Shown piece by piece: positions 1 through 64,000 of a stretch of DNA of 64,000 bases. How positions within the stretch are numbered: position 1 is the stretch's first letter; every line of letters starts with the position of its first letter. The DNA comes from Candidatus Kuenenbacteria bacterium HGW-Kuenenbacteria-1 (lineage in GTDB: Bacteria > Patescibacteriota > Patescibacteriia > UBA2591 > PGYQ01). A program made the position numbers and the translations under genes. Below the pieces are notes generated by a model. That model saw nothing but the letters and a program-made list of their open reading frames with translations, was not told where the DNA came from and made no database searches. The stretch is taken from NCBI GenBank assembly GCA_002839745.1, contig PGYQ01000002.1, positions 21,515 to 85,514 of the forward strand, read 5' to 3'.

Positions 1-3
1 CCT

Positions 4-1116
4 TTGACTATTTTAGGATGTTCTTCTGCAGGAAAATCGCCATTAAAATGGTTTAATATTTTTATAAAAGGATTAAAATTAATTTTTTTTAAAGATGAGA
101 ATTACCCTCAAATTTTAATTTTAGAAATGGGCGCTAACAAACCAAACGACATTGGATATTTAATTAAAATTGCTCCTTGTAAAATTGGAATAATAACTGA
201 TATTGGATTAACTCATCTTGAAACTTTTGGTTCTTTAGAAAATATAATAAAAGAGAAACAAAGCATTATTAAACAACTTCCTCCTAATGGTTGGGCAATT
301 TTAAATGCGGATAGTAAAATAATTAAAAAAATAAAAAAGAAAACAGAAGCTCAAATTTTAAGTTTTGGATTTTCCGAAGAAGCTGATTTAAGATCGTCTG
401 AATTAATTTTAAATTATAAATTAGAAAATAATGAAAGCCTTAACTTAAAAGATCAAATAGCTAAAATTAAAGGAATTAATTTTAAAATAAATTATCAAGG
501 CAATGTAGTGCCTGTATTTTTAATGGATGTTATTGGCGAAGTAAGTGTTTATGCCGCTTTATCAGCAACAGCAGTAGGAATAATTTATAAAATGAATTTA
601 ATAGAAATTTCTGAGGCTTTAAGAGAATATAAATCACCACCCGGCCGAATGAATTTAATTAAAGGAATAAAAGAAACTTTATTAATTGATGGAACTTATA
701 ATGCCTCGCCTAAAACAATTGAAATAAGTTTAGAAATTTTGTCTCGACTTCCTTGTGTTGGGCAAAAATGGGCAATATTGGGCAATATGTTAGAATTGGG
801 AAAATTTAGTAAAGAAGAACATAAAAAAATTGGTAAAAAAATTATTGATAATAAAATTGATATTTTAATCACTTTGGGAGAACAAGCGCGAGAAATTGCA
901 ATTAGCGCTAAAGAAAATGGAATGTCAAATGATAAAATATTTTCTTTTGATTTTCCTGATGAAGCGGGAAAATTTATTCAAAATAGAATGGAGCAAGGAG
1001 ATATTCTTTTAATCAAAGGTTCACAAGGAATGAGAATGGAAAAAATAGTTAAAGAAATAATGGCCGAACCTTTACGCGCTAAAGAATTATTAGTAAGACA
1101 AGATTGGAATAATTAA
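4..1116 (+). CDS. murF: Mur ligase, UDP-MurNAc-tripeptide--D-Ala-D-Ala ligase (MurF-like); 5' end lies outside the window
   Basis: ORF has no start codon at the window edge. Mur ligase middle and C-terminal domains are present, with the C-terminal DGTYNASP motif. Confidence 0.6.
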   Translation: MTILGCSSAGKSPLKWFNIFIKGLKLIFFKDENYPQILILEMGANKPNDIGYLIKIAPCKIGIITDIGLTHLETFGSLENIIKEKQSIIKQLPPNGWAILNADSKIIKKIKKKTEAQILSFGFSEEADLRSSELILNYKLENNESLNLKDQIAKIKGINFKINYQGNVVPVFLMDVIGEVSVYAALSATAVGIIYKMNLIEISEALREYKSPPGRMNLIKGIKETLLIDGTYNASPKTIEISLEILSRLPCVGQKWAILGNMLELGKFSKEEHKKIGKKIIDNKIDILITLGEQAREIAISAKENGMSNDKIFSFDFPDEAGKFIQNRMEQGDILLIKGSQGMRMEKIVKEIMAEPLRAKELLVRQDWNN

Positions 1117-1310
1117 TTTTTTAAATTAAATTTGACATATTTTTTATATATGTTATATTGTGGATAACCGTAGATAATAGGTATCTTTTTAAAAAAAGAG
1201 AATAAAACCTATCGAGGCCAAAAATACAAAATTTAAAACGCAAAATAAAAGGCGGAAAATAAATTTTATATTTAATATCTACAAATGTAGATTTTTTTAT
1301 TTTCTAAAAA

Positions 1311-1844
1311 TTGTTTTATATGGCTAAAACTAAAGAACAAAAACAAGAAACAATTAAACAATTATCTGACAAACTTTCTCAAATGAAATCAATGGTTTTT
1401 ATAAATTATTATGGTTTAAAAGTTATTGAGCTTCAAAAATTAAGAAAACTTTGCAAAGAACAAAAAATTGATTTTTTGGTTACTAAAAAAAAGTTATTTA
1501 AATTGTGTTTAGAAAAAAATAACTTAAACAATATTGCTTCTAAAAAATTAGAAAAAGAATTGGGAATAATTTTTAGTTATGAAGATGAAATTGCACCAGC
1601 TAAAATTTTAAAAGATTTTCAAAAAGAACATAAAATTTTAAAAATAAGTGGTGGAATTTTAGAAAGAAATTTTATTGAACCAAATGAGATATTAAAATTA
1701 GCTCAATTACCATCTAAACAAGAATTAATAGCTATGGTAGTAAAAGGAATAAATGCGCCAATTTCTGGGTTTGTTAATGTTTTGGCTGGTAATTTACGAA
1801 ATTTTGTTTGTGTATTGCAAGCAATTAAAGAAAAAAATATTTAA
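1311..1844 (+). CDS. rplJ: 50S ribosomal protein L10
   Basis: 177 aa with L10-like N-terminus (MAKTKEQKQETIKQL); immediately upstream of L7/L12. Confidence 0.8.
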   Translation: MFYMAKTKEQKQETIKQLSDKLSQMKSMVFINYYGLKVIELQKLRKLCKEQKIDFLVTKKKLFKLCLEKNNLNNIASKKLEKELGIIFSYEDEIAPAKILKDFQKEHKILKISGGILERNFIEPNEILKLAQLPSKQELIAMVVKGINAPISGFVNVLAGNLRNFVCVLQAIKEKNI

Positions 1845-1901
1845 TTTTATTTATTAATAAATCCATAACATTTAAGCGTATGGATTATAAGGATTAATTT
1901 T

Positions 1902-2309
1902 ATGGAAGAAGAAATGCAAGTTGAAATTCCAGCTAAATTTAAAGATTTAGTGGAACAAATAGAAAAATTATCCGTTTTAGATTTAGCGGAATTGGTTAAA
2001 GTTTTAGAGAAAAAATTTGGAGTTTCTGCTACAGCAGCTCCAATAGTTATGGCAGCAATAGCCACAGGAGCGACTGAAGGAGAAAAAGCTGAAGAAAAAA
2101 CCAGTTTTAATATAGAATTAACAGCATCTGGAGATAATAAAATAGGAGTAATTAAGGTAATTAGAGAAATAACACAATTAGGATTAAAAGAATGTAAAGA
2201 TTTAGTAGATGCAGCTCCTAAAATGATAAAAGAAGGAGTATCTAAAGAAGAGGCCGAACAAATAAAGAAAAAAATAGAAGAAGCTGGTGGCAAAGCAGAA
2301 TTAAAATAA
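1902..2309 (+). CDS. rplL: 50S ribosomal protein L7/L12
   Basis: 135 aa. Ala-rich flexible hinge ([21 protein letters not shown]) and conserved C-terminal domain ([24 protein letters not shown]). Confidence 0.9.
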
Positions 2310-2422
2310 GTAAAAGAATAAAAAAATTTAAAAAATTTGTTCCTGAGGGGAAGGGGGCAAATTTTAAATGGGATGAAAAATTCCCCATTCCGATTATTTC
2401 GGAAATTCTCGTCCGAGTAAAG

Positions 2423-2905
2423 ATGAGAATTTTTTGGAATGAAATCGGAACGCGATTTCCAGGCGGAACCGTCTGGCCCCAAGCATGCTCGGGATTTTTA
2501 GAATTTTACCGAGCATTAAATAATCCCTTGGAATTTGGGATTATTTCTTCAGGACACGATTTATTTATTGAAAAGTGTTTTGAAGTATGGGGTATTGAAA
2601 TTCCAAAAATTGTGGTCACTGACGACTTGATGCGAAGTCGTCGATGCGACAATTTTTCCCAGGCGGAAAGAGTAAAGCCTGGGGTTGGTCCATTTAAAAT
2701 TTTTTGCGAAGAATATAAAAAACTTTATGCAAAAAATTTAAATAAGGACCAAGTGCTGTATATTGGGGACAGCGCAAAAATGGATGATGATTTTGCAAGA
2801 AATTGTAAAATCTCATTTATTTTGTTCAACCCCAATGAATCAGATTTTAAGGGAAAATCAATTTCTGATTGGCGAGAATTAAAGGAGGTGATTTTAAAAA
2901 AATAA
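2423..2905 (+). pseudogene. HAD-superfamily hydrolase fragment: motifs II-IV present, motif I (DxD) absent. Region is GC-rich relative to the host.
   Basis: IISSG (motif II) and YIGDSAKMDDD (motif IV) are present. The frame stays open upstream to 2306 with no start codon and no DxDGT motif. Local GC is clearly higher than the surroundings. Confidence 0.4.
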
Positions 2906-2906
2906 A

Positions 2907-2940
2907 ACCCGTAATCAATTTATTTGATTACGGGTTTTAA
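2907..2940 (+). terminator. rho-independent terminator hairpin
   Basis: Hairpin AAAACCCGTAATCAA-TTTATT-TGATTACGGGTTTT directly after the HAD ORF. Confidence 0.6.
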
Positions 2941-2980
2941 ATTAATTTGTCAAATTTAAATTTTTTGCTATAATAAAAAA

Positions 2981-3519
2981 ATGAATAAATCAAATAAATT
3001 AAACTGGTATGTTTTAACTGGCGGACCTTCTTCTGGTAAAACCACTTTAATTAAAGAATTAAAAAAATTGGGCTATATTGTTTTTCTAGAAGCAGCCCGA
3101 GTTTTTATTGACAAAGAAATAGCCAAGGGTAAAATATTAAAAGAAATCAGAAACAATGAGACTGAATTTCAAAAAAAAATTTTAAAAATAAAAATAAAAA
3201 CAGAAAAAATAGCTCCAAAAAATAAAATAGTTTTTTTTGATAGAGCAATTCCCGATAGCATTGCTTATTATCAAACCTGTGGATTAAATCCAAAAGAAGT
3301 TTTAAAATTTTATAAAAAAAAATTTACAGAAAGATATTTTTTTTAGAACAACTTCCATTTGAAAATGATTATGCCCGAATTGAAGATAGCAAAACTATTA
3401 AAAAATTAAATAACCTTTTAAAAAAAAGTTATAAAGATTTAGGATATGAAATTATAAATATCCCTATAATGTCTATAGAAAAAAGAGTTCAAAAAATTTT
3501 AAGTGAGATAAAAAATTAA
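2981..3519 (+). CDS. P-loop NTPase (AAA_28/NadR-like ATPase-kinase family), interrupted by an apparent frameshift in a T8 run at 3337-3344
   Basis: N-terminal Walker A (GGPSSGKTT). The ORF stops at 3346. The +2 frame continues (QLPFENDYARIEDSKTIKKL...SEIKN*) to 3519. Confidence 0.5.
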
Positions 3520-3524
3520 AATTT

Positions 3525-4541
3525 ATGCAAACTTATACTAAAGCAGGAGTAAATAGAAAATTAAGAGAAAAAGCAAAAAAATCTCTTAATGATTTTGAAG
3601 AAACTTTTAATTTAAGCAACCATGGCAAAATAATAAAAACTCCTTTTAATGTTCTTTATCCGATTAATAAAAATCTTTATCAAGTAAAAACCTGTGATGG
3701 CGTTGGAACAAAAGTTCTTTTGGCTGAATTGGCTCAAAAACACGATACTATTGGAATTGATGCTGTGGCAATGGTAGTTAATGATTGTATTCGTTGTGGT
3801 GCAAAACCAATTGCTATCACTGATATTATTGATATTAAAAAATCAGAACCAAAATTATTAAAGGAAATTGAAAAAGGATTAATTCAAGGGATAAAAGAAG
3901 CAGATTGCCCTTTAGTAGGAGGTGAAACAGCTGATGTGCCTGAACTTTTAAACACAACTTATCATATTAATTGCGATTGCGTTGGAGAAATAAAAAAGAA
4001 AAATATAATTACTGGCGAAAAAATAAAAGAAAACGACGTGATTATTGGCTTCCCTAGTTCAGGAATTCATTCTAATGGTTTAACTTTAGTTAGAAAAGTT
4101 CTTTTTAAAAAATGGGGCGGAAAATTTAATTTTTTTGAAAAGCCAGCTGAATTAAATAAATCATTAATTTATGAATGTTTAGAGCCAACAAAAATTTATG
4201 TTAAATTATTTTTTAAAATTGCCAAAAAATTTGAAATTTTAGGCGCGGTTCATATTACTGGCGATGCTTATTTAAAATTTAAAAAGTTAAATCTTGGTTT
4301 TGAATTTTTTAATTTTAAACCTCAACCAATTTTTAATTTAATTCAAAAAACAGGAAAAATTAATAATAAGGAAATGTTTCAAACTTTTAATATGGGTTGG
4401 GGATTTGCTATTATTGTTAAAGAAAAAGATGCGAACAATATTTTACATTTATACCAAAAAGAGAAAGTGGAAGTAATTGGCAAAGTAATTAATAAAAATA
4501 AAATTATTATTAATTATCAAAAAAAGATTTTTATTATTTAA
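3525..4541 (+). CDS. purM: phosphoribosylformylglycinamidine cyclo-ligase (AIR synthetase)
   Basis: PurM motifs including DGVGTK, in a purine gene cluster. Confidence 0.85.
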   Translation: MQTYTKAGVNRKLREKAKKSLNDFEETFNLSNHGKIIKTPFNVLYPINKNLYQVKTCDGVGTKVLLAELAQKHDTIGIDAVAMVVNDCIRCGAKPIAITDIIDIKKSEPKLLKEIEKGLIQGIKEADCPLVGGETADVPELLNTTYHINCDCVGEIKKKNIITGEKIKENDVIIGFPSSGIHSNGLTLVRKVLFKKWGGKFNFFEKPAELNKSLIYECLEPTKIYVKLFFKIAKKFEILGAVHITGDAYLKFKKLNLGFEFFNFKPQPIFNLIQKTGKINNKEMFQTFNMGWGFAIIVKEKDANNILHLYQKEKVEVIGKVINKNKIIINYQKKIFII

Positions 4542-4546
4542 AATAT

Positions 4547-5989
4547 ATGCCTGATTTAAATTTAATTATGCCGGGCAATCCTCGTTATCAACCTAAAGAA
4601 ATGGCGTCTGTTTTTGGGTATGATAATTTATATAAAAAAATTGCTGAAGTAGAATTAGCAACTTTGGATACACTTTATGATTTAGGAATTATTCCAAAAA
4701 CAGATTGGAAAAAATTAAATAAAAAAACAAGACAAGAAATTCTTTCAATTAGAACAACAGCTGTGGATAAAGTTGAACAAGAAATAACGCATCATGATAT
4801 CAGAGCATTTGTAAGATGCGCTCAGGAAATTTTAGATAAAAAAATCGCTCGCTGGGTGCACATTCCTTTAACAAGTTATGATGTAATTGATACTGCTAGA
4901 ATTTTACAATTTAAAGAAGCTTATCAAGTAGCTCTTAAGCCTGCTTTAATCAGCATCACACAAATTTTTATTAAATTAATTAAAAATAATTCTCAACAAA
5001 TTCAAATTGGAAGAACTCATGGTCAACATGCTTTACCAATCACTGTTGGTTTTTGGTTAGCAACTATTTTAAATCGCATTATTAATAATTGGGAAAAAAT
5101 GGATTATTTTTATAATAATTTATCTGGAAAAATTTCTGGAGCAGTTGGCGCGCATAACGGGCAAATTGGTTTAAAATTATCAAACTTAAAAAATAATGAA
5201 ACTTTTGAAGAAAAAGTACTTAAAAAATTAGATTTAAAACCAGCTCAAATTAGCACACAAATTTTACCACCCGAGCCTTTAGCATATTTTCTTTTTTCAA
5301 TAATAAATATGTCAGCAACTTTTGGACAATTTGGACGAGACTCAAGACAATTAATGAGAAGTGAAATAGCTGAAATAACAGAATCATTTGAAGCAGGTCA
5401 AGTTGGATCTTCAACAATGGCTCATAAAAGAAATCCAATTAATTTTGAAAATTTGGAAGGTATGTGGCTTCGAACAAAAAATGAATTTGGAAAAGTTTTA
5501 GATACTTTAATTAGCGAACATCAAAGAGATTTAGTTGGAAGTTCTGTAGCCAGAGATTATCCAATTATTCTTATAAATCTTCAACAACAATTAAATACTT
5601 TGCTTAAAAAAAATAAAAATAACGTGGCGTTTTTAGAAAGATTGTCTATAAATAAAAAAGCTTGCGAGATTAATTTTAAAAAAAATGCTAATATAATTTT
5701 AGCTGAACCAATGTATATTGCTTTACAAATGGCAGGCTATAAAGAAGACGCTCACGAATTAGTTAATAGAAAATTAGTTCCAATTTCTCAAGAAAAAAAT
5801 ATTTCTCTAATTGAAGCATTGGAAAAATTAATGATAAATGATAAAATATTAAAAAATGTTGTTAAAAATATTCCTATTGAAGTTTGGGAATTATTAAAAT
5901 CACCTGAAAAATATATTGGCGATGCCAAAGAAAAATCATTAGAAGTTGTAAAATATGCAAAAAGTTTTTTAGATAAAATAGAGAAATAA
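4547..5989 (+). CDS. purB: adenylosuccinate lyase
   Basis: Fumarate-lyase signature GSSTMAHKRNP; 480 aa. Confidence 0.85.
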   Translation: MPDLNLIMPGNPRYQPKEMASVFGYDNLYKKIAEVELATLDTLYDLGIIPKTDWKKLNKKTRQEILSIRTTAVDKVEQEITHHDIRAFVRCAQEILDKKIARWVHIPLTSYDVIDTARILQFKEAYQVALKPALISITQIFIKLIKNNSQQIQIGRTHGQHALPITVGFWLATILNRIINNWEKMDYFYNNLSGKISGAVGAHNGQIGLKLSNLKNNETFEEKVLKKLDLKPAQISTQILPPEPLAYFLFSIINMSATFGQFGRDSRQLMRSEIAEITESFEAGQVGSSTMAHKRNPINFENLEGMWLRTKNEFGKVLDTLISEHQRDLVGSSVARDYPIILINLQQQLNTLLKKNKNNVAFLERLSINKKACEINFKKNANIILAEPMYIALQMAGYKEDAHELVNRKLVPISQEKNISLIEALEKLMINDKILKNVVKNIPIEVWELLKSPEKYIGDAKEKSLEVVKYAKSFLDKIEK

Positions 5990-6035
5990 AAGAAATAAGA
6001 ATAAAAAAATAATTTATTTTTTAATTTAAAAAAAT

Positions 6036-7362
6036 ATGACTTACGAAAAAGGGCAAAAAATTATTGAAGGTAAAACTAAAATTATTTGGGAAATTAAAAA
6101 TGATTCTAAAAATGTGCTTATTGAAAACAAAAATGATATTACTGCTTTTGATGATCCATCTTTTACTAAACAATTTAAAACCAAAGCTGAAAATGCCACA
6201 ACAGTAACTTGCAAAATATTTGAATTATTAAAACAAGCAGGAATTCCTGTTGCCTACAATGAACAATGTTCTGCTAATGAATTTTCCTCACCAAAATGCG
6301 TAATGATTCCTTTGGAAGTTGTTGAAAGACGATTTGCTGTTGGAAGTTATTTAAAAAGACACCCAGAATTTATTAAAAATGATAATATTTTGCCACACAG
6401 ATTTCATAAATTGCTTATTGAATTTTTTCTAAAAACAACAAAAGGTGGTTTAATTAATTCTAAAGGAGAAAAAATATTAGAAGGATTAGATGCTTTAAAA
6501 GGAGAAGAAGATCCTTTTATTATTAATCCATTTGATGATGAATGGAAACTTTTTCATTCTAAAAAACCAAATTGGACAGAAGAAGCAGATTTTAAAAAAA
6601 TAATTAAAGCTAGTGATGCTTTTTCTGAATATTCTCAAGAAATTATAAAAAAAAATTGATGAGCTTTCAAGAAAAACTTTTTTAGTTTTAGAAGGTGCTT
6701 GGAATACTTTAGGTTTTAGATTGATTGATATGAAAATTGAATTTGGTTTAGATGTTGATGGAAATTTATTAGTATCTGATGTGATTGATAATGATAGTTG
6801 GAGACTTAGAGATGCTGATTGGAAAGAATTAAGCAAAGAAGCTTTTAGACAAGGCGAAACATTAGATGAAGTTGAAAAAAATTATAGTTATGTCGCAACT
6901 TTAACACAAAATTTTAGAATTCCTAAACAAGTTTTAGTTTTATGGCGCGGATCAGACAGTGATACTTTTCCAGAATTATCTATTTTAAAAAATATTGCTG
7001 GTTTAAATATTGAAGAAATAACTTTATCAGGACATAAATCTACACAAATGTGTCTTAATAAATTAAATGAAATTATTGGAAAATTTCCTGATGCAGGTGT
7101 AATTTTAGCTAAAGTTGGTAGAAGTAATGGGCTTGGTCCAATTATCGCATCACGAACTTCTTGGCCAGTAATTACTATTCCTGCAACATTAGAAACATTT
7201 CAAGAAGATATTTGGAGTAGTATTAGAATGCCATCAAATGTTCCTTTAGCTACTGTTTGGCCAGAATCAAACGGAATACTATTAGCATCAGAAATCTTAG
7301 CGCAAAAAAATCCAATAATTTATCAAAAAAGACAATTAACAATTGAAGAACAAGATGAATAA
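6036..7362 (+). CDS. purC-purE: bifunctional SAICAR synthetase (PurC) / AIR carboxylase (PurE) fusion, PAICS-like. Frame changes at the A9 run 6647-6655.
   Basis: 6036-6659 encodes the PurC N-terminal part. Frame +1 opens at 6649 (KKIDELSRKTFLVLEGAWNTLGFRLIDMKIEFG) and continues as the PurC C-terminus. It is followed in the same ORF by a PurE domain (VLVLWRGSDSD ... ILAKVGRSNGLGPIIASRTSWPVITIP). Confidence 0.7.
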
Positions 7363-7394
7363 AAATTTATATTTAAAAGATAAAATTTAAAATA

Positions 7395-9329
7395 ATGAAA
7401 AATATATTTGAACAACTTATAGATTTATTAAAAAAAGACGAGCGACTTGTTTCGCAAGACGGTATTCTTTTGAAAAATCAAACACAGGAATTGGCGCGCA
7501 AGAATGATCCGACGCTCTTAAAACTTTTGCTTTCCGATAAAACGATAAAACAACACTTCTTTTTTGAAATAGAAAAAACGCTGATTTTTGATAAAGAAAA
7601 ATTTATCCGTTTTGTTTCCAACAAACAATTTTTGCCGGATTCTTATACCGCTTTCAAAAACAAAATCGGTTTAACTGCTAACGATGAATATGTGAGTGAA
7701 AACAAAGAAGTGGTTTTGGCGTGGCCTTATAAAGATTGTGTTTTGGAAGGCGGAATGACTAAAGAAGACCAAAAGCGCGACGAGATTTTTTATAACGAAA
7801 CACTTGCGCCGGACGACATTAATCGCTTATTGGATGCCAAAGTTTTTACCAATTTCAAACGAATAGATAAAAAAGGCGAACACAAACTGAACGGCTTCAA
7901 TCGCGATGAAAAAGGCACAATTAAAGACAATTTAATTATCAAAGGCAATAACCTGCTCGCCCTTGCCTCGCTCAAAAAAGAATTCGCCGGAAAAGTGAAA
8001 CTTATTTACATTGATCCGCCATACAATACCGGCAATGATGGATTTAAATACAATGATTCATTCAATCATTCCTCGTGGCTTGTTTTTATAAAGAATAGAT
8101 TAGAGATAGCAAAAATATTGTTATCTAATGATGGTGTTATTTTTATACATTGCGATAATAACGAGCAGGCATACCTAAAAGTAATGATGGATGAAATTTT
8201 TGATAGGGATAATTTTATTGACATAATAACGGTTGTTAATAATCCAAGGGGACGAGATTATGGTGGCATTGCTAAAATGCACGAATTTATAAATGTATAT
8301 GCAAAATCATCTGATTATAAATTATATAGATTAGAAGAGCCAAATAAAGAATTTCCTTTTGCTGATAATATTAGCGGTTTTGAAATAAGGGAATTAAGAA
8401 ATAGAAATGTTAAATTTAACGATACAAATCGTCCAAACCTAGTTTATCCATTTTTTGTTAATTCTAAAAAAGAAGATAAAAATGGGTTTTTTGATATTGG
8501 TTTAGAACAAAAGACTGGGTGGGTAAAGGTTATGCCGGCTAAATCACAAGGTATTCAAACTGTTTGGCGGTGGGGCAGAGAAAAGTCAGCAAAAGAATTA
8601 AATATAAATATTTGTGGTAAACAAATGCAAAATGGTGGTTGGCAAATTGTTGAAAAATATCGCGAAAAAACAACAATGGCGAGGTCTGTTTGGTGGGATA
8701 AAAATGTAAATTCTGAAAGAGGAACGCTACATCTCAAAGAAATGTTTGGGAGTAAGTTATTTGATTATCCAAAACCAGAGGAAACACTACACAGAATTAT
8801 TGAGATGGCGACAAGACAGAATGATCTTGTTTTAGATTTTTTTGCTGGCTCGGGTACGACTTTAGCGGTGGCACACAAAACCGGACGACAATATATTGGT
8901 ATTGAGCAAATGGATTATATCCACGATTTGCCGGAAACGCGGCTCAAGAAAGTGATTGCCGGCGAGCAGGGTGGAATTTCCGAAGCCATCGGCTGGAAAG
9001 GCGGCGGGGATTTTGGCTATATGGAACTTGCTAAATGGAACGAAAAATGGATAGAAAAAATTGAAAAAGCAAAAACAGGCGAAGAGCTTTCCAAACTTTG
9101 GGGTGAGATGAAAGAAACCGCCTTTTTGAGCTACAAGGTAGATCCGAAAACGATTGACGCAAACGCCAAAGATTTTGCGGATTTGAGTGCCGCTGATCAA
9201 AAGAAGTTTTTAATTGAGTGCTTAGATAAAAACCAGCTCTATATCAATTTAAGCGAAATTGAGGATAAAGAGTACGAAGTGAGCAAGGAAGATAAAGCAC
9301 TCAATAAAAACTTCTATAACGGCAAATAA
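7395..9329 (+). CDS. mod: Type III restriction-modification DNA methyltransferase (Mod), beta-class N6-adenine methylase
   Basis: DPPY motif IV (IYIDPPYNTGNDG) precedes a central variable region, followed by motif I (DFFAGSGTT). Sits directly upstream of res. Confidence 0.8.
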   Translation: MKNIFEQLIDLLKKDERLVSQDGILLKNQTQELARKNDPTLLKLLLSDKTIKQHFFFEIEKTLIFDKEKFIRFVSNKQFLPDSYTAFKNKIGLTANDEYVSENKEVVLAWPYKDCVLEGGMTKEDQKRDEIFYNETLAPDDINRLLDAKVFTNFKRIDKKGEHKLNGFNRDEKGTIKDNLIIKGNNLLALASLKKEFAGKVKLIYIDPPYNTGNDGFKYNDSFNHSSWLVFIKNRLEIAKILLSNDGVIFIHCDNNEQAYLKVMMDEIFDRDNFIDIITVVNNPRGRDYGGIAKMHEFINVYAKSSDYKLYRLEEPNKEFPFADNISGFEIRELRNRNVKFNDTNRPNLVYPFFVNSKKEDKNGFFDIGLEQKTGWVKVMPAKSQGIQTVWRWGREKSAKELNINICGKQMQNGGWQIVEKYREKTTMARSVWWDKNVNSERGTLHLKEMFGSKLFDYPKPEETLHRIIEMATRQNDLVLDFFAGSGTTLAVAHKTGRQYIGIEQMDYIHDLPETRLKKVIAGEQGGISEAIGWKGGGDFGYMELAKWNEKWIEKIEKAKTGEELSKLWGEMKETAFLSYKVDPKTIDANAKDFADLSAADQKKFLIECLDKNQLYINLSEIEDKEYEVSKEDKALNKNFYNGK

Positions 9330-9331
9330 TT

Positions 9332-12001
9332 ATGTTATACGACGAATTTAACTCATATAAAAACTTTGCCGGCGCTGATGTTTTCAAAAACAAAGCGACT
9401 GAAAAAACGGATATTTTGAAAAATCTCAATCCGGCTTTTCCAGCGCGCGAATATCAAAAAGAAGCGTTGGGGCGATTTTATTATTATTGCGAAGAATATC
9501 ATCAAAAACTCAAACCAATTCACTTGATGTTTAATATGGCGACCGGCTCGGGCAAGACGCTCATAATGGCCGCTAATCTTTTGTATTTTTATCAAAAAGG
9601 TTATCGCAATTTTATTTTCTTTACTCGTCTTGGCAATATTATTCAAAAAACTAAAGCCAATTTTCTTGATCCAAATTCAAAAAAATATCTGTTTGCCGAC
9701 AAAATTATGCTAGGCGGACAGGAAATAAAAATCAAAGAATATAATAATTTTGAAGGAGTAAATGATGACGATATAAACATTATTTTTTCTACAACCGCTC
9801 TTTTGCATTCTCGCTTTAATTTCGCTCGCGAAAATGTTTTAACTTATGAAGATTTTACAGATAAAAAAATTGTTTTGATTGCGGATGAAGCGCACAACCT
9901 ATCTGCGGAAACAAATAATAAAATAAGTAAAACCGAAGAAGAAGACCGTCGAAACTGGGAGAATACAGTAGTGCGGATTTTGAACGCCAACAGCCAAAAA
10001 GAAAATGTCCTTTTGGAATTTACAGCAACGGCTCGTTTAGAACAGGAATATCCGGAAATTTTAGAAAAATATAAAGATAAAGCGATTTATCGTTATGATC
10101 TGAAAGAATATCGCTTGGACGGATTTTCAAAAGATGTACGAACTTTGCAAATCAACGCGCCAACTATTGAACGCGCTCTCTCGGCAGTGATAATTTCTCA
10201 ATATCGCCGAAAAGTAGCAGAAAAGTATAAAATCGCTTTGAAACCAGTGGTAATGTTTAAAGCAAATAGAGTCAGTATTCCAAAAGAAGGAATATCAAAA
10301 GAACACAATCCACAGATTGTCGTTTCAAACATTTTTAAAGAATCTTTTCATAAACTTATTTCTAAACTCGGCGAAAAACACCTAACACAACAAACAGCAA
10401 TTAAAGATGCGACATTACAAAAAGCATTTCAATTTTTCAATGAGCAAAAAATTTCTTTGGCAGATTTAGTGGCAGAAATTAAAAGCGATTTTGCGCCGGA
10501 AAAATGTTTGACAGTTGATGAATATAAAGATTTAGAGCAAAAACAAATTTTACTTAATTCGTTGGAAGATCAAAACAATGAAATCCGCGCTATTTTCGCA
10601 ACAGAAAAATTGAATGAGGGCTGGGATGTTTTAAATCTTTTTGATATTGTCAGGCTCTATAATAGCCGTGACGTCAAAAACAATAAACCGGGTAAAACAA
10701 CTGTGCAAGAGGCGCAACTTATCGGGCGAGGTGCAAGATATTATCCATTCACACTCGGCGACTTTACAGACGCATACAGGCGAAAATTTGATACCGACAC
10801 ACAAAACGAACTTCGGATTTTGGAACAGCTTTATTATCACAGCGTAACGAATCCCCGTTATATTCAAGAATTGGAAAGTGTTCTGGTTCGTGAAGGTATT
10901 ATGCCGTCACGCACAGTGCAAAAAGAGATTAAGATCAAAAGTGATTTTAAAAACAGCGATTTTTGGAATAAAGGTTTTATTTTCTTAAATGCTCGCAAAG
11001 AAAATTTAGGCAAGAATGTTTTCGCACTCTCGGACGCTAAAGCAGAATTTGACCACAACGCTGAAATAAACATCTTTCAACTATCAACGCGAGAAGCGAT
11101 AGAAAAAGATTTATTTGTTGCGGGTGCTGGCGCCGGAGTAAATGCAAAAATAGAAATTCTGGATTATAAAATCGCTGATTTGGGAACACATATTGTCCGC
11201 ACCGCTTTGGCGAAAATACCAGCCGGACGATTTGATAAATTAAAAAAAATATTTGGCAATATAGAATCCATAAAAGATTTTATTTTAAATGAAAAATATC
11301 TTGGAGGAATAAAAATTAAAGTGAGAGGTAAGAGCGAGCAAGTAGAAGATCTTTTGCAGATTGAAAAATTAAGTATTGCCGGATTTGTGATAGATAAAGT
11401 GTTAGAAATCGCCGGCAAAGAAAAAAAGGAATACTACGGAACAAAGGAATTTAAAGCTCATTTGATCCAAAAAATATTTGAAAATGACAAGGTATTGCAA
11501 TTGGATAGCGAAAGTTCACGAGCGCAAAATATGCGAGATTTTGATTTTTCTTCTCGGGATTGGTTTGCTCAAAACGAAATCTGGGGAACAAGCGAGGAAG
11601 AATCATTTTTGCGTTTTATTGATGAGTCAATAACAAAGTTAAAGAAAAAATATCAAGACATTGCATTACTTCGCAATGAACAATTTTTCAAAATTTATAA
11701 TTTTGATAATGGAGAGCCATTTTATCCAGATTTCGTTTTGTTTTTAACTGAAAAGGAAACAAAACAAGAAATTATATATCAAATTTTTGTTGAGCCAAAA
11801 GGAGATCATCTTGTATTATATGACGAATGGAAACAGGAATTTTTACTTAAGATAGAAAAAAATTACACTATTGATTTAAAACTAGAAAATAAAAATTTTC
11901 GCTTGATCGGATTGCCATTTTTTAATGAGGGTCAAGTAAATAGTGCTTTGCGTGAAAAATTTGAAGAAGTTTTTAAAAAACAATTTTTAGATATAAGCTA
12001 A
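9332..12001 (+). CDS. res: Type III restriction enzyme Res subunit (SF2 helicase-nuclease)
   Basis: Helicase motif I (MATGSGKT), motif II (IADEAHNL), 889 aa, start 3 nt after the mod stop. Confidence 0.8.
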   Translation: MLYDEFNSYKNFAGADVFKNKATEKTDILKNLNPAFPAREYQKEALGRFYYYCEEYHQKLKPIHLMFNMATGSGKTLIMAANLLYFYQKGYRNFIFFTRLGNIIQKTKANFLDPNSKKYLFADKIMLGGQEIKIKEYNNFEGVNDDDINIIFSTTALLHSRFNFARENVLTYEDFTDKKIVLIADEAHNLSAETNNKISKTEEEDRRNWENTVVRILNANSQKENVLLEFTATARLEQEYPEILEKYKDKAIYRYDLKEYRLDGFSKDVRTLQINAPTIERALSAVIISQYRRKVAEKYKIALKPVVMFKANRVSIPKEGISKEHNPQIVVSNIFKESFHKLISKLGEKHLTQQTAIKDATLQKAFQFFNEQKISLADLVAEIKSDFAPEKCLTVDEYKDLEQKQILLNSLEDQNNEIRAIFATEKLNEGWDVLNLFDIVRLYNSRDVKNNKPGKTTVQEAQLIGRGARYYPFTLGDFTDAYRRKFDTDTQNELRILEQLYYHSVTNPRYIQELESVLVREGIMPSRTVQKEIKIKSDFKNSDFWNKGFIFLNARKENLGKNVFALSDAKAEFDHNAEINIFQLSTREAIEKDLFVAGAGAGVNAKIEILDYKIADLGTHIVRTALAKIPAGRFDKLKKIFGNIESIKDFILNEKYLGGIKIKVRGKSEQVEDLLQIEKLSIAGFVIDKVLEIAGKEKKEYYGTKEFKAHLIQKIFENDKVLQLDSESSRAQNMRDFDFSSRDWFAQNEIWGTSEEESFLRFIDESITKLKKKYQDIALLRNEQFFKIYNFDNGEPFYPDFVLFLTEKETKQEIIYQIFVEPKGDHLVLYDEWKQEFLLKIEKNYTIDLKLENKNFRLIGLPFFNEGQVNSALREKFEEVFKKQFLDIS

Positions 12002-12125
12002 TTTTTTGTGTAATACATTATCGCTATACTATAAACCTAAAAAATAATATTTTATTTTACTAATTTTATATTTTCATTATAGATTTGTTGCCGAATGCCA
12101 TATTTATTCAATATTTTATAAAACT

Positions 12126-15100
12126 ATGTATCAATTTTACAGTTTAGTTGATGATAAACAAGAAAATTGTTATTACATTGACACAAATTCATCTTTGAAT
12201 AAAAAAGAAATTAAAATTTTGACCAAAATTTTGGCTAATGGTTTTATTGAAAAAAATATTAGTTTAGTTTCAAAATTAAATGATGAAAAAGTAATTGAAA
12301 TTGGACCTAGACTTAATTTTGCTACTGCTTTTTCTAGTAATGCTGTATCAGTTTGTCATAATTGCGGATTAAAAATAATTATACGAATTGAAAAAGCAAA
12401 AAGATATGATTTAAATAAAAATGATGATAGAAATAATTTCATTAAAACAAATCATGATAAAATGACTGAAATTGTTTATGAAAAAAAGTTAGAAAATTTT
12501 AAAACAAATTTAATTCCAAAACCAGTCTATGAAGTAAAAATTTTAGAACAAGGAATTGATGCTTTGAAAAAAATAAATAAAGAAATGGGCTTGGGAATGG
12601 ATGATTGGGACGAACAATTTTATTTCAATCTTTTTATTAATGACATAAAAAGAAATCCTACCAATGTTGAATGTTTTCAATTAGGTCAAGCTAATAGTGA
12701 ACATTCTAGACATTGGTTTTTTAAAGGCAGAATGATAATAGATGGAAAAGAAAAAGAAGAAACTTTGTTAGAAATAGTTCAATCAACTTTAAAAGCTAAT
12801 ATTGCAAATAGTTTAATTGCTTTTACTGATAATTCAAGCGCTATAAAAGGTTATGCTATTGAAACAATTATTCCAAAAACACCTGGAAAAGTTTCGTATT
12901 TTATAAAAACAAAGAAAAAATATAATTTTATTTTTACAGCTGAAACACATAATTTTCCAACAGGAATTGCTCCTTTTTCTGGTGCTGAAACAGGATCAGG
13001 AGGACGAATTAGAGATGTTCAAGCAACAGGAAAAGGATCTTTAGTTGTGGCAGGAACTGCTGGTTATGCAATTGGTAATCTTAATATTCCTAAATATAAT
13101 TTAGTTAATGAAAATAAAAATTTTAAATATCCAGATAATTTAGCAAGTGCTTTAAAAATTCAAATAGATGCTTCAAATGGAGTTTCTGATTATGGAAATA
13201 AATTTGGTGAACCATTAATTCAAGGATTTAATCGTTCTTTTGGTCAAATACTTCCTGATAAAACACGACAAGAATGGATAAAACCAATATTATTTTCTGG
13301 CGGTGTTGGACAAATTGATAATATTCATATTAAAAAATATAAAGTAGAAATTAAAATGTGTATAATTCAAATCGGCGGTCCAGCTTATCGTATTGGAATG
13401 GGTGGTGGAGCAGCTTCAAGTATGATTCAAGGTGAAAATAAAACAGAATTAGATTTTAATGCTGTTCAACGTGGTGATGCTGAAATTGAACAAAAAATAA
13501 ATCGAGTTATTCGCGCTTGTGTAGAAATGGGAAATAATAATCCAATTATTAGTATTCATGATCAAGGAGCTGGAGGACCTTGTAATGTTTTAACAGAATT
13601 AGTAGAACCAATCGGTGGCAAAATAGAAATTAGAAAAATTAATTTAGGTGATAAAACAATGTCAGTTTTAGAAATTTGGGGATGTGAATATCAAGAAAGA
13701 CAAGCTTTATTAATTAAACCAAATAAATTAAAATTATTTTTAAATATTTGTAAAAGAGAACATAGTGATTGTGAAATATTAGGAACAATTACTGGCGATG
13801 GAAAAATTATTGTTTATGATAATGAAAATAAATCAACACCAGTTAATTTAGAACTTTCTAAAATTCTTGGCAAAATGCCTAAAAAAATATTTAAAGACAC
13901 AAGTTTAAAAATGAAATTAACTCCATTAATATTTCCAAATAATTTATCTTTTGAAAAAGCTTTAGAAAATGTTTTACATTTGCCATCAGTTTGTTCAAAA
14001 AGATTTTTAACAACAAAAGTAGATCGCAGTGTAACAGGTTTAATTGCTCGTCAACAATGTGTTGGTCCTTTGCAACTTCCATTATCTGATGTTGCAGTAA
14101 TCGCACAAAGTCATTTTAATAAAACTGGCGCAGCTATTTCAATTGGGGAACAACCAATAAAAATTTTAGTTAACCCAGAAGCAGGCGCGCGGATGTCAGT
14201 TGGCGAAGCATTAACAAATATTGTTTGGGCAAAAATAAGTAAATTAGAAAATATTAAATGTTCTGGAAATTGGATGTGGCCAGCAAAATTACCAGGTGAA
14301 GCTTCAAGAATTTATCAATCAGCTTCAGCAATGCGTGATTTAATGATTAAATTAGGAATTGCAATTGATGGAGGAAAAGATAGTTTATCAATGGCAACAA
14401 AAATGAAAAATGAAATTATTAAATCACCAGAAGAATTAGTTATTTCAGCATATTCTTCAATGCCAGATATTAATAAAGTAATTACGCCAGATATTAAATA
14501 TGCTGGAGAAAGTGAGCTTTGGATTATTGATTTAGGAAAATCAAAATGTCGTTTAGGAGGATCAGCTTTAGCTCAAACTGTTAAACAAATTGGAAATCAA
14601 TCGCCAGATGTTGATGATGCAGAAATATTAAAACAATCTTTTTTAGCAATACAAGAATTAATTGAAAAAGATTTAATTATTTCAGGACACGATCGTTCAG
14701 ACGGCGGTTTAATAACAACATTACTTGAAATGGCTTTTGCTGGAAATTGTGGTTTAAAAATTAAAACAGAAAATAATGCTGATAAATTTGCTTATTATTT
14801 TAATGAAGAATTAGGTTATATAATTGAAGTAAAAAATAATCTAAAAAAAGAATTTTTAAAAATTATAAATAAATATAACTTAAATAATTTAACAGAATCT
14901 ATTGCAAAAACTATTATTGAAAAAGAAATTATTATTAACCATAATAATGAATTAATTTTAAAAAATTCAATGCAAAAATTAAGAGATATTTGGGAAGAAA
15001 CAAGTCATCAAATTAATTTACTTCAAACTGATCCAAAATGCGCTCAAGAAGAAAAAAATAATATTTTTAATCAACAAGTATTAGAATATAAAATTTCTTT

Positions 15101-15938
15101 TAAACCACAATTAACAACACAAAAAATATTAAACAGTATTAATAAACCTAAAATTGCAATTATTCGCGAAGAAGGAAGCAATGGAGATCGTGAAATGGCT
15201 AGTGCATTTTATTCTGCTGGTTTTGAAGTTTGGGATGTTACAATGTCTGATTTGCACACAGAAAAAATTAAATTAGATAAATTTAGAGGAATTGCTTTTG
15301 TTGGTGGATTTTCTTACGCAGATGTTTTTGCTTCAGCAAAAGGCTGGGCAAGTAATATAAAATTTAATCCAAAAATAAGTGAAATGTTTTCTAATTTTTA
15401 TAATCGTCCAGATACTTTTTCTTTAGGAGTTTGTAATGGTTGTCAATTAATGACTTCAATTGGCTGGGTTCCATTTAAAAATATTAAAGTTGAAAATCAG
15501 CCAATGCTTATTAAAAATAAATCAAAACGATTTGAATCACGTTGGAGTAATATAAAAATAAAAAAAAGTCCTTCAATAATGTTGAAAGGAATGGAAAATT
15601 CAATTCTCGGTGTTTGGGTCGCACATGGCGAAGGATGTTTTAATTTTCCAGATAAATTAATTTATCAAGAAATTATAAATAAAAATTTAGCGCCAATATT
15701 TTTTGTTGACGATAAAGGCGAAGCAACAGAAAAATATCCATTCAATCCAAACGGTTCTATCAATGGCATTACTTCTCTTTGTTCTGAAAATGGTCGTCAT
15801 TTAGCAATGATGCCTCATCCAGAAAGAGCATTTTTAAAATCACAATGGCCATGGATGTCAGAGAAAATGAAAAAAGAATTAAAAGCTTCGCCTTGGTTAA
15901 AAATGTTTCAAAATGCATATGAGTGGTGTAAAAAATAA
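12126..15938 (+). CDS. purL: phosphoribosylformylglycinamidine synthase, large single-chain form with C-terminal glutamine amidotransferase domain
   Basis: 1270 aa. FGAM synthetase domains plus the C-terminal type I glutamine amidotransferase (GATase) motif (GVCNGCQLM). Confidence 0.85.
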   Translation: MYQFYSLVDDKQENCYYIDTNSSLNKKEIKILTKILANGFIEKNISLVSKLNDEKVIEIGPRLNFATAFSSNAVSVCHNCGLKIIIRIEKAKRYDLNKNDDRNNFIKTNHDKMTEIVYEKKLENFKTNLIPKPVYEVKILEQGIDALKKINKEMGLGMDDWDEQFYFNLFINDIKRNPTNVECFQLGQANSEHSRHWFFKGRMIIDGKEKEETLLEIVQSTLKANIANSLIAFTDNSSAIKGYAIETIIPKTPGKVSYFIKTKKKYNFIFTAETHNFPTGIAPFSGAETGSGGRIRDVQATGKGSLVVAGTAGYAIGNLNIPKYNLVNENKNFKYPDNLASALKIQIDASNGVSDYGNKFGEPLIQGFNRSFGQILPDKTRQEWIKPILFSGGVGQIDNIHIKKYKVEIKMCIIQIGGPAYRIGMGGGAASSMIQGENKTELDFNAVQRGDAEIEQKINRVIRACVEMGNNNPIISIHDQGAGGPCNVLTELVEPIGGKIEIRKINLGDKTMSVLEIWGCEYQERQALLIKPNKLKLFLNICKREHSDCEILGTITGDGKIIVYDNENKSTPVNLELSKILGKMPKKIFKDTSLKMKLTPLIFPNNLSFEKALENVLHLPSVCSKRFLTTKVDRSVTGLIARQQCVGPLQLPLSDVAVIAQSHFNKTGAAISIGEQPIKILVNPEAGARMSVGEALTNIVWAKISKLENIKCSGNWMWPAKLPGEASRIYQSASAMRDLMIKLGIAIDGGKDSLSMATKMKNEIIKSPEELVISAYSSMPDINKVITPDIKYAGESELWIIDLGKSKCRLGGSALAQTVKQIGNQSPDVDDAEILKQSFLAIQELIEKDLIISGHDRSDGGLITTLLEMAFAGNCGLKIKTENNADKFAYYFNEELGYIIEVKNNLKKEFLKIINKYNLNNLTESIAKTIIEKEIIINHNNELILKNSMQKLRDIWEETSHQINLLQTDPKCAQEEKNNIFNQQVLEYKISFKPQLTTQKILNSINKPKIAIIREEGSNGDREMASAFYSAGFEVWDVTMSDLHTEKIKLDKFRGIAFVGGFSYADVFASAKGWASNIKFNPKISEMFSNFYNRPDTFSLGVCNGCQLMTSIGWVPFKNIKVENQPMLIKNKSKRFESRWSNIKIKKSPSIMLKGMENSILGVWVAHGEGCFNFPDKLIYQEIINKNLAPIFFVDDKGEATEKYPFNPNGSINGITSLCSENGRHLAMMPHPERAFLKSQWPWMSEKMKKELKASPWLKMFQNAYEWCKK

Positions 15939-16041
15939 TTAATTAAGTAAAAATATGCCAAATTTTTCTTTTCTTATTTTTCTTATTTTTTTCTTTCCTT
16001 CCACTGTGTTAACACAATGAAATTTAATAAACATTTTTCTC

Positions 16042-16653
16042 CTAATTTTTATTTTTACCATTAATTACAATCAAGGCATGGAAATCTTGATATAAACAAA
16101 AATCTTTTTTTAAATTTTCCTCAAATAATTTTTGTAAAAATTGATAATCTATTTTATCTGACAAATTACGTTTTTTAACCAATCTTTTTGTATACTCATC
16201 AATAACAAAAATTGGTTTATCTAAAGCATAAAGCAAAATACTATCTGCTGTCTCTGGCCCTATGCCTTTTACTTTTAATAATTTTTCTCTTAATTCTTTT
16301 AAGTCATATTTTTCTAATTTTTCCAAATTTCCATAATTCTCAATTATAAATTTAGATAAATTAAAAAGATATTGCGCTTTTATTTCATAAAATCCAACTG
16401 ATTTAATTAAATACGCTATTTTTTTTGAGCCTAAACAATAAATATCTTTTAAAGAAATAATTTTTTTATTCTTTAAATTTTCTAAAGCTAATTCTACATT
16501 TTTCCAACTTGTTCTTTGAGTTAAAATTGCGCTTATCATTACTTTTTCTTTCTCTTGTTCAGTTTTTGGTCTTTTTAACCAAAGATTCCATTGCTCATTG
16601 GGTGCTTTATATTTTTTTCTTAATTCTTGATATAATTTTTCAAAAATATTCAT
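16042..16653 (-). CDS. HhH-GPD superfamily DNA glycosylase (endonuclease III-like, no C-terminal FeS Cys cluster)
   Basis: HhH-GPD motif (GIGPETADSILLYAL), ILTQRTSW helix; 203 aa. Confidence 0.6.
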   Translation of the reverse strand: MNIFEKLYQELRKKYKAPNEQWNLWLKRPKTEQEKEKVMISAILTQRTSWKNVELALENLKNKKIISLKDIYCLGSKKIAYLIKSVGFYEIKAQYLFNLSKFIIENYGNLEKLEKYDLKELREKLLKVKGIGPETADSILLYALDKPIFVIDEYTKRLVKKRNLSDKIDYQFLQKLFEENLKKDFCLYQDFHALIVINGKNKN

Positions 16654-16682
16654 TTCTTTTATTTAAAAAAATTTTATTTTTC

Positions 16683-16758
16683 TGGAGCCGTCCATCGGAT
16701 TCGAACCGATGACCTACAGTTTACAAAACTGTTGCTCTACCAGCTGAGCTAGGACGGC
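16683..16758 (-). tRNA. tRNA-Thr (anticodon TGT), CCA encoded
   Basis: Cloverleaf read by hand. Acceptor GCCGTCC/GGACGGC, D-arm GCTC..GAGC, anticodon arm ACAGT-TTTGTAA-ACTGT, T-arm ATCGG-TTCGAAT-CCGAT. Confidence 0.8.
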
Positions 16759-16772
16759 ACAAAAATAAAATT

Positions 16773-16807
16773 TCTAATTTCTAATTTCTAATTTCTAATT
16801 TCTAATT
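16773..16807. repeat. heptamer tandem repeat (TCTAATT)x5 between two tRNA elements
   Basis: Five perfect tandem copies. Confidence 0.9.
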
Positions 16808-16810
16808 CCT

Positions 16811-16852
16811 ACTCCTTACCATGGAGTTGCTCTACCACTGAGCTACGTCGGC
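16811..16852 (-). pseudogene. 5' half of a tRNA-Thr(GGT): acceptor 5' strand, D-arm and complete anticodon arm. Variable loop, T-arm and acceptor 3' strand are missing.
   Basis: Minus strand reads GCCGACG-TA-GCTC-AGTGGTAGA-GAGC-A-ACTCC-ATGGTAA-GGAGT, then runs into the heptamer repeats. Confidence 0.6.
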
Positions 16853-16976
16853 AAAAAAGTTTAAAGTTCAAAGTATAAAGTTAAAAATTCAAAATTAATT
16901 TATAACTCAAAATTCAAAACTTGTGTAAAGCTTGCTACGCTGTGGCGAAGTAAAGCCGAACCATTTAAAATTTCTT

Positions 16977-17771
16977 TTACATTTTTTTAATTCTTTCTTC
17001 AAATTCTTTTATTTTTTGATTTTCTGGATTAACTTCTTTTAATTTTTTTAAAACTTTTTCTGCTAAGAATTGATTTTTTATAATTATATATTCTTCAATT
17101 AATAAATCAAGGTTTCTAGGATTATTAGGTGTTAAAAGTAATGCTTTCTTAAAATTATTTATTGCACTTTCATGTTCTCCTAATGTTTTATGAATAATCC
17201 CTAATTGAGCAGAAACCGTTTCATTGTTAATGTCTAATTTTTGGATAAAATACAAAATTTCTTTTGTATGATCATAATCATTTTGCTGAAAATAAATTTC
17301 AGCTAATTGCTTATATGCTTCAATATTTTTAGAATCAAAACTAATGATTTCAATAAAAAAACTTTCTGCTTTTTTAAACTCTTTCTTTTCTATTAATTCC
17401 TTTCCTTGAATAAATAAATTTTTAATTTTATCTTGAACTAATTCTGGTTCTTTTTTTATTAAATGTTTATATTTTAAAATATATTTTTGTTCTAAAATTA
17501 AAAATTTCTCTCTAAGTTTAGAAAAAAACTTTTTTATTTTTTCATTAAATGGTTTTAAAAAACGTAAAAAATGTAAAATTTTTTTATATTTTTCTTCTAA
17601 TTTTCTTTCTAATCTATTTTTAATAATTTCTTTTTTTGTTTCTACTTGCTGTTCTTTAGGTAAATTTTCTATTTCAATTAAAGAAAGTCTGGGAAATTTT
17701 GGAATTATAATTTTTAAAATAATCCCAAAACTAATTAAAATTATAAAAATAAAAAGAATATTTATAAACAT
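16977..17771 (-). CDS. TPR-repeat protein with N-terminal TM anchor
   Basis: N-terminal hydrophobic helix; TPR-like repeats (AYKQLAEIYFQQNDYDHTKEIL..). Confidence 0.5.
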   Translation of the reverse strand: MFINILFIFIILISFGIILKIIIPKFPRLSLIEIENLPKEQQVETKKEIIKNRLERKLEEKYKKILHFLRFLKPFNEKIKKFFSKLREKFLILEQKYILKYKHLIKKEPELVQDKIKNLFIQGKELIEKKEFKKAESFFIEIISFDSKNIEAYKQLAEIYFQQNDYDHTKEILYFIQKLDINNETVSAQLGIIHKTLGEHESAINNFKKALLLTPNNPRNLDLLIEEYIIIKNQFLAEKVLKKLKEVNPENQKIKEFEERIKKM

Positions 17772-17809
17772 AAAATTAAAATAAAATTTATAGAAAATTA
17801 TCCATTAAT

Positions 17810-18583
17810 TTATTCGATCATCTTTACAACTTCATCTATTTTTAAACTCGCTCCACCAACTAATACCCCATCTATTGTTGACTGATCTATAAATGATTTA
17901 ATATTAGTAGAATCGACGCTACCACCATAAATGATTTGAAAATTATTTTGTACTAAATTTAAAGAATATAAATTAATAATAGCATACTTAATTTTTTTAA
18001 TAGAATCTTCCGCTTCTTGTGAATTAATTGAATGTCCAGTCCCAATAGCCCAAATGGGCTCATAAGCAATAATAATTTTTTGATTTTTTTTAACACTTAC
18101 ACCTTCTAATGCTTTGTTTATTTGATTAAAAATAATAAAATCTCTTTTATTATTTTGTTTTTGTTTTAAGCTTTCACCTATACAAATAATTGGAATTAAG
18201 TTTTTTTTCAAAGTGGCTTTTACTTTTTTATTTACCATTTCGTCTGTTTCTTTTAAATATTGACGACGCTCAGAATGTCCAATAATTACATACTGACATC
18301 CTATTTCTTTCAACATAGTTACTGAAATTTCACCTGTAAAAGCTCCTTTTTCTTCCCAAAAAACATCTTGCGCCCCTAGTTTGGCTTGTGGTTTGTAACT
18401 TGTAACTTGTAGGAGTTTTGATAATGGTTCTAAATAAATAAATGGTGGACAAATTATTATTTCAGTATTTTTACTTTTTATTTTTTTTTCCATTAAATTA
18501 AAAAGCTGTTTAGCTTCTTGTAGAGTTACGGGATTCATTTTCCAATTGGCAATAAAAATAGACATAAAATAAACAAAATACAA
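17810..18583 (-). CDS. tpiA: triosephosphate isomerase
   Basis: IANWKMN, AYEPIWAIGTG and GGSV motifs. Confidence 0.9.
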   Translation of the reverse strand: MYFVYFMSIFIANWKMNPVTLQEAKQLFNLMEKKIKSKNTEIIICPPFIYLEPLSKLLQVTSYKPQAKLGAQDVFWEEKGAFTGEISVTMLKEIGCQYVIIGHSERRQYLKETDEMVNKKVKATLKKNLIPIICIGESLKQKQNNKRDFIIFNQINKALEGVSVKKNQKIIIAYEPIWAIGTGHSINSQEAEDSIKKIKYAIINLYSLNLVQNNFQIIYGGSVDSTNIKSFIDQSTIDGVLVGGASLKIDEVVKMIE

Positions 18584-18631
18584 AACTAGCTCTAAAAATT
18601 AATTTTAGACACTATTGTTTTTCTAATAAAT

Positions 18632-19219
18632 TTATTGCTTAATTTCACGCGGTTTATAGATTAAGGATATAATTATCCCAACAATTACACGTTCAATTAA
18701 TAAATTAACAATCCAATACATTATAACAATTTCCGCAATATTTATAAACATATAGGTAGTAAATAATCCTGGCAATATTCCCACCAACCAGATTAAAAAT
18801 CCATACCAAATCCCCTTCTCTATTTTTTCTCCAGGAATACCATGATAAAGTAAGGCAAAACCCCAAGTAAATAAAAAATTCAAAATAAAAATTCCTACAT
18901 AATATATACTCATAAATATTGGATCTTGAAAATTAACATTTCTCCAAGTTTGTGTTGGCTCTAATAAATATACCCAATTAAATAACCATCCGCAAGTTAA
19001 CATTCCCCAAGCACTACTAACAATGGCGACTACTAATCCAGCCAATAAAACTTTTCTCAAACTAATTTTTTTATCTTTTTCTATTAAGCTCCATTTTTTT
19101 AGTTTTGGCTCTTCAATCATTGCTATTTCTTTTGGTTGCTCAAGTATTGCTATTTTTTCTGGCTCTTCAATTATTGGAATCTCTGATTGAATTCCATTAA
19201 TTTTTGTTTCTTCTGTCAT
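18632..19219 (-). CDS. hypothetical integral membrane protein with N-terminal EEPxK repeats
   Basis: ORF with 4-5 predicted TM helices; no recognisable catalytic motif. Confidence 0.35.
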   Translation of the reverse strand: MTEETKINGIQSEIPIIEEPEKIAILEQPKEIAMIEEPKLKKWSLIEKDKKISLRKVLLAGLVVAIVSSAWGMLTCGWLFNWVYLLEPTQTWRNVNFQDPIFMSIYYVGIFILNFLFTWGFALLYHGIPGEKIEKGIWYGFLIWLVGILPGLFTTYMFINIAEIVIMYWIVNLLIERVIVGIIISLIYKPREIKQ

Positions 19220-19269
19220 AATTTATCCTTTCATTAAAACAGCGTTTAATATTGCTGTTTTATTATAAA

Positions 19270-20238
19270 TTAAAAATAATTTAAAAACATTTTTTCTTTA
19301 ACTTTCTTTAATGTTTCCATTGTCACTGCTCTTGCTTTTTTTGCGCCATTAAAAAGTATTTCTTCAACAAGTTTTGGATTTCGTTCATACTCTACTCTTC
19401 GTTCTTGAATTGGTTTTAGTTTTTTAATAATCGCCATTGCTAACAAAGGTTTTAATTCAGAATATTGAATTGAATCATTTTTAAATTGCTCATTAAATTT
19501 TTTAATCGCGTCTTGATCATCTGAAAATTGTTCTAATAAATTAATTAAATTTTTTCCGCCTATTTTATTAGTCAAAGCGCTTTTAATTTTAGATTTAATT
19601 TCGCCTTCTGAATCAGTAAGCATAATTACATTTCCAAGGCTTTTACTCATTTTTCGACCATCCATCCCCAAAACGCGTGGGAAATTACTTAATTTTGCTT
19701 TTGGTTCCTTGAGTGTTTCTCCATAAATACGATTAAACTTTCTAACAATTTCTCGCGCTTGTTCTATTACTGGAAGTTGATCTTCGCCAACCGGAACTAA
19801 ATCAGCTTGAAACGCAGTGATATCAGCCGCTTGACTAATTGGATATCCTAAAAATCCAAAAGTCACATCATCTTTGAATAAATCTTTTCGTTGTTGAATT
19901 TCTTCCTTAACGGTTGGATTGCGTTTAAGACGATTGACTGTCACAAGATTTGAATAAAAAATAGTTAATTCCGCAATTTCGGGAATCAATGATTGAATAA
20001 AAATAGTTGATTTTTTTGGATCAATGCCAACAGCAAGATTATCCATCGCAACTTCATAAACATTTTGTCTTACTTTTTGAGGATTATTAAAATTGTCAGT
20101 TAACGCTTGAACGTCCGCAATCATAATATATGTGTCATATTTATCTTGCAAAGCAACTCGATTTTTTAATGATCCGCAAAAATGACCAATATGAAGTTGC
20201 CCTGTTGGTCTATCGCCAGTAAGAATTATTTTTTTCAT
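19270..20238 (-). CDS. trpS: tryptophanyl-tRNA synthetase
   Basis: Class I HIGH (HIGHF) and KMSKS motifs; 322 aa. Confidence 0.85.
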   Translation of the reverse strand: MKKIILTGDRPTGQLHIGHFCGSLKNRVALQDKYDTYIMIADVQALTDNFNNPQKVRQNVYEVAMDNLAVGIDPKKSTIFIQSLIPEIAELTIFYSNLVTVNRLKRNPTVKEEIQQRKDLFKDDVTFGFLGYPISQAADITAFQADLVPVGEDQLPVIEQAREIVRKFNRIYGETLKEPKAKLSNFPRVLGMDGRKMSKSLGNVIMLTDSEGEIKSKIKSALTNKIGGKNLINLLEQFSDDQDAIKKFNEQFKNDSIQYSELKPLLAMAIIKKLKPIQERRVEYERNPKLVEEILFNGAKKARAVTMETLKKVKEKMFLNYF

Positions 20239-20245
20239 AATAGAT

Positions 20246-21454
20246 TTAAATTAAATTTTTTTTATTTAAAAAATCTCTTATATTAATATGTTTTATACCT
20301 TTATAATCACTTTTATCTATCATCTCATCAGATGAAATAACAATTTTTGGATAATTATCTTGAATCGCTAATAAATTACCGAACTCTCTCTTTTTATTTT
20401 CATCTGTAATTAAATAAGCCACTTGAATATAAATTTTTTTATTTTGTTTTTCACAAACAAAATCCACTTCCTTGTTTTTTAATTGCCCAATAGTCACTTT
20501 ATAACCCAATATCTGTAAATGCAAAAATACCAAATTTTCCATAATTTTATTTATATCTATTTGTTTATAACCAGTAATAGAATGCCTTAATCCCAAATCT
20601 TCAAAATAATATTTATCATTGATTTCAAAAATTTTTTTACCTTGAATATCTGTTCTTAAAACCTTAAACACAAAAAAGGCATTAATTAAAAATAATAAAT
20701 AATCCAAAACAATATTGGGCGAAATATTAATTTTTTGTGATTTTAAAAAATCGCTAATTTTTTTAGATGAAACCAAACTGCCAACATTATCTGCGAGATA
20801 ACTAATTAAACTTTCTAAAAAATAAATATTACGAATTTTATATCTTTCAACAACATCTTTTAAGAGAATAGTATTATAAATACTTTTTAAATAATCAAAA
20901 ACAATCTCATCGTTTAATTTTAAATTTATTAAATATGGCAAACCTCCATACTTAATAAATTTTAAAAAAGAATCTTGATTTTCTTCTAATTTATGAAATG
21001 TTAAAAATTCAAAATAAGATAATCCAAAAACCTTAATTTCTATATAACGACCACTTAAAAAAGTAGCTAATTCGCCAGACAATAATCTTGCGTTACTACC
21101 AGTGCAATATATATCATATCCTTTTTTAGCCTTTAAACTTCTTAATGCTTTTTCAAATTTTTCAATGTCCTGAATTTCATCAATAAAAACATAATTTTTT
21201 TTTGTTTTAGTTTTTTCTTTAATGTAATTTAAAAGATCTTGATAATTTTTTATATTATCAAACTCATTTAATTCTTTATTAATATAAATAATATTTGCTT
21301 TTTTATGTTTTTGCTTAATTAAATCCATTATTTGAAAAAGTAAATAACTCTTACCAACTCTACGTTGACCAATAATAACCTTAATAATATCCTTATCAAT
21401 AAATGGTTCAACTCTATCAAGATAAATTGGACGTTTAATATATGTTTTAATCAT
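20246..21454 (-). CDS. AAA+ ATPase with C-terminal DUF4143 (COG1373 family)
   Basis: Walker A GQRRVGKS and the typical COG1373 N-terminus. Confidence 0.6.
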   Translation of the reverse strand: MIKTYIKRPIYLDRVEPFIDKDIIKVIIGQRRVGKSYLLFQIMDLIKQKHKKANIIYINKELNEFDNIKNYQDLLNYIKEKTKTKKNYVFIDEIQDIEKFEKALRSLKAKKGYDIYCTGSNARLLSGELATFLSGRYIEIKVFGLSYFEFLTFHKLEENQDSFLKFIKYGGLPYLINLKLNDEIVFDYLKSIYNTILLKDVVERYKIRNIYFLESLISYLADNVGSLVSSKKISDFLKSQKINISPNIVLDYLLFLINAFFVFKVLRTDIQGKKIFEINDKYYFEDLGLRHSITGYKQIDINKIMENLVFLHLQILGYKVTIGQLKNKEVDFVCEKQNKKIYIQVAYLITDENKKREFGNLLAIQDNYPKIVISSDEMIDKSDYKGIKHINIRDFLNKKNLI

Positions 21455-21512
21455 ACTTAAAATTTTTTAAATTATTTCATAAGTTTTAAGTATACATAAA
21501 ACTTTTTTATTG

Positions 21513-23240
21513 TCAAATTCCTTTGTTGAAGTTGTTGAAGACTGTCTTCAATAAATCTTTTATTTTAATTAACTCAAATTTTTCTTGTCCTCGTCTTTTT
21601 AATTCCACACAGTTTTCTTTTAAAGTTTTTTCACTAATCACAATACGCAAAGGAATTCCAATTAAATCTGCATCAGCAAATTTTTCACCAGCACGCATAT
21701 TTTCCCGATCATCATAAAGAACCTCAATCCCCTTTTTAATCATCGCATCATATAATTTATCAGCTTCTTTTTCCGCGCCAACTAAAGCAATTAAATAAAC
21801 TTGAAATGGTGCAACTGCTTCTGGCCAAATTATTCCTTTTTCATCGTGAAATTTTTCCACAATTGTCGCCATTGTTCGTCCAATGCCAATGCCATAACAA
21901 CCCATATAAAATGGTTTTTCTTTACCATCAACATCCATATAAACCGCGCCTTTCATTAAATTTGTATAATGATAACCCAATTGAAAAATATTTCCTACTT
22001 CAATCCCACGTTTTTCAATTAATTTTCCATTTTCATTTAAACTTTCATATCCATTTTTAACCAAAGCAATATCGCCTTCAATGTCTGGCTGATAATCGCG
22101 ATCAATATTAATATTCATTAAATCTTTATTTTTTTTATTGCTTCCGCCATAAGCATTAGTAATTGTTCGCAAAGAATTATCAGCAATAATAATTAATTTT
22201 ACATTTTTTTCTAATAAATCTTTTATTTTAACCGGCGAAATAAAACCAGGTTCTGAATATAATTTTTCTCTAATTTCCTCGTCTGTAGCATGACGCAAAG
22301 TTACAATTTTTAAAATTTTTTTTAATTTAATTTCATTCACATCAAAATCACCTCTAATAATAGCTAAAATAAATTGGCCATTTTCATCCACAAAAACCAC
22401 ATCTTTGATTTGTTGCCAAAGCGGTAAATTATGGAATTTAACACCATGTTCCATTGTTAAACCTCGTTCAGCTCTAACTTCTATGAGCGCTAATAATTTT
22501 TCATTGCTATTCTTATCTTCTTTTTTAAAAAGAGCAGTGTCTTCTTGGCTAACATAATTTTTATTTTCAGAAATAAAATATTTATCCTCGCCAATTTCTG
22601 ATTCAACAACAAATTCATGACAATATTCTCCACCAATATAACCATTATCAGATTCTACAATTTCAGTTTTTAATCCCAAATGTTCAAAAATTCTAAAATA
22701 AACTTTTTTCATTTTTTCATATTCAATCTTAAAATCCTCTTCATCGCGATGAAAAGAATATCCATCTTTCATTATAAATTCACGAACGCGTAATAATCCT
22801 CCACGAGCTCGCAATTCATCACGAAATTTTGGAGAAAATTGGTAAAGACGAATTGGCAAATCACGATAACTTAATTTAAATTGACGAATTAAGTCCACAA
22901 ACATTTCCTCTGCTGTTCCGCCTAACGCAAATTCTGCGCCTCGACGATCTTTTACTTTCATTAATTCAAAACCAGCTGAGCTTGTTCGATTAGTTTCTTC
23001 CCATAATTCTAATGGATGTAAAATAGGTGTGATCATTTCTTGATAATCAGTATTATCCATTTCTTCTTTAATAATTTGCATTATTTTTTGTTGAACTAAA
23101 TGTCCAATTGGTAAAAAATAATAACGACCAGCAACGGATTCAGAAATAAACCCGCCTTGTTTGAGTAATTTTGATGAGATAATTTTATCATCATTAGATA
23201 CGGTTTTTGAAGTTTTTAAAAAATAACGAGAAAATCTCAT
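21513..23240 (-). CDS. proS: prolyl-tRNA synthetase (bacterial type)
   Basis: 575 aa with class II aaRS core, editing insertion and anticodon-binding domain. Confidence 0.85.
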   Translation of the reverse strand: MRFSRYFLKTSKTVSNDDKIISSKLLKQGGFISESVAGRYYFLPIGHLVQQKIMQIIKEEMDNTDYQEMITPILHPLELWEETNRTSSAGFELMKVKDRRGAEFALGGTAEEMFVDLIRQFKLSYRDLPIRLYQFSPKFRDELRARGGLLRVREFIMKDGYSFHRDEEDFKIEYEKMKKVYFRIFEHLGLKTEIVESDNGYIGGEYCHEFVVESEIGEDKYFISENKNYVSQEDTALFKKEDKNSNEKLLALIEVRAERGLTMEHGVKFHNLPLWQQIKDVVFVDENGQFILAIIRGDFDVNEIKLKKILKIVTLRHATDEEIREKLYSEPGFISPVKIKDLLEKNVKLIIIADNSLRTITNAYGGSNKKNKDLMNINIDRDYQPDIEGDIALVKNGYESLNENGKLIEKRGIEVGNIFQLGYHYTNLMKGAVYMDVDGKEKPFYMGCYGIGIGRTMATIVEKFHDEKGIIWPEAVAPFQVYLIALVGAEKEADKLYDAMIKKGIEVLYDDRENMRAGEKFADADLIGIPLRIVISEKTLKENCVELKRRGQEKFELIKIKDLLKTVFNNFNKGI

Positions 23241-23261
23241 AAAATTTTGATTTTAAATAAA

Positions 23262-24167
23262 CTATTTTATTTTATTACTCATTCTAATCCTTTCCCAAAC
23301 AACCAATGTCGGACAAGCGACAAAAATAGAAGAATAAGTCCCTGCAGTAATTCCAATAATCAAAGCCAAAATAAAATCTCTAACTGAAGCGCCACCAAAA
23401 AAGAAAACAGCAAATAATGATAATAAAACAGTTAAAGAAGTATTTATAGAGCGAACAATGGTTTCATTTATGCTAATATTTACTGTGTCTTCAAAATCCT
23501 TGCCTTTTGATTTTAAAAGATTTTCTCTTAAACGATCAAAAATAATAATTGTATCATGGTTTGAATATCCTAAAATAGTTAATAGCGCAATAATAAAAGT
23601 AGCTCCTATTTCAATCCCTAAAAAATGTCCCATTAATGAAAAAGCACCCAAAGTAATAATAATATCATGAACCAAAACAATAATGGCAATTAAACCATAT
23701 TTCCACGAACTAATTGGTTTGGAAATTTTTCTAAACGCCCAAGCAATATAAATAATAATAATAATAAGCGCTATTATTGTGGCATGTATCGCTTTTTCTT
23801 TTGTTTCTTTACCAATTGTCGGTCCAATTGATTCAAATTTTTTTTCTTCAATTTTATTTTCTGGCGAAATTTCTTGCAACTTTGTAATTATTTGTTGATG
23901 CATTTCCTCCTCAATGCTTTTTGTTTTAATAATTACACCTTTTGTGTTTGTTAGTTGAACACTTGCCTCTCCAAGATTTAAAGTATTAATTTTTTCTTTA
24001 ATTTGTTCTACGGTCGGTCTACTATTTTTAAATTCTATTTCCATTAAAGTTCCACCAGTAAAATCAATATTAGGCTTTAATTGCCAAAAAATTAAACTAG
24101 CAATACTAATAATTACCAACGCGCTTGAAATGAAAAAATAAATTTTTTGATGTTTTATTATATTCAT
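23262..24167 (-). CDS. secF: protein translocase subunit SecF
   Basis: SecF topology and motifs; directly downstream of secD. Confidence 0.85.
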   Translation of the reverse strand: MNIIKHQKIYFFISSALVIISIASLIFWQLKPNIDFTGGTLMEIEFKNSRPTVEQIKEKINTLNLGEASVQLTNTKGVIIKTKSIEEEMHQQIITKLQEISPENKIEEKKFESIGPTIGKETKEKAIHATIIALIIIIIYIAWAFRKISKPISSWKYGLIAIIVLVHDIIITLGAFSLMGHFLGIEIGATFIIALLTILGYSNHDTIIIFDRLRENLLKSKGKDFEDTVNISINETIVRSINTSLTVLLSLFAVFFFGGASVRDFILALIIGITAGTYSSIFVACPTLVVWERIRMSNKIK

Positions 24168-24328
24168 AAAAATAAATTTTTAGTTTATAGCTATTACACG
24201 GGTTCAACCTGTGTATTTTTTTAAAAAAAACGTCATCGCGCACTGAGTGTCAAGAGTTGAACTTCCGACATTAGCACATTGGATAATAATAAATAAAATT
24301 TAAAATTATTTTAGTTTGTCAAATGTTT

Positions 24329-25987
24329 CTATGTTTTTATTTTTTGCGGTTTTAATTTTATTAGGGTTGTTAATTTTAATAATGTTCTTGTGATTGTAAT
24401 AGCTGAAAACATACTCACTAAAACACCGATGCTTAAAGTAATTCCAAACCCTCGAATCATACTTGTTCCAAACCAAAAAAGAATAAAACAAGTAATTAAT
24501 GTTGAAACATTGCTATCGCGAATTGAAAGCCAGGCGCGTTTAAATCCTTCTTCAATTGCTAAATCGCGCGGTTTGCCCGCTTTTAATTCTTCTCTGATTC
24601 TTGAAAAAATTAAAATATTGGCATCCACCGCCATTCCAATAGATAAAATAAAACCAGCAATGCCAGCTAAAGTTAAAGTAACTGGAATTAATTTAAATAT
24701 CGCTAAAACAATTATCGTATAAATTCCTAATGCTAAAACGGCCAAAAATCCTTTGGAACGATAAAATAAAATCATATACAAAGCAACTAAAATTAATCCA
24801 ATTTTTCCGGCTTTGCAACTTTCATCAATAGAAATTTTTCCCAAACTAGGACCAATAGTTTGTTGACTAATTAATTTAATGGGTACAGGCAAAGCGCCTG
24901 CATTGAGACGTTTAATTAATTCTTGCGCTTCTGGTAAGGAAAAATTTCCTGAAATTATTGCTTGTCCTGAAGTAATTGCTTCATTAACAACCGGCGTACT
25001 AATAGGCACTCCATCTAAAAATATTGCCACTGGTTTTTTAATATTTCTTTTTGTAATTTCTCCAAATAATTTTTTCCCTTCATTATTAAATTCTATGCCC
25101 ACCTGAGGTTCATTAGTATTATTGTTAAATTCTAAATATGATTTTTTTAATTGTTTTCCAGTCAAGCCTGTATATTTCCAAGGATCTTTATAAGGAATAT
25201 AATCTCTTTCTGATTTAGTTTTAATTAAAATATGACTAGTTTTTATTTCTTGAATTTTTTCTTTATTTTTTATTGTTTCTCTTTCGTCAGTCTTTTTGAT
25301 AATATGATAACCAAAATCTGTTTTTACTAATTTTTGGGTTATCTCATCTTTTTTTAAAGCAAAAACTGCTTCTTCAAATTCAGGCACCATCATCCCTTTA
25401 CTAAACCATCCCAAGTCCCCTCCCTTTTCTTTGCTTGGACAATCAGAAAATTCTTTCGCTAAATTTGAAAAATCCTCATGCTTTAAAACTTTTTGCAAAA
25501 CATCTTCAGCTTTTTTTTGAGCAATCGCATTATATACTTCTATTTCTTTTTTTTGCTCTTCAGTTAATACAGGCGCTGGTGTATTGTCTTGTTCTTTAAA
25601 TTCTAAAATAGGAGTTTGACCAATCATTCCAATTGCCTGATTTACATCTTTAATTCCCGGCAATTCAACAATGATTCTTTTATTTTCTTTTACTTTGGTC
25701 ACCTGAACAATTGGTTCGGAAATTCCAAACACATTAATTCTTTTTTCAATTACATCACGAGCCGCCAAAACCGCTGCTTCTCGTTCTTGTAAAGGAATTT
25801 TCGAAACATCAGTTTCATAAACTAAATGAGCCCCGCCTTGTAAATCTAAGCCAAGGTGATATTTTAATTCTTTAAAATATTTTCCAATTTTAATATCTGG
25901 TCCTCCTGGCCAAACAACAACCCCAGCTAAACCAGTTAGAATTAAAATACCGCAAAATGTTAACCAAGTTTTTTTTCGTATAGACAC
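24329..25987 (-). CDS. secD: protein translocase subunit SecD carrying an inserted parvulin-type PPIase domain in the periplasmic P1 region
   Basis: SecD TM and P1 regions. A PpiC/parvulin signature (SKEKGGDLGWFSKGMMVPEFEEAVFAL ... TDFGYHIIK) sits at about aa 175-235, nt about 25270-25460. Confidence 0.8.
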   Translation of the reverse strand: MSIRKKTWLTFCGILILTGLAGVVVWPGGPDIKIGKYFKELKYHLGLDLQGGAHLVYETDVSKIPLQEREAAVLAARDVIEKRINVFGISEPIVQVTKVKENKRIIVELPGIKDVNQAIGMIGQTPILEFKEQDNTPAPVLTEEQKKEIEVYNAIAQKKAEDVLQKVLKHEDFSNLAKEFSDCPSKEKGGDLGWFSKGMMVPEFEEAVFALKKDEITQKLVKTDFGYHIIKKTDERETIKNKEKIQEIKTSHILIKTKSERDYIPYKDPWKYTGLTGKQLKKSYLEFNNNTNEPQVGIEFNNEGKKLFGEITKRNIKKPVAIFLDGVPISTPVVNEAITSGQAIISGNFSLPEAQELIKRLNAGALPVPIKLISQQTIGPSLGKISIDESCKAGKIGLILVALYMILFYRSKGFLAVLALGIYTIIVLAIFKLIPVTLTLAGIAGFILSIGMAVDANILIFSRIREELKAGKPRDLAIEEGFKRAWLSIRDSNVSTLITCFILFWFGTSMIRGFGITLSIGVLVSMFSAITITRTLLKLTTLIKLKPQKIKT

Positions 25988-26076
25988 AAAAAAAGAAATT
26001 TTGATTTATAAATTTTAAATTATAAATCAAAAGTAAAAAGTAAAAAGTAAAAAGTAAAAAGTAAAAATATTATAAA

Positions 26077-26646
26077 CTAATTTCCAAAAATTGTAAATTT
26101 ATTAAACGGCCAAGCCCTAATCCATGTTTTTCCTACAATAAATTTTCGTTCTAATGAGCCAAAACCTTCGGCGCTAGAATCAAAACTATGCCCTCGATTA
26201 TCGCCCATAACAAAATATTCATCTTTTCCTAAAGTAATATCAATACTTTTTTCAACCTTATATTTTTCAGGAAGAAATTTATTTTCATCAAAAATTTTTC
26301 CATTAGGATTTTCTTTATTATAAATAGTAATTTCTTTATTAATAATTTTTACTCTTTCTTCGGGTAAACCAATAACTCTTTTAATATAATAATCATTGAG
26401 ACTTTTTGGATATTTAAATACAATTACATCGCCTTTTTGCGGATTACCCAATCGGTAAATAATTTTATTCACAATTAAATATTCGTGATTGTGAAAATTT
26501 GGTTCCATTGAAGCGCCTTTAACATAAAATGGTTGAATCAAAAAATATCTAATAGGAATAACAATGGCTAAAGCAATCAAGGCCATTTGAATAAATTCTA
26601 TAAAAATAGATTTCCAATTTTTATTTTCTGAAATTTCTTTTTGCAT
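26077..26646 (-). CDS. lepB: signal peptidase I (S26)
   Basis: N-terminal TM, catalytic GASMEP box, KR box. Confidence 0.8.
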   Translation of the reverse strand: MQKEISENKNWKSIFIEFIQMALIALAIVIPIRYFLIQPFYVKGASMEPNFHNHEYLIVNKIIYRLGNPQKGDVIVFKYPKSLNDYYIKRVIGLPEERVKIINKEITIYNKENPNGKIFDENKFLPEKYKVEKSIDITLGKDEYFVMGDNRGHSFDSSAEGFGSLERKFIVGKTWIRAWPFNKFTIFGN

Positions 26647-26730
26647 AATTCAAAATTTATAATTCAAAATTTATAATTTCTTAATTAATTTAAAATTTAT
26701 AATTCAAAATTTATAATTTCTTAAGCCATT
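26647..26730. repeat. two direct copies of a roughly 38-bp AT-rich unit (AAAATTTATAATTCAAAATTTATAATTTCTTAA) upstream of lepB
   Basis: Direct repeat read from sequence. Its core AATTTATAATTTCTTAA recurs at about 56520-56550 and about 57060-57100. Confidence 0.7.
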
Positions 26731-27826
26731 TTCTTTTATTTTGATTGTGCTCTTTAAGCGTTTTACTAAAAACCGTCTCGCCTGTTGGTTTTGATAGAAA
26801 AAATAAATAATCTGTTTCTTGCGGATATATTGCCGCATTAATCGCTGATAGTCCCGGATTGCTAATAGGTCCTGAAGGTAAACCTTTATTAAGATAAGTA
26901 TTGTATGGAGATTCCACGCGTGTATCCTCAAAACTCAATTGTTTTTTATCATTGCCCAAAATATAATTTATTGTGGCGCAAGATTCTAAACGCATTCCTT
27001 CTTTTAGTCTTTTATAAAAAATTCCTGCGACAATTTTTCTGTCATTGTTATTGGGCACTTCTTTCTCAATAATACTGGCTAATGTAATAATTTCAAAAAT
27101 TGTTTTATTTTGTTTTTTAATATCTTCTCTCATTTGACTAGATAATTTTTTATCAAAATTATCCAACATTTTTTTTATAATATCATATTCAGAAGCGTCT
27201 TTATAAATTTGATACGTGTCAGGAAAAAGATAACCTTCTAATGGAATAACCGCAAAAGGATAATTTTTAAGCGTTCTTAATTCGATTAATTTAGAAAAAT
27301 TTCTATTATTTTCATTTAAAAAAGGATTATCAGCTAAAAACGAATATTTTTTTAGCCATGAAGAATCATATATTTCTGTAAAAAAAAATTCTTCCCAAAT
27401 TAATGAATCTGTATTTTTATCTGTAGAAAAAATATTTTTTAAATATTTTGCAATTTCTTTATAATTCCAGCCCTCGATAATTTTGATTGTTGTTTGATTA
27501 GGAATAATTTGTCCAGAAATTAAAATTTGAACAATTTTTTTTATGTTCATCTGAGAAGACAAAAGATAATTTCCAGCTTGAAATTTTTTTCCTAATTTTT
27601 TTTGCCAAATATAAACCTCAAAATCCCACATACTTCTAATTAATTTTTGATCTTTTAAATTTTGGCTAATTTCATTGACTCCTTCTCCTTTTTTAATAAC
27701 AAATTCTTTTGGAAGCGCTTTTATAGCTACTGATGTGGAAATTTGATAATAATAATTTCCTAATCCAATGCCTATTATCAATAAAATAACAATAATTAAA
27801 ATTATTAAAACTTTTACAAATTGCAT
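26711..27826 (-). CDS. mltG: endolytic murein transglycosylase MltG (YceG-like)
   Basis: N-terminal TM plus YceG domain. Confidence 0.7.
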   Translation of the reverse strand: MQFVKVLIILIIVILLIIGIGLGNYYYQISTSVAIKALPKEFVIKKGEGVNEISQNLKDQKLIRSMWDFEVYIWQKKLGKKFQAGNYLLSSQMNIKKIVQILISGQIIPNQTTIKIIEGWNYKEIAKYLKNIFSTDKNTDSLIWEEFFFTEIYDSSWLKKYSFLADNPFLNENNRNFSKLIELRTLKNYPFAVIPLEGYLFPDTYQIYKDASEYDIIKKMLDNFDKKLSSQMREDIKKQNKTIFEIITLASIIEKEVPNNNDRKIVAGIFYKRLKEGMRLESCATINYILGNDKKQLSFEDTRVESPYNTYLNKGLPSGPISNPGLSAINAAIYPQETDYLFFLSKPTGETVFSKTLKEHNQNKRKWLKKL

Positions 27827-27984
27827 AATAAACGAAAAATAAAAAAACTAAACTCCTTAATATATAGACTCTATTAAAACAATAATTAAATAAAAAAAAT
27901 AAAATGTCAAATTTTTTATCCCATAAAAGCAATAAAATAACCAATTAATTATCTCTTTTAATCCAATTTTATTCCTTTTTACTT

Positions 27985-28089
27985 TTTCCACAGCTTATTA
28001 TGTTGAACTATGGAAAAAAATGGAGTACAATGTATGTGTAATGGAATATTGTGGATAAAAGTGGGGATAACCCCAAAAACAGTGGATAA
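27985..28089. promoter_or_regulatory. cluster of four DnaA-box-like 9-mers upstream of mraZ
   Basis: TGTGGATAA perfect at 28050-28058; GTGGGGATAA at 28061-28070; AGTGGATAA at 28081-28089; TTTTCCACA at 27985-27993. Confidence 0.4.
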
Positions 28090-28148
28090 CTTTAATTAGT
28101 TTGTAAAAAATTCTGCAAAGTGCAACCTAAAAAACTAATTTCTATTTT

Positions 28149-28574
28149 ATGTTCATTGGAGAATATTTTCATACAATTGATGAAAAAGGACGAATGGCTA
28201 TTCCAACTAAATTTCGTTCTGAACTAACTGAAGGTATTGTAATTACTCGAGGGTTAGATGATTGTTTATTTTTATATACATTAGAAGAATGGAAAAGCTT
28301 GGCTCATAAACTTTCTAAACTTTCTATTTCTAAAGCAAACACTAGAGCTTTTTCAAGATTAATGTTAGCTGGAGCAATGGATGTTCAACTAGATAAACAA
28401 GGAAGAATAATCCTTCCTGATTATTTAAGAAAATATGCGGGAATTAAAAAGAAAGCGGTTATAGCTGGATTATTCAATCGTTTAGAAATTTGGGATGAAG
28501 AAAAATGGGAAAAATATAAAACCAATACAGAAAAAACTAGCGAAAGCATTGCCGAAGCTATGGAAGAACTTTAA
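28149..28574 (+). CDS. mraZ: transcriptional regulator MraZ
   Basis: Duplicated MraZ domain; first gene of the dcw cluster. Confidence 0.85.
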   Translation: MFIGEYFHTIDEKGRMAIPTKFRSELTEGIVITRGLDDCLFLYTLEEWKSLAHKLSKLSISKANTRAFSRLMLAGAMDVQLDKQGRIILPDYLRKYAGIKKKAVIAGLFNRLEIWDEEKWEKYKTNTEKTSESIAEAMEEL

Positions 28575-28678
28575 AAAAAGTAACCAGTAACAAGTACTCC
28601 ATAACGAGTAATCAGACAAAAAATTATTTTGAATTTACCCGTATTAATTTATAATTCTTTTTACTTATTACTTATTAC

Positions 28679-29662
28679 GTGTTGCTTATTACTTTTGTCT
28701 TTATGCATATTCCTGTTCTTTTAAATGAAGTTATAGAAAATCTAAATATTCAACCCAATCAAAATTTTATTGATTGCACTTTTGGTGATGGCGGACACAC
28801 AATGGCAATATTGAAAAAAAATAAACCAAATGGAATAGTTGTCGGAATTGATTTAAATATAAAAAAATTCGAAGCCAAGGAAAGATTAATTTTAATCAAT
28901 GATAATTTTGCTAATTTGGGAAAAATTATTGATCAATTACGTTCTGATGCTAAATTTCAATCCGCCTTCTGGCAAATAAAATTTCATGGAATTCTTTTAG
29001 ATCTTGGATTTTCAAGTCGTCAACTCGAAGAAGATGAACGTGGATTTAGTTTTCAAAAAGATGAATTTCTTGATATGCGATTTAATAAATTAGATACAGA
29101 TTTAACAGCAGAAAAAATTATTAATACTTATCCAGAAAAAGAATTGGCAAATATTTTTTGGAAATATGGGGAAGAAAAATATTCTCGTTACATTGCTAAA
29201 ATAATAATACAAGAAAGAAAAAAACAAAAAATCTACACAACAAAACAATTAGCAGATTTAATTTATAAAATTTCAAAACTAAAAACTAAAAATTCAAAAT
29301 TTAACGCTAAACATTATATTCATCCAGCAACAAAAGTTTTTCAAGCATTAAGAATTATCGTTAATAATGAACTAGAAAATTTAAAACAAGTTTTACCGCA
29401 AGCAATAAAAATTTTAGAACCAAAAGGAAAAATTTGCGTAATTTCATTTCATTCTTTAGAAGACAGAATTGTTAAACAATTCTTTAAACAAGAATCAAAA
29501 AATTGTATTTGTCCTTCTGAATTTCCTCAATGTATTTGTAATCACAAAACAACTTTAAAAATTATCACTAAGAAAATAATTGTCCCAACTTTTGAAGAAA
29601 TAAAAAAAAATCCGCGTAGCCGTAGCGCAAAAATGAGAGTAGCAGAAAAATTAGCTTTTTAA
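28679..29662 (+). CDS. rsmH: 16S rRNA m4C1402 methyltransferase RsmH (MraW)
   Basis: MHIPVLLNEV start, GDGGHT SAM motif. The real start is probably the internal Met at about 28703. Confidence 0.85.
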   Translation: MLLITFVFMHIPVLLNEVIENLNIQPNQNFIDCTFGDGGHTMAILKKNKPNGIVVGIDLNIKKFEAKERLILINDNFANLGKIIDQLRSDAKFQSAFWQIKFHGILLDLGFSSRQLEEDERGFSFQKDEFLDMRFNKLDTDLTAEKIINTYPEKELANIFWKYGEEKYSRYIAKIIIQERKKQKIYTTKQLADLIYKISKLKTKNSKFNAKHYIHPATKVFQALRIIVNNELENLKQVLPQAIKILEPKGKICVISFHSLEDRIVKQFFKQESKNCICPSEFPQCICNHKTTLKIITKKIIVPTFEEIKKNPRSRSAKMRVAEKLAF

Positions 29663-29749
29663 CTTTTAGTTTTTAGAAAATTTAAAACAAAATTAATAAA
29701 ATTAAGACATTAACTTTAAACTTTGCACTTTAAATTTTAAACTTCTTTT

Positions 29750-30070
29750 ATGTCTGTTTTAAAACCCACAAAACAAAAAACAATAAAATCTACATCTAAA
29801 ATAACAAGAAAAATTATTTTAGTTTCAATTATTTTTATGGGATTTTTTTATTTAATACAAACTAATAGCTTAGCTATAAGCGGATTAAAAATTACTGATT
29901 TTAAAAAACAAATAGAAGAATTAAAAAAAGATAATAAACAATTAGAAATAGAATTTTTGCAATTACAAGCTGTTTCAAAAATTGAACAAGCCAGCGAAGA
30001 ATTAAAAATGGTAAAAACTAATAATGCAAAATATTTAAAAGAAACTGGTGAAATAGCTGTAGCAAAATAG
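29750..30070 (+). CDS. ftsL: FtsL-like cell division protein (single TM plus coiled coil)
   Basis: Position between rsmH and ftsI, TM helix, leucine-zipper-like segment. Confidence 0.5.
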   Translation: MSVLKPTKQKTIKSTSKITRKIILVSIIFMGFFYLIQTNSLAISGLKITDFKKQIEELKKDNKQLEIEFLQLQAVSKIEQASEELKMVKTNNAKYLKETGEIAVAK

Positions 30071-30108
30071 CTTTTAGGAAATTCTAACGAACTTATTTTT
30101 TTTATGTT

Positions 30109-31836
30109 ATGAATTTACAAAGGAAAAATTTAAAAAAATTCAATAGAATTACCTTTTTAATGGTAATTTTTTTTATTTTTGCTGGATTAATTATTATTCG
30201 TTTATTTATTTTACAAATTTTACAACATAATTTTTATAAAGAACTCTCTGCAGATATTCACCAAATTTATCAAGAAACCTATCCAAAAAGAGGAGAAATA
30301 TTAATTCAAAAAAAAACAACAAATGAACTATATCCAATCGCAACTAATCGTGACCTATATTTAATTTACGCTATTCCTAAAAATATAGAAAACCCAGAAG
30401 AAACATTTGAAAAATTATCTTCAATAATTGAAATTAAAAAAGAAAAAGAAAAAATTCTTTTACGTCTTTCTAAAAAAAACGATTTATATGAACCCATTAA
30501 GCATTATTTAAGTGAAGAAGAAATGAAAAAAATTAAAGAATTTAATTTAAAAGGCATTAAATTTACCACCGAAACTGTTCGTTTTTATCCTCATAATAAT
30601 CTTTTTAGCCATATTTTGGGATTTGTGGGTTTTAAAAAAAATGAACAAATTGGACAATATGGAATTGAAGAATATTTTGAAAAACAATTAAAAGGAGAAA
30701 AGGGATTTTTAAAAGCAAAAAAAGGAGCTGAAGGTAGTCTTATTGCTACCTCAGAATCAATAACTCAAAAACCAAAAGACGGAGAATCAATTGTTTTAAC
30801 TTTAGATGAAGCGATTCAATTTACCACTTGCCAAGAATTAAAAAATGGCTTTGAAAAATATAAAGCCGAAAAAGGAACCGCCATTGTTATGGAACCACAA
30901 ACAGGAAAAATTTTAGCTCTATGTAATTTACCGGATTTTGATTCTAATAAATATAATGAAAATAAAGATGTTAATACTTTTAATAATTTAGCTGTTTTTG
31001 ATCAATATGAACCCGGTTCTGTTTTTAAAGCTATCACTATGGCAATTGGATTAGACACAAATAAAATTACACCTGAAACAACTTATATAGATACCGGACA
31101 AGTAAAAATTGGGGGGTACACTATTAAAAATTATAACGATAAAACATATGGAAAACAAACAATGACTGGAATTTTAGAAAAATCTCTTAATACAGGAGCT
31201 ATTTTTGTTGCTCATAAAATAGAAAATAATATATTTAAAAAATATATTGAAGATTTTGGTTTTGGAAAATTAACTGGAATTACTTTGCCCAGCGAAAATT
31301 CTGGAAATATTAATTCATTAAATAAAAAAGGTAAACTTTATACTGCCACGGCTTCTTTTGGACAAGGAATTTCTACTACTCCTATCCAATTAGTCACCGC
31401 TTTTTCAGCTATTGCCAATCAAGGACAATTAATGAAACCTTATCTCGTGGATAAAATTATAAAAAATGACAATGAAGAATTTAAAACAAATCCACAAATA
31501 ATAAAACAAGTTATTTCTCCAAAAACAGCTATACTTTTAAGTGGTATGTTAACTTCTGTGGTAAAAAAAGGATGCGGAAAAAACGCTGGAGTAAAAAATT
31601 ATTATTTAGCTGGCAAAACAGGCACGGCTCAAGTTTCAGCCAAAGACAAAAAAGGTTATTCTAATGAAACAATTCAAACTTTTATTGGCTTCGGGCCAGT
31701 AGATAATCCTCGTTTTGCTATTATAGTTAAATTAGACAAACCACATGCAGTAGATGCTTCGGTTTCTGTGGCTCCTATTTTTAGTAAAATAGCAGAATTT
31801 ATTTTAAATTATTATCAAATCCCACCAGAAAATTAA
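30109..31836 (+). CDS. ftsI: penicillin-binding protein 2/3 family transpeptidase (FtsI-like)
   Basis: SVFK (SxxK), SLN (SxN), KTGTA (KTG) motifs and N-terminal TM. Confidence 0.8.
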   Translation: MNLQRKNLKKFNRITFLMVIFFIFAGLIIIRLFILQILQHNFYKELSADIHQIYQETYPKRGEILIQKKTTNELYPIATNRDLYLIYAIPKNIENPEETFEKLSSIIEIKKEKEKILLRLSKKNDLYEPIKHYLSEEEMKKIKEFNLKGIKFTTETVRFYPHNNLFSHILGFVGFKKNEQIGQYGIEEYFEKQLKGEKGFLKAKKGAEGSLIATSESITQKPKDGESIVLTLDEAIQFTTCQELKNGFEKYKAEKGTAIVMEPQTGKILALCNLPDFDSNKYNENKDVNTFNNLAVFDQYEPGSVFKAITMAIGLDTNKITPETTYIDTGQVKIGGYTIKNYNDKTYGKQTMTGILEKSLNTGAIFVAHKIENNIFKKYIEDFGFGKLTGITLPSENSGNINSLNKKGKLYTATASFGQGISTTPIQLVTAFSAIANQGQLMKPYLVDKIIKNDNEEFKTNPQIIKQVISPKTAILLSGMLTSVVKKGCGKNAGVKNYYLAGKTGTAQVSAKDKKGYSNETIQTFIGFGPVDNPRFAIIVKLDKPHAVDASVSVAPIFSKIAEFILNYYQIPPEN

Positions 31837-31886
31837 CTTTTAGCTTTTAGAAAATTCTAAGAAACTAAAAGCTAGAAAGCTAATTT

Positions 31887-32312
31887 ATGATAGAAATTTA
31901 TAATCAAACCAAACAAAAAATAAATAAAAAAGCGATTGAAAAAATTGTTCAAAAAATTGTTCAAAAAATAAAGTTTAAAGAAAAAATAGAAGTCTCTATT
32001 ATTTTTGTTGGAGAAAAAAAAATTAAACAATTAAATAAACAATATCGAAAAATAAATAAAGCAACAGATGTTTTAAGTTTTGGATTTTGGAAATTAGAAA
32101 AAACACAAACTAATTTTGGAGAAATTTTTATTTATTATCAAAAAATAAAAAAACAAGCAAAAATATTTAAACATAGCATTTCTCAAGAATTGAAAATAAT
32201 TTTAATTCATAGTATATTACATCTATTAGGATATGATCATGAAACAGAAAAAGACTGGGGAAAAATGAGAAAAATGGAAAAGAAAATTTTAATAGTAACA
32301 AGTAATCCGTAA
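31887..32312 (+). CDS. ybeY: rRNA maturation endoribonuclease YbeY
   Basis: HSILHLLGYDH metal-binding motif. Confidence 0.8.
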   Translation: MIEIYNQTKQKINKKAIEKIVQKIVQKIKFKEKIEVSIIFVGEKKIKQLNKQYRKINKATDVLSFGFWKLEKTQTNFGEIFIYYQKIKKQAKIFKHSISQELKIILIHSILHLLGYDHETEKDWGKMRKMEKKILIVTSNP

Positions 32313-32368
32313 TCAGTAACAAGTAAAAATCAAAAAAAATATTTTTCATATTACTGATTACTCATCTT

Positions 32369-32734
32369 ATGGTTTTTTATTTTAAAAAATTTTTAAAAAG
32401 TTTTGAACATTCTTTTAGAGGATTAAAAAATGCATTGATTTGGGAACAAAATCTTAAAATTCAATTATGTGTTTCTTTTATTGTTATTTTTTTAATGTTT
32501 TATTTCCCAACTAGAAATTTAGAAAAAGTCGCTTTAATTTTAGTTATAGCCGCTGTTTTAATTTTAGAATTAATTAATACTATTTTTGAAAGACTTTCTG
32601 ATATTTTAAAACCGCGTATTCATGATTATATAAAAGACATCAAAGATATTATGGCTGCAACAGTTTTAATTGCTTCCATCTGTGCCATAATTATTGGATT
32701 ACTTATTTTAGGACCATACTTTATGAAATTATAA
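32369..32734 (+). CDS. dgkA: diacylglycerol/undecaprenol kinase (DgkA family)
   Basis: 121 aa, three TM helices, conserved ybeY-dgkA neighbourhood. Confidence 0.6.
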   Translation: MVFYFKKFLKSFEHSFRGLKNALIWEQNLKIQLCVSFIVIFLMFYFPTRNLEKVALILVIAAVLILELINTIFERLSDILKPRIHDYIKDIKDIMAATVLIASICAIIIGLLILGPYFMKL

Positions 32735-32856
32735 ATTATAAATTATAAATTAAAGATTTTAAATTAAAGATTTTAAATATTGTGTTTCTTTAAAACAAGA
32801 GTATAATAATTACAAAATCTAAAAATTAATTTTTAAAGCTAACAGCTATTAAATTT

Positions 32857-34095
32857 ATGCAACAAAAAATTATTACAGGAATTGATATTGGCTCATCTAG
32901 TATCCGCATAGTTATTGGACAATTTGATATTAATGAACAAATTCAAATTATCTGCGCTATTGAAGGCCCAAATAATGGAATGAACCGAGGGGTAATCACT
33001 AACATTGAGGATGCTGTTTCTAGTATTTCTTCTGTTTTAGAAAAAACAGAAAGAATAACAGGAACGCCTATTGAACATGCTTTTGTAGGAATTTCTGGCA
33101 GTCATATAATCTCTCAGCCTAGTCATGGAGTCGTGGCAATTGCTAAAGCCAATGGAGAAGTTGAGGAAAATGATATAGAAAGAGTAATTAATGCTGCTCA
33201 AACAGTAATTACTCCACCGAATTATGAAATTTTACATATTATCCCTCAAACTTTTACCATTGATCGCCAAACTGGAATTAAAGATCCTATTGGAATGAGT
33301 GGTATAAGATTAGAAGTTGACGCGCAAATTATTGAAGGACTTAGTTCACCAATTAAAAATTTAACCAAATGCATAAATAGAACTGGCATTAATGTTAATG
33401 ATTTGGTTTTTTCTATTTTAGCTACCAGCGAAGCCGTATTAAATAAAAGACAAAAAGAATTGGGTGTGGCTGTAATAAATTTAGGCGGAGCAACCACTAG
33501 TTTTATTATTTTTGAAGAAGGAGATTTAATTACTTGTGGAGTTTTACCAATAGGTAGCGATCATATTACCTCTGATATTGCTATTGGATTAAGAATATCA
33601 ATTGATCTTGCGGAAAAAATTAAATTAACTTATGGCACTGCCTTGCCAGATCAATTTAAAAAAGAAGAAAAAATTAATTTAAACGAATTTGATGATAATG
33701 AAAAAGAAGCAGTTTCAAAAAAATATATTGCCAATATTATTGAAGCAAGAGTAGAAGAAATTTTTAGAATGATTAATGCAGAATTTAAAAAAATTAATAG
33801 AGATGGAAAATTACCAGCAGGAGTTATTTTAACTGGAGGTGGAGCAAAATTACCAGGAATAGTTGAATTAGCAAAAAAAGAATTTCGTTTACCAGCATCT
33901 ATAGATACTTCACAAGAAAATATTTTTACTTCTGTAGATAAAATTAATGATCCAGAATTTTCTACTGCCTTGGGTTTGGTTTTATGGGGAAGCCAAGCCC
34001 AACAAAAACATAATAAATTTTCTTTTTCAAATCTTTTAAATATTAAACAAATGGTTTCTAGCATTAAAAAATGGATTAAATCTTTTGGAAATTAA
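32857..34095 (+). CDS. ftsA: cell division protein FtsA
   Basis: Actin-like ATPase motifs (GIDIGSSSIR ... GGGA); 412 aa. Confidence 0.85.
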   Translation: MQQKIITGIDIGSSSIRIVIGQFDINEQIQIICAIEGPNNGMNRGVITNIEDAVSSISSVLEKTERITGTPIEHAFVGISGSHIISQPSHGVVAIAKANGEVEENDIERVINAAQTVITPPNYEILHIIPQTFTIDRQTGIKDPIGMSGIRLEVDAQIIEGLSSPIKNLTKCINRTGINVNDLVFSILATSEAVLNKRQKELGVAVINLGGATTSFIIFEEGDLITCGVLPIGSDHITSDIAIGLRISIDLAEKIKLTYGTALPDQFKKEEKINLNEFDDNEKEAVSKKYIANIIEARVEEIFRMINAEFKKINRDGKLPAGVILTGGGAKLPGIVELAKKEFRLPASIDTSQENIFTSVDKINDPEFSTALGLVLWGSQAQQKHNKFSFSNLLNIKQMVSSIKKWIKSFGN

Positions 34096-34271
34096 TATTA
34101 TGACAAAACAAAATAAACACGAAAACACGAAAACATAAGAAATTTTAAATTATAAATTTTGGAAGATTGTTTAAATGCAGAAATCGAACCTTGGGAAATC
34201 CCGTAGGCCGATTCTATGTAATCGCCCACAGGGCGAAAACGTGGTTTCGCCCCTACGAAACGCAAATTGTT

Positions 34272-35149
34272 ATGCAATACAATTCCGAAATCCATCATCG
34301 TCGATCAATTAGATTAAAAGAATATGATTATTCGCAAAATGGCGTATATTTCATCACAATTTGTACGCAAAATCATGAATGTTTGTTTGGAAAAATTGAA
34401 AATGAAAAAATGATTTTAAATGAATACGGCAAAATTGTAAAAAAAGATTGGTTGGAAATCCCAAATCATTTTCCAAATATAATATTAGACAAATTTATTG
34501 TAATGCCCAACCATATTCACGGAATAATAATTATTGACGCATCCGTAGGGGCGTACCCTTGCGGTCGCCCTGTAATTAGGGCAGGGGCAAGCCCCACGGT
34601 TGGGCTGTTCTAAAATAATGACATCATAAAGTTTACATTATTTGTACATTTTTCAATTGTTTCTTGTATTTTGTTTAAATTATTTTTTCTGAAAATATTA
34701 ATTACTAAATTTCTGATTAAAGAATAATTTGCAGAAGCATTTCCTCACGGTTAGGGAAATTAATTAAGCCCCCTTGATAAAGGGGGTTGGGGGATTTCAT
34801 AAGAAAGAAACCCTCTAAATCCCCCTTATCAGGGGACAAAGAGAGAAGCAAACCTCTTAAAAGCCCCCTTGATAAAGGGGGTTGGGGGATTTCAGAAATT
34901 AAGAAACCCTCTAAATCTCCCTTATCAGGGAGACTTTATGGAAGAAGGATTTTCAAAATTATAAATCATTAGTTGCAAATAGGTGTTTAAATATTTATAA
35001 ATCAAAAAATAAATATATGGGGAAATTATAGCAACGGAATTATTTTGAACATATTATTCGTGATGAAAAATCATTAAATAAAATTCACGAATATATTTTT
35101 AACAATTTTTTGAAATGGGAATTTGACAGAAATAATCCAAAAAATTTAT
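34272..35149 (+). pseudogene. REP-associated tyrosine transposase (RAYT, IS200/Y1 family) split by a MITE insertion. N part is about 34272-34592, C part about 35028-35149.
   Basis: N part has HHRRSIRLKEYDYSQNGVYFITICT and the HuH motif (HIHGII). C part reads QRNYFEHIIRDEKSLNKIHEYIFNN, the catalytic-Tyr motif. The two parts are separated by a repeat element that has a near-identical second copy at 58479-58781. Confidence 0.65.
34593..35027. mobile_element. MITE-like element copy A (one clean terminal inverted repeat (TIR), internal 86-bp tandem duplication, degenerate distal end) inserted in the RAYT gene
   Basis: TIR CCACGGTTGGGCTGTTCTA lies at 34593-34611. The body is near-identical to the reverse complement of 58479-58781. 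Internal GC hairpin modules are CCCCCTTGATAAAGGGGG and CCCCTTATCAGGGG. The hairpin unit is duplicated at about 34768-34853 and 34863-34945. Confidence 0.65.
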
Positions 35150-35154
35150 AATTA

Positions 35155-35290
35155 AATTCCGTAGGGGCGTACCATGAATTAGGTTTTAGGTTTTAGAGGT
35201 TAGGGATTTGTAGGGGCGTACCCTTGCGTACGCCCAAGAAATAAAAAACAAATAAAATTATGTAGGGGGCGTATTACAATACGCCCATAC
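35155..35290. repeat. cluster of GTAG-initiated GC-rich REP-like palindromes
   Basis: CCGTAGGGGCGTACC; GTAGGGGCGTAC-CCTTGC-GTACGCCC (perfect hairpin); GGGCGTATT-ACA-ATACGCCC. Related hairpins occur at 34183-34240, 34536-34552 and 36047-36066. Confidence 0.7.
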
Positions 35291-35302
35291 GAAATACAAT
35301 TT

Positions 35303-35617
35303 ATGACAAAACAAAAACTTCAAAAAAATTTAAAACAAATTATCAAAGATCTCGAACCATATAAATCAGAAAAAATAATTCTTTATGGTTCTTGTGCTAA
35401 AGGTGATTTTAAAAAAAATAGTGATATTGATTTATTTATTATCAAAAAAACAAAAAAAAATTTTTTCGACAGACTTGACGATGTAAATAAATTAATTAAT
35501 CATAAAACGCCAATAGATATTCTTGTTTTTACTCCTAAAGAAATAAAAAAACGCCTTGCTTTAGAAGATTTCTTTTTTAAAGAAATAATTCAAAAAGGAA
35601 AAATTATTTATGAATAA
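35303..35617 (+). CDS. minimal nucleotidyltransferase (MNT), antitoxin of an MNT/HEPN pair
   Basis: GSCAKGDFKKNSDIDLFII nucleotidyltransferase motif; 104 aa; overlaps the downstream HEPN gene by 8 nt. Confidence 0.75.
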   Translation: MTKQKLQKNLKQIIKDLEPYKSEKIILYGSCAKGDFKKNSDIDLFIIKKTKKNFFDRLDDVNKLINHKTPIDILVFTPKEIKKRLALEDFFFKEIIQKGKIIYE

Positions 35618-36005
35618 TAAAAATTTAATTAAGGCAAAAGAATGGTTTAAAATTGCTGATAATGATTTTGGGTTTGCTAAATCCAGCTTTGAAGATAAGG
35701 ATGAATATTATGCTCAAATATGTTTTTTGTTTCATCAAGCTATTGAGAAATATTTAAAAGGCTACTTAATTGCTAAAGGAAAAATTCCTCAAAAAACTCA
35801 TGATTTAGCTTTTTTAATAGAAGAATGTAAAAAAATTAATTTAAAATTTAAAGAATTTGAATTAGAATGTAAAGAAATAAATAAATATTATATACCAAGT
35901 CGTTACCCAGTTCATTGGATAGAAGTAAAAAAAGAAAACACCAAAAAAGCTTTTGAAGCAGCAGAAAATATTACAAAATTCATCAAAGAAAACATTTTAT
36001 ATTAA
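35610..36005 (+). CDS. HEPN-domain protein (toxin of the MNT/HEPN pair)
   Basis: 131 aa, predicted helical, translationally coupled to the MNT gene. Confidence 0.65.
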   Translation: MNNKNLIKAKEWFKIADNDFGFAKSSFEDKDEYYAQICFLFHQAIEKYLKGYLIAKGKIPQKTHDLAFLIEECKKINLKFKEFELECKEINKYYIPSRYPVHWIEVKKENTKKAFEAAENITKFIKENILY

Positions 36006-36070
36006 AACTTTTTATGACAAAACAAAATAAAAAAATAAAATTATGCAAAGGCGTATTGCAATACGCCCCT

Positions 36071-37630
36071 ATGGTAATAATTTTCTGCCAAATATTCGTA
36101 ATGGTTTTTTTATTTTCTTCTTTTTCTGTTTTATCTGTTAAAGCAGAAGGAGGTAATTGTCAATGTAATGGAAATATAACTACTACTATTTTTGCGAAAG
36201 GTACTATGGGATTATTTTTTACAACAGAACAAAAAACAAATTTTGAAAATTTATGTGAAAATTACAAAGGAAATTTCCAAAATTATGATTGTCTTGGAAT
36301 AATAAATGTTCCAATATCCACGATAAAGACTGAAAATAATTGTACTAAAGACTACATTCAAAAAAATGCTACGGAAGACATAAAAGCTAAATTAGGTCTT
36401 AGTGGTAAAGGTAGTACTGCTACTATTACATCATGTCAATGGACTGATAATGTTTCTTCATCGCCTTTACCAACATTTAAGACAACAAATCCAGAAAATG
36501 GTTGTTGTGTAAAAACCTTGTCTAATGGAAGTTTTCAATGTGAATTAGTTAATGCATTAAATTTGTGTCCAAACATTGAAAATCAATCTTTTGAAAAAGG
36601 AAAAATTTGTATAGGAGTTCCTGATTGTTTCAATATCTCAATGATGGAAAAAATAAATACTCAACCAGTAACACCAAGCCCACAATCAGAAGCTCGAATA
36701 GAACAAGAAAAAATTAGAAAAGAAACAATGATAAAAGCAGAAGCAAAAAAATTAGCTAAAATTCCTACTATTTGTTGGCAAAAAAGTGAGTGTATTTCAC
36801 CTAATGTTTTTAAAGAAAATTCATCACCATGCCAGTCTCCATATGGAAAATGTTATATGACTCCAAAAGGATCTACTTTACAAGTAGAAATTCCCGGTTA
36901 TGATGAAAAAGGGCAAACAAATATTTCACAATATATTTCTGCAATTTATAAATTTATTATTATTTTAGCGACGATATTGGCGGTAATAATGATTATGATT
37001 GCCGGAGTCAGATGGATGACTGCCATGGGTAATCAAGGTCAATTAGATTCCGCAAAAACAATGATTACAAATTCTTTAATCGGTTTAGTTTTAGCTCTTG
37101 GTTCTTGGTTTATCCTTAATTCAATCAACCCCGCTCTTGTAAAAAATGAAATGAAAGGAATTGCAATGATCCGAACGGAACCGTTGAAGATGCAACAAAG
37201 GGAAGTACCTGATTGGGGAGATATTACTTTTTGTAGAAGAGATTGTGGAAATTATGGAGGACCTCTCGCAACTATTTATTGTGCATGTGGTGAACCTTAT
37301 AAAAATTGTACCGGAGTAACAATAAGAGCAGAAGAATTAAGTGAAAAAATTTGTATTGCTAAGGACAAAAAAGTAATTGGTGTAAAAGAAGTTTCTCTGA
37401 TTAAGATAAGTAATCCTCAAAAATATACAGGGGAAAAAACAATAAAAGCAGTTTCTAAAGATTATAATTGTGGATGGGTGTATATGAAAAATAACGAACT
37501 TTTTTTAGGTAGAAACTGTCATAATGAAAATAAAGATTGCGTAATTTTTTGGGAAGAAGGATTTATAAAAGATGAAGTTCCAATTCGCGACAGCATTATT
37601 GGTAATTACAAGAAATCAGAATGTTATTAA
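36071..37630 (+). CDS. Cys-rich secreted protein with a C-proximal two-TM VirB2/TrbC-like pilin segment. Likely start at 36071, inside the listed ORF 36014-37630.
   Basis: Signal peptide (MVIIFCQIFVMVFLFSSFSVLSVKA). More than 30 Cys. Hydrophobic hairpin ILATILAVIMIMIAGVRWMTAMGNQG...NSLIGLVLALGSWFILNSINPAL. The REP hairpin GGCGTATTGCAATACGCC sits in the 5' part of the longer ORF. Confidence 0.4.
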   Translation: MVIIFCQIFVMVFLFSSFSVLSVKAEGGNCQCNGNITTTIFAKGTMGLFFTTEQKTNFENLCENYKGNFQNYDCLGIINVPISTIKTENNCTKDYIQKNATEDIKAKLGLSGKGSTATITSCQWTDNVSSSPLPTFKTTNPENGCCVKTLSNGSFQCELVNALNLCPNIENQSFEKGKICIGVPDCFNISMMEKINTQPVTPSPQSEARIEQEKIRKETMIKAEAKKLAKIPTICWQKSECISPNVFKENSSPCQSPYGKCYMTPKGSTLQVEIPGYDEKGQTNISQYISAIYKFIIILATILAVIMIMIAGVRWMTAMGNQGQLDSAKTMITNSLIGLVLALGSWFILNSINPALVKNEMKGIAMIRTEPLKMQQREVPDWGDITFCRRDCGNYGGPLATIYCACGEPYKNCTGVTIRAEELSEKICIAKDKKVIGVKEVSLIKISNPQKYTGEKTIKAVSKDYNCGWVYMKNNELFLGRNCHNENKDCVIFWEEGFIKDEVPIRDSIIGNYKKSECY

Positions 37631-37798
37631 AAAACAAATACTTGTTCTCTTCCTATTATCTCATCTTTATTCTCTCTTTCACTCCACTGTGTTAACACAA
37701 TATAAATTATAAATTTTAAATTATAACTTTAAACCTTTAAAATGATCAGGTTTTTAAAAATACCAAAATTAATAAAATAAAATAGAATTTTTATACTC

Positions 37799-38860
37799 TT
37801 AATTAATAATCTGCTGTTTTTTATCCTCTTCTTTTTTTAATTCAAAAAAATCTTTTATCAAAATAAATAAAGTGGTAGCAATAGGAATGGCTAATAACAT
37901 TCCAATAGGACCATATAATTTCCCGCCAATTAAAACAACAATAATAACCAATACTGGGTTTAATCCCACAATTTTACCCATTATTTTAGGAACCAGGATA
38001 TGATTTTCTAATTGTTGAATAATAAAATACAAAGCAATTACCAATAAAGCTGTAACAGGAGATTGAGTAAAAGCTAAAAATATAGCAGGAATAGCTCCTA
38101 TGATAGGACCGAAATATGGGATACATTCACTAATTCCAGCAATTAAAGCTAATAATAAGGCATATTTAACACCCAAAATTAAAAGCCCAATATAGCTAAA
38201 AAGACCTATTGATAAACATAAAATTAATTGCCCGCGCGACCAAAGACTTATTTTATTTTGCACTTGAGAAAAAAGCTGCAAAGTATAAGATTGAAATTTG
38301 TCAGGCACAATGGATTGAATAATTTTTTTCATTGCTTTTACTTCAAGCAATAAATAAAAAATCATAATTAAAACAAAAATAAAAGTAACTAAACCTCCAA
38401 AAATATCTATAACTCTGAAAAATATATTTTGTCCTATTTGAACTATGTTTTTATTTAAATCCTGAGATAAAAATTCTTTAGAAGTTGAAGTAAAGTTATC
38501 TATATTAGAATATTGTTGAACAATAGCAAACATTTCTGCTACTTTCCCTTTCCATTGAGGAAAATTTTCTACTGCTTGATTAATTTGATCAAATATTACT
38601 GGAACAATTAAAACAATAATAAAAAATATAACACAAAATATTACAAGATAAATAACAGAAATTGATATAATTCGCGGAATTTTTTTTCTTTGAAAATAAT
38701 TAACTAACGGATTAAGAGCTGCTGCCAAAATAATAGAAACAACGACAACAAGTATTACATCGCGAATTAAATACAAAAATCCAAAAATTAAAAAAATTCC
38801 AATTACCTTAATAATTGTCAAAGAGGAAATATTAATTGTAAGCTGATTTTTTTCTTGCAT
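37799..38860 (-). CDS. AI-2E family transporter (PerM/TqsA-like)
   Basis: 353 aa with about 8 TM helices and an AI-2E-like profile. Confidence 0.65.
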   Translation of the reverse strand: MQEKNQLTINISSLTIIKVIGIFLIFGFLYLIRDVILVVVVSIILAAALNPLVNYFQRKKIPRIISISVIYLVIFCVIFFIIVLIVPVIFDQINQAVENFPQWKGKVAEMFAIVQQYSNIDNFTSTSKEFLSQDLNKNIVQIGQNIFFRVIDIFGGLVTFIFVLIMIFYLLLEVKAMKKIIQSIVPDKFQSYTLQLFSQVQNKISLWSRGQLILCLSIGLFSYIGLLILGVKYALLLALIAGISECIPYFGPIIGAIPAIFLAFTQSPVTALLVIALYFIIQQLENHILVPKIMGKIVGLNPVLVIIVVLIGGKLYGPIGMLLAIPIATTLFILIKDFFELKKEEDKKQQIIN

Positions 38861-38875
38861 AAATATAAATAAAAA

Positions 38876-41206
38876 TTATAAATTAGATGAATAAGATAAA
38901 GATTTTATATAATTTTCCATAAATTCCCAATCAGGTTTTTCATTTTTTGATGGGAGTTTTATAATCCTTTCTTTTAATCTTGTTTGACTAGCTTTTATTC
39001 CATAATTATATCGATATTGTTCCATATTTAAAATTGTTGTTAAAAATAAACCAATATATTTATTCAACTCAAATTTTGGTATTAATTTTTCTACATGATC
39101 ACTTGCTGAAAATCTTTTTTCTTGAAATGAACAATATCCTATAACAGCACTATCAATAGTTAAAATGTTCCCTTCTTCTGTAAAAAAATCATAAAAACCT
39201 CTCACTCCATTATTAGTTGCTTGTGTAGTAATAAAAGGATATTCTCCTTTTCCATATTCTTCTAAATCTAAAATGGAAGTTGTTTTACTTCCAGTAATTT
39301 CAAACAAATCTATTAAATTAAAATTTTTCCAATTTTTTATATTTAATTTAATATTTTCATTTTTTGAAATACTAGATTTTAAAATATTTTTATTAATAAA
39401 AATATTATTTGCTATTTCAAAGGCTAAATAATTACGAACATCTTTCTCAAAATCCTCTTTTGAAATATTTGAATAATCCGTCTCCATATAAGCTTCGGCA
39501 CACCATTCGTCGTTTGCTTTTACGACTTTATTTACACTAAGCCCTGCAATATTTTCGTGATTTTGAAAATTTACTATCCATTCTTTTTTTATTTTATTTT
39601 TAAAATTTTCAAATAAATCAATTCTTCCTTTATTTTTTCTTTTTACAAAACCATCGTTTTTATAATATCCAAAATAAGTTTTCTTTTCTGCAGGATGAGG
39701 TCTCTTTGCTGTAAAAACCATAATACAAGAAACAACATTTACTTTTGAATTAAAAAATAATTCATCTGGCATTGAAAAAACTGCTTCCAGAGTATGCTTC
39801 TCTAAAACTTTTTCTTTCCATTCATAAACTTTTCCTGTTTGAGCTAATGCACTTTGCATCGGAACAATTGCAACACATTTTCCTCCTTGTTCTAAACAAT
39901 CCAAATTATTTAAAATAAATTCAAATTCATCTATATCATTTTTTTTATCTGATTTATAAGGAGGATTGAGCAAGCCGACTGTTGGTTTAGAATTTTTAAC
40001 TTGTTTAATAATTTTTTCATCAAAACAACTTCCGTGAAAAATATTTGTTTTTCCATCTTGATGTATAAACATATTTGAACAAGCAAGAGCAAAAATATCT
40101 GCTTGATATTCAACACCAATTAATTGTTTTGTTTTTATTTCTTTTTCTTTTTCTTTATCACCTTTTGCATCTTTAATCATTAAATTCATAGATGACACAA
40201 GAAAACCACCAGTTCCAGTGCAATTATCATAAACAATACTATCTTTATTTACTTCAACAATTTCTGTCATAAATTCTGTGATATGCGGTGGAGTCAAAAC
40301 TATTCCTAAACCTTTATCACTATTTGCATATCGTAAAAATTCTACATAAAGTTGCCCAAGCACATCAAGATATTTATGATTTTTTATAAAATCTTTTATA
40401 TTTTCATTTATGTCTGTAATTATTTCAAGCAAAACATTGTGCTTATTTGAAAGACTTGTATCTGTTTTTATAAAAGAAAATTTTTGATCTAAAATAGCAA
40501 GTTTTTTTTCTCCAATTTTTCCGTTTTCAAATTCATTTCTAACAGTGGTTAATAAAAATTCTGATAATTGTTTTGGGTTAGTATAAGTTTTATATCCATC
40601 TTCAAAAGATTTATTTTCCAGAGCAATTAAAACACAAGAAAGTAATAATGCTCGATCGCTTTCTTTAACTTTATGCAAATGTAAATTATCATTAAGTTTT
40701 TTTGAAAAATCTAAAAGATTATTAAAATCTTGCCGAAACTTTTCAGGACTTTTTATATAACCTTCTAAATAATCTTTCGCTAATAATAATTTATTTGAAA
40801 AAATTTCAACAGAATTTTTTTCTCCTTTCATTTGTAAAAAATGTGAGACTTTTAATTCTTTAATATCAGCACCACTAACCGCAATTGAAATCACATCATA
40901 ATCTTTTGCTAAATAAGATGAATATAACAAAACTCCATCAACAGCATAATCTTTTGCTTCTTTTTTTGTTTCACTTTGATGTTTTAAAATATCAAATTTA
41001 CATTCAACAACAATTAAAAGATCTGAATTATTTTTGTACTGAATAATAAATTCCGGAAAACCTTTTCCGTTTCCACTTTTAGAGGCAGTATTTAATAATT
41101 TTTGAATTTTCAAATTTTTAGAAGATTGTTCTTCCAAAATAATATCATCCGAATATTTTTTAAAATGGTCTCTAACAATATTTTCTGTATCTCTTTCGTT
41201 TTTCAT
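38876..41206 (-). CDS. single-chain Type IIG-like restriction-modification enzyme: N-terminal PD-(D/E)xK nuclease, gamma-class N6-adenine methyltransferase, C-terminal HsdS-like target recognition domain
   Basis: DLLIVVECKFD nuclease-like motif near the N-terminus. NPPY methylase motif (LLNPPYKSD). The C-terminal about 190 aa resembles a Type I S-subunit target recognition domain (TRD). Confidence 0.6.
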   Translation of the reverse strand: MKNERDTENIVRDHFKKYSDDIILEEQSSKNLKIQKLLNTASKSGNGKGFPEFIIQYKNNSDLLIVVECKFDILKHQSETKKEAKDYAVDGVLLYSSYLAKDYDVISIAVSGADIKELKVSHFLQMKGEKNSVEIFSNKLLLAKDYLEGYIKSPEKFRQDFNNLLDFSKKLNDNLHLHKVKESDRALLLSCVLIALENKSFEDGYKTYTNPKQLSEFLLTTVRNEFENGKIGEKKLAILDQKFSFIKTDTSLSNKHNVLLEIITDINENIKDFIKNHKYLDVLGQLYVEFLRYANSDKGLGIVLTPPHITEFMTEIVEVNKDSIVYDNCTGTGGFLVSSMNLMIKDAKGDKEKEKEIKTKQLIGVEYQADIFALACSNMFIHQDGKTNIFHGSCFDEKIIKQVKNSKPTVGLLNPPYKSDKKNDIDEFEFILNNLDCLEQGGKCVAIVPMQSALAQTGKVYEWKEKVLEKHTLEAVFSMPDELFFNSKVNVVSCIMVFTAKRPHPAEKKTYFGYYKNDGFVKRKNKGRIDLFENFKNKIKKEWIVNFQNHENIAGLSVNKVVKANDEWCAEAYMETDYSNISKEDFEKDVRNYLAFEIANNIFINKNILKSSISKNENIKLNIKNWKNFNLIDLFEITGSKTTSILDLEEYGKGEYPFITTQATNNGVRGFYDFFTEEGNILTIDSAVIGYCSFQEKRFSASDHVEKLIPKFELNKYIGLFLTTILNMEQYRYNYGIKASQTRLKERIIKLPSKNEKPDWEFMENYIKSLSYSSNL

Positions 41207-41240
41207 ATGATTGTTTTTTATAGTTAAAAACTTCTATATT

Positions 41241-41431
41241 GATTATTTTACATCAAATTTTTAATAAAGGCAAAAAGAGTTTTGTGTTTTCAAAGGGGCT
41301 TATTATGGCTAAATTTAATTTATTGGTTTGAAAAATTTCTTTTGCCAAATAAAATCCGTATCATCTGTTTCTAAAAGTAAATTTCCTTTTAAGTATTCTT
41401 TAATTTTATTTAATTCTACTTTTGACACTTT
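41241..41431. repeat. about 190-bp duplicate of the 3' end of the M16 peptidase gene (copy of 43919-44110)
   Basis: Near-identical apart from one 4-bp indel (TTAC). Confidence 0.8.
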
Positions 41432-41445
41432 AATGTTTATTGTGA

Positions 41446-42188
41446 CTAACGATATGTTATGGTGTATAATCCTAATATATATTCTATATGATCATCTATT
41501 AAATTAAAAAAAACAATTAATATATCTGTAGTTGTTGTTTTATATTCATCTCGATTATTTTTTAAACGCACTATATCGCTAAATCTAGTCACAACATCAT
41601 TAGGCATTCTATTTTTAATCTCATCCAAAATATCTTGACCTGTCACACAAGTTTTATAGAGAGCTTGAACAGTTAGCTTTGTAATAATAATTGCGAGATG
41701 TAAAACTCTTTCCAAAACATCAGCGTTTAAATTTTCTCTTGTCATTATTCTCATATATATATTGTAAAGATTTCCTACCTCTTTAAGGCTAAATTCCTTG
41801 ATTTGCGATTCTGAAAATTTTGGCAAGAGATTATTGTGATCGTCACATCCAAAAATTTGCTGATATCCCAAATTTACCTCTATAATTGACTGAATAATTT
41901 TGCCATCAATGGTTAATAAATTAGGATTTTCTGCATTCAAAAAATTTTTACTAATAACGACGCCACTAATCTTCAAGGCGTAATTATTTATAAGCTCATT
42001 AAAACAGCTGTTTATTTTATGTTTCTCGCCATAATTAATATTGTAAACAACAAGCACGAAGTCTATATCACTATCAATAGAAATATCTTTTCCGACACCA
42101 TAACTGCCAGCACCTATAGTATACGCAAAATTTTCACCTAATTTTTTTTAATGCGAGCAGATAGCTCCGCAAAATTTCCATCAAACAT
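41446..42188 (-). CDS. Pol-beta superfamily nucleotidyltransferase (KNTase/ANT(4')-like size and layout). Frame changes in a homopolymer run at 42142-42149.
   Basis: ATG at 42188 gives MFDGNFAELSARIKKN*. The other frame continues KKLGENFAYTIGAGSYGVGKDISIDSDIDFVLVV (GS..G...DxD NTase motif) into the listed ORF 41446-42057. Confidence 0.5.
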
Positions 42189-42195
42189 AATTTAT

Positions 42196-43545
42196 TTACT
42201 TAAAAATTTTGGCAATCATTTTTTTCTCATCTTCAAATGAACACAGTTTTATTGCTTCATTTGGAGAGACAAGAAAAGCATCGATAAAGCCTTCGGCTAT
42301 CAGCGCCTTAAGTTTAATTTTCTTACCTTCTATAAGATATGTGCTAACCGTTTTGTTGTGAGTTGCAAAACCATATTCGGGAGTAAAGGTGTAAGAATAT
42401 TCACCGATTTTTCCTTTTACAATTCCACTTTTAAGTCCTGCTTCCTCTTTAACTTCTCGCAAAGCAGCGTCGCTAGATTTTTCTCCATAATTAACATGAC
42501 CTTTGGGTAAAAAAATACGTCCATTAGTTTTTTTAATTAAAAGAATTTTTGCACCCTCTTTATTTTTAAAATAAACAACAGCACTAGCTGATAAATGGTT
42601 AATAACCCTCTTTTGTTCCACCGCAACAGCATGTTTAACTAACTCAACTATTTGCGAGGGAGTTTGAAATGTAATGAAGTAAGATGATACCTTTTGCAAA
42701 ATTTGGTCTGTACAGGCTCTCCTGCTCAAAGCCAATCGCTTACAATCCTTCTCTATATTAAAAATTTCCGTACTATCTGTTCTTTTGATCCAACTAGCAC
42801 GATCATATTTAGGATAAAGAAATTTTGCCATATGTGAAAAGGCCAAAATATCAAGATTTGCTCTTGCCTTATTTTCTGATAAACGAACTACTTTTGGTTC
42901 TGCCTTTAGGCTGAATCTGGGATAAACAATCATTGAAAGTTGTGCCTCTAAACTTGATTTTATACCAAAATCACCCAAAGAATAAAGTCCGCGACATTTA
43001 GGATTACTATTAATTAAAATCCCACGGTTGTTAAGATCTACTAAATATTCATCACGTATATGTATCGAAAGAGTCGAGAAATCAAGTATGGCATTACTGG
43101 CAACATCATATACACTAAACTCATCACTTACATACTCATTACTTTTTAAACCCAGTTCTATAGAGGCCGTTGTCTTGCCAACATTTGTTCCATCATCACC
43201 AAATAATATAGCTTTACTCTCACACCATATGGCCGTTGAGGCATGCAAAAGAAGTTGAGGTTTATCAACAGATAAGAAATCTGCAAATCTAAATATGATT
43301 TGCATTATCATAATAGGCAAAAGATGGTCGGAACAATTATCGAGTGCTGGTCCAGCCACCACAACAGATCGACTTTTTACATTAATTATTATGGACTTTT
43401 CTTTTGCCCTCTTAAAAATAATTACTCCATCACTTTTTTCAACTGGCACAATTTTAAAAGACTTCAATATATTATTAATGACTTTTGATTCTTTTTTAAT
43501 ATCAATCTTTAAAATCACCAAACCGATTTGTATATATTTAATCAT
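42196..43545 (-). CDS. two-domain protein: HprK-like P-loop kinase/phosphorylase domain plus C-terminal NUDIX hydrolase
   Basis: LLLHASTAIWCESKAILFGDDGTNVGKTTASIELG resembles the HprK C-domain P-loop (GDSGVGKSETALEL). Nudix box GHVNYGEKSSDAALREVKEEAGL. Confidence 0.55.
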   Translation of the reverse strand: MIKYIQIGLVILKIDIKKESKVINNILKSFKIVPVEKSDGVIIFKRAKEKSIIINVKSRSVVVAGPALDNCSDHLLPIMIMQIIFRFADFLSVDKPQLLLHASTAIWCESKAILFGDDGTNVGKTTASIELGLKSNEYVSDEFSVYDVASNAILDFSTLSIHIRDEYLVDLNNRGILINSNPKCRGLYSLGDFGIKSSLEAQLSMIVYPRFSLKAEPKVVRLSENKARANLDILAFSHMAKFLYPKYDRASWIKRTDSTEIFNIEKDCKRLALSRRACTDQILQKVSSYFITFQTPSQIVELVKHAVAVEQKRVINHLSASAVVYFKNKEGAKILLIKKTNGRIFLPKGHVNYGEKSSDAALREVKEEAGLKSGIVKGKIGEYSYTFTPEYGFATHNKTVSTYLIEGKKIKLKALIAEGFIDAFLVSPNEAIKLCSFEDEKKMIAKIFK

Positions 43546-43666
43546 ATAAATTGTAGAAGTTTTTAATGTTTTAAGGCTAAAAAAATTTTACAAATATATT
43601 TTCTTTTTATAAAATTATTCGAATAGTTGATATTAATTTTAAGTTATCAAAAAAAAGTTAGGGGGC

Positions 43667-43745
43667 GGTGCAGGTCGATGATTAGTCGACCTGCACCGTT
43701 AAAACAAGAGGGATTCGAACCTGCCAAGGTTTTCGCACAGACTTT
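43667..43745. other. perfect 12-bp-stem GC-rich hairpin followed by a degenerate tRNA T-arm-like fragment
   Basis: GGTGCAGGTCGA-tgattag-TCGACCTGCACC, then GAGGGATTCGAACCTGCC. Confidence 0.4.
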
Positions 43746-43860
43746 CAGACGAGTTATTAAAAATCGGTTTAATAATAAAATTTGCTATGTCGTGGCTAAC
43801 ATATATCTCTTCACACAAAGGAATAAGCGCGATTTCTATTTTTATTTTTTGCATATTATT

Positions 43861-43915
43861 TTAATAATTGTCAAAGAGGAAATATTAATTGTAAGCTGAT
43901 TTTTTTCTTGCATAA
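43861..43915. repeat. 55-bp duplicate of the 5' end (first 17 codons plus start) of the AI-2E transporter gene (copy of 38810-38864)
   Basis: Exact 55-bp identity; directly abuts the intact 3' end of the peptidase gene. Confidence 0.85.
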
Positions 43916-43929
43916 TATTTATTATTACA

Positions 43930-45102
43930 TCAAATTTTTAATAAAGGCAAAAAGAGTTTTGTGTTTTCAAAGGGGCTTATTATGGCTAAATTTAATTTAT
44001 TGGTTTGAAAAATTTCTTTTGCCTTACAAATAAAATCCGTATCATCTGTTTCTAAAAGTAAATTTCCTTTTAAGTATTCTTTAATTTTATTTAATTCTAC
44101 TTTTGACACTTTAATATTTTTTAATTTCTTAAATTCACGCAAAATTATTTTTATTGCTTGATTAATTTTATTAATATTTAATCCAGCACTCACAACCAAA
44201 GCTCCTGTTTCATTATAATAATCAATGGAAGAATAAATATAATAAGCCAATCCCCTTTTTTCTCTAATTTCCATAAAAAGCCTTGAACTCATTGTCCCAC
44301 CTAAAATAACGCTTAAAACTTGATAGACTGTCTTTTGTGGATTATTATATGAAAGATAATCTGATTTTAAACTTAAACATAAATGCGCTTGATCAGTTTC
44401 TTTTTTATATAATAAAATCTGCGGTTTTTTTTGTTGATCTTCTACTTTTTTAAATTTTTTTATAGATTTATTTTTAATTTTATTAAATATTTTCTCTACT
44501 TCTATAATTACTTGTTCATGTTTTATATCCCCTGCCACACTAATTACCATATTTGAAGGTTGATATAAATCCTTTATATAATTTATAAAATCTTCTCTTT
44601 TAATTTTTTCTATAATCTTTTTTTCTCCTAAAGGATCAAACCCTAAATTCTGTTCTTTCCACATTAATTGTTGAATCAAAGTGGAAATATAAGACTGAGG
44701 ATTATCTAAATACATATTAATTTCCTCAAGAATTACTCCTTTTTCTTTTTCAATTTCTTCTGATTTAATCAGAGAATTTAAAACTAAATCTGAAAGAAAT
44801 TCAATACCTAATTTGAAATGCTTTTTTGGCACTTTGGTCCAAAAACCCGTGTGATCAATAGAAGTAAAAGCGTTAATTTGTCCACCAACTTTTTCAATTG
44901 TTTCTGAAATTTGTTTTGCATTTGGCCTTTTTTTTGTTCCCTTAAAAAACATATGCTCTAAAAAATGTGAAATGCCATTATTATTTTTATTTTCATATCT
45001 TGATCCAGCGCCAATTAAAATAATAGAAGCGACAGATTTCATTTCTGGCATTTCACTAGTAATAATTCTCAAACCATTTTTTAAAATTGTTTTTTTAAAC
45101 AT
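43930..45102 (-). CDS. M16-family zinc metallopeptidase (insulinase-like)
   Basis: Inverted zinc motif HFLEHMFFKGT (HxxEH). Confidence 0.75.
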   Translation of the reverse strand: MFKKTILKNGLRIITSEMPEMKSVASIILIGAGSRYENKNNNGISHFLEHMFFKGTKKRPNAKQISETIEKVGGQINAFTSIDHTGFWTKVPKKHFKLGIEFLSDLVLNSLIKSEEIEKEKGVILEEINMYLDNPQSYISTLIQQLMWKEQNLGFDPLGEKKIIEKIKREDFINYIKDLYQPSNMVISVAGDIKHEQVIIEVEKIFNKIKNKSIKKFKKVEDQQKKPQILLYKKETDQAHLCLSLKSDYLSYNNPQKTVYQVLSVILGGTMSSRLFMEIREKRGLAYYIYSSIDYYNETGALVVSAGLNINKINQAIKIILREFKKLKNIKVSKVELNKIKEYLKGNLLLETDDTDFICKAKEIFQTNKLNLAIISPFENTKLFLPLLKI

Positions 45103-45137
45103 ATTCTAATTATTAACCTAGTTTTAATCTATTCTTT

Positions 45138-46028
45138 CTAATGATTTAATAATATTGGTGCGACAACATCATTATTTTCCACTGGTTTTTTGATGCATTG
45201 ATAACCTGCATCATGAAACCATTGATCATTTGGATAATTATAATGTTCATCATGATTATTTTTATTTGAAGTTTTAAAATTAGCGCATAATTCATATGTA
45301 TCTTCTGAAATTATTTTATATTCAACTTTTTCTTTTGTTTTTGGATTTCGTATTTCATTCTCGCTTTGAATAAATCCACCTAATAATAATTCTTCAAAAT
45401 TTTCTGGCAATTTCTTTTTAGAAAAATAATAAGAATTTATCGCTCTTTTAATATTAAAAATTTTTTCTGCAACCATATAATCTTGTTTTTTATTTCTAGT
45501 TTCTTGTGGCGATTCAACAAAAAAAATGCTACTAATTAGCGTTGCTATAATAATTAACAATGCGCCATAAAAATAAATTTGAGAAATTTTACTTTTCGTT
45601 TTTTCAACGATTTTCCGTTTAATATCATAAAAATAATAAGAAAAAACAATTCCTGAAATAATAATGGCTGTTATGGTTTTCAAAATAAATTTAATAGATA
45701 ATTCACCATTTAAAAAATTAAAAATCAATGAAATTAAATAACCAATTATTACCACCGAAGAAGCAAACAAAATAAAATAGGTTAACCATTTTCTAATGCC
45801 AGAATTTTTATCTAACAAACCTAAAAATAAATTTTTATTAATTTGCCAAGTCATAATAAAAAAAATTGGCACGCAGACAATAATTGCTGAAATGGCAAGT
45901 TTAAGAGCATCTATATCGTATTCGCTATTAAAACTTTCAGTTATATCAACAATATTTTTATTAATAATTTGAAAAATAATTATTCCGATTGATGTAGCCG
46001 TAAAACCTAAAGCCACTAAAGACAACAT
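45138..46028 (-). CDS. hypothetical polytopic membrane protein with Cys-containing C-terminal soluble domain
   Basis: ORF with multiple TM helices. Confidence 0.3.
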   Translation of the reverse strand: MLSLVALGFTATSIGIIIFQIINKNIVDITESFNSEYDIDALKLAISAIIVCVPIFFIMTWQINKNLFLGLLDKNSGIRKWLTYFILFASSVVIIGYLISLIFNFLNGELSIKFILKTITAIIISGIVFSYYFYDIKRKIVEKTKSKISQIYFYGALLIIIATLISSIFFVESPQETRNKKQDYMVAEKIFNIKRAINSYYFSKKKLPENFEELLLGGFIQSENEIRNPKTKEKVEYKIISEDTYELCANFKTSNKNNHDEHYNYPNDQWFHDAGYQCIKKPVENNDVVAPILLNH

Positions 46029-46155
46029 ATAAAAAAAGTAAATTTTGCTGAATTGCTTTCTTTTTTTATTAAATCATTTTTTTCTTCCATAAAATTTTAT
46101 AAATTTCTATGAGTACTATATTGACCTATAGTAAATTAAAAATTAAAACTTAAAA

Positions 46156-49100
46156 TTATTTTATTTTATATTCTTTTCTATCATAAAATTCTTCTTGTTT
46201 ACCTTCATGCCATTGTTGTATTGGTCTAATATAACCAGTAACTCGGGAATATACTTCACAATTTTTATTACATTGCGGACACTTAAAATGTTCTCCTGCA
46301 ATATAACCATGGTCAGGACAAACACTGAAAGTTGGAGTAATGGTAAAATATGGCAAATGATAATTTTCAGCAATTCGTTTAACTAATTGCTTAGTTGCTT
46401 CAACTGATGGCATTTTTTCTCCAATAAATCCATGAAAAACCGTTCCTCCTGAATATTTACATTGTAATTCATCTTGAAAATCTAAAGCTTCAAAAATATC
46501 ATCTGTATAATTTACTGGCAAATGGCTAGAATTGGTATAATAAAAAGCTTTTTCTCCTGCAGTAATTATTTTTGGATATTTTTTTTTGTCAATTTTAGCC
46601 AAACGATAAGAAGTTCCTTCAGCAGGGACTGCTTCTAAATTGTAAATATTTCCTGTTTCATTTTGAATTTCTTTCAATTTTTCTCGCATAAAATCTAAAA
46701 TTTCTAAAGCAAATTCTCTCCCCTCTTTACTGGCTATGTCTTTATTTTTGCCTAAAAAATTTAAACAAGCCTCATTAATTCCCAAAGGTCCAATGGTAGA
46801 AAAATGATGATCTAAATTTCCTAAATATCTTTTAGTATAAGGAAATAATCCATTATTTAAATTATGAGTAACTACTTTTCTTTTAATTTCTAAAGATTCT
46901 TTTGCTAAATCCATTTGTTTGGCTAATCGATCAAAAAAATCTTTTTTATCTTTTGCTAAATAACCAATGCGAGGCATATTAATAGTCACAACTCCCACCG
47001 AACCAGTTGATTCGCCAGAACCAAAAAGTCCACCTGTCTTTGCTCTTAATTGATTAAGATTCATTTGTAATCTACAACACATTGATCGAACATCGGTTGG
47101 TTTTAATTCACTATTTATAAAATTTTGGAAATATGGTATTCCATATTTGGCTGTCATTTCAAAAAGTAAATTTGTATTTGAAGTATCCCAATTAAAATCT
47201 TTAGTAATATTATATGTAGGAATTGGAAATGTAAAAACCCTCCCTTTATTATCCCCTTCTGTGGCTACTTCTATAAAAGCCCTATTTATCATATCCATTT
47301 CTTTTTGATAATCCTCATAAGTAGTTTCTTGTAATTTGCCACCAATAATTACTGGATCGTTTTTTAAATCTTCCGGCACAGTCCAATCAAAGGTTAAATT
47401 AGTAAATGGCGTATTCCCTGTTATAAAAGTTTTTCCATTTCTTCTTGCAATAAAAGTGCCATTTAAAGTAGTTGGACACCAAACTTTTCCTTTGTATTTT
47501 TTCTTTGAAATTTGAGTTATTGAAGTTATATTATTTCTAATAATATTTATAACGTAAACGCCATTTTCTCTTTGTTTAATGGTTGTTCCATAATTAGACA
47601 AAACGCATAATTCTTGTAAATCATTTTTATTTTTTTCATCTTTTGTAAATATTCTTATCCTACCTTTAAACTCTCGATGACCATCACCTTTAATATAAGT
47701 ATGAATAAAAAGTTGGATTTGATCAGCGGAAAGTGTTTTAATTAAAGAAGGTATTTCTTTTTTATTTATTATTTTTCGAATTTTTTTTGAAGATTCTTGA
47801 TTTAATCTAAATCTTAAAATTATTCCACTATTTAAAAATCCACCATTTTTTTTCATTTCATCCCATTTAAAATTCAATTTTTTTAAACAGGTTCTTATTT
47901 CATTACAATTAGCTATATTTTTTTCTGATTGAAATATATAAACTCGATCTCTATCACCATCTGAAAAACTTCCTTCAGAAACAAACCAAGCAATTATTTT
48001 TAATAAATTTTCGTCTATTTCTTTTTTTGAAACAGTTATAGATGAATTGGGTATTAAAATTGGCGTTTTAAATTTTAAAGCTTTTTCAATTTCTAATAAT
48101 TCAAACTCGCCATTATTAAATATTTTTCTGACAATTTTGTGACCAGGTGTTATTAATTGATCTTGTGTTCTATTTTTTAAATTAAATAAATAACCATTAT
48201 AATCATAAGAACAAACTCTTTCTGGTTTTAAATATTCAATTATTTTTTTTTCTAAATTAAAAGTTGCTATCTTATCTTCTTTTTTAATCTCTAAATATTT
48301 TTTCCATCCATTATCTGTTAATGCTTCTGTGTCTTCACTAACACATTGAGTCCCCCATCTAGAAGGTGCGGCAATATTAAACATAAATTTTTGAATATTT
48401 TGTTTTACTTCTTTATAAGTTAAATGATCCGCTCGCACAAATGGAGCTAAATAAGTATCAAAAGAACTAAAGGCTTGAGCCCCAGCCCATTCATTTTGTA
48501 AAATTCCCCAAAAATTTACCATTTGTCCCAAAACTGTTTCTAAATGTTTGGGTGGCGCGCATTCAATTCGATTTTCAACACCTCCCAATCCTTGCAAAAG
48601 TAATTGTCGTAAACTCCAACCAGCACAATAAGCATTTAAACCCATTGATAAATCATGAAGATGTATATCTCCCTCTTTATGAGCTTGAGCAATTTTTGCT
48701 GGATAAACATTTTCTAAAAGATAATTAGCAATAACGGACCCAGAAATATGAAGCATCAATCCTCCAAACGAATAACCAATATTGGCATTTTCTTTTACTC
48801 TCCAATCTTCTTGTTTTAAATAACCATCCATAATTTTTTCAATATCCATCATTACTCCGCCCATTTCACGCACTTTTTCTTGCTGTTTTCTATATAAAAT
48901 ATAAGCCTTTGCCACTTCAACCAAACCAGCTTTAATTAAAACCTTTTCAACAATGTCTTGGATTTCTTCAACAGTGGGAATATTTTTTGAATCAAATTGA
49001 TATTCAAGAATGGTTAATACCTTATCAGATAATTTTTTTGACTTTTTTCCATCTTTTCCTTCAATAGCAACAATGGCCTTATAAATGGCTTGAGTAATTT

Positions 49101-49176
49101 TTTCTTGATCAAATTCAACCATTCTTCCATTCCGCTTCCGAATTTTTTGTATTTTAAATTTTTTTATTTGTTTCAT
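46156..49176 (-). CDS. nrdD: anaerobic ribonucleoside-triphosphate reductase (class III, NrdD) interrupted by an intein
   Basis: N-terminal ATP-cone. C-terminal Zn ribbon (CPDHG...CPQCNKNC) and glycyl-radical motif (SRVTGYIRP). Extein junctions are RWGTQ|C and N|TPFTN. Confidence 0.8.
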   Translation of the reverse strand: MKQIKKFKIQKIRKRNGRMVEFDQEKITQAIYKAIVAIEGKDGKKSKKLSDKVLTILEYQFDSKNIPTVEEIQDIVEKVLIKAGLVEVAKAYILYRKQQEKVREMGGVMMDIEKIMDGYLKQEDWRVKENANIGYSFGGLMLHISGSVIANYLLENVYPAKIAQAHKEGDIHLHDLSMGLNAYCAGWSLRQLLLQGLGGVENRIECAPPKHLETVLGQMVNFWGILQNEWAGAQAFSSFDTYLAPFVRADHLTYKEVKQNIQKFMFNIAAPSRWGTQCVSEDTEALTDNGWKKYLEIKKEDKIATFNLEKKIIEYLKPERVCSYDYNGYLFNLKNRTQDQLITPGHKIVRKIFNNGEFELLEIEKALKFKTPILIPNSSITVSKKEIDENLLKIIAWFVSEGSFSDGDRDRVYIFQSEKNIANCNEIRTCLKKLNFKWDEMKKNGGFLNSGIILRFRLNQESSKKIRKIINKKEIPSLIKTLSADQIQLFIHTYIKGDGHREFKGRIRIFTKDEKNKNDLQELCVLSNYGTTIKQRENGVYVINIIRNNITSITQISKKKYKGKVWCPTTLNGTFIARRNGKTFITGNTPFTNLTFDWTVPEDLKNDPVIIGGKLQETTYEDYQKEMDMINRAFIEVATEGDNKGRVFTFPIPTYNITKDFNWDTSNTNLLFEMTAKYGIPYFQNFINSELKPTDVRSMCCRLQMNLNQLRAKTGGLFGSGESTGSVGVVTINMPRIGYLAKDKKDFFDRLAKQMDLAKESLEIKRKVVTHNLNNGLFPYTKRYLGNLDHHFSTIGPLGINEACLNFLGKNKDIASKEGREFALEILDFMREKLKEIQNETGNIYNLEAVPAEGTSYRLAKIDKKKYPKIITAGEKAFYYTNSSHLPVNYTDDIFEALDFQDELQCKYSGGTVFHGFIGEKMPSVEATKQLVKRIAENYHLPYFTITPTFSVCPDHGYIAGEHFKCPQCNKNCEVYSRVTGYIRPIQQWHEGKQEEFYDRKEYKIK
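47413..48345 (-). mobile_element. intein (311 aa) with a LAGLIDADG-type homing endonuclease domain inside nrdD
   Basis: Starts with Cys (CVSEDTEALTDNG) and ends ...ITGN, followed by extein Thr. Internal KIIAWFVSEGSFSDGD is a LAGLIDADG-like motif. Confidence 0.65.
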
Positions 49177-49442
49177 AAAAAATCAACTTATAAAATTACA
49201 TTATTTTTTTATTTTAATAAATACTTTTTAATATATTTAATAAAAATTATTTTAACATATTCTAAAATTTAAGCAAATTTTAAAATTTTAGCTTATTTTA
49301 GCTAAAAATATTTATAATCATTTTTATTAATTTTAATTCTTTTAAATAATTTTTTTAAAAAATTTGCTTAAAAAAATTTGCTTAAATTAATATAATATAT
49401 ATATAATAATAATTATTATTTTTTACAAACTGTGGAAAAAAA

Positions 49443-49471
49443 TTGACAAATTTTAAAAAATTGTTTACTAT
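49443..49471 (+). promoter_or_regulatory. candidate sigma70-type rRNA promoter
   Basis: TTGACA (49443-49448), 17-nt spacer, TACTAT (49466-49471). A second TTGACA lies at 49498-49503. Confidence 0.4.
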
Positions 49472-49556
49472 ACAAACTAGTTAAATAATAACGTTCTTTG
49501 ACATTTGAAATGTGATAGGAATTTACTATTTGTTTCATGTTTGAAAAAACATTGAA

Positions 49557-51373
<1,817 letters not shown>

Positions 51374-51921
51374 CAAGGAGAAAATTTCACTAATTAATTT
51401 ATTAATTAGTGATACAGTCGATTATTTCTTTAATTAGAAATAAAAAAGAAAATCAAAAAATTCCTATCACTTTTTAAATGTCAAAAATAAAAACGTAACA
51501 AGTAACATATAATCAGTAACGAGTAATAAAAATTCAAAAATAAAAAATAATCAGTGAATTATAAAAAAAACTTGGTCTAGTTTTACTCACTTATCTTTTA
51601 TTTTCTTACCATAGAAAATAAGTTTTAACATTCAAAATAAAAAACCTGTCCTTCTTGGGACGGGTTTTTTATTTTTTGTAAATTTATTTTTTTTCTATTT
51701 TTTATTTCTTAGTCGAGACCCTACATAAAAGGGACCGTTCCGTTCGGGACCGTTCATAAAGGAACCGTGCACAAAAGGGTAACTCTTTTTTTTATTGCCC
51801 TTACTTCTTTTTATATGTTATAAAAATTTGCATTATTTTTTCTTTTTTTTTATAATATCAAAACTGATTGTTTTTTAATTTTCTTGTTTTTTTATTTTTG
51901 TGTTTCTTGTTTTTTTATTCC

Positions 51922-51997
51922 GGGCGCATAGCTCAGCTGGTAGAGCATTTCTCTGATAAGGAAAAGGTCCATGGTTCGAGTCCATGTGCGCCCACCA
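51922..51997 (+). tRNA. tRNA-Ile (anticodon GAT) in the spacer after 16S, CCA encoded
   Basis: GGGCGCA acceptor, D-arm TAGCTCAGCTGGTAGAGCA, anticodon loop CTGATAA, T-arm CATGG-TTCGAGT-CCATG. Confidence 0.8.
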
Positions 51998-52050
51998 AGA
52001 AAGTTTAAAGTGTAAAATTAAGATTAAAATTTTTAATTTTATAATTTTTT

Positions 52051-53516
52051 ATGCAAGAAACTAGGGTTAATCTTAAACATTTATTAGAAGATATTAGGGA
52101 TGGTTATTCTCTTACAGTTGAAGAAATTATTTTAACTGAATTAATAGCTAATAGTCTTGATTCAAAAGCTTCTAGAATTGAACTTTTTACAGAACCAGAA
52201 AAAATAGTTTTACTATTTGCGACAATGGTAACGGAATGAAACGACAAGCTTTAAAAAATTATCATAATATTGCAGCTACAACTAAAATTCGTGGAAAAGG
52301 AATTGGTTTTGCTGGCATTGGCGCTAAATTATCTCTCTTAATTGCTAAATCGGTAATCACTGAAACTAAAGGCGGTTATGGTTCTCATTGTGCTACAACA
52401 TGGCATTTAATGAATGCTGATAGAGCTCCTTGGAAATTTATTCCTTCTCAAGGAAAAGTAAAAACTTCACGAGGGACTGCAATTACTATTGAATTTTCTG
52501 ACTTTCAATCCTTTCTTTTAAATTCTGATTTTATTTATAAAAATATTAAAAAACATTTTTATCCTTTATTGCATTCCGTATTTTTTGATTCTATCTTGAA
52601 ATATGTTTATAAAAAAGAAATAGAATTTTTTATAAATAATGAAAAAATTGAAATAAAAAACTCTAATTTAAAAGAAGCTTTAAAAACTTTCAAAGTTACT
52701 CTTGGCAAAGAAGAAAAAAAATTAGCTGGTTTTGGTTTTTTAATTAAATCAAATGAAAATTTTTCTTTAAAAAATTTTGGAATCAGTATTTCCACTTACG
52801 GCAAAGTAATTAAACAAGGTTGGGATTGGTTAGGAATTTTCCCAAGGCTTGCTTTTCAAATTTATGGATTAATAGAAATTCCAGCTCTTTCTGAAATTTT
52901 AACAACAAACAAAAATGATTTTTTAAAAGATGCCACAAGTTTAAAAAAATATTATTGTTATCGCAAAGCAATTCAAGAAGCAATTTTACCAATTCTTTCT
53001 GAATTTGGAGAAGAAATAATTTCCTTTGAAAAAAATTTCAAAAAACTAAAACCTTTAGAAAAAGAAATTGAGAAAATGTTGGAAGATGTTTTAGAAAATT
53101 TTCCGGAATTAACACCTCTTGTTGGAATTAAAAAAAATAAAAAAGGAACCCATTTAAAATTAGAAGGTCCTTTAGTAGGTTTTATTGAAAAAGAAACAGA
53201 AGAAACAAAAAATACAGAAACAAAAAAACAAAAAAACACTAAAACATTGAAACAAGAAAATAAAGATAAAAAGAAAAAAGCGCCAACATTAACAATTGGT
53301 TTTGAAGAAAATCCTTCAAAAATTAGTTTAGCTCGAATGATTGAAAATACTATTTGGATTAATACTAATCATCCAGCTTATCAAAAAGCCAAACAAGAAA
53401 ATTTAGAACCATATCATATTTTTCTTTCTATTGCTTGGACTTTGTCGCATTTTATTGAAGAAAATCATTCGCCACAAGAATTTATTAGCCAATTTCTTAT
53501 TTCATGGAGTAAATAG
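52051..53516 (+). CDS. GHKL-superfamily ATPase (HATPase_c-type, MORC/Hsp90-like); frame changes at about 52199-52211
   Basis: N-box ELIANSLDS in the first ORF. In a different frame the G1 box ICDNGNGM continues into ORF 52236-53516, with G2-like GKGIGFAGIGAKLSL. Confidence 0.55.
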
Positions 53517-53540
53517 GAGAAAAAAATTAAAAAATCATTT

Positions 53541-55034
53541 ATGAAAAACTTACTTAAAATAGCCGTGGTTTCTTCAGAAACAGATCCTTTTTCTAAAACA
53601 GGAGGAATGGCTGATGTGACTCGTTCTCTTTCAAAGGCTTTATTTCGTTTAGGTCATTCTGTAATTATTATTACGCCTTTTTATGAAAAATTAATAGATG
53701 AAAAAAAATTCAAACTTAAATGTTTTCAAAAAAATATTCCCTTAAAAATAGACGAACAAAATACTTTAAATATTGATCTATGGAAAGGAGAATTAATGAA
53801 AGGATTGACTGTTTATTTTATAGGAAATAAACAGTTTTTTTATTGGAAACATCAAGAAAAAAAATCAATTCAACAGCTTTATGGTTCAAAACGCGAGAAT
53901 GCTCGTTTTGCACTTTTTGATTTGGCAGCGCTTCAATTATTAAAATTAATTAATTTTAAACCAGATATTGTTCAATGCAATGATTGGCAAACCGGATTAA
54001 TTCCATATTTTTTAAAGAAAAAATTAAGATTTAAAAGTGATCCATTTTTTAAAAACACAAATACTGTTTATACAATTCACAATCTTGCATTTCAAATGGG
54101 ACAAAATTGGTGGGAAATTCCTTTAAAAGAAAAAGATAATGGCAAAAATAATTTGCCATTTTTCAATGAACCTAAATTTGAAAATATTAATTTTGCTAAA
54201 AGAGGAATTTTACATTCTAATATTATTAATACGGTTAGCGAGCGTTATGCAGAAGAAATTTTAACCCCTCAATTTGGACAAGGAATGCAAAAAATTTTAA
54301 ATTCAAGAAAAAAAGATTTATATGGCATTGTTAATGGAATTGATTCTATAATTTTCAATCCAGCTGTTGATAAAAATATTTATTTTAATTATGACTGGAA
54401 AACTTTTAAAGAAGGAAAAAAACGAAATAAATTAGCTTTACAAAAAGAAACTGGTTTAGAAAAAAATATAGCCATTCCGTTAATTGGAATGGCTAGTCGA
54501 GTAACTGAACAAAAAGGATTTAATTTAATCAAAGAAAATTTAATTCATTTGCTTCATTTAAATGCGCAATTTATAATATTAGGAGAAGGAGATAAAAATT
54601 ATCGTAAATTTTTAGAAAAAACTGCAAAAAAATATCCGCATAAATTTGTTTATTATTCAAAATTTTCTGAAAAAATGGAAAGTAAAATTCATGCTGGTTC
54701 AGATGTACATTTAATGCCATCAAAATTTGAACCCTGTGGCACGACTCAATTAAAAAGCCTGCGCTATGGCTCTATTCCAATTGTTCATAAAATAGGAGGC
54801 CTTTCAGATACTGTTTTAGATTTTAATCCTCAAACCAAAGAAGGAAATGGTTTTGTTTTTAAAAGACACTGGAAAGAAGATTTATTGATTGCTATCACTA
54901 GAGCTTTAGAAAATTATAAACATCAAAAAACATGGGAATATTTAATAGAAAAAGGAATGCGACAATCTTATTCATGGGAATTGCCGGCAAAAAAATATGT
55001 AGCATTATTTAAAAAAGCAATGGAGAATAAGTAA
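53541..55034 (+). CDS. glgA: glycogen (starch) synthase
   Basis: N-terminal KTGGMADV motif; GT-B glycosyltransferase, 497 aa. Confidence 0.8.
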   Translation: MKNLLKIAVVSSETDPFSKTGGMADVTRSLSKALFRLGHSVIIITPFYEKLIDEKKFKLKCFQKNIPLKIDEQNTLNIDLWKGELMKGLTVYFIGNKQFFYWKHQEKKSIQQLYGSKRENARFALFDLAALQLLKLINFKPDIVQCNDWQTGLIPYFLKKKLRFKSDPFFKNTNTVYTIHNLAFQMGQNWWEIPLKEKDNGKNNLPFFNEPKFENINFAKRGILHSNIINTVSERYAEEILTPQFGQGMQKILNSRKKDLYGIVNGIDSIIFNPAVDKNIYFNYDWKTFKEGKKRNKLALQKETGLEKNIAIPLIGMASRVTEQKGFNLIKENLIHLLHLNAQFIILGEGDKNYRKFLEKTAKKYPHKFVYYSKFSEKMESKIHAGSDVHLMPSKFEPCGTTQLKSLRYGSIPIVHKIGGLSDTVLDFNPQTKEGNGFVFKRHWKEDLLIAITRALENYKHQKTWEYLIEKGMRQSYSWELPAKKYVALFKKAMENK

Positions 55035-55179
55035 CCAATAACTCATAACAAGTAACAAGTACAATCCGCAGATGCGGGATAATAAATTACTCGTTACTGA
55101 TTACTTGTTCCTCTTTATATAGTGCGACTAACATAATCTTTTTAAAATTTTTAAAGAAGAAAAATTTAAAATTTAAATT

Positions 55180-56352
55180 TTATTTCCTTGTCGCTCGTAA
55201 AACTTCTTCAGGAGTGGTAACACCTTCAATAATTTTTTCTATTCCATGTTGCCTCAAAGAAACCATTCCTTTTTCTCTGGCTTTTTTTTGAATTTCAATT
55301 GCTGAAGTACGAGAAAGAATAAGCGATCTAATATCATCATTAATAACCAAAATTTCAAAAATTCCCATTTGCCCTTTATATCCAGTAAAATTACAATGAA
55401 CACATTTTTTCCCTCTTTTAAATTTAATTTCTTTTTGATTTTCTAATTCAAGAGTTTCAATAATTTCTTTGGAAGGTTGATATTCTTCTGTGCAATGCGA
55501 ACAATTTTTTCGAATTAATTCTTGAGCGATGATTATTAAAACAGATGAAGAAATTAAAAAAGGCTCTACCTTCATATCTACTAAACGAACCAAGGCGCTT
55601 GCCGTATCATTTGTATGAATAGTGCTTAAAACCAAATGTCCTGTTATGGCGGTATGCACAGCCATTTCAGCTGTTTCTAAATCACGAATTTCTCCCACCA
55701 TAATAATATCCGGATCTTGACGCAATAAAAATTTCAATCCTTTAACAAAGGTTAAATTTTCAGTAATTTGAGTTTGTCTAATTAAAGGCAAATGATATTC
55801 AATCGGATCTTCTAAAGTAACAATATTTTTTTCTACTGTATTCAAAACATTAAGGATTGAGTATAAGGTAGTTGTTTTCCCGCTACCAGTTGGTCCTGTG
55901 ACTAAAATTAATCCATTGGGTTTTTTAATCATTGCCTCTACTTGTTTTAATTGAGTAAAATTCATTCCCAATTCTTCTAAATTTAGAAAAATCTTATTAA
56001 CATTTAATACTCTAATTACCGAACATTCTCCATAAAGAGTGGGAAATATTGAAACTCGTAAATCCAAATCTTGATCTTTTATTCTAATTTGAAAACGTCC
56101 ATCTTGAGGCATTCTCGTTTCAGTAATATCTAATTGAGATAAAATTTTTATTCGAGCAATTAAAGCAGAAAGTAAATGTGTGGGTTCTTTGGCAATTTCT
56201 TTTAAAATCCCGTCAATTCTAAAACGAAAACGAACAAAATCTTTTTCCGGTTCAATATGAATATCGCTCGCTCCCATTTCAATAGCCTTAATAAGATAAT
56301 CATTAACTAAATTAATAATTATATCTTTTCCTTCAAAATTTTGAGTAATCAT
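55180..56352 (-). CDS. type II/IV secretion system ATPase (PilB/GspE family, short N-terminus)
   Basis: Walker A GPTGSGKTT, Asp box, His box, and a tetracysteine motif (CSHC...CVHC). Confidence 0.75.
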   Translation of the reverse strand: MITQNFEGKDIIINLVNDYLIKAIEMGASDIHIEPEKDFVRFRFRIDGILKEIAKEPTHLLSALIARIKILSQLDITETRMPQDGRFQIRIKDQDLDLRVSIFPTLYGECSVIRVLNVNKIFLNLEELGMNFTQLKQVEAMIKKPNGLILVTGPTGSGKTTTLYSILNVLNTVEKNIVTLEDPIEYHLPLIRQTQITENLTFVKGLKFLLRQDPDIIMVGEIRDLETAEMAVHTAITGHLVLSTIHTNDTASALVRLVDMKVEPFLISSSVLIIIAQELIRKNCSHCTEEYQPSKEIIETLELENQKEIKFKRGKKCVHCNFTGYKGQMGIFEILVINDDIRSLILSRTSAIEIQKKAREKGMVSLRQHGIEKIIEGVTTPEEVLRATRK

Positions 56353-56422
56353 AAAAATACCTTTTAGGCGCTAGGTGTTAGGCACTAGATCCTTTAATTT
56401 AAAATTTAAAATTTCTTTTTTA

Positions 56423-56494
56423 TGTCCTCAGGAGGAATCGAACCTCCATCTTAAGCTCCGCAAGCTCACGCTCTATCCGTTGAGCTATGAAGAC
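56423..56494 (-). tRNA. tRNA-Arg (anticodon GCG), no encoded CCA
   Basis: Acceptor GTCTTCA/TGAGGAC, D-arm GCTC..GAGC, anticodon arm TGAGC-TTGCGGA-GCTTA, T-arm GGAGG-TTCGATT-CCTCC. Confidence 0.6.
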
Positions 56495-56543
56495 AAAATT
56501 AGGTTTTAGATTTTTTGGGTTAGAATTTAAAATTTATAATTTC

Positions 56544-57029
56544 TTAAATTTTTATTATCCTCCCAAATTGATCAGAAAATGATTCTTCTTCTTGTTCTAA
56601 ATCTTCTTTTAAATATTTTAATAAAATTTCTCTAATTTTAAGTGGATTTTGATCCTCCAAAGAAATTATAAAATTGGGTTTAATAAAATTTTTAAAGCTA
56701 AAATAAAGATTTTTTACTTCTGGAAGTTGATAAATAATCCAAAAATTTTCCAATTCTCTCCAATAATAAAAATTTTCTGATGCTTGGATTCCTTTTTCAG
56801 TAATCTGAAATTTTATTAGAATTGGTTTTTTAAAATCAAATAAAATTAAAATTATACTAAATAAAATAATGATAATAGCAAAAAGAAAATTTTTGGTAAA
56901 AATTGAAAAAAGTAATAATCCTAATACTGTTGCAAACATTAAAAAATACCATTCTTGAGTTCTTTTGTGTTTTATAAATTCAGGGAAACTCCAAACAATC
57001 AAAGCTTTCCCTTTATTTTCTTGAATCAT
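56544..57029 (-). CDS. hypothetical membrane protein (two TM helices)
   Basis: ORF only. Confidence 0.3.
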   Translation of the reverse strand: MIQENKGKALIVWSFPEFIKHKRTQEWYFLMFATVLGLLLFSIFTKNFLFAIIIILFSIILILFDFKKPILIKFQITEKGIQASENFYYWRELENFWIIYQLPEVKNLYFSFKNFIKPNFIISLEDQNPLKIREILLKYLKEDLEQEEESFSDQFGRIIKI

Positions 57030-57081
57030 AAAAATAACTTTTAAACACTAAAACCTTTAATTTAAATTTATAATTTATAAT

Positions 57082-58308
57082 TTATAATTTCTTAATTATT
57101 TTTACAAACTGCCTTTTGCCCTTTTGCAATAATACGCCATTTTCAGTAATCTCAATTATTTTATTTATATCTTTTATTACGGTGTTGTCCACTTTAATCC
57201 CATTTTGTTTAATTAATCTTTTTGCCTCATTTTTACTGCCTGCCATTTTTACCTTAACTAACAAATCTATTATTTTCCAATTCGTTCCGTCGGCTGACGG
57301 ACGTAATTCGTAATTCGTAATTTCATCAGGTATTTCTTTTTGTTGGATTACTTTTATAAAATGTTTTTCTGCCTTTTTTGCTTCATTTTCATTGTGATAA
57401 ATTTTTGTAATTTCAAAAGCCAAACGCATTTTTAAATCGCGCGGATTAATTTTATCAATATCAATTTCTTGCTTGATTTCGGCTATTTTATTTAATGATA
57501 TATCAGTACAAAGTGTAAAATATTTTATAATTAAATTATCAGTCAAAGACATAATTTTGCCATACATCTCTTCGCTTTTTTCCATAAGAGCAATATAATT
57601 ATTAAGACTTTTACTCATTTTATCTCCACCAGATAGTCCTTCTAATAATGGACAAGTAATAATATCCTGCAACTCTTGATTGTATCTTTTTTGCAACTGC
57701 CTACCCATCAACAGGTTAAATTTTTGATCGGTTCCGCCAATTTCTACATCTGCTTTAAGAATAACAGAATCATAACTCTGCAACACAGGATACATAAATT
57801 CCTGCAAACTTAAATCAATATCATTTTTTATTCTTTCTTTAAAATCAGCCCTTTGCGCTACCTGCGCATAGGTGACTTTTGACATTAGCGCTACTAAATC
57901 ATCAAGACTTAATTTAGACAGCCATTTTGAATTATATTTTACCTCTACTTTAGACATATCCAATAACAAACCGGCTTGTTTAACATAACTTTTCATATTA
58001 ACAACTATTTCTTTATTAGCTAAGGCTTTTCTGGTTATGGAACGACCTGTTGGATCTCCAATGCGAGCGGTAAAATCGCCAATTAAAAAAATTACTTGAT
58101 GACCCAAATTTTGAAATTCTCTTAATTTCCGCAAAATTACAGCATGACCTAAATGCAAAACCGAACCTGTTGGATCAATGCCAAACTTAATTCTTAATTT
58201 TTTACCAGACATTAACTTTTTTTTCAAACTATCCTTTATTAAAACTTCCTCCACGCCTTTGGTTAAAACTTCGTCAATTTTTTTTTCATCAATTATAATT
58301 TTTGACAT
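57082..58308 (-). CDS. tyrS: tyrosyl-tRNA synthetase with C-terminal S4 domain
   Basis: HLGH and KMSKS motifs, 408 aa, S4-like C-terminus. Confidence 0.85.
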   Translation of the reverse strand: MSKIIIDEKKIDEVLTKGVEEVLIKDSLKKKLMSGKKLRIKFGIDPTGSVLHLGHAVILRKLREFQNLGHQVIFLIGDFTARIGDPTGRSITRKALANKEIVVNMKSYVKQAGLLLDMSKVEVKYNSKWLSKLSLDDLVALMSKVTYAQVAQRADFKERIKNDIDLSLQEFMYPVLQSYDSVILKADVEIGGTDQKFNLLMGRQLQKRYNQELQDIITCPLLEGLSGGDKMSKSLNNYIALMEKSEEMYGKIMSLTDNLIIKYFTLCTDISLNKIAEIKQEIDIDKINPRDLKMRLAFEITKIYHNENEAKKAEKHFIKVIQQKEIPDEITNYELRPSADGTNWKIIDLLVKVKMAGSKNEAKRLIKQNGIKVDNTVIKDINKIIEITENGVLLQKGKRQFVKIIKKL

Positions 58309-58478
58309 AATTTTATATTTAAAGATTATATTTATATAATAGCAAAATTTTTTATTTTTCCCAAAACAACTAACAATGTGCGTTCGAAAAAATTCGAACA
58401 GATTTCGCCCAAAATTTGTAAGGCGGGCGGAATTTTTACCTCATAGCAAACTTGCTTTGCTTCGGGGCACCTTAAACC

Positions 58479-58781
58479 CCACGGTTGGGCTGTTCTACAA
58501 AAAATAAAAATAATTTTGAAAATCCTTCTTTCATAAAGTCTCCCTGATAAGGGAGATTTAGAGGGTTTCTTAATTTCTGAAATCCCCCAACCCCCTTTAT
58601 CAAGGGGGCTAATTAATTTCCCTAACCATAAGGAAATGCTCCTGCAAATTATTCTTTAATTAGAAATTTGGTAATTAATATTTTTCTAAAAAATAATTTA
58701 AACAAAATACAAGAAACAATTGAAAAATATACAAATAATGTAAAATTTATGATGCCATTATTTTAGAACATCCCAACCGTA
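58479..58781. mobile_element. MITE-like element copy B (303 bp) with 18-19 bp terminal inverted repeats and a 9-bp target-site duplication
   Basis: Left TIR CCACGGTTGGGCTGTTCTA at 58479-58497. Right TIR TAGAACATCCCAACCGTA at 58764-58781. Flanking direct repeat CCTTAAACC at 58470-58478 and 58782-58790. No ORF inside. Confidence 0.75.
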
Positions 58782-58997
58782 CCTTAAACCCAAAAAGATA
58801 AAAAAAGCTAGACACACTTTTATGAACGGTCCCGTAAATTGGTCATGCCGAAAATCTTTTAGCCCCATCATTGCCGAACCTTCTATAACAAGATCAAGCA
58901 TTTTCATTTCCAATTTCGAAAATTTTTCGTTAGGTGCAAGAGTGTATTCAAAAAGAGCAATTTTACCACCGGGCTTCAAAATTCTAAAAAATTCCAA
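58758..58997 (-). pseudogene. C-terminal fragment of a SAM-dependent methyltransferase, truncated, with MITE B overlapping its 3' end
   Basis: ILKPGGKIALFEY motif typical of class I methyltransferases downstream of motif I. No N-terminal SAM-binding GxGxG region. Adjacent to tRNA-Ser. Confidence 0.45.
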
Positions 58998-59060
58998 TTT
59001 GCGATTAAAATCGGCTGGCGAACCCTTGCAAAGGCCGAGCCAAACTCTTCTTTTACCAAC

Positions 59061-59150
59061 TGGCGGAGAGATAGGGATTCGAACCCTAGAGACCCGTTAA
59101 GGCCTAACAGTTTTCAAGACTGTCCCATTCAACCACTCTGGCATCTCTCC
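59061..59150 (-). tRNA. tRNA-Ser (anticodon TGA), long variable arm, CCA encoded
   Basis: GGAGAGA acceptor, anticodon loop CTTGAAA, long extra arm, T-arm CTAGG-GTTCGAAT-CCCTA. Confidence 0.75.
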
Positions 59151-59204
59151 TAAAAAGTTAAAAGTGTAAAGTTAAAAGTTATTGTATTCGTTTCGCTCAT
59201 AAAA

Positions 59205-60041
59205 TTAACTTTTAGCTTTTAAAGTATAGTGGATTTTTTTATAAAGTTCAACCCAATCCTTTACTGAAAGTTCTTGAGCACGAATCATTGGATTAAAATT
59301 CAATTCTTCAAAAATTTTTTCCATTGTTTTTTTGCTACGAATTTTTATTTTTTTTAAATTATTTTTTAATTGTTTTCTGCGACTAGAAAATCCAGCTCGA
59401 ACTAAATCAAAAAAATCTTTTTCTATTTCTATATTAAATTGTTTATTAAGATTTAATTTTATTATCGCCGAATTTACCTTTGGCGCAGGCCAAAAACTAT
59501 TTTTAGAAACAACGCTAATGATTTTAGGCTGACTGTAAAATTGAACAGAAATTGACAATAAACTCATTTGTCCCGGTTTAGCAATAATTCTTTCAGCTAC
59601 TTCTTTTTGAATTAATAAAATCATTTCACTGGGTCTTATTAATTCTTCGCTTAAAAATTTTCGCAAAATCGCAGAAGTAATATTATAAGGAACATTTGCC
59701 ACAATTTTATATTTATTATTTATAATTTTTAATTCTAAATTTTGAATTTTTAAAATGTCTTTATTAATAAGGACTATATTTTTAAAATTTTTTAATTCTT
59801 CTTTTAAAGCTACAACCAATCTTTTATCTAATTCCACAGCAATGACTTTTTTAACTCGTCCAGCTAATTCTCGAGTAAGCACTCCAAAACCAGCGCCAAT
59901 TTCCAAAATTACATCGTCTTTTTTTAATTCAGCCACTTGAATAATTTTATTTAAAATATTCTTGTCAATTAAAAAATTTTGTCCAGCTTGTCGTTGCGGA
60001 TGAAGCCCATATTTTTCACAAAGCAATTTAACATTTTCCAT
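59205..60041 (-). CDS. rsmA: 16S rRNA (adenine1518/1519-N6)-dimethyltransferase
   Basis: KsgA-type N-terminus (QNFLID, LEIGAGFGVLT). Confidence 0.85.
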   Translation of the reverse strand: MENVKLLCEKYGLHPQRQAGQNFLIDKNILNKIIQVAELKKDDVILEIGAGFGVLTRELAGRVKKVIAVELDKRLVVALKEELKNFKNIVLINKDILKIQNLELKIINNKYKIVANVPYNITSAILRKFLSEELIRPSEMILLIQKEVAERIIAKPGQMSLLSISVQFYSQPKIISVVSKNSFWPAPKVNSAIIKLNLNKQFNIEIEKDFFDLVRAGFSSRRKQLKNNLKKIKIRSKKTMEKIFEELNFNPMIRAQELSVKDWVELYKKIHYTLKAKS

Positions 60042-60046
60042 AATTA

Positions 60047-60997
60047 TTAAAGATTTTGAATAAACAAATTGAGTAAAATTTTTGAATTGATTTGACTCGT
60101 TTTTAATTGTATATCTATTTCTAATAATTGCTGATAAATATTTTTTAATTGATCAAAAGAATATTTATTCGCTTGAATAGACGCTTTTTGAATAACAAAA
60201 GGATGTAATTTAAGTTGCGTCCGCCAGTTGGCGGATTCATTTTTTAAAGATAAATCCTTAATCTGTAATAAAATTCTAAACTGTCTAATAATCATCGCTA
60301 ATAAATAATACACTGAATTATTTGTTTTTAATTGATCATTAATCAATTTTAAAGCTAATATTTTATTTTTATTTCCTAGCGCATCAACTAAATTAAAAAT
60401 ATTTTCATTTATTTTTTTTGCAACCAATAAATCTACATCTTCTTTATAAATAACTTCCCCTAATTTATAAGTACAAAGTTTATTAATTTCATTTGACATT
60501 CGCCATAAATCGCTACTTACCATAATAATTAAATTTTCTAAGGCTTGATTTTCAATTTTAGCTCCTTGATTTTCTATTCTTTTTTTTACCCAATCTTTTA
60601 ATTTTATTCCAATTAATATAGAAAATTCCCATGTGAATTTTTCTTTTTTTAATTTTTCAAATATTTTTTTCTTAATATTATTTTTTATATCTATTTTTTC
60701 TTTTTCCCAAAAAATTAAAATATTTTCATTTTCTTGATTTAATATATTTAAAATTTTTTCTAAAAATTTATCATTTTGACATTGGCTAAATAAATTTTTT
60801 ATAATAATCATTCTTTTTTTAGCCAAAAACCCATCTGTTAAAATGGCTTGCTCTAATTTATTTATATCTATTTTTTCTCCTTCAAAAATTAAAATATTTG
60901 AATTAGAAAAATCAATTTCTTTTTGAAATTTTTTTATCAATTCTTTTAATTTTTCCTTTGATCGAAAAGAATCTTCTCCATATAAAAAAATAAACAT
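60047..60997 (-). CDS. holA: DNA polymerase III delta subunit
   Basis: N-terminal MFIFLYGEDSF, 316 aa, clamp-loader delta architecture. Confidence 0.7.
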   Translation of the reverse strand: MFIFLYGEDSFRSKEKLKELIKKFQKEIDFSNSNILIFEGEKIDINKLEQAILTDGFLAKKRMIIIKNLFSQCQNDKFLEKILNILNQENENILIFWEKEKIDIKNNIKKKIFEKLKKEKFTWEFSILIGIKLKDWVKKRIENQGAKIENQALENLIIMVSSDLWRMSNEINKLCTYKLGEVIYKEDVDLLVAKKINENIFNLVDALGNKNKILALKLINDQLKTNNSVYYLLAMIIRQFRILLQIKDLSLKNESANWRTQLKLHPFVIQKASIQANKYSFDQLKNIYQQLLEIDIQLKTSQINSKILLNLFIQNL

Positions 60998-61029
60998 AGT
61001 TTTAATAATTTTAAATTTTAAATAAATAT

Positions 61030-61692
61030 TTAAATTTTAATTGTTTTTTTCTCTTGCCATTCCTGAATTTTCTTGTGATTTCCAGATAAAAGAATTTTAG
61101 GAACACGCGCTTTTTTACCATTTATTTCAAATATTTCTGGCCGTGTATATTGAGGATATTCCAAAAATCCTTCCTTTGAAAAAGTTTCAACTTTGCTTGA
61201 TTCATCCTTCCCTAAAACTCCCGGCAATAAACGAGTAATCGCATCAACAATAGCCATTGCAGGAATTTCTCCACCAGTTAATATATAATCGCCAATAGAA
61301 ATTTTTTCATCAATTAATTTATTTACTCTTTCATCAATTCCTTCATATCGACCACAAATAAAAGTTATTTGATTTAATTGTGATAATCGTTCAGCCATTC
61401 TTTGATTAAATTTTTTCCCTTTTGGAGTTAATAAAATAATTTTTTGTTTTGGTGTTTTATGTTTTAATTTAAAATTTTTTAATGTTTGATAAATCGGTTC
61501 TATTTTCATCAACATTCCTATTCCACCGCCATAAGGAGTGTCATCAACTGTTTTGTGTTTATCAATAGTGCAATCACGAATATTTAAAAAATTAATTTCT
61601 ATTATTTTTTCTTTTTGAGCGCGTTTAATAATACTTTCATTAAAATAAGAATTAAATATTTGAGGAAAAATTGTAAGAATGTTGAAAATCAT
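61030..61692 (-). CDS. trmD: tRNA (guanine37-N1)-methyltransferase
   Basis: SPOUT-class TrmD motifs. Confidence 0.85.
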   Translation of the reverse strand: MIFNILTIFPQIFNSYFNESIIKRAQKEKIIEINFLNIRDCTIDKHKTVDDTPYGGGIGMLMKIEPIYQTLKNFKLKHKTPKQKIILLTPKGKKFNQRMAERLSQLNQITFICGRYEGIDERVNKLIDEKISIGDYILTGGEIPAMAIVDAITRLLPGVLGKDESSKVETFSKEGFLEYPQYTRPEIFEINGKKARVPKILLSGNHKKIQEWQEKKTIKI

Positions 61693-61745
61693 AAAAAATA
61701 GTTTTTATCCGACAGCTGACGGATGTTAGCTTTTAGGAAAATCAT

Positions 61746-61786
61746 AAAACAAAAGTCGCGATTAATTATATCGCGACTTTTGTTTT
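61746..61786 (-). terminator. 17-bp-stem hairpin terminator downstream of the KH-protein gene
   Basis: AAAACAAAAGTCGCGAT-taattat-ATCGCGACTTTTGTTTT. Confidence 0.6.
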
Positions 61787-61846
61787 ATGTAAACCATGTT
61801 AAATGCAAATATTTAACAAAATAAACAATAGAATAATAAATGATTT

Positions 61847-62179
61847 TTATATTTTAAAATCATCTATTGCATCAGCAGTAGTTACTTTTGCATCGCTTCT
61901 TGTGTCTCTTCTAAAAGGACGTTCTGTACCTTCTGGTTGATAAAGTTTTAAATTAACACGGGCATTATTTTTAGCTCCAACAATTCTTAATAAAGTACGA
62001 ATAGCTTGAATTGTTTGACCAGAGCGTCCAATAATTTGTCCGGTATCTTCAACATCAACTTTTAAGGTAAGTAAAACACCCATTTCATCAACTGTTCTTT
62101 CTACTGTGACCGCTTCCGGCTTATTTACTAAAGACTTAACAATCATTTCTATAAATGCTTGGTCTGCTTGTGTTGTCAT
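61847..62179 (-). CDS. KH-domain RNA-binding protein (KhpA/YlqC-like) with C-terminal extension
   Basis: GxxG KH motif (IIGRSGQTI); upstream of trmD. Confidence 0.7.
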   Translation of the reverse strand: MTTQADQAFIEMIVKSLVNKPEAVTVERTVDEMGVLLTLKVDVEDTGQIIGRSGQTIQAIRTLLRIVGAKNNARVNLKLYQPEGTERPFRRDTRSDAKVTTADAIDDFKI

Positions 62180-62386
62180 ATTTTTCCTTAAAAATCTAAA
62201 CTTATTTAATAAGTTTAGATAATTTTACATTTAATCAATAAACAGCTACGCTAACTGTCGACCTTTGTTAAAATAAACCAGTTTCGCCATTTATTTTTTT
62301 CTTAATTTAATTTTATTTTCTATAATTTTTATTATAGAGAATTTAAAAAATTTGTCAAAATTAAATATCAAATGTGGAAAAAAAAT

Positions 62387-62415
62387 TGCTTTAAATATTT
62401 ATTATTGTTATAATA
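62387..62415 (+). promoter_or_regulatory. candidate sigma70 promoter for rpsB-tsf
   Basis: TTGCTT (62387-62392), 17-nt spacer, extended -10 TGtTATAAT (62407-62415); about 30 nt before the rpsB start. Confidence 0.5.
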
Positions 62416-62445
62416 ATTTTACTTAATTTATTTGTTTATTTTTTT

Positions 62446-63192
62446 ATGCTTAAATTACCAACTTTATTGGAATTATTAGAAGCAGGAGTTCATTTTGGAC
62501 ATCAAACTTCTAAAAGATATCCTAAAACAAAGCCTTATATTTTTGGAATCCGTAGCGGAATACATATTATTAATTTGGAAAAAACTGTTGAAAAATTAAA
62601 AGAAGCTTTAGATTTTATAAAAGAAATTTCTGCAAAAAACGGAACAATTCTTTTTTTAGGAACCAAAAAACAAGCTAAAGATATTGTTAAAAAAGCAGCG
62701 TTAGAAGTTAATATGCCATATATAACAGAAAGATGGTTAGGTGGAACTTTTACTAATTTAGATACTATTATAAAAAATATAAAAAAAATGAAAAAAATGG
62801 AAGAAGAAAAAGAAAAAGGAGAATTTAAAAAATATACAAAAAAAGAACAATTAAAATTTGAAAAAGAAATTGAAAAATTAAAAAGATTATTTGATGGATT
62901 AAGAGAATTAAATAAATTGCCAGAAGCAATTTTTATTATTGGAATTAATGAAGAAGAAACAGCGGAAAAAGAAGCTAAAAAGAAAAATGTTCCTATTGTT
63001 GCCATTATAGACACTAATACTAAACCTCAAAATGTGGCTTATCCAATCCCAGCCAATGACGATGGAATTAAATCAATTAAAATGATGGTTAATTTAGTCG
63101 TTGAAGCGATTAAAGAGGGAAAAAGCGTGACTAAAAATGAACAATCAACAAATAGCAGTGAAAATTTAAAAGCAAACAATGAAAAAGTGTAA
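62446..63192 (+). CDS. rpsB: 30S ribosomal protein S2
   Basis: N-terminal LLEAGVHFGHQT motif, 248 aa. Confidence 0.9.
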   Translation: MLKLPTLLELLEAGVHFGHQTSKRYPKTKPYIFGIRSGIHIINLEKTVEKLKEALDFIKEISAKNGTILFLGTKKQAKDIVKKAALEVNMPYITERWLGGTFTNLDTIIKNIKKMKKMEEEKEKGEFKKYTKKEQLKFEKEIEKLKRLFDGLRELNKLPEAIFIIGINEEETAEKEAKKKNVPIVAIIDTNTKPQNVAYPIPANDDGIKSIKMMVNLVVEAIKEGKSVTKNEQSTNSSENLKANNEKV

Positions 63193-63227
63193 AATAGGTT
63201 TTAATTTAAAATTTTTTATTTATTTTT

Positions 63228-63806
63228 ATGTTAAATTTAATTAAACAATTAAGAGAGCGGACTGGGCTGGGAATAATGGATTGTAAAAAAGCCATTGAAG
63301 AAAGTAAAGGAGCTATAGAAAAAGCCATTGAATTTTTAAGAAAAGCCGGAACAATAAAAGCGGCCAAAAAAGCAGAAAGAGAAACAAAAGAAGGTTTAAT
63401 TGATTCTTACATTCATCCAGGTGGAAGAATTGGCGTTTTGGTTAAAGTAAATTGCGAGACAGATTTTGTCGCGCGTAATGAAGAATTTAAAACTTTGGTT
63501 CATGATATTGCTATTCAAATAGCAGCCAACGATCCTCAATATTTAAAACCTGAAGATGTATCTGAAGAAATAAAAGAAAAAGAAAAAGAAATTTATAAAG
63601 AACAATTAAAAAAAGAAGGGAAGCCAGAAGCGATTATAGAAAAAATTTTGCAAGGAAAATTACAAAAAATGTATAAAGAAATTTGTTTGACAAAACAATC
63701 TTTTTTTAAAGAAGAAAAAATAACAGTTGAGGAATTAATTAATCAAACCATTTCTAAATTAGGTGAAAATATTCAAATAGCAGAATTTGTGAGATACAAA
63801 TTATAA
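63228..63806 (+). CDS. tsf: elongation factor Ts (short form)
   Basis: N-terminal UBA-like IKQLRERTGLGIMDCKKAIEE; 192 aa. Confidence 0.85.
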   Translation: MLNLIKQLRERTGLGIMDCKKAIEESKGAIEKAIEFLRKAGTIKAAKKAERETKEGLIDSYIHPGGRIGVLVKVNCETDFVARNEEFKTLVHDIAIQIAANDPQYLKPEDVSEEIKEKEKEIYKEQLKKEGKPEAIIEKILQGKLQKMYKEICLTKQSFFKEEKITVEELINQTISKLGENIQIAEFVRYKL

Positions 63807-63825
63807 ACTCAAAACGCAAAACTCA

Positions 63826-63862
63826 AAATAAAAAAATACGAAATTACATTTTCGTATTTTTT
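63826..63862 (+). terminator. rho-independent terminator after tsf
   Basis: AAATACGAAA-ttacatt-TTCGTATTT followed by a T run. Confidence 0.55.
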
Positions 63863-63892
63863 TATTTAATTAAAAGTGATATAATTAAATAT

Positions 63893-64000
63893 TATGAGAA
63901 ATATTTTAATCATTATTATTTTTGGTTTTTTGGTTTATGGTTTTTCATTATCAAATAATTTTGTTTGGGACGATGAAGAACAAGTGGTTAATAATCAAGT
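63893..64000 (+). CDS. 5' end of a membrane-anchored protein; continues beyond the window
   Basis: ATG at 63893, hydrophobic N-terminus (MRNILIIIIFGFLVYGF), no stop before the window end. Confidence 0.3.

Follow-up and report, generated by a model that had tools for sequence, protein, structure and literature searches.

Positions 6036 to 7362 of the 64,000-nucleotide stretch analysed here (the window) very probably hold one gene, purCE, for a PAICS-type bifunctional enzyme in which an N-terminal PurC (SAICAR synthetase) domain is followed by a C-terminal class II PurE, and whose reading frame carries a real and recent insertion of a single A. The predicted gene identity, a PAICS-type PurC-PurE fusion, is secure. 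The deposited proteins PKL72547-PKL72585 belong to Candidatus Kuenenbacteria bacterium HGW-Kuenenbacteria-1 and lie on a 106,816-bp contig of a 760-kb genome in 28 scaffolds, recovered from Horonobe groundwater (PMC5520028). The G+C content of the window is 27.8%.

One PurC-PurE gene in two reading frames

The first open reading frame (ORF; 6036..6659, + strand, 207 aa) encodes the N-terminal 205 residues of PurC, as assigned by the Pfam SAICAR_synt match of the joined protein, followed by two off-frame codons and a TGA stop (6657-6659) with a second TGA directly after it. The second frame (+1; 6649..7362, + strand) carries PurC residues 206-292, a linker and the PurE domain, and ends with a stop at 7360-7362. 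The two frames overlap at a run of exactly nine As (A9; 6647..6655, + strand). Removal of one A yields a continuous protein of 441 aa, the same length as the closest intact homologues, and a run of either eight or eleven As (A8 or A11) gives one unbroken ORF of 441 or 442 codons. While the deposited sequence is broken at A9, its A8 version encodes a single 441-aa chain as found in 105 of 105 homologous loci. In the public annotation the locus is listed as two genes for hypothetical proteins of 207 aa (PKL72550.1) and 210 aa.

The initial annotation had placed SAICAR synthetase and PurE in one frame once the A9 frame change was allowed, and profile searches bore this out: the joined 441-aa protein matches both Pfam SAICAR_synt (PF01259, E 6.5e-36) and AIRC (E 6.1e-17), in the order PurC then PurE. 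It also matches the NCBIfam purC and purE models with scores under their trusted cut-offs, as expected because the lineage is divergent. Readthrough of TGA as an amino acid was considered and rejected, as the downstream part lies in the other frame and the original frame runs into a TAG. An antisense ORF (6495-6836) was likewise rejected as a gene; its matches to antisense ORFs in relatives simply follow from conservation of the sense gene.

Similarity to PAICS and the PurC domain

The best solved relatives of the joined protein are Bombyx PAICS (4ja0, E 3e-53) and human PAICS (2h31, E 1e-49), each matched over both domains and far above any stand-alone PurC (E 1.7e-19) or PurE. Direct comparison with human PAICS gave 31% identity over 448 columns (E 2e-54); the human query agrees with the human segments in the structure-search alignment. 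An AlphaFold model of an intact, 87%-identical relative (P0001) reached a pLDDT of 92 and a pTM of 0.92, and its top Foldseek matches in the PDB are the full-length PAICS structures 6yb8 and 4ja0 (TM 0.61-0.66, ~450 columns).

In the N-terminal SAICAR synthetase domain, the ATP- and substrate-binding residues are intact as judged from the PF01259 match and the human PAICS alignment. The ATP-binding loop G-K-T-K (residues 12-15; 6069..6080, + strand) corresponds to human Gly16-Lys19 and is invariant in 121 family members, as are E94, K233, DNDSWR, K267 and R271, all of which align to human residues listed previously (PMC9376930). An insert of ~38 aa (residues 134-171) is conserved in the family, and the SAICAR-binding (ITAGN) loop has Phe38/Asp39 at the positions of human Gly42/Asn43.

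PurE class and the search for PurK

The PurE domain (AIR carboxylase; residues 296-441; 6922..7359, + strand; Pfam AIRC 305-433) has PAICS 4ja0 and 2h31 as its best solved structures and, by its sequence signatures, is class II. Its phosphate/ribose-binding loop G-S-D-S-D (residues 305-309; 6949..6963, + strand) corresponds to human G273-D277. The loop S-G-H-K (residues 331-334; 7027..7038, + strand), in which the catalytic His is followed by the class II Lys, corresponds to human S301-K304, and G-R-S-N-G-L-G-P (residues 361-368; 7117..7140, + strand), a class II signature identical in human and Bombyx PAICS, to human G330-L335. These three human segments line the AIR carboxylase site (PMC9376930), and the Arg of class I versus Lys304 of human PAICS is a visible active-site difference between the PurE classes (PMC10484210). 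Across the 121 family members, the His of S-G-H-K is present in all and the Lys in 120, and little or no variation occurs at the Ser-Asn-Gly-Leu and Pro positions. The class I structures that this search also aligned (T. maritima 1o4v, M. jannaschii 2ywx) instead carry A-H-R and G-x-A-A-H-L-P-G loops. The class II reading first made from the sequence is upheld by this alignment: the loops are those of human and insect PAICS, and the class I set of S-A-H-R and A-A-H-L-P-G loops with a PurK partner was not found for the window PurE domain.

The earlier observation that purK is missing from the window also stood. Profile searches of the window ORFs of at least 100 aa, with smaller ORFs and reconstructed genes tested in addition, found no ATP-grasp or PurK family, and tblastn with an E. 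coli PurK query gave no match, either in the window or across 109 related loci. PurK was not found in the flanks of the relatives' loci; the absence covers the 64-kb window and these flanks, out of a 760-kb genome.

From homology and the conserved catalytic residues, the PurE part is predicted to add CO2 directly to AIR to give CAIR, using neither ATP nor PurK, and the PurC part to join CAIR to aspartate with ATP, giving SAICAR. The flanking purM would make the substrate AIR, and purB would use the product SAICAR.

Operon and surroundings

Four closely spaced genes, AAA_28 kinase, purM, purB and, last, purCE, form one string. A terminator-like hairpin (2903-2939) and then a promoter-like site (2947-2974; both + strand, by consensus scan only) lie ahead of this string. 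It continues with the AAA_28/NadR-like kinase gene (2981..3520, + strand), purM (AIR synthetase; 3525..4541, + strand; TIGR00878, E 8.7e-89) and purB (adenylosuccinate lyase; 4547..5989, + strand), which adjoins purCE. Adjacency of purB and purCE is conserved in the relatives, with an AAA_28 gene, purL and purM nearby; the AAA_28 gene lies beside purine genes in the relatives L023 and L028. Downstream, a type III restriction-modification pair (mod 644 aa, res 889 aa; 7395-12001) separates purCE from purL (FGAR amidotransferase; 12126..15938, + strand), an intact, large single chain of 1270 aa; relatives have other genes in place of the restriction-modification pair. Upstream of the operon, a HAD-like ORF (2423-2905, 160 aa) aligns with HAD_2 over the C-terminal half only. 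The N-terminal catalytic part is missing, and the ORF may be a gene remnant.

The fusion in Patescibacteria

The initial annotation had called this layout typical of eukaryotic PAICS. The domain order and the best matches are indeed those of PAICS, but the PurC-PurE fusion is also the standard form in Patescibacteria and is neither rare nor only eukaryotic. More than 100 intact full-length homologues were found in Patescibacteria. In a database of 5.8 billion proteins, all 120 of the best 120 clusters are fused, with lengths of 431-457 aa, both Pfam domains and 54-87% identity to the window protein; those that are named belong to Parcubacteria, Pacebacteria, Minisyncoccia or unspecified Patescibacteria. 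The family is already in public databases in large numbers, named as PurC/PurE (the JGI label for homologues is 'phosphoribosylaminoimidazole carboxylase / phosphoribosylaminoimidazole-succinocarboxamide synthase'), and the enzyme type is well understood. Within the literature library searched, no paper was found that links PAICS with Patescibacteria or Parcubacteria, and nothing specific on a described bacterial or Patescibacteria PAICS. In one survey, complete de novo purine synthesis was found in about one third of such genomes (PMC11608272).

Among 1.84 billion representatives clustered at 50% identity, 276 matched at E <= 1e-30. Fused proteins account for 74 of the best 150 of these, and ~56 are PAICS-like PurC proteins without PurE. 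Such PurE-less proteins of ~300 aa also occur in individual loci (L016 10001-10864, L017, L018, L019), some of them 50-60% identical to fused proteins; in this part of the family the fusion was therefore lost or never formed. Four representatives are 42-58% identical to human PAICS and are presumably eukaryotic. In two Bacteroidales loci (L020 6287-7467, L021 3158-4503), a distant purC-like gene has a separate purE directly after it, and a second purC is present. A neighbour-joining tree, rooted on the Bacteroidales purC-like/purE pair and without bootstrap, places the eukaryote clade as sister to the prokaryotic fused clade rather than nested within it, which we take only as a hint.

Origin of the frame break

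The A9 frame change is present as the initial annotation described it, and one A removed joins the frames; it is not shared by the gene family, however, as the extra A is found only in this organism across the 105 loci compared. A single alignment runs through the break site in all 105 of the other homologous loci, and the alignment is split only in two loci cut from the same organism. The out-of-frame arrangement occurs in 0 of these 105 loci, and the best 120 database proteins are all single full-length ORFs. In the closest relative (L022, whose protein is 87% identical) the site is ATA AAA AAA ATT, an in-frame A8 run, and the next relatives (L023-25, 76%) read ATG AAA AAA ATT, an in-frame A7 run also found in L030; the long A run is restricted to the closest AT-rich relatives. 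These sequences suggest that a G-to-A change first extended the tract in this AT-rich lineage, after which the window gene gained one more A.

Comparison with L022 gave a dN/dS of ~0.16, with 0.19 on the N-terminal and 0.13 on the C-terminal side of the break, and the 441 codons contain no other stop or indel. The low dN/dS on both sides and the lack of further lesions therefore indicate purifying selection for nearly all of the gene's history. The break is most likely a real, recent insertion of a single A, and neither a programmed signal nor an old pseudogene. By this analysis the window copy of purCE would be at most leaky and, in the worst case, a pseudogene in the making, and only slippage on the A9 run, in transcription or on the ribosome, would give full-length enzyme.

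Other breaks and features of the window

Two further genes are interrupted at A runs. The AAA_28 gene, first of the purCE operon, is split at an A9 run (3314-3322), and with one A added its product covers PF13521 positions 2-164 of 164 (E 8e-33). In a GHKL ATPase gene (52051-53516) the frame shifts at an A6 run (52199-52204), leaving ORFs of 62 aa and 426 aa, and the joined product gains a HATPase_c_3 match spanning the junction (E 3e-13). The 426-aa product of this split gene is on record from two contigs, with Logan listed as a source.

Runs of A or T in the whole window number 58 of length eight and 14 of length nine, with none of ten or more. The 16S rRNA gene (49558-51373) measures 1816 nt against a 1533-nt model and therefore contains ~280 nt of inserted sequence. 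The anaerobic ribonucleotide reductase NrdD (46156-49176, - strand, 1006 aa) has an insert of ~311 aa that starts with Cys, ends with Gly-Asn before Thr and matches LAGLIDADG_3; from these sequence features it looks like an intein with a homing endonuclease. A nucleotidyltransferase/HEPN gene pair (35303-36005) and a 776-aa N6 DNA methylase with a type I specificity domain protein (38876-41206) were also observed.

Interpretation of the frame break

Many Patescibacteria lack nucleotide synthesis. It is quite possible, if short of probable, that the purine operon is being lost here, with purCE and AAA_28 as fresh pseudogenes that yield no useful product in a cell living on salvaged purines. Two of the three broken genes share one operon, beside the truncated HAD-like ORF, a pattern equally consistent with relaxed selection on purine synthesis, and purCE has been parted from purL by insertion of a restriction-modification pair. 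Against such a loss, purM, purB and the 1270-aa purL are intact, the 441 codons of purCE are otherwise free of lesions with a low dN/dS on both sides of the break, and slippage on A9 should give some full-length product. This reading overlaps with that of a recent insertion in a formerly functional gene and differs from it only in whether the residual product matters.

A slip of +2 or -1, or a +1 slip of Lys-tRNA within A9, would produce I-K-K(-K)-I-D and a normal enzyme, and some full-length product would therefore be expected. Bacterial RNA polymerases slip appreciably on runs of nine As or Ts, and slippage softens poly(A) frameshifts in Buchnera and Blochmannia (PMC5009743). The run at 6647-6655 reaches the slippage-prone length of at least nine A/T reported in that work (PMC5009743). 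We consider it conceivable, though rather doubtful, that the A9 breaks in purCE and AAA_28 are both genuine and tolerated, with slippage of RNA polymerase or Lys-tRNA supplying enough in-frame product. If true, this would be the first Patescibacteria genome in which slippage rescues broken metabolic genes, as is known for insect endosymbionts.

Homopolymer indels are a classic error of draft genomes, and an extra A introduced in sequencing or assembly would mean that the true gene is an intact A8 version. The exact match of this version to the 441-aa length of the relatives would fit such an error, and the three homopolymer breaks in 64 kb (A9, A9 and A6) could point to a systematic one. The source study used TruSeq Nano libraries, Illumina HiSeq2000 sequencing and IDBA-UD assembly (PMC5520028). 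The Logan assembly of run SRR3546457, made by a different assembler, matches 9,443 bases of the window without a difference, the purCE and AAA_28 breaks included; the A9 length rests on these two assemblies, which are probably of the same read set. The HiSeq2000 platform with TruSeq Nano libraries rarely mis-calls homopolymer length in a consensus. The breaks go in differing ways, with one gain and two apparent losses, and one of them interrupts a run of only six As, a length at which error is very unlikely. No record of an intact allele was found: an exact look-up of the reconstructed purCE (A8 and A11), AAA_28 and GHKL products among ~15 billion proteins gave no match, and a DNA pattern search spanning the A run, at any run length, in JGI metagenome contigs also came back empty. 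A protein-guided scan recovered 80 loci, none closer than 76% identity, and no independent sample of the same strain. Given the agreement of two assemblers, the Illumina data, and indels in differing directions with one in A6, we regard sequencing error as unlikely.

Programmed recoding, either a ribosomal +1 frameshift or deliberate transcriptional slippage making two products, would find in A9 a run long enough for appreciable slippage by bacterial RNA polymerase (PMC5009743), with stop codons directly after it. It is nonetheless highly improbable, as none of the 105 homologous loci has a break and the long run is confined to the closest AT-rich relatives, reading the upstream sequence by eye revealed no Shine-Dalgarno-like element, and the truncated 207-aa product would be half a PurC domain. 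That the locus comprises two separate working genes, for a short PurC-like protein and a PurE with an N-terminal extension, as the public calls of 207 aa and 210 aa would have it, is barely credible, with a split at residues 205/206 that falls inside the 292-residue PurC fold and not between PurC and PurE, a single ORF in every relative, and no start codon in the second ORF until 6721/6730, well inside conserved PurC sequence. With error unlikely and the break not conserved as a signal, a genuine recent insertion remains.

Significance

For annotation, the two public hypothetical proteins should be read as one frameshifted PAICS-type gene, and counts of purine-pathway completeness in small genomes depend on such gene calls. 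More broadly, a large bacterial radiation normally makes SAICAR from AIR by what is predicted to be an animal-style, fused and PurK-independent route, and the breadth of bacterial PAICS-type enzymes has been under-noticed. The presence of this route in Patescibacteria bears on the origin of animal PAICS and weakens the textbook contrast between a 10-step human and an 11-step microbial pathway. The three reproducible homopolymer breaks in 64 kb also raise the question of whether these AT-rich genomes tolerate such breaks through slippage.

Comparison with known systems

The closest characterised counterparts are the animal PAICS enzymes (human 2h31, 6yb8 and 7ale; Bombyx mori 4ja0), which likewise have PurC followed by class II PurE on one chain and share the PurC residues GKTK, E94, K233, DNDSWR, K267 and R271 and the PurE motifs GSxSD, S-x-H-K and G-R-S-N-G-L. 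Unlike these, the window protein is encoded by a bacterial gene within an operon, is only 31% identical to its human counterpart, has a PurC insert of ~38 aa missing from human PAICS, and has Phe-Asp where the ITAGN loop has Gly-Asn.

The PurE of Treponema denticola (3rg8) is a characterised bacterial class II AIR carboxylase that works without PurK (PMC9376930), and its S-A-H-K and G-R-S-N-A-L loops resemble those of the window domain. It is, however, a stand-alone protein of 159 aa with no PurC fusion, and it scores 30.6 bits versus 51-63 bits for the PurE domains of PAICS. Class I PurE (E. coli 1qcz/1d7a and others) shares the PurE fold and the universal catalytic His but has Arg after this His and an A-A-H-L-P-G loop and needs PurK and ATP, none of which was found in the window.

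With respect to the frame break, the poly(A) frameshifts of Buchnera and Blochmannia offer the nearest parallel, as they too interrupt otherwise intact genes at runs of ~9 As in small, AT-rich genomes. The window differs from these in lineage and lifestyle, and in that one of its three breaks lies in A6, which is too short for efficient slippage.

Follow-up and report, generated by a model that had tools for sequence, protein, structure and literature searches.

We analysed a 64,000-nt stretch of contig PGYQ01000002.1 from Candidatus Kuenenbacteria bacterium HGW-Kuenenbacteria-1 (the window) and found that its mod and res genes very probably form a mobile Type III restriction-modification (RM) cassette that is foreign to the host. 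In this reading, Mod is a mosaic, the low-GC trough in its target-recognition domain (TRD) was inherited with the cassette, and res has been partly ameliorated. We propose that a two-gene family, mod then res with its own GC of ~33–37%, is in wide circulation, for the most part among Patescibacteria (CPR), and that one member entered the Kuenenbacteria lineage at the variable purC-purE/purL junction, where it lies co-oriented with the pur genes and is probably co-transcribed with them. Since arrival, res would have gained AT-directed substitutions, a drift toward host base composition.

A Type III gene pair in a purine-synthesis cluster

Judged by sequence, mod (7395–9329; 644 aa) and res (9332–12001; 889 aa) are a Type III restriction-modification gene pair, encoding a beta-class N6-adenine DNA methyltransferase and a restriction subunit, respectively. 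Both genes are intact and on the same strand, with mod directly 5′ of res and 2 nt between the mod stop (9329) and the res start (9332). Mod matched the Pfam families TypeIII_RM_meth (5e-24) and N6_N4_Mtase (9.5e-45), both above cut-offs, and the PDB sequences of Mbo45V Mod (6e-46), a Helicobacter Mod (4e-33), and EcoP15I Mod (9e-29). Motif IV (DPPY, 8013–8024, aa 207) and motif I (FAGSG, 8841–8855, aa 483) are ~270 aa apart, and the order DPPY, TRD, FxGxG fits a beta-class N6-adenine methyltransferase. Res matched Pfam ResIII (1.8e-23) and the precomputed families HI_1054_N and HI_1054. It contains the SF2 helicase motifs GSGKT (9545–9559, aa 72), DEAH (9884–9895, aa 185), and TAT (aa 231), motif VI QxxGRxxR (10715–10738, aa 462), and a putative C-terminal PD...EPK nuclease motif (11726–11800; PD aa 799–800, EPK aa 821–823). 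The nuclease motif is recognised from sequence alone and is conserved when aligned with 6 relatives. The gene identities and coordinates given in an earlier note on this DNA, including a segment between DPPY and FxGxG at ~8080–8850, were right or close.

Hallmarks of Type III systems are an asymmetric 5–6 bp site, methylation of one strand, ATP-dependent cutting 25–27 bp away, and two inversely oriented sites. A Mod2Res complex encoded here would methylate a short asymmetric site, set by the TRD, on one strand and, using ATP, would cut unmethylated DNA bearing two inversely oriented sites. The mod–res order and the beta-class m6A Mod are shared with EcoP15I, EcoP1I, and Mbo45V (from Mycoplasma bovis; the nearest solved Mod), and Res, like its classical counterparts, combines SF2 helicase motifs with a C-terminal PD...ExK nuclease. 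In contrast to the classical systems, the host is a CPR bacterium and Res had no match among PDB sequences at E ≤ 1e-3. Identity between the TRD and its Mbo45V counterpart is only 37%, and the YAATC specificity of that enzyme (bioRxiv 10.64898/2026.05.01.722158) is therefore not transferable to this Mod.

The pair lies inside a purine-synthesis cluster, between a purC-purE fusion and purL; the ORF list and Pfam place purM, purB, and purC/purE 5′ of it and a large purL (12126–15938) 3′ of it. The left host flank, purC-purE (6036–7362; Pfam SAICAR_synt plus AIRC), is split into ORFs 6036–6659 and 6721–7362 by a +1 frameshift in an A9 run (6647–6655), and its counterpart in relatives is one 441-aa ORF. 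The gap from the purE stop (7362) to the mod start is 32 nt and includes the start of the cassette, where a short leader is shared with relatives (7375–7394; blastn homology starts at 7369–7395). On the right (12002–15938), a 124-nt AT-rich spacer precedes the host purL. No terminator-like site was found at the purE–mod junction or between res and purL. Nucleotide homology to related cassettes is confined to 7375–~11990 and thus ends with the genes.

It is highly improbable that a chimeric join during assembly or binning put a foreign mod-res fragment into the pur cluster. The source is a metagenome-assembled genome, and the homopolymer frameshift 0.7 kb upstream hints at an imperfect consensus. 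However, the exact Mod protein occurs on four contigs, among them contigs of 64 kb and 107 kb that come from different sources and have the same neighbours. Each cassette junction falls in an intergenic spacer that is short, AT-rich, and bordered by intact genes, and the AT-biased substitutions in res described below are consistent with a genuine stay in a genome rich in AT.

Base composition and horizontal acquisition

A sliding profile of base composition across mod-res was not flat. Third-codon-position GC (GC3) was 0.332 for mod (35.3% GC) and 0.282 for res (33.6% GC), compared to a window median of 0.144 (46 ORFs; robust z-scores: mod 7.5, res 5.5), and the profile included a trough in the TRD. 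The pur genes are 26–30% GC with GC3 values of 0.10–0.14 (0.10 for purC-purE and 0.10 for purL), and the host Kuenenbacteria genome is 27.8% GC. The pair is thus richer in GC than its pur neighbours, as the earlier note had claimed, but the 38–42% that it gave for most of the length is too high, and such values occur only locally (7650–8100, 8700–9300, and 10500–11250). Only the extreme AT-richness of the host makes the cassette look GC-rich here; elsewhere, in most hosts, it is GC-poorer than its flanks.

Horizontal acquisition of mod-res, also proposed in the earlier note, is well supported by empty pur clusters in relatives, by the same cassette in unrelated contexts, and by the bounded homology described above. 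We looked for relatives whose pur clusters already contained the same mod-res, and all seven distinct clusters lacked both genes. These empty sites (L002, L003, L007, L009, L011, and L057, with PurL 64–70% identical, and L166–L169, 77%) have the order purB, purCE, purL, with a 0.2 kb spacer, AAA_28, or two genes between purCE and purL, such that the junction itself varies among relatives. Near-identical cassettes were found elsewhere, with Res 88–97% identical in amino acids and 84–90% in nucleotides, and with a nucleotide identity of 80–90% for the cassette, between flanks of 29–52% GC, and the mod-res region was 33–37% GC in all of those loci irrespective of flank GC. The closest Mod alleles adjoin an HTH gene, a saccharopine dehydrogenase, TraG/AbiEii, or a tRNA synthetase.

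A vertical history, in which mod-res was ancestral here and lost in all sampled relatives while protein- or nucleotide-level constraint set its composition, would fit the tight, co-oriented packing in the pur array and the lack of mobility genes or repeats, and the AT-biased change in res does indicate a non-trivial residence time. We nevertheless consider this history very unlikely. The cassette is absent from all seven relatives' clusters, which differ at the junction, and GC3, which is little constrained by protein function, is 2–3 times that of the host. Moreover, cassettes 84–90% identical in nucleotides occur in other candidate phyla, e.g. Shapirobacteria (P0058 = L087), and in unrelated contexts, whereas host PurL orthologues reach only 64–77% amino-acid identity. 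Cassette and host relationships are incongruent.

For the acquired cassette, a search for an integrase, a transposase, or a target-site duplication found none, the longest word shared between the flanks being 9 nt (p = 0.46). Its neighbours are pur genes, and we found no linked recombinase or flanking direct or inverted repeats of the kind that mark a self-mobile RM unit. The pur neighbourhood is rearranged, with AAA_28 and a divergent purM upstream of purB. With only 77% PurL identity to the nearest relative that has a pur cluster, the time of entry is poorly bracketed. Insertion of RM units into operon-like structures has been documented (Furuta, Abe and Kobayashi 2010, PMC2853133); those units likewise have deviant GC3 and lie between conserved host genes left undisrupted in a rearranged neighbourhood, but no long target duplication, flanking inverted repeats, or integrase was detected here.

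The TRD trough and the mosaic structure of Mod

GC3 in Mod is 0.33–0.41 in the N-terminal scaffold (aa 1–240; 7395–8114), which includes DPPY, 0.21 in the TRD, the exchangeable module (aa 241–480; 8115–8834), and 0.43–0.50 in the C-terminal scaffold (aa 481–644; 8835–9329), which includes FAGSG and is the GC-richest part of the gene. Counted by codons, GC3 was 48/230 = 0.209 in the TRD compared to 0.401 in the rest of mod (Fisher p = 6e-7). The host-like drop inside the TRD reported in the earlier note is real: GC falls to 28–29% at 8101–8550, and the deepest trough, at aa 281–360 (8235–8474), has a GC3 of 0.11 (0.07–0.12 in frame). This is the lowest 80-codon window of mod (permutation p = 5e-5) and is indistinguishable from host GC3 (binomial p = 0.74); GC3 in the remainder of the TRD (8475–8850) is merely intermediate.

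The earlier note attributed this dip to TRD exchange after arrival or to rapid amelioration. On that account, the operon arrived GC-rich, and in the present genome its TRD was then swapped for a local AT-rich one or was ameliorated much faster than the rest. The match between trough and host GC3 is as this account predicts, the scaffold-to-TRD difference in GC3 is the deepest in our sample (only 9% of relatives have a difference ≥0.19), and mod is demonstrably recombinant. However, L162 and L163, the two closest alleles (TRD nucleotide identity of ~90% and 85%), share the trough, with GC3 at aa 281–360 of 0.17 and 0.09, respectively, in hosts whose flanks are 42–44% GC. In 78 of 81 relatives, irrespective of TRD class or host, GC3 is lower in the TRD than in the scaffold (Wilcoxon p = 2e-14), and window-specific substitutions in the TRD, 10 GC>AT vs 13 AT>GC, show no AT bias. 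Same-TRD alleles in GC-richer hosts have an excess of AT>GC changes (35 vs 4 GC>AT in L165; 27 vs 7 in L164), and the directions of substitution in the window, L164, and L165 imply that the ancestral TRD was AT-rich. A change of the TRD in the present genome is therefore unsupported, and we regard it as unlikely. The trough was not made in the present host; the TRD allele arrived with low GC already, and the TRDs of this cassette family are intrinsically AT-richer than the arms.

As a process at the level of the family, TRD exchange was borne out by comparison of alleles. The 82 alleles fell into 29 TRD classes, at least 12 of them on a close scaffold (arms ≥85% identical), and segments of the window's mod have different best relatives. 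The best-matching locus changes along mod at about 8025 and 8850, and blastn placed TRD breakpoints against other alleles at 8029–8220 and 8736–9018. The N-terminal scaffold is 91–94% identical in nucleotides to loci with other TRDs (e.g. L099, L095, L090, and L096) and ~90% identical in amino acids in roughly 25 TRD-discordant proteins. The window's TRD, by comparison, is homologous in only 12 of 84 loci (the best being L162, L085, and L163 at 91, 89, and 85% nucleotide identity), and the reverse case, in which TRDs 60–88% identical sit on arms only 35–50% identical, was also observed. The C-terminal scaffold matches L093, L087, L099, and L103 (83–87%) better than it matches same-TRD alleles (71–80%), and its window-specific changes number 2 GC>AT vs 11 AT>GC; its sequence suggests a third ancestry. 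We propose that the conserved 5′ and 3′ arms act as homologous-recombination arms, between which the central TRD would be swapped en bloc among alleles. The lack of net amelioration in the Mod scaffold, compared to res (see below), may mean that recombination renewed parts of mod at a later date; this would be an exchange in situ, but not of the TRD trough.

The modA, modB, and modS genes of Neisseria, Haemophilus, and Streptococcus suis have the same conserved arms around a hypervariable recognition domain, with en-bloc exchange that extends between species. In modA12, for which exchange of the domain en bloc is documented, the recognition domain is lower in GC than the 5′ and 3′ regions (PMC3311624). 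That report concerns one allele, whereas a low-GC TRD was present in 78 of 81 alleles here, and the exchange network here, unlike those of modA, modB, and modS, spans uncultivated groundwater and sediment lineages with many host GC contents. A lower-GC recognition domain is thus already known from modA alleles, and the cassette is real but ordinary restriction-modification biology. The shared allelic TRD architecture could also be taken to mean that mod is a phase-variable epigenetic regulator (a phasevarion) rather than a defence gene, as modA is in Haemophilus and Neisseria. This is extremely improbable. In contrast to the phase-variable genes, neither mod nor its upstream region contains a simple-sequence repeat tract; Tandem Repeats Finder returned only AAAATTT × 4.7 with 69% matches, in the spacer before mod, and three repeats of 2 copies each. 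Moreover, res has its full length, and its catalytic motifs are intact.

The mod–res junction in relatives and substitutions in res

The junction between mod and res was occupied in 56 of 63 related loci, whereas the window's own slot (9329 to 9332) is empty. The cargo comprised 82 ORFs in at least 47 families, with defence-type genes among them, including OLD-like nucleases, AAA_13 (RloC/PrrC-type) ATPases, Abi_C, PHP-SMC, Schlafen/AlbA_2, and a SMODS cyclase with a 182-aa partner ORF. We tentatively consider it possible, although the balance lies against it, that the window's mod-res represents a rare empty-slot form of a cassette whose junction is a dedicated defence-gene slot and whose TRDs form a separate AT-rich exchangeable pool. 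Type I hsd loci may embed abortive-infection genes, such as PrrC in EcoprrI, or RloC. In the mod–res slot, the relatives' cassettes likewise hold AAA_13 (RloC/PrrC-type), OLD-like, Abi_C, and SMODS genes, but the carrier is Type III, the window's slot holds none, and any coupling is hypothetical. If the cargo were functionally linked to the Type III enzyme and supplied backup effectors upon inhibition of Mod or Res (cf. PrrC-EcoprrI), the cassettes would have a general carrier architecture that, for Type III systems, is not yet described systematically.

Amelioration toward host composition is clearly detectable in res and not in the TRD. Window-specific substitutions in res numbered 101 GC>AT vs 33 AT>GC (p = 3e-9). 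The polarity of substitutions was assigned by majority-rule parsimony, a crude measure at third positions that are partly saturated. The Mod scaffold, by contrast, has a GC3 of 0.40 and shows no net amelioration. As a separate observation, missed in the earlier note, res also has two low-GC3 stretches, at aa 81–180 and aa 781–889. The latter, at the 3′ end of the gene (11672–12001), has a host-like GC3 of 0.17, compared to 0.36–0.41 in relatives, is only 67–79% identical to close relatives, and carries an 8-aa deletion after the EPK motif.

The mod–res pair and its predicted activity

The mod gene (7395–9329, 644 aa; Pfam TypeIII_RM_meth, 5e-24, and N6_N4_Mtase, 9.5e-45) and the res gene (9332–12001, 889 aa; Pfam ResIII, 1.8e-23) are both intact ORFs on the + strand, separated by a gap of 2 nt and flanked on the left by purM, purB, and a purC–purE fusion and on the right by a large purL, all on the same strand. 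Mod contains the DPPY motif at aa 207 (8013–8024) and the FAGSG motif at aa 483 (8841–8855), an order characteristic of the beta class, with the target-recognition domain (TRD) between them. Res contains the helicase motifs GSGKT, DEAH, TAT, and QxxGRxxR and a C-terminal nuclease motif, PD...EPK. In sequence searches against PDB entries, Mod matched the solved Type III Mods Mbo45V (6e-46) and EcoP15I (9e-29), and no relative of Res was found. A repeat scan of mod revealed no phase-variable repeat tract.

The homology to EcoP15I and Mbo45V predicts that a Mod dimer bound to one Res would recognize a short asymmetric site via the TRD; this Mod2Res complex would methylate one adenine of the site and, where unmodified DNA carries two sites in inverse orientation, would use ATP to cleave ~25–28 bp from a site. 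Mbo45V recognizes YAATC (bioRxiv 10.64898/2026.05.01.722158). We rejected the transfer of this specificity to the window Mod, whose site is not predictable because the two TRDs have an identity of only 37%. Alleles in other hosts have the same predicted specificity module, so a single methylome would assign a motif to the entire TRD class.

A strong bidirectional terminator-like hairpin with a 16-bp stem (2903–2939) precedes the pur array, and immediately after it comes the region's best promoter-like site (2947–2974; TTGTCA-16-TATAAT, an 11/12 match). The 2903–2974 segment is thus likely to mark the start of an AAA_28–pur–mod–res–purL array, with the proviso that the number of promoter-like sites was close to the shuffled expectation and the count is hence little informative. 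The same promoter and terminator scan found no terminator-like hairpin between purE and mod or between res and purL. Because the terminator and promoter-like site precede the array and no hairpin lies at either junction, read-through transcription of mod–res with the pur genes is plausible.

Base composition and acquisition of the cassette

The window has a GC content of 27.8%, and the median GC3 of its 46 ORFs is 0.144. The mod and res genes had GC3 values of 0.332 and 0.282 (robust z of 7.5 and 5.5, respectively) compared to 0.10–0.14 for the pur genes, in agreement with the description in the earlier note of a GC-richer operon inside the purine cluster. The 38–42% GC given there for most of mod–res was overstated; mod as a whole has 35.3% GC and res 33.6%, and 38–42% is reached only locally. 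Two other window ORFs, 2423–2905 and 34167–34613, neither of which has a Pfam match, have GC3 values of 0.31 and 0.36, comparable to those of mod–res. Homologues of the 2423–2905 ORF (28–37% identical) adjoin the pur clusters of relatives, and high GC3 alone is therefore not a mark of foreign DNA here.

NCBI lists the identical Mod and PurL proteins under Candidatus Kuenenbacteria bacterium HGW-Kuenenbacteria-1, a metagenome-assembled genome of the CPR/Patescibacteria, and the same gene arrangement is also present on a JGI contig. A PurL scan using one genome per species returned Paceibacterota and Parcubacteria genomes with PurL 64–70% identical to that of the window, 70% being the maximum in the genome collection. 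Six of these genomes contain purB, purC–purE, and purL together without mod or res; in one of them (locus L002), purE and purL are spaced by only ~200 nt, and the other five have AAA_28, alone or with one further gene, between purE and purL. In the large protein collection, the closest PurL from beyond the source genome has 77% identity and comes from four contigs with the order DnaJ, purB, purCE, one minus-strand gene, AAA_28, purL, purM, TatD, and ATP synthase. On these contigs too, mod–res is absent from the pur cluster, as it is from those of all the relatives examined. The insertion is not tightly datable because the best PurL relatives are only 77% (proteins) and 70% (genome collection) identical.

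A metagenome scan with Mod as query returned 80 loci, many of which encode a Res with 88–97% amino-acid and 84–90% nucleotide identity to that of the window. The flanks of these loci range from 29% to 52% GC, whereas mod–res itself is constant at 33–37% GC. The four closest Mod alleles, 80–90% identical, adjoin an HTH gene, a saccharopine dehydrogenase, TraG/AbiEii genes, and a tRNA synthetase, and the cassette at another compared locus, L087, is on the contig of protein P0058, which is labelled Candidatus Shapirobacteria. Nucleotide homology to other loci begins at 7369–7395 and stops at ~11990. No recombinase gene was found with the cassette, and a comparison of 7301–7400 with 11976–12130 gave no target-site duplication or terminal repeats, the longest shared word being 9 nt, at chance level (p = 0.46).

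The empty pur clusters of relatives and the near-identical cassette in unrelated contexts support the horizontal acquisition of the operon proposed earlier, and mod–res is a mobile cassette that has a base composition of its own. It stands out as GC-rich in the window only because the host is exceptionally AT-rich; in most hosts, the flanking DNA is richer in GC than the cassette. Deviant GC3 and insertion into operon-like structures have been described for restriction–modification (RM) genes (Furuta et al., PMC2853133), and the present locus provides a clean, well-bracketed case of an RM cassette crossing CPR lineages and landing within a biosynthetic gene array.

TRD exchange and the origin of the low-GC trough

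In a MAFFT alignment (fast settings) of the best 120 Mod homologues, ~25 had arms in common with the window protein (~90% identity over aa 1–250 and ~80% over aa 471–644) but unrelated centers of several lengths (15–35% identity), whereas further homologues had centers 60–88% identical and arms only 35–50% identical. Clustering of TRDs gave 29 classes among 82 alleles, and alleles of 12 classes have arms with ≥85% identity to those of the window. At the nucleotide level, the best match switches between loci along mod: loci with other TRDs match best over 7426–8025 (91–94%) and again over 8851–9300 (83–87%), and for the intervening 8026–8850 segment only 12 of 84 loci are homologous (best L162, 91%; L085, 89%; L163, 85%). 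Breakpoints cluster in mod at 8029–8220 and 8736–9018. We conclude that the TRD is exchanged, as a property of the Mod family.

The earlier note also placed a low-GC segment inside the TRD, and we observed a TRD GC3 of 0.209 compared to 0.401 in the rest of mod (Fisher p = 6e-7). The trough is deepest over aa 281–360 (8235–8474), where GC3 is 0.07–0.12, with 0.2–0.3 in other parts of the TRD; the 80-codon minimum (permutation p = 5e-5) is indistinguishable from host GC3. The TRD and the arms have similar GC at the first two codon positions, indicating that the dip is not due to amino-acid content.

This trough had been attributed to TRD exchange or rapid amelioration after acquisition. Exchange holds at the family level, given the 29 classes, but three concordant tests argue that the trough records neither process in this genome. 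The closest same-TRD alleles, L162 and L163, have GC3 values of 0.17 and 0.09 over aa 281–360 in flanks of 42–44% GC; the trough moves with the TRD. In 78 of 81 relatives, spanning TRD classes and host compositions, the TRD had a lower GC3 than the arms (means of 0.253 and 0.351; Wilcoxon p = 2e-14), making the dip a rule of the Mod family; the window difference of 0.19 falls in the upper 9% of relatives. Window-unique substitutions were polarized by majority-rule parsimony among same-TRD alleles, a crude procedure where third positions are partly saturated, which supports the direction of the arguments made here rather than any rates. In the TRD, 10 window-specific changes were GC>AT and 13 were AT>GC, whereas same-TRD alleles in GC-richer hosts showed an AT>GC excess (4 GC>AT vs 35 AT>GC and 7 vs 27), which suggests that the ancestral TRD was AT-rich.

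Amelioration is visible outside the TRD, in res, where 101 window-specific changes were GC>AT and 33 were AT>GC, distributed along the gene (p = 3e-9). The mod 5' arm has a weak AT bias (8 GC>AT vs 2 AT>GC), and the 3' arm has the reverse bias (2 vs 11). Uniform amelioration of the entire cassette was ruled out, as res and the mod 5' arm are AT-biased and the mod 3' arm is opposite; the mixed biases fit recombination patches better than a single mutational clock. The 3' arm pattern suggests that 8850–9330 of mod has a third, GC-richer ancestry. The 3' arm (8835–9329) is also the GC-richest part of the cassette (GC3 0.43–0.50) and is closer to alleles with other TRDs than to same-TRD alleles.

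En-bloc exchange of the recognition domain between alleles and species has been described for modA of Neisseria and Haemophilus, as has a recognition-domain GC below that of the 5' and 3' regions (PMC3311624). The window Mod family likewise exchanges its central domain and has a domain GC below that of the arms, here across the whole family. Type III RM systems, TRD shuffling, and low-GC recognition domains are thus already known; what is new is the extension of the pattern to CPR bacteria and of the low-GC TRD rule to an entire family. A 'GC-rich island' and a 'host-like dip' can both mislead: the former is GC-rich only by comparison with an extreme host, and the latter belongs to a travelling TRD module and does not reflect local amelioration, a caution for composition-based inference of gene history.

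Variation at the mod–res junction and in neighboring genes

The mod–res junction was occupied in 56 of 63 related loci holding both genes, by 0.46–3.8 kb containing one to three co-oriented ORFs; the 82 cargo ORFs fell into at least 47 families. Cargo types included OLD-like AAA_15+TOPRIM, AAA_13 (RloC/PrrC-type), Abi_C, PHP+SMC_N, a SMODS+AGS_C cyclase with a 182-aa partner ORF, Schlafen/AlbA_2, GIY-YIG/DUF4357, AAA_14/DUF4143, and a D12 Dam methylase with a weak, sub-threshold DndB-like match. Examples of occupied slots, among loci L082–L165, are L102:3019–4848, L113:4442–6314, L084:10390–12657, and L121:11937–14600. The window cassette is among the few empty-slot forms (9329/9332 junction), together with L103, L105, L110, L131, L148, L154, and L122. 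A narrow literature search found no account of a mod–res cargo slot for Type III systems.

Two stretches of res that the earlier note did not mention have low, host-like GC3: aa 81–180 (9572–9871; 0.19) and aa 781–889 (11672–12001; 0.17), compared to 0.31–0.42 in relatives. The latter shows only 67–79% identity to close relatives and lacks 8 aa directly past the catalytic E-P-K motif, with the catalytic residues retained.

Gene order in the pur array is rearranged between the window (2981–4541) and its nearest relatives (L166:5798–11204, a compared locus). The relatives have AAA_28–purL–purM, whereas AAA_28 and purM are upstream of purB in the window, where AAA_28 is 121 aa compared to 183 aa in relatives and is apparently truncated. 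The window purM is ~35% identical to that of relatives compared to 75–77% for purB, purCE, and purL, which suggests a displaced or xenologous gene. The purC–purE fusion (6036–7362) is split into two ORFs by a +1 frameshift in an A9 run (6647–6655), and all relatives have a single ORF of ~441 aa; the split may reflect misassembly of the homopolymer, true pseudogenization, or slippage. The 3525–15938 region places several de novo purine-synthesis enzymes (purM, purB, purC–purE, and large purL), with host-like GC3, in a CPR genome; CPR bacteria are generally described as incapable of nucleotide synthesis (bioRxiv 10.64898/2026.07.13.738296). Beyond genomes labelled as Patescibacteria, PurL relatives are mostly from Nitrospirota (55–62% identical).

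Elsewhere in the window, the 16S rRNA gene (49558–51373), which is followed by a tRNA gene (51922–51994), spans 1816 nt compared to a model of 1533 positions, implying insertions of ~280 nt. Insertions are known in CPR rRNA genes.

Follow-up and report, generated by a model that had tools for sequence, protein, structure and literature searches.

The locus directly 3' of the dcw/ftsA cluster of Candidatus Kuenenbacteria bacterium HGW-Kuenenbacteria-1 is probably (we estimate roughly 0.75) a decayed REPtron, in which a single-copy RAYT gene of subclass 2.4, together with the GTAG-footed REPs and REP doublets cognate to it, lies beside a REP-bordered MNT–HEPN pair. The kind of element is already known, and the copy described here is a decayed member of it and is dead. 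The preliminary description had seen a REP/RAYT system at this place; what stands of it are true GTAG REPs and a REP-associated tyrosine transposase (RAYT), but the RAYT gene consists of two fragments, disrupted by a MITE, a stop codon and the loss of 110 nt, and there is no working system.

Results

The locus and its setting

The window, i.e. the whole stretch of DNA that was analysed, comprises 64,000 nt of contig PGYQ01000002.1 (GCA_002839745.1; positions 21,515-85,514), and walking off both of its ends added only ~1.3 kb of sequence. The host belongs to the CPR/Patescibacteria and has an ultra-small genome with a G+C content of ~28%. The features of the locus, in window positions, are:

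32857..34095, plus strand: ftsA (Pfam FtsA 2e-37, SHS2_FTSA 7e-30), last gene of the dcw cluster and conserved left anchor
34098..34113, plus strand: copy 1 of the 16-mer TTATGACAAAACAAAA, which opens only a 12-codon stub (MTKQNKHENTKT, then stop)
34203..34256, plus strand: REP doublet H1, 5' of the RAYT gene; GTAGGCCGATT..AATCGCCC-ACA-GGGCGAAA..TTTCGCCCCTAC, two hairpins between a 5' GTAG and a 3' CTAC
34272..34595, plus strand: N-terminal fragment of the RAYT pseudogene, including the HuH motif PNHIHG (match to NCBIfam REP_Tyr_transpos, positions 6–65)
34545..34595, plus strand: REP doublet inside the RAYT CDS, in frame, encoding VGAYPCGRPVIRAGASP; the MITE interrupts its second hairpin
34596..34963, plus strand: MITE remnant in the RAYT gene, with left inverted repeat ACGGTTGGGCTGTTCTA; its right end is missing in the window assembly
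34964..35151, plus strand: RAYT pseudogene, C-terminal part, KSLVAN...GKL, stop, QRNYFEHIIRDE...EYIFNNFLKWEFDRNNPKNL, stop (NCBIfam positions 106–133)
35123..35152, plus strand: candidate promoter by sigma-70 consensus match (TTGACA, 18 nt, TATAAT; 12/12 matches), in the last RAYT codons and directed towards MNT–HEPN
35161..35173, plus strand: half REP H3, GTAGGGGCGTACC, 5' arm only, directly after the RAYT stop codon
35210..35235, plus strand: REP H4, GTAG + GGGCGTAC-CCTTGC-GTACGCCC
35262..35290, plus strand: REP H5, GTAGG + GGGCGTATT-ACA-ATACGCCC + ATAC, a degenerate double foot
35301..35316, plus strand: copy 2 of TTATGACAAAACAAAA, the true 5' end of the MNT gene (MTKQK...)
35303..35617, plus strand: MNT, minimal nucleotidyltransferase, putative antitoxin (PF01909 2.8e-12, PF18765 3.3e-12)
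35610..36005, plus strand: HEPN-domain protein, putative toxin (PF05168 3.2e-28)
36012..36027, plus strand: copy 3 of TTATGACAAAACAAAA, where the pilin-like gene is annotated to start
36014..37630, plus strand: T4SS-pilin-like membrane protein gene (PF18895 2.4e-7), right anchor of the locus
36046..36072, minus strand: REP H6, palindrome GGCGTATTGCAATACGCC, with a degenerate ATAG foot on the minus strand

The locus is a variable spot in one Kuenenbacteria lineage. The ftsA gene order is common to the loci L001–L007, and among 80 FtsA-anchored metagenome loci a RAYT gene followed ftsA only in the window species and in L007, a second Kuenenbacteria genome; a precise empty site was found in none of the 80. 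GTAR-footed hairpins 3' of ftsA were seen, in the 71 loci with downstream sequence, only in the window species, L007, L128 and L129, the last two being the closest FtsA relatives without a RAYT, in which a GTAAGG-type hairpin is retained after ftsA. On the right side, H6 sits within the first 20 annotated codons of the pilin-like gene and, therefore, the true start of this gene may be 36074. The pilin-like gene is not homologous to the gene 3' of MNT–HEPN in the related locus L208. A known RNA (intron, riboswitch) behind the insert or the hairpins was also considered; Rfam searches over the interval 30–40 kb at permissive E-values gave only chance matches to miRNA models.

The RAYT gene belongs by its motifs to subclass 2.4

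In total, 6943 RAYT homologs were found, many of them named RayT by JGI. A profile built from 30 homologs matched E. coli TnpA_REP (PDB 4ER8) with an E-value of 1.4e-6, a match that was missed by a single-sequence PDB search. The two fragments scored 27.9 and 22.2 bits against NCBIfam NF047646 (cut-off 80) and had no Pfam match. The RAYT reconstructed without the MITE and with the stop replaced reached 61.7 bits, still below the 80-bit equivalog cut-off, and passed Pfam Y1_Tnp (24.1 with a cut-off of 23). Intact RAYT relatives likewise score under the 80-bit cut-off, among them the intact ortholog P0002 with 67.9 (29.5 for Pfam Y1_Tnp).

The motifs of the window RAYT, PNHIHG, QRNY preceded by a stop codon in place of W, and YIFNNF, fit the signature NH[IFV]H / WQ / YIxNNP of subclass 2.4 (PMC6006769). 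The second motif is WQ in P0002, and the tyrosine motif reads (E)YIFNNF where the consensus of the 30 homologs is YIxNNP. The hallmark of the subclass is a REP inserted in frame between HuH and Tyr (PMC6006769); here, the hairpin at 34545 encodes VGAYPCGRP, and V and P of VGAxxxxxP are nearly invariant among the 30 homologs. An in-frame REP was present within the gene of nearly all close RAYT homologs and also in L007 and L216. The RAYT-internal hairpin as a new trait was rejected, since it is already published for subclass 2.4 (PMC6006769). Judged by motifs and profile matches, the gene is probably a member of the TnpA_REP/RAYT family, subclass 2.4 (Bertels group 4). Group 4 RAYTs are reported to have low-copy flanking repeats, about 14 per replicon (PMC5581495).

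The RAYT gene is a pseudogene

Both catalytic motifs, HuH (PNHIHG) and Tyr (EYIFNNF), are present, but not in one ORF, since they are split by the MITE and by a TAG at 35029–35031; in P0002, they lie within one intact ORF. The TAG stands where the WQ motif has its Trp (TGG-to-TAG); this residue, W140, is invariant in the 30 RAYT homologs. The TAG was present in all assemblies compared, and relative to L001, L004 and L006 the window assembly is 110 nt shorter; TAG and gap both come from metagenome assemblies. The open frame of the N-terminal part continues into the MITE up to a stop at 34611–34613, and the product of this fragment is identical to the 113-aa protein P0001.

The MITE (roughly 420 nt) was inserted in the loop of the RAYT-internal REP. 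Its remnant contains two copies of a ~96-nt unit at 34762–34940, and the full-length MITE of L001 measures 419 nt; its right inverted repeat matches the left one, and the duplicated sequence is AGGGGCAAGCCC. The window has a second copy at 58473–58779, which also shows inverted repeats and a duplication, here of 11 nt. Subtraction of the MITE and one target duplication from the L001 allele restored a 185-codon frame with a single TAG. An intron or an inversion within the RAYT gene was ruled out by the terminal inverted repeats, the target duplication and the second copy at 58.5 kb. In sum, the RAYT gene is a pseudogene of two fragments, disrupted by a MITE and carrying a stop at an invariant Trp. 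No other RAYT was found in the 64-kb window, and no close RAYT paralog from the host organism was among the top homolog matches listed.

Within the window, GTAG-footed hairpins are confined to the locus

At least six GTAG-type GC-rich palindromes had been proposed around the RAYT and MNT/HEPN genes and, indeed, six such sites were found, all within 34098–36072, namely five hairpins and one half-site. The motif GTAGGGGCG has four exact copies in the window, at 34248 (minus), 34545, 35161 and 35210 (all plus), and one-mismatch variants at 35282 and 36064 (both minus). With up to one mismatch, 8 matches were counted where 0.96 are expected in the window, a number reached by 0 of 100 shuffles; the remaining two matches (9466 and 18371) are isolated and without hairpin. 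GT[AG]G-footed palindromes occur within ~1 kb on both sides of the RAYT gene, H1 on the 5' side and H3, H4 and H5 (35161–35290) on the 3' side.

Each candidate was folded, as had been suggested; as single-stranded DNA, five of them folded: 34200–34260 (-15.8 kcal/mol, z -3.8), 34540–34600 (-15.6 kcal/mol, z -2.8), 35205–35240 (-8.6 kcal/mol, z -3.7), 35258–35295 (-8.9 kcal/mol, z -3.7) and, weakly, 36040–36078 (-6.6 kcal/mol, z -1.9). The stretch 35155–35205 did not fold (z +0.6) and is a half-site only. Three stem types and the half-site make the six sites a heterogeneous set. H4 is 92% identical to the RAYT-internal REP, H6 is a direct repeat of H5 including 13 nt of its left flank, and a 16-nt stretch at the half REP (35161..35173) is identical to 34542–34557.

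H1 aligns with REP doublets from other CPR loci. The stem type GTAGGGGCGTAC..GTACGCCC was found in at least 120 genome stretches from other phyla, the host organism not being among the matches listed, and GTAGGGGCGTAC-type REPs flank RAYTs of the same family in Bacteroidetes, Chloroflexi and other genomes (L023, L081, L095, L101). The CPR loci L007, L213 and L216 likewise show GTAGGGGCGTAC-type REPs, and a two-hairpin module is common to the CPR loci; this module, GTAGGGGCG...CGCCC...GCCCCTAC, recurs in CPR genomes, other phyla and viral contigs and would be a convenient probe for such loci. The hairpins are true REPs of the GTAG super-family. Outside 34203–36072, GTAG-motif and GC-rich-stem scans detected no REP within the 64-kb window, and in a scan for perfect GC-rich stems GGGCG...CGCCC hairpins were confined to the locus. 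By the test that the preliminary description had set, palindromes seen at this locus alone over the ~64 kb covered speak against a dispersing system.

The MNT–HEPN pair and the 16-nt unit

The reported MNT/HEPN pair was recovered (PF01909 and PF05168, values given above). The two genes overlap by 8 nt, and MNT scored 31 bits against the NCBIfam MntA_antitoxin equivalog, below its cut-off of 60. The 16-mer TTATGACAAAACAAAA has, as described earlier, exactly three copies, at 34098, 35301 and 36012, and none elsewhere in the 64 kb; copies 1 and 3 have 20 nt (..TAAA) in common. A few other 16-mers, AT-only or tandem, also reach three copies in the window, but only TTATGACAAAACAAAA has them at successive gene boundaries within 2 kb. 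The MNT start sequence is also found in L213 and in L208, which is without REPs. The unit does not belong to the REPs: it is the native 5' end of MNT, conserved in the REP-free L208, and two short duplicates of this end. The duplicates, at 34098 and 36012, may be cassette-junction stubs.

Related loci carry other cassettes

In L007, an intact RAYT ortholog (75% identical) follows ftsA directly and is in turn followed by a different toxin–antitoxin pair, an NTase/HepT pair of the MNT type. At the contig end of L007, after a DUF559 gene and a repeat block, there is a start-like sequence, TTATGTTAAAACAAAATAAAAAAA, which is similar to TTATGACAAAACAAAA. The contig L213 (2868 nt, ends overlapping by 141 nt) comes from the same genome and encodes three cassettes, an MNT–HEPN pair 90% identical to that of the window, Bro-N and HEPN–NTase, as well as a junction stub, TTTATGACAACTTTT. 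Upstream of every L213 cassette lie a REP doublet, an A-rich spacer and TTTATG. REP doublets thus precede all three of these cassettes and the pairs in the window and L007, with varying spacing and no integrase. A search of viral contigs for HEPN gave only two distant matches.

Discussion

Because the RAYT gene was inactivated by the MITE, by the TGG-to-TAG exchange and, in the window assembly, by the 110-nt deletion, the hairpins are best regarded as relics. That they do not belong to a working system also follows from the lack of a dispersed REP population in the window. By analogy with E. coli TnpA_REP, for which these steps are established, the HuH/Tyr enzyme would have bound the REP hairpin in single-stranded DNA, read its GTAG foot and cleaved and rejoined the DNA beside this foot. 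Such activity could have seeded REPs in the vicinity of the enzyme's gene and even within it. The TTATGACAAAACAAAA duplicates may be stubs that remained when small cassettes were gained, lost or exchanged at the junction, and any present role of the hairpins would be passive, e.g. as RNA or DNA structure between genes.

A more far-reaching interpretation starts from the doublets. The preliminary description had stated that the hairpins bracket a toxin–antitoxin module, and doublets do lie on both sides of MNT–HEPN in the window and again around the 90%-identical pair in the related genome (L213), but a functional use of the hairpins, or mobilisation of the pair by them, would be hypothetical. 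If, in some Kuenenbacteria, the GTAG...CTAC doublets were boundaries of small accessory cassettes (MNT–HEPN, HEPN–NTase, Bro-N), an intact RAYT of subclass 2.4 could excise, insert or swap these as single-stranded units, as a HuH analogue of an integron beside the cell-division cluster, and the TTATGACAAAACAAAA duplicates would be footprints of such events. The doublets would then resemble integron attC sites or IS200/IS605 ends in their role. The uniform arrangement of the three L213 cassettes and the stub TTTATGACAACTTTT would fit, as would the occurrence of the same MNT–HEPN pair in three different contexts and the different toxin–antitoxin families that fill the slot after the RAYT gene in the window and L007, both starting with TATGACAAAACAA. 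We nevertheless consider this unlikely: the arrangement was seen in only two genomes, the 141-nt overlap of L213 may reflect a cycle in the assembly graph, the spacing between REP and ATG ranges from 10 to 23 nt, and an integrase is lacking. Furthermore, REPs are common in intergenic spacers, so that flanking alone is no proof, and homology between the copies barely exceeds the two genes, as expected from coding selection alone. None of 205 other REP-bearing loci (120 genomic, 85 viral) has relatives of these toxin–antitoxin genes near its REPs, and transposition of REP-flanked cargo is not reported in the cited REP/RAYT literature. If true, it would bear on whether domesticated HuH transposases shuffle defence or toxin–antitoxin genes.

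An active REP/RAYT system, in which this RAYT or a paralog elsewhere now disperses GTAG hairpins through the small genome and is the source of those on both sides of the toxin–antitoxin module, is very unlikely. The REPs are locally enriched, and two other assemblies of the species break inside the locus (L002 ends in the ~96-nt MITE repeats, L003 71 nt after ftsA), as occurs where sequences recur elsewhere in a genome, but the L002 break sits in the MITE repeat and not in a REP. The sole RAYT of the window is disrupted in three ways, the other ~62 kb are free of REPs, and six sites of three stem types and a half-site are unlike a recently amplified family. Least probable of all is that the hairpins are ordinary regulatory structures (intrinsic terminators, RNA stabilisers) that are unrelated to a transposase and only resemble REPs: their intergenic positions, the GTAAGG-type hairpin in the RAYT-less L128 and L129 and a terminator-like match that covers H6 on the minus strand would agree with this, but no T-run follows H1, H4 or H5, terminator-like sites are not enriched (1 found, 1.2 expected), one hairpin lies within the RAYT CDS, the sequence family is common to REPs that flank RAYTs in distant phyla, and GTAR-footed hairpins after ftsA are absent from the more distant relatives among the 71 loci.

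The decayed REPtron also has a practical side for annotation: a pseudogene and repeats are the source of the 113-aa 'hypothetical protein' and of the ORFs which run through hairpins.

Comparison with known systems

Integron attC cassettes are an analogy only: they too are short, promoterless, often toxin–antitoxin cassettes between imperfect palindromes that fold as single-stranded DNA, whereas the window has no IntI integrase and no attI/attC core sites, its palindromes are REPs, and mobility of its cassettes would be hypothetical. The MNT–HEPN pair resembles type VII MntA/HepT-like pairs in that a small nucleotidyltransferase gene overlaps a HEPN gene by 8 nt. It differs in its HEPN protein, which is of the PF05168 type and not HepT/DUF86, and in the MntA score (31 bits vs 60); its activity is putative. 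IS200/IS605 elements share the Y1 HuH transposase, as the reconstructed RAYT passes Pfam Y1_Tnp, and hairpins near the gene ends, but the window element has neither multiple identical copies nor IS-type LE/RE ends, and the REP-associated family, rather than transpos_IS200, gives the best named match to its RAYT.

E. coli TnpA_REP (YafM) with its REP/BIME (4ER8; Messing et al. 2012, PMC3479197) is of the same HuH/Tyr family of single-stranded DNA enzymes by fold and uses a GTAG guide tetranucleotide at the hairpin foot. It differs in being an intact enzyme of subclass 2.2, with hundreds of REPs per genome and no REP within the gene. The GTAG-tagged REP super-family (Di Nocera et al. 2013, PMC3733652) comprises GC-rich palindromes of 20–40 nt in which a GTAG at one end stays unpaired; as in the window, they frequently form oppositely oriented pairs, adjoin RAYT genes in many cases and may also lie in ORFs. 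In that survey, its members were of high or moderate copy number in Proteobacteria, Cyanobacteria, Chloroflexi and the PVC group, whereas the window holds a local, heterogeneous cluster.

The closest relatives are the subclass 2.4 REPtrons (Quentin et al. 2018, PMC6006769), equal to RAYT group 4 (Bertels et al. 2017, PMC5581495). The preliminary description had noted that REP/RAYT systems are well described in Proteobacteria; this subclass is already described outside them, in Cyanobacteria, Bacteroidetes and other phyla (PMC6006769). Unlike these, the window gene is a pseudogene with YIFNNF (F for P), dispersed REPs are absent from the 64 kb, and the host phylum, CPR/Patescibacteria (Kuenenbacteria), is not named in the cited papers. 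Common to both are NH[IFV]H, WQ and the YIxNNP-type Tyr motif, long REPs whose 5' foot is GT[AG]G and whose stem base is made of G–C pairs, 'double-foot' REPs (GTAG...CTAC), in-frame REPs between HuH and Tyr, a low- or single-copy state and occurrence in scattered phyla. The locus would thus bring an ultra-small CPR genome into the range of the published TnpA_REP subclass 2.4 and its gene-internal REPs, with the family seen there in a decayed state.

A decayed REP/RAYT locus directly downstream of ftsA

In the AT-rich window (27.8% G+C) of Candidatus Kuenenbacteria bacterium HGW-Kuenenbacteria-1 (CPR/Patescibacteria), a decayed subclass 2.4 REPtron of the published kind, i.e. a REP-associated tyrosine transposase (RAYT) gene and its REPs, lies next to an MNT–HEPN pair that is bordered by REPs. 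A 113-aa ORF of the window matches a protein of this organism with full identity. The locus is found directly 3' of ftsA, which closes a dcw-type cluster with the order mraZ, rsmH, PBP gene, ybeY, DAGK gene and ftsA, and comprises:

32857–34095, ftsA
34098, 35301 and 36012, copies 1, 2 and 3 of a 16-mer, TTATGACAAAACAAAA
34203–34256, REP doublet H1 (two hairpins)
34272–34595, N-terminal RAYT part (positions 6–65 of the NCBIfam REP-associated tyrosine transposase)
34545–34595, two-hairpin REP module within it, encoding VGAYPCGRPVIRAGASP
34596–34963, remnant of a MITE
35032–35151, separate RAYT piece (positions 106–133 of the same NCBIfam model)
35161–35173, half REP
35174–35206, run of a 7-nt unit (TTAGGTT TTAGGTT TTAGAGG TTAGGGA), between the half REP and H4
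35210–35235, hairpin H4
35262–35290, hairpin H5
35303–35617, MNT (Pfam)
35610–36005, HEPN (Pfam)
36046–36072, hairpin H6

The RAYT of the preliminary description is not intact: it was found as fragments only, both scoring far under the NCBIfam cut-off, and it has one of the hairpins in its interior. Over shared stretches, L001, L004 and L006, three further assemblies of the species, are identical to the window except for 110 extra nt, which restore more of the gene. This piece (L001 12108–12217; gap at window 34963/34964) contains the right end of the MITE plus ~60 nt that code for RAYT, its breakpoints share the microhomology TATA, and its absence in the window reflects either a genuine deletion allele or a difference between assemblies. 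In the longer allele (L001), excision of the MITE and one duplication gave 185 codons in frame with a single internal TAG, located at a Trp that is invariant in 30/30 homologs. With the MITE, the TAG and the missing 110 nt, the RAYT of this strain is therefore dead three times over. Contigs of other same-species assemblies terminate within the 2-kb locus (L002 at window 34913, L003 at 34166, L001/L006 at 35889), the two independent contigs of L001/L006 breaking at the identical base inside HEPN, which suggests repeats or strain heterogeneity.

A 12/12 match to the sigma-70 consensus (TTGACA, 18 nt, TATAAT) is present at 35123–35152 (+), within the final codons of the broken RAYT gene; it is directed toward MNT–HEPN, its -10 element includes the RAYT stop codon, and TATAAT is kept at the same place in a second Kuenenbacteria genome (L007, GCA_043822485.1). 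The AT-only motif AAATTTTAAATTATAAA occurs four times in the window (405, 26010, 34140 and 37711), once just 5' of the RAYT locus, and is possibly a signal of promoter-like or intergenic type.

The element that splits the RAYT gene is a MITE

In the longer allele a 419-nt element (L001 11740–12158) sits within the RAYT gene, with the terminal inverted repeats ACGGTTGGGCTG...CAGCCCAACCGT and the flanking duplication AGGGGCAAGCCC. It is a MITE, since a second copy at window 58473–58779 has 17-nt inverted repeats (ACGGTTGGGCTGTTCTA) and an 11-nt duplication, ACCTTAAACCC. Lengths range from about 307 to 419 nt and target duplications from 11 to 12 nt. The second copy appears to split a SAM-methyltransferase-like ORF, with the C-terminal part at 58758–58997(-), and the opposite strand of the MITE interior holds, as judged by eye, an apparent transposase-gene tail. 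Repeated within the MITE is a ~96-nt unit with two small hairpins, CCCCCTTGATAAAGGGGG(TTGGGGGATTT) and AAACCCTCTAAATCYCCCTTRTCAGGGR, found at:

34762–34940 and 58541–58608, window
2556–2647, 11621–11790 and 12186–12420, L007

Many L007 copies surround a DUF559 gene, and the repeats lie there directly 3' of a second RAYT 5' stub (MEYNPKTHHRQSI*).

The hairpins are REPs of a widespread type

Exact matches to GTAGGGGCG were found at 34248(-), 34545, 35161 and 35210, and one-mismatch variants in the locus at 35282(-) and 36064(-). Allowing up to one mismatch, the whole window has 8 matches versus 0.96 expected, a number reached in 0 shuffles. GGGCG...CGCCC hairpins were confined to 34231–35286 in a scan for perfect GC-rich stems, and five sites fold as ssDNA better than shuffles (z -1.9 to -3.8). 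These results bear out the GC-rich GTAG palindromes described at the RAYT and the MNT–HEPN pair; 35161, just the 5' half of a site, did not fold. Neither REPs nor a second RAYT, MNT or HEPN were found in the ~62 kb of window outside the locus. A low REP count is typical of group 4, since its flanking 16-mers are reported in only about 14 copies per replicon (PMC5581495). As the RAYT gene is broken, the REPs of the locus are relics. The window has three further long perfect palindromes (43666–43698, 61743–61789 and 2903–2939; stems of 13, 20 and 16 bp), whose sequences are not related to those of the GTAG hairpins.

Di Nocera et al. 2013 (PMC3733652) reported GTAG-tagged REPs that pair in opposite orientation and are associated with RAYTs ("REPtrons"). 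The pattern GTAGGGGCGTAC(N4–8)GTACGCCC, scanned over one genome per species, gave at least 120 stretches versus about five by chance (our own estimate for a 20-base pattern). The matches listed include Nostoc, Bacteroidales, Chloroflexi, Nitrospirae and others; most of them are far from any RAYT, and in four loci (L023, L081, L095 and L101) the sites flank RAYTs of the same family. A two-hairpin module, GTAGGGGCGACCnTTGCGGTCGCCC-n-GGGCGCGGGCAAGCCGCGCCCCTAC, is common to CPR loci, where it lies inside RAYTs (the window and the CPR locus L216), beside RAYTs and 5' of toxin–antitoxin genes; its pattern also occurs in 85 viral contigs. The window hairpins are thus true REPs of a widespread type.

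REPs border the toxin–antitoxin pair

Both genes of the proposed MNT–HEPN pair were identified by Pfam, and the count of exactly three copies for TTATGACAAAACAAAA agrees with the preliminary description. Some AT-only or tandem 16-mers also have three copies; those of TTATGACAAAACAAAA sit at three successive gene boundaries inside 2 kb. The same census returned AT-rich short tandem repeats at 16769–16795, 26029–26055, 26645–26710 and 50138–50160 (units AATTTCT, AAAAGTA, ~14–40 nt and AATTTTA).

The pair recurs in two other contexts with 85–90% identity. In L208–L212 it lies within a type IV secretion-like cluster without REPs, with the same start, TTTATGACAAAACAAAAACTTC. The other is L213 (JBDRBO010000065.1), a contig of 2868 nt from the L007 genome; its ends overlap by 141 nt, so that positions 1–2868 represent a circular molecule, a tandem array or a cycle in the assembly graph. 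In front of each of its three cassettes (MNT–HEPN, Bro-N and HEPN–NTase), L213 has a REP doublet with an A-rich spacer and TTTATG, and 3' of the first cassette it has a truncated junction, TTTATGACAACTTTT. Since REP-free L208–L212 and L213 share this start, the 16-mer is the native 5' end of MNT; copies 1 and 3 have 20 nt in common and are most plausibly short junction stubs that arose by duplication. H6 lies inside the first 20 annotated codons (36014–36073; MTKQNKKIKLCKGVLQYAP) of a T4SS-pilin-like gene, which may in fact begin at the ATG at 36074, opening the signal-peptide-like MVIIFCQIFVMVFLF.

REPs are habitually located in intergenic spacers. The pair is genuinely flanked by REPs, and is so again in L213; the further claim that REPs are used to bracket it, and with it REP-driven mobilisation, found no support. 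Homology among copies extends little beyond the two genes, REP-to-ATG distances vary, and 0/205 other REP-bearing loci had relatives of these genes near REPs. A role of REP doublets as boundaries of mobile accessory cassettes in these Kuenenbacteria is improbable.

Relatives of the locus after ftsA

L007 has an intact RAYT, 75% identical, directly 3' of ftsA, with identical 28-nt double-foot REPs (GTAGGGGCAATTCATGAATTGCCCCTAC) both upstream and downstream; relative to GTAGGGGCAATTCATGAATTGCCCCTAC, its intragenic copy has one C>T/G>A pair of changes, which is compensatory. The genes that come next in L007 form another kind of pair, encoding a Polbeta NTase and a HepT-like protein. FtsA relatives (38–86% identity) served as anchors for 80 metagenome loci, of which 0/80 had a RAYT after ftsA; the closest two keep only GTAAGG-footed hairpins (e.g. 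GTAAGGACGAATAATTATTCGCCCTTAC, CGTAAGGGCGAAAAATCTTTCGCC), possibly what is left of a former REPtron:

1770–1800, L128
7594–7720, L129

The element is thus limited to a narrow lineage, with gain or loss at the ftsA spot.

Comparison with TnpA_REP subclass 2.4

A search at E ≤ 0.001 gave 6943 RAYT homologs, many labelled "REP element-mobilizing transposase RayT" by JGI, and a profile of 30 homologs matched E. coli TnpA_REP (4ER8) with 1.4e-6. The repaired protein, with the motifs PNHIHG, [W]QRNY and EYIFNNF, is over the Pfam Y1_Tnp threshold and under the NCBIfam 80-bit equivalog cut-off, as are intact relatives. In an alignment of 30 homologs, the variable linker opens almost always with VGA and has a conserved Pro, a pattern that is the translation of GTAGGGGC...CCC. 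A literature search found no paper describing a subclass 2.4 REPtron in CPR/Patescibacteria. Subclass 2.4, which is Bertels group 4, is characterised by NH[IFV]H, WQ and YIxNNP motifs, by long GT[AG]G-footed REPs as well as "double-foot" REPs and, as a "remarkable and unique feature", in-frame REP insertions between HuH and Tyr (Quentin et al. 2018, PMC6006769). The window shows exactly these published features, including the REP inside the gene.

Follow-up and report, generated by a model that had tools for sequence, protein, structure and literature searches.

A RAYT-like gene very probably split by a DDE-type MITE in a Candidatus Kuenenbacteria genome

Why do the HUH motif and the catalytic Tyr motif of a RAYT (REP-associated tyrosine transposase) lie in different reading frames, with repeat DNA between them, at 34272-35151 of a 64-kb stretch from Candidatus Kuenenbacteria bacterium HGW-Kuenenbacteria-1? 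This whole stretch was analysed and is referred to as the window. An initial annotation had proposed that a RAYT-type gene is split here by the second copy of a MITE that is also found near 58.5 kb, and homologues, an intact orthologous locus and a target-site duplication support this. We consider it very likely that 34272-35151 is a dead RAYT-like (TnpA_REP-like Y1/HUH) gene that was split by a MITE of the DDE type and later suffered a 106-bp deletion and a TAG codon.

The region is one RAYT-like Y1/HUH gene broken by a MITE copy, and its two fragments are in different frames within the window:

34272..34595, + strand: 5' fragment of the RAYT-like gene, codons 1-108, MQYNSE...HIHGIIIIDASVGAYPCGRPVIRAGASP, identical to a deposited protein and aligned with homologues
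34960..35151, + strand: 3' fragment of the RAYT-like gene, YKSLVANRCLNIYKSKNKYMGKL, a stop codon, then QRNYFEH...NPKNL and the final stop, from alignment and tblastn

As had been annotated, the 5' part contains the HUH motif (HIH, 34512-34520) and the 3' part QRNYFEH, which begins at 35032; here the catalytic Tyr codon is 35041-35043 and the stop codon 35149-35151. The 5' fragment is identical to the hypothetical protein CVV26_00995 (P0001) of Ca. Kuenenbacteria HGW-Kuenenbacteria-1. The homologue P0008 (185 aa) matches both fragments in tblastn, with residues 1-106 aligning to the 5' fragment (67%, E 3e-43) and residues 120-178 to 34960-35136 (83%, E 1e-25). The translation start in homologues corresponds to the ATG at 34272, in agreement with the earlier view that the ORFs at 34167-34613 and 34787-34972 are artefacts. 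The deposited annotation can be corrected, as its 113-aa 'hypothetical protein' comprises the RAYT 5' half and five codons from the MITE repeat.

A homologue search returned 5153 proteins; the full-length ones are 175-197 aa long and several are named RayT by JGI. Among 85 full-length homologues the median length is 188 aa and the median HUH-to-Tyr spacing is 69 residues. The HUH and Tyr motifs of the gene sit on invariant columns in an alignment with 20 homologues, and in the rebuilt protein described below H83 and Y150 are 67 residues apart. Medians of 58-67 aa are reported for most subclasses of the superfamily (PMC6006769). The rebuilt protein scores 24.1 bits against Pfam Y1_Tnp (cut-off 23), and its best and only NCBIfam match is REP_Tyr_transpos (61.7 bits, E 7e-17), below the equivalog cut-off of 80 bits. 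The gene shares HUH and Tyr motifs, a WQ-N-Y-EH signature and a C-terminal extension with RAYT/TnpA_REP proteins (E. coli YafM, PDB 4ER8), and 4ER8 is the best match of this family in both profile and fold. The family profile matches 4ER8 (TnpArep) with E 5e-6, and an AlphaFold model of P0008 has 4ER8_A as its top Foldseek match (E 7e-6, TM 0.55/0.62). Unlike these proteins, the gene is only ~18% identical to 4ER8 and under the NCBIfam equivalog cut-off; its few REP copies are all local within the 64 kb, a REP hairpin lies in its ORF, and it is dead. Relatives of the family, more than 5000 in number, occur across CPR, Bacteroidota, Planctomycetota and others; none were found in the viral contig collection.

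The gene is improbable as an ordinary IS200/IS605 TnpA, that is, part of a mobile insertion sequence and not a domesticated REP-associated RAYT. The Y1/HUH fold is common to both, TnpA of IS608 and ISDra2 are also good structural matches to the P0008 model, REP copies in the window are few, and the score lies under the NCBIfam RAYT cut-off. However, the IS200 transposase profile NF033573 gives the intact orthologue (P0002) 18 bits against a cut-off of 55 and does not match the rebuilt protein, and the family profile matches IS200-type TnpA in the PDB, including ISDra2 TnpA, with E ~0.2 as against 5e-6 for TnpArep. Moreover, tblastn finds one RAYT-like locus in the window, the same chromosomal site is occupied in a ~85% identical genome, GTAG hairpins lie on either side of the gene, and it encodes a C-terminal extension of the kind typical for TnpArep.

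That genome, a related Kuenenbacteria assembly (L084), has the gene in intact form, 179 aa long, at the corresponding site, in the order ftsA - RAYT - MNT/HEPN (NTase/HEPN) pair. This is a conserved chromosomal site for the RAYT-like gene. The sister assembly L082, from the same strain as the window, is identical to it over 17 kb except for a 106-bp indel, and in it the insertion is complete: both inverted repeats are present, as is the 12-bp target duplication AGGGGCAAGCCC. Removal of the element and one duplication copy from L082 yields a 185-aa protein in the family-typical frame that aligns end to end with the family and is 71% identical to P0008. The protein contains a single TAG, which falls on the invariant Trp of WQRNY.

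The initial annotation had pictured a cleaner split, in which the MITE spans 34593-35027 with a degenerate far end and its excision restores a RAYT of a normal size of about 147 aa. That proposal was correct about the left junction and about which element is inserted. However, the excision product is out of frame, with a translation that runs ...RAGASIATELF and stops, and a 147-aa product would have a HUH-to-Tyr spacing of ~29 residues as against ~69 in homologues. The distal end of the MITE is deleted, not degenerate: its true form is visible in L082, and 34960-35028 encodes RAYT sequence, YKSLVANRCLNIYKSKNKYMGKL, as seen in the P0008 match given above. Hence 34963-35027 is rejected as a decayed MITE end; the insert ends at 34962 and the 3' gene fragment begins at ~34960, not 35028. 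The proposed normal size is also too short for this family, and the clean split has almost no probability left. The annotation had further named a native end at ...PTVGLF as the finding that would overturn it. The letters TVGLF and the stop after them come from the inverted repeat of the MITE: ACGGTTGGG is present at both ends of the 58.5-kb element, so the stretch that encodes TVGLF belongs to the MITE and was rejected as native RAYT sequence.

The same assemblies bear on whether there is an insertion at all. If the RAYT locus had been misjoined with the 58.5-kb repeat, the join would be a chimera of assembly; two independent assemblies, L083 and L085, do break at or near the element, and the window differs from L082 exactly at the distal end of the element. 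A chimera is very improbable nonetheless, given that the left junction is identical in three assemblies and that L082 reads through both junctions, with the target duplication present and the gene continuing in frame. L083, from the same strain, matches the window without a difference for 10.3 kb, as far as the MITE. The gene copy also differs by ~7% from the 58.5-kb copy in the arm, and is thus a distinct locus from it. Users of MAGs should take note that it is precisely at this repeat that assemblies from a single population differ.

The insertion consists of the following parts, listed with the second copy of the element:

58481..58780, - strand: complete MITE, 300 bp, 29% G+C, no ORF above 43 aa, from its repeats and alignment
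58469..58479, no strand: target duplication of the 58.5-kb copy, ACCTTAAACCC, with the second copy at 58781-58791
34596..34962, + strand: truncated MITE copy in the gene, with the proximal repeat (34596-34612), the A+T-rich arm and two hairpin modules kept
34766..34930, + strand: HP-A/HP-B hairpin module present twice, at 34766-34834 and 34861-34930, with 93% identity between the copies and a period of 95 bp
34583..34594, + strand: left copy of the target duplication, AGGGGCAAGCCC, the survivor; L082 has this 12-mer on either side of the element

Alignment of both copies confirmed that the DNA between the gene fragments is the reverse complement of the 58.5-kb element, with 92-99% identity (34596-34834 against 58780-58542, 92.5%, E 6e-97; 34862-34962 against 58610-58510, 99%, E 2e-46). 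The element has a 17-bp terminal repeat, ACGGTTGGGMTGTTCTA. In the 58.5-kb copy the inverted repeats 58481-58497 and 58764-58780 match at 16 of 17 positions (18/20 when extended). The identical terminal repeat that had been noted at the left junction is real: ACGGTTGGGCTGTTCTA at 34596-34612 equals 58481-58497, and 21 nt are identical if the preceding Cs are counted. The terminal-repeat pattern has three exact matches in the window, where 0.16 would be expected even if three mismatches were allowed. Folded as single-stranded DNA, the 58.5-kb MITE has paired ends and two internal hairpins (z = -6.8). The copy in the gene lacks its last ~30 bp, including the distal inverted repeat; its complete form, at 10324-10743 of L082, is 420 bp long, as against 300 bp for the 58.5-kb copy. 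The HP-A/HP-B module is single in the 58.5-kb copy and double in the gene copy. An internal tandem duplication of this module had been annotated before, and the two copies hold up, with a period of 95 bp in place of 86. The repeat was seen by BLAST and alignment and was unreported by Tandem Repeats Finder. Two copies of the MITE are documented in the 64-kb window, and a divergent assembly path in L083 probably represents a third. Exact-protein look-ups for TyrRS, EF-Ts and S2, made to extend the contig towards empty sites or further copies, had no match.

Both copies are bounded by direct duplications. In L082 the 12-mer AGGGGCAAGCCC lies at 10312-10323 and 10744-10755, on either side of the element, and the 11-mer ACCTTAAACCC occurs just twice in the window. 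At one end of each copy the boundary of the duplication is shifted by one base, and the duplication length is therefore given as 10-12 bp and not as an exact value. Judged on the gene locus alone, two copies of the 12-bp repeat could conceivably have been the native state, the repeat being a multiple of three in length and lying in REP-like sequence. Inverted repeats and target duplications are found at two unrelated sites.

Since both copies have target duplications, the element is more likely a DDE-type MITE than DNA mobilised by a RAYT. A small non-autonomous element with 17-bp terminal repeats would insert into an in-frame REP-like hairpin between the HUH and Tyr motifs; staggered cuts ~11 bp apart, followed by repair, would duplicate 11-12 bp of the target. 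The element would presumably have been moved by a DDE-type transposase supplied in trans. It resembles DDE-derived bacterial MITEs such as MIC231/IS231 in its length of 300 bp, its 17-bp terminal repeats and its 10-12-bp duplications, in being non-coding, in having more than one copy and in disrupting a gene. MIC231/IS231, of the IS4 family, makes duplications of 10-12 bp. In contrast to such MITEs, no parent insertion sequence was found for this element, and it carries unrelated REP-like hairpins as passengers in variable number.

It is unlikely that a Y1/HUH enzyme, whether a RAYT or an IS200-type protein, moved the insert, which would then be of the REPIN-like or REP-cluster type. Such an origin would fit the presence of HP-A and HP-B in the insert and its landing site in a REP-like hairpin; free-standing HP-A/HP-B units also occur in L084, the related genome, in arrays adjoining a RAYT 5' remnant. 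Yet direct duplications of 10-12 bp flank both copies, and single-strand Y1 transposition is not known to make target duplications. The hairpin units are internal and their number varies between copies, as is expected of passengers. The ends are plain 17-bp inverted repeats, which bear neither a subterminal hairpin nor a GTAG tag. REPINs consist of two REPs in inverted orientation (Bertels and Rainey 2011, PMC3116915). The element is similar to them in being short, non-autonomous, hairpin-forming and near a RAYT, and differs from them in its plain ends without a GTAG hairpin and in its 10-12-bp duplications. REPINs, by Y1/HUH transposition, would leave no target duplication.

The mobilising partner of the proposed DDE-type MITE was sought in the window and in collections of genomes, metagenomes, viruses and plasmids, and neither a transposase nor a full-length element bearing these repeats turned up; the putative DDE assignment is drawn from the repeats and duplications. 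Genome contigs (596 Gb) returned 80 loci for a repeat with 16 specified bases, a pattern too short for a collection of that size; these were in unrelated taxa with one match each and had no likeness beyond the seed. A 21-base pattern had one isolated match in metagenome contigs, with a dissimilar element body, and blastn with the element had no match in plasmids. The element has no coding capacity: its longest ORF is 43 aa, with no homologue among 5.8 billion proteins, and a comparison with Rfam gave only sub-threshold noise. An ORF that adjoins the 58.5-kb copy was considered as a methyltransferase remnant and rejected, as it has no Pfam support. Among the papers searched, none describes a CPR/Patescibacteria MITE that has both inverted repeats and a target duplication; the present case documents one. 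As it stands, the finding carries little weight, as another transposase pseudogene and another MITE.

The remaining damage can be read by comparison with L082:

34960..34963, + strand: deletion junction with TATA microhomology, from comparison with L082

In the window 106 bp are missing between TATA microhomologies. These comprise the distal inverted repeat, the second copy of the target duplication and 14 RAYT codons (APTNTVTIGAIIGA), all of which are absent from the window because of this deletion. The difference is probably a real population variant rather than a choice made by the assembler. The MITE would have inserted into the RAYT-like gene, and 106 bp would then have been deleted between two TATA tetramers; loss of the distal repeat would make this copy immobile. 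Separately, the invariant Trp codon before QRNY would have mutated to TAG, which is now in frame at 35029-35031 of the 3' fragment. The three lesions presumably arose with the insertion before the deletion. Recoding of UAG was considered and rejected, as a single transition separates the codon from the invariant TGG; to our knowledge no UAG reassignment is reported for this lineage. The damage to this Kuenenbacteria gene is ordinary gene decay.

The gene lies among GTAG-tagged palindromes:

34203..34256, no strand: two REP-like hairpin units upstream of the gene, GTAG-tagged and inverted relative to each other, GTAGGCCGATT...AATCGCCC and GGGCGAAAC...GTTTCGCCCCTAC
34545..34570, + strand: REP-like GTAG hairpin in the ORF, GTAGGGGCGTACCCTTGCGGTCGCCC, which encodes VGAYPCGRP and is 92% identical to the extragenic unit 35210-35235
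35161..35290, no strand: downstream cluster of GTAG-tagged REP-like units (35161, 35210-35235 and 35262-35290)
~36045-36072, - strand: further REP-like unit, GTAG-tagged

All five GTAGGGG heptamers of the 64-kb window are within 34250-35268. Within the 64 kb, GTAG REP units are found only beside the RAYT-like gene, and there is no dispersed family. In REPtrons a RAYT is flanked by GTAG-tagged palindromes (PMC3733652, PMC3479197), and REPtrons that lack a REP family are described for some species (PMC3733652). The locus is similar in that its RAYT-like gene, present once in the 64-kb window, has such palindromes on either side. IS elements are also known to insert into REP sequences (Tobes and Pareja 2006, PMC1525189), and the gene copy of the MITE likewise landed within a REP-like palindrome, in its stem and loop: the left duplication copy (34583-34594) comprises the loop and 5' stem of AGGGGCA-AGCCC-TGCCCCT, a second hairpin in the ORF. 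In contrast to IS-targeted REPs, the palindrome that was hit is within coding sequence and is the RAYT's own, and the 58.5-kb copy lies outside any obvious palindrome, so that any target preference is putative.

It is possible, and in our view rather doubtful, that this RAYT family systematically holds its own REP substrate in frame, linked to a recognition helix as a swappable cassette, and that this served as the landing site of the MITE. As part of the same tentative reading, the GTAG-tagged hairpin would correspond in the protein to a disordered loop that directly follows the HUH strand, the adjacent helix would co-vary with the hairpin type, and the cassette would set REP specificity or the enzyme would act on its own gene or mRNA. 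If true, conserved in-ORF REP hairpins that co-vary with the helix beside them would offer a means of studying how a RAYT selects its REPs. The REP-like hairpin in the ORF is present in seven of the seven homologous loci; in this RAYT family the reading frame itself contains a REP hairpin, and one such hairpin was the site where the MITE inserted.

The RAYT-like gene (REP-associated tyrosine transposase, Y1/HUH) of this window is killed by insertion of a MITE, a small inverted-repeat DNA element, and it has also lost 106 bp and gained a nonsense codon, with no order of events implied. The observation is real but is ordinary gene decay. The G+C content of the window is 27.8%, and the gene and the complete copy of the element are placed as follows.

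32857-34095: ftsA, one neighbour of the RAYT-like gene
35303-36005: nucleotidyltransferase/HEPN pair, neighbour on the other side
58481-58780: complete MITE (58.5-kb copy), 300 bp, 29% G+C, inverted repeats matching at 16 of 17 positions

The 5' part of the gene encodes MQYNSE...MPNHIHGIIIIDASVGAYPCGRPVIRAGASP, followed by five codons (TVGLF) and a stop, and the 3' part encodes QRNYFEHIIRDEKSLNKIHEYIFNNFLKWEFDRNNPKNL. Translated, 34272-34613 gives 113 aa that match 'hypothetical protein CVV26_00995' of Candidatus Kuenenbacteria bacterium HGW-Kuenenbacteria-1 exactly, and an exact-protein look-up found this product on two other assemblies. A protein search returned 5153 relatives of the 5' fragment. 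Full-length members have 175-197 aa, and many are named 'REP element-mobilizing transposase RayT' by JGI. The family profile matches the E. coli TnpArep structure 4ER8 at E 5e-6 vs E ~0.2 for IS200-type TnpA. Foldseek ranks 4ER8_A first, ahead of ISDra2 and IS608 TnpA, for the AlphaFold model (pLDDT 77) of P0008, the closest full-length homologue. Pfam Y1_Tnp scores 24.1 bits, above the cut-off of 23, and the RAYT equivalog is the sole NCBIfam match, below threshold at 61.7 vs a cut-off of 80. GTAG-tagged palindromes lie on both flanks of the gene, all five GTAGGGG heptamers of the 64-kb window fall within 34250-35268, and tblastn found no second RAYT locus in the window. Because of the profile, the structure, these palindromes and the lack of a second locus in the window, the gene is filed as RAYT-like with a REPtron layout; the REP units seen within 64 kb cluster at the gene, and one curated threshold is missed. 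Directly 3' of it, the NTP_transf_2/Polbeta nucleotidyltransferase and HEPN genes (35303-36005) overlap as a toxin-antitoxin-like module, which is bracketed by REP units and whose position is conserved in the related Kuenenbacteria genome L084.

The DNA between the two gene parts is, as the initial annotation had proposed, a reverse-complement copy of the 58.5-kb element, and it matches in two stretches (34596-34834 vs 58780-58542, 92.5% identity, E 6e-97; 34862-34962 vs 58610-58510, 99% identity, E 2e-46). Three copies of the repeat ACGGTTGGGCTGTTCTA lie in the window, at 34596, 58481 (+) and 58764 (-, one substitution), where 0.16 matches are expected by chance even with three mismatches permitted. 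The tandem duplication of the hairpin module is present, with a measured period of 95 bp and not 86 bp; these extra 95 bp in the gene copy repeat 34766-34834 at 34861-930 with 93% identity. What had been taken for a degenerate MITE end proved, in the alignment of full-length homologues, to be RAYT coding sequence. In the QRNY frame 34960-35028 reads YKSLVANRCLNIYKSKNKYMGKL, then TAG, where P0008 has YKSLVANACLNIYKSKNKIMEKLW, and P0008 residues 120-178 align by tblastn to 34960-35136 (83%, E 1e-25). The TAG at 35029-31 stands where the family has an invariant Trp. The reading frames of the 5' and 3' fragments differ in the window, and excising 34593-35027 gives ...RAGASIATELF*, out of frame. 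The 147-aa protein that this excision was thought to restore would have a HUH-Tyr spacing of ~29 residues vs a median of 69 in 85 homologues; the spacing is 58-67 in most subclasses (PMC6006769). The central idea of a RAYT split by a MITE stands, but not the boundaries, the restored 147-aa protein or the degenerate end proposed with it.

The sister assembly L082 (ENA ERZ27239245, same strain) is 100% identical to window 24272-41347 save for 106 extra bases at the far end of the MITE. They comprise the rest of the element with its distal repeat (TAGAACAGCCCAA, a 23-nt insertion, then CCGT), a second copy of AGGGGCAAGCCC, and TGCCCCTACAAATACCGTAACAATTGGCGCCATTATTGGTGCG, continuous with TATAAATCATTAG... 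The segment missing from the window is exactly L082 10693-10798, and both its ends are in TATA. The L082 element measures 420 bp (10324-10743) with a 12-bp direct repeat on each side. Removal of the element and one repeat copy yields an unbroken 185-aa frame, ...RAGASPAPTNTVTIGAIIGAYKSLVAN...KL*QRNYFEH..., whose product is 71% identical to P0008 (185 aa) with the TAG as its sole defect. Because the extra DNA holds the target duplication and family-typical codons, L082 keeps the ancestral state and the window shows a deletion, which may be a true variant or the assembler's choice. The 23 extra nt that break the distal inverted repeat at L082 10704-10743 (GCCCAAGGGACCGCCCAGCCCAA) are missing from the 58.5-kb copy. 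The other sister assembly, L083 (GCA_017973855.1), shows zero mismatches to the window for 10.3 kb, after which its sequence departs within the MITE and the contig ends, and the Logan contig L085, from an independent assembly of the same strain, stops 26 bp short of the 58.5-kb copy (end equivalent to window 58806). Evidently the MITE repeat breaks assemblies. The L083 path (10407-10606) seems to follow a third variant of the element, a sign that the genome may hold further copies.

At 58.5 kb the element is flanked by ACCTTAAACCC (58469-79 and 58781-91), the only two occurrences of this 11-mer in the window; target duplications are 10-12 bp long, with a one-base offset at one end per locus. 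The longest ORF has 43 aa and no homologue by protein search, and the element has no Rfam match. Folded as single-stranded DNA, it pairs its ends and forms two internal hairpins (z = -6.8). The combination of inverted repeats and target duplications, seen here at two unrelated sites, is the hallmark of DDE-type transposition (cut-and-paste or copy-paste), and target duplication is absent after Y1/HUH transposition. Since it has both features at two sites, the element is read as a MITE that would be mobilised in trans. Searches of the window and of the scanned genome, metagenome and plasmid collections turned up no partner transposase; the duplication length of 10-12 bp is reminiscent of IS4/IS231-type elements, to which the MITE may be related. 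The 58.5-kb copy is intergenic, ~280 bp from tRNA-Ser(TGA) (59061-59150, minus strand). Between the two lies an orphan 79-aa ORF (58758-58997, minus strand) with an LKPGGK-type motif and no Pfam match, which overlaps the MITE repeat.

The reconstructed pre-insertion sequence holds the palindrome AGGGGCA-AGCCC-TGCCCCT, and the 12-mer duplicated at the gene copy is its 5' stem plus loop. REPs are hot spots for IS insertion (PMC1525189). A target preference for REP-like palindromes is only suggested, because no clear palindrome was seen at the 58.5-kb target.

In L084 (GCA_043822485.1, a Kuenenbacteria MAG) the gene order is PBP - ybeY - dagK - ftsA - RAYT - NTase - HEPN-like, the flanking genes share 84-90% nucleotide identity with the window, and the RAYT (P0002) is intact at 179 aa. 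This order and the intact orthologue support a single-copy gene, apparently inherited vertically, that was disrupted in the lineage of the window. Immediately 5' of the intact RAYT, L084 4879-4980 is a partial duplicate of its residues 76-110, 74% identical, REP hairpin included.

The internal hairpin units of the element, HP-A (CCCCCTTGATAAAGGGGGTTGGGGGATTT) and HP-B (AAATCTCCCTTATCAGGGAGAC), are confined in the window to the two MITE copies. The 58.5-kb copy has one pair and the gene copy two, and L083 shows another arrangement. L084 has three HP-A and seven HP-B units free-standing in intergenic arrays (6600-6800 and 7180-7430) without MITE arm or repeat. Because of these arrays, the units are probably a REP-like repeat family of Kuenenbacteria in their own right, one that seems to have entered the element or multiplied inside it. 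The arrays adjoin what is left of a second RAYT start, 15 codons long (6557-6601). They also flank a DUF559 gene.

A G+C-rich perfect hairpin lies within the RAYT reading frame, 10-25 codons past the HUH motif, in all seven homologous loci with DNA, in genes of 25-38% G+C.

Hairpins within RAYT reading frames
Window: 34545-34570 and 34583-34594 (+ L082 10744-10762)
L084: 5277-5304
L086: 1776-1796
L088: 1774-1801
L090: 1783-1810
L092: 1114-1134
L093: 1107-1135
L094: 1087-1107

Four of the seven are GTAGGGG...CCCCTAC with 12-13-bp stems, a length attained by at most 1 in 300 shuffles; the other three have 7-8-bp stems, unexceptional in length, at the identical position. Stem sequences vary from locus to locus, and L084 and L086 carry near-identical hairpins on the gene flanks too. 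In the P0008 model the hairpin-encoded residues 92-109 form a low-confidence loop from the HUH strand to the next helix, and K82 of E. coli TnpArep, which contacts the hairpin, falls in the corresponding region (PMC3479197). Among 85 full-length homologues, hairpin peptide type and next helix type co-vary almost perfectly.

Hairpin peptide, next helix and co-occurrence
xNFxPL, FKIGVTK, 37/37
IHELPL, FKMN.AK, 15/16
GLKPAP, LKTFSAR, 7/7

This linkage may be plain clade structure. The syntenic orthologues of the window and L084 share 85-89% nucleotide identity at their ends and differ in their central segments (34545-35028 vs L084 5277-5420), of type PCG/APT + YKSL in the window, like P0008, and IHELPL + FKMN in L084; the in-ORF hairpin of each matches its own flanking REPs. 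Hairpin and helix segment could, from such comparisons, have been swapped as a cassette. Intragenic REPs have been described in general terms (PMC3733652), and in that literature we found no description of the hairpin and helix arrangement.

Other repeats occur in the window. Direct repeats 41248-41441 / 43925-44122 and 38802-38862 / 43855-43915 are 97-98% identical, lie beside an N6_Mtase + Methylase_S gene (38876-41206) and may derive from duplication of specificity-subunit segments; the L082 contig terminates at the direct repeat by this gene. An A+T-only motif, TTTATAATTT / AAATTATAAATT, recurs in many intergenic regions on both strands, at these sites.

25993-26032: A+T-only motif
26646-26725: A+T-only motif
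32721-32776: A+T-only motif
37692-37733: A+T-only motif
50134-50193: A+T-only motif
57041-57110: A+T-only motif
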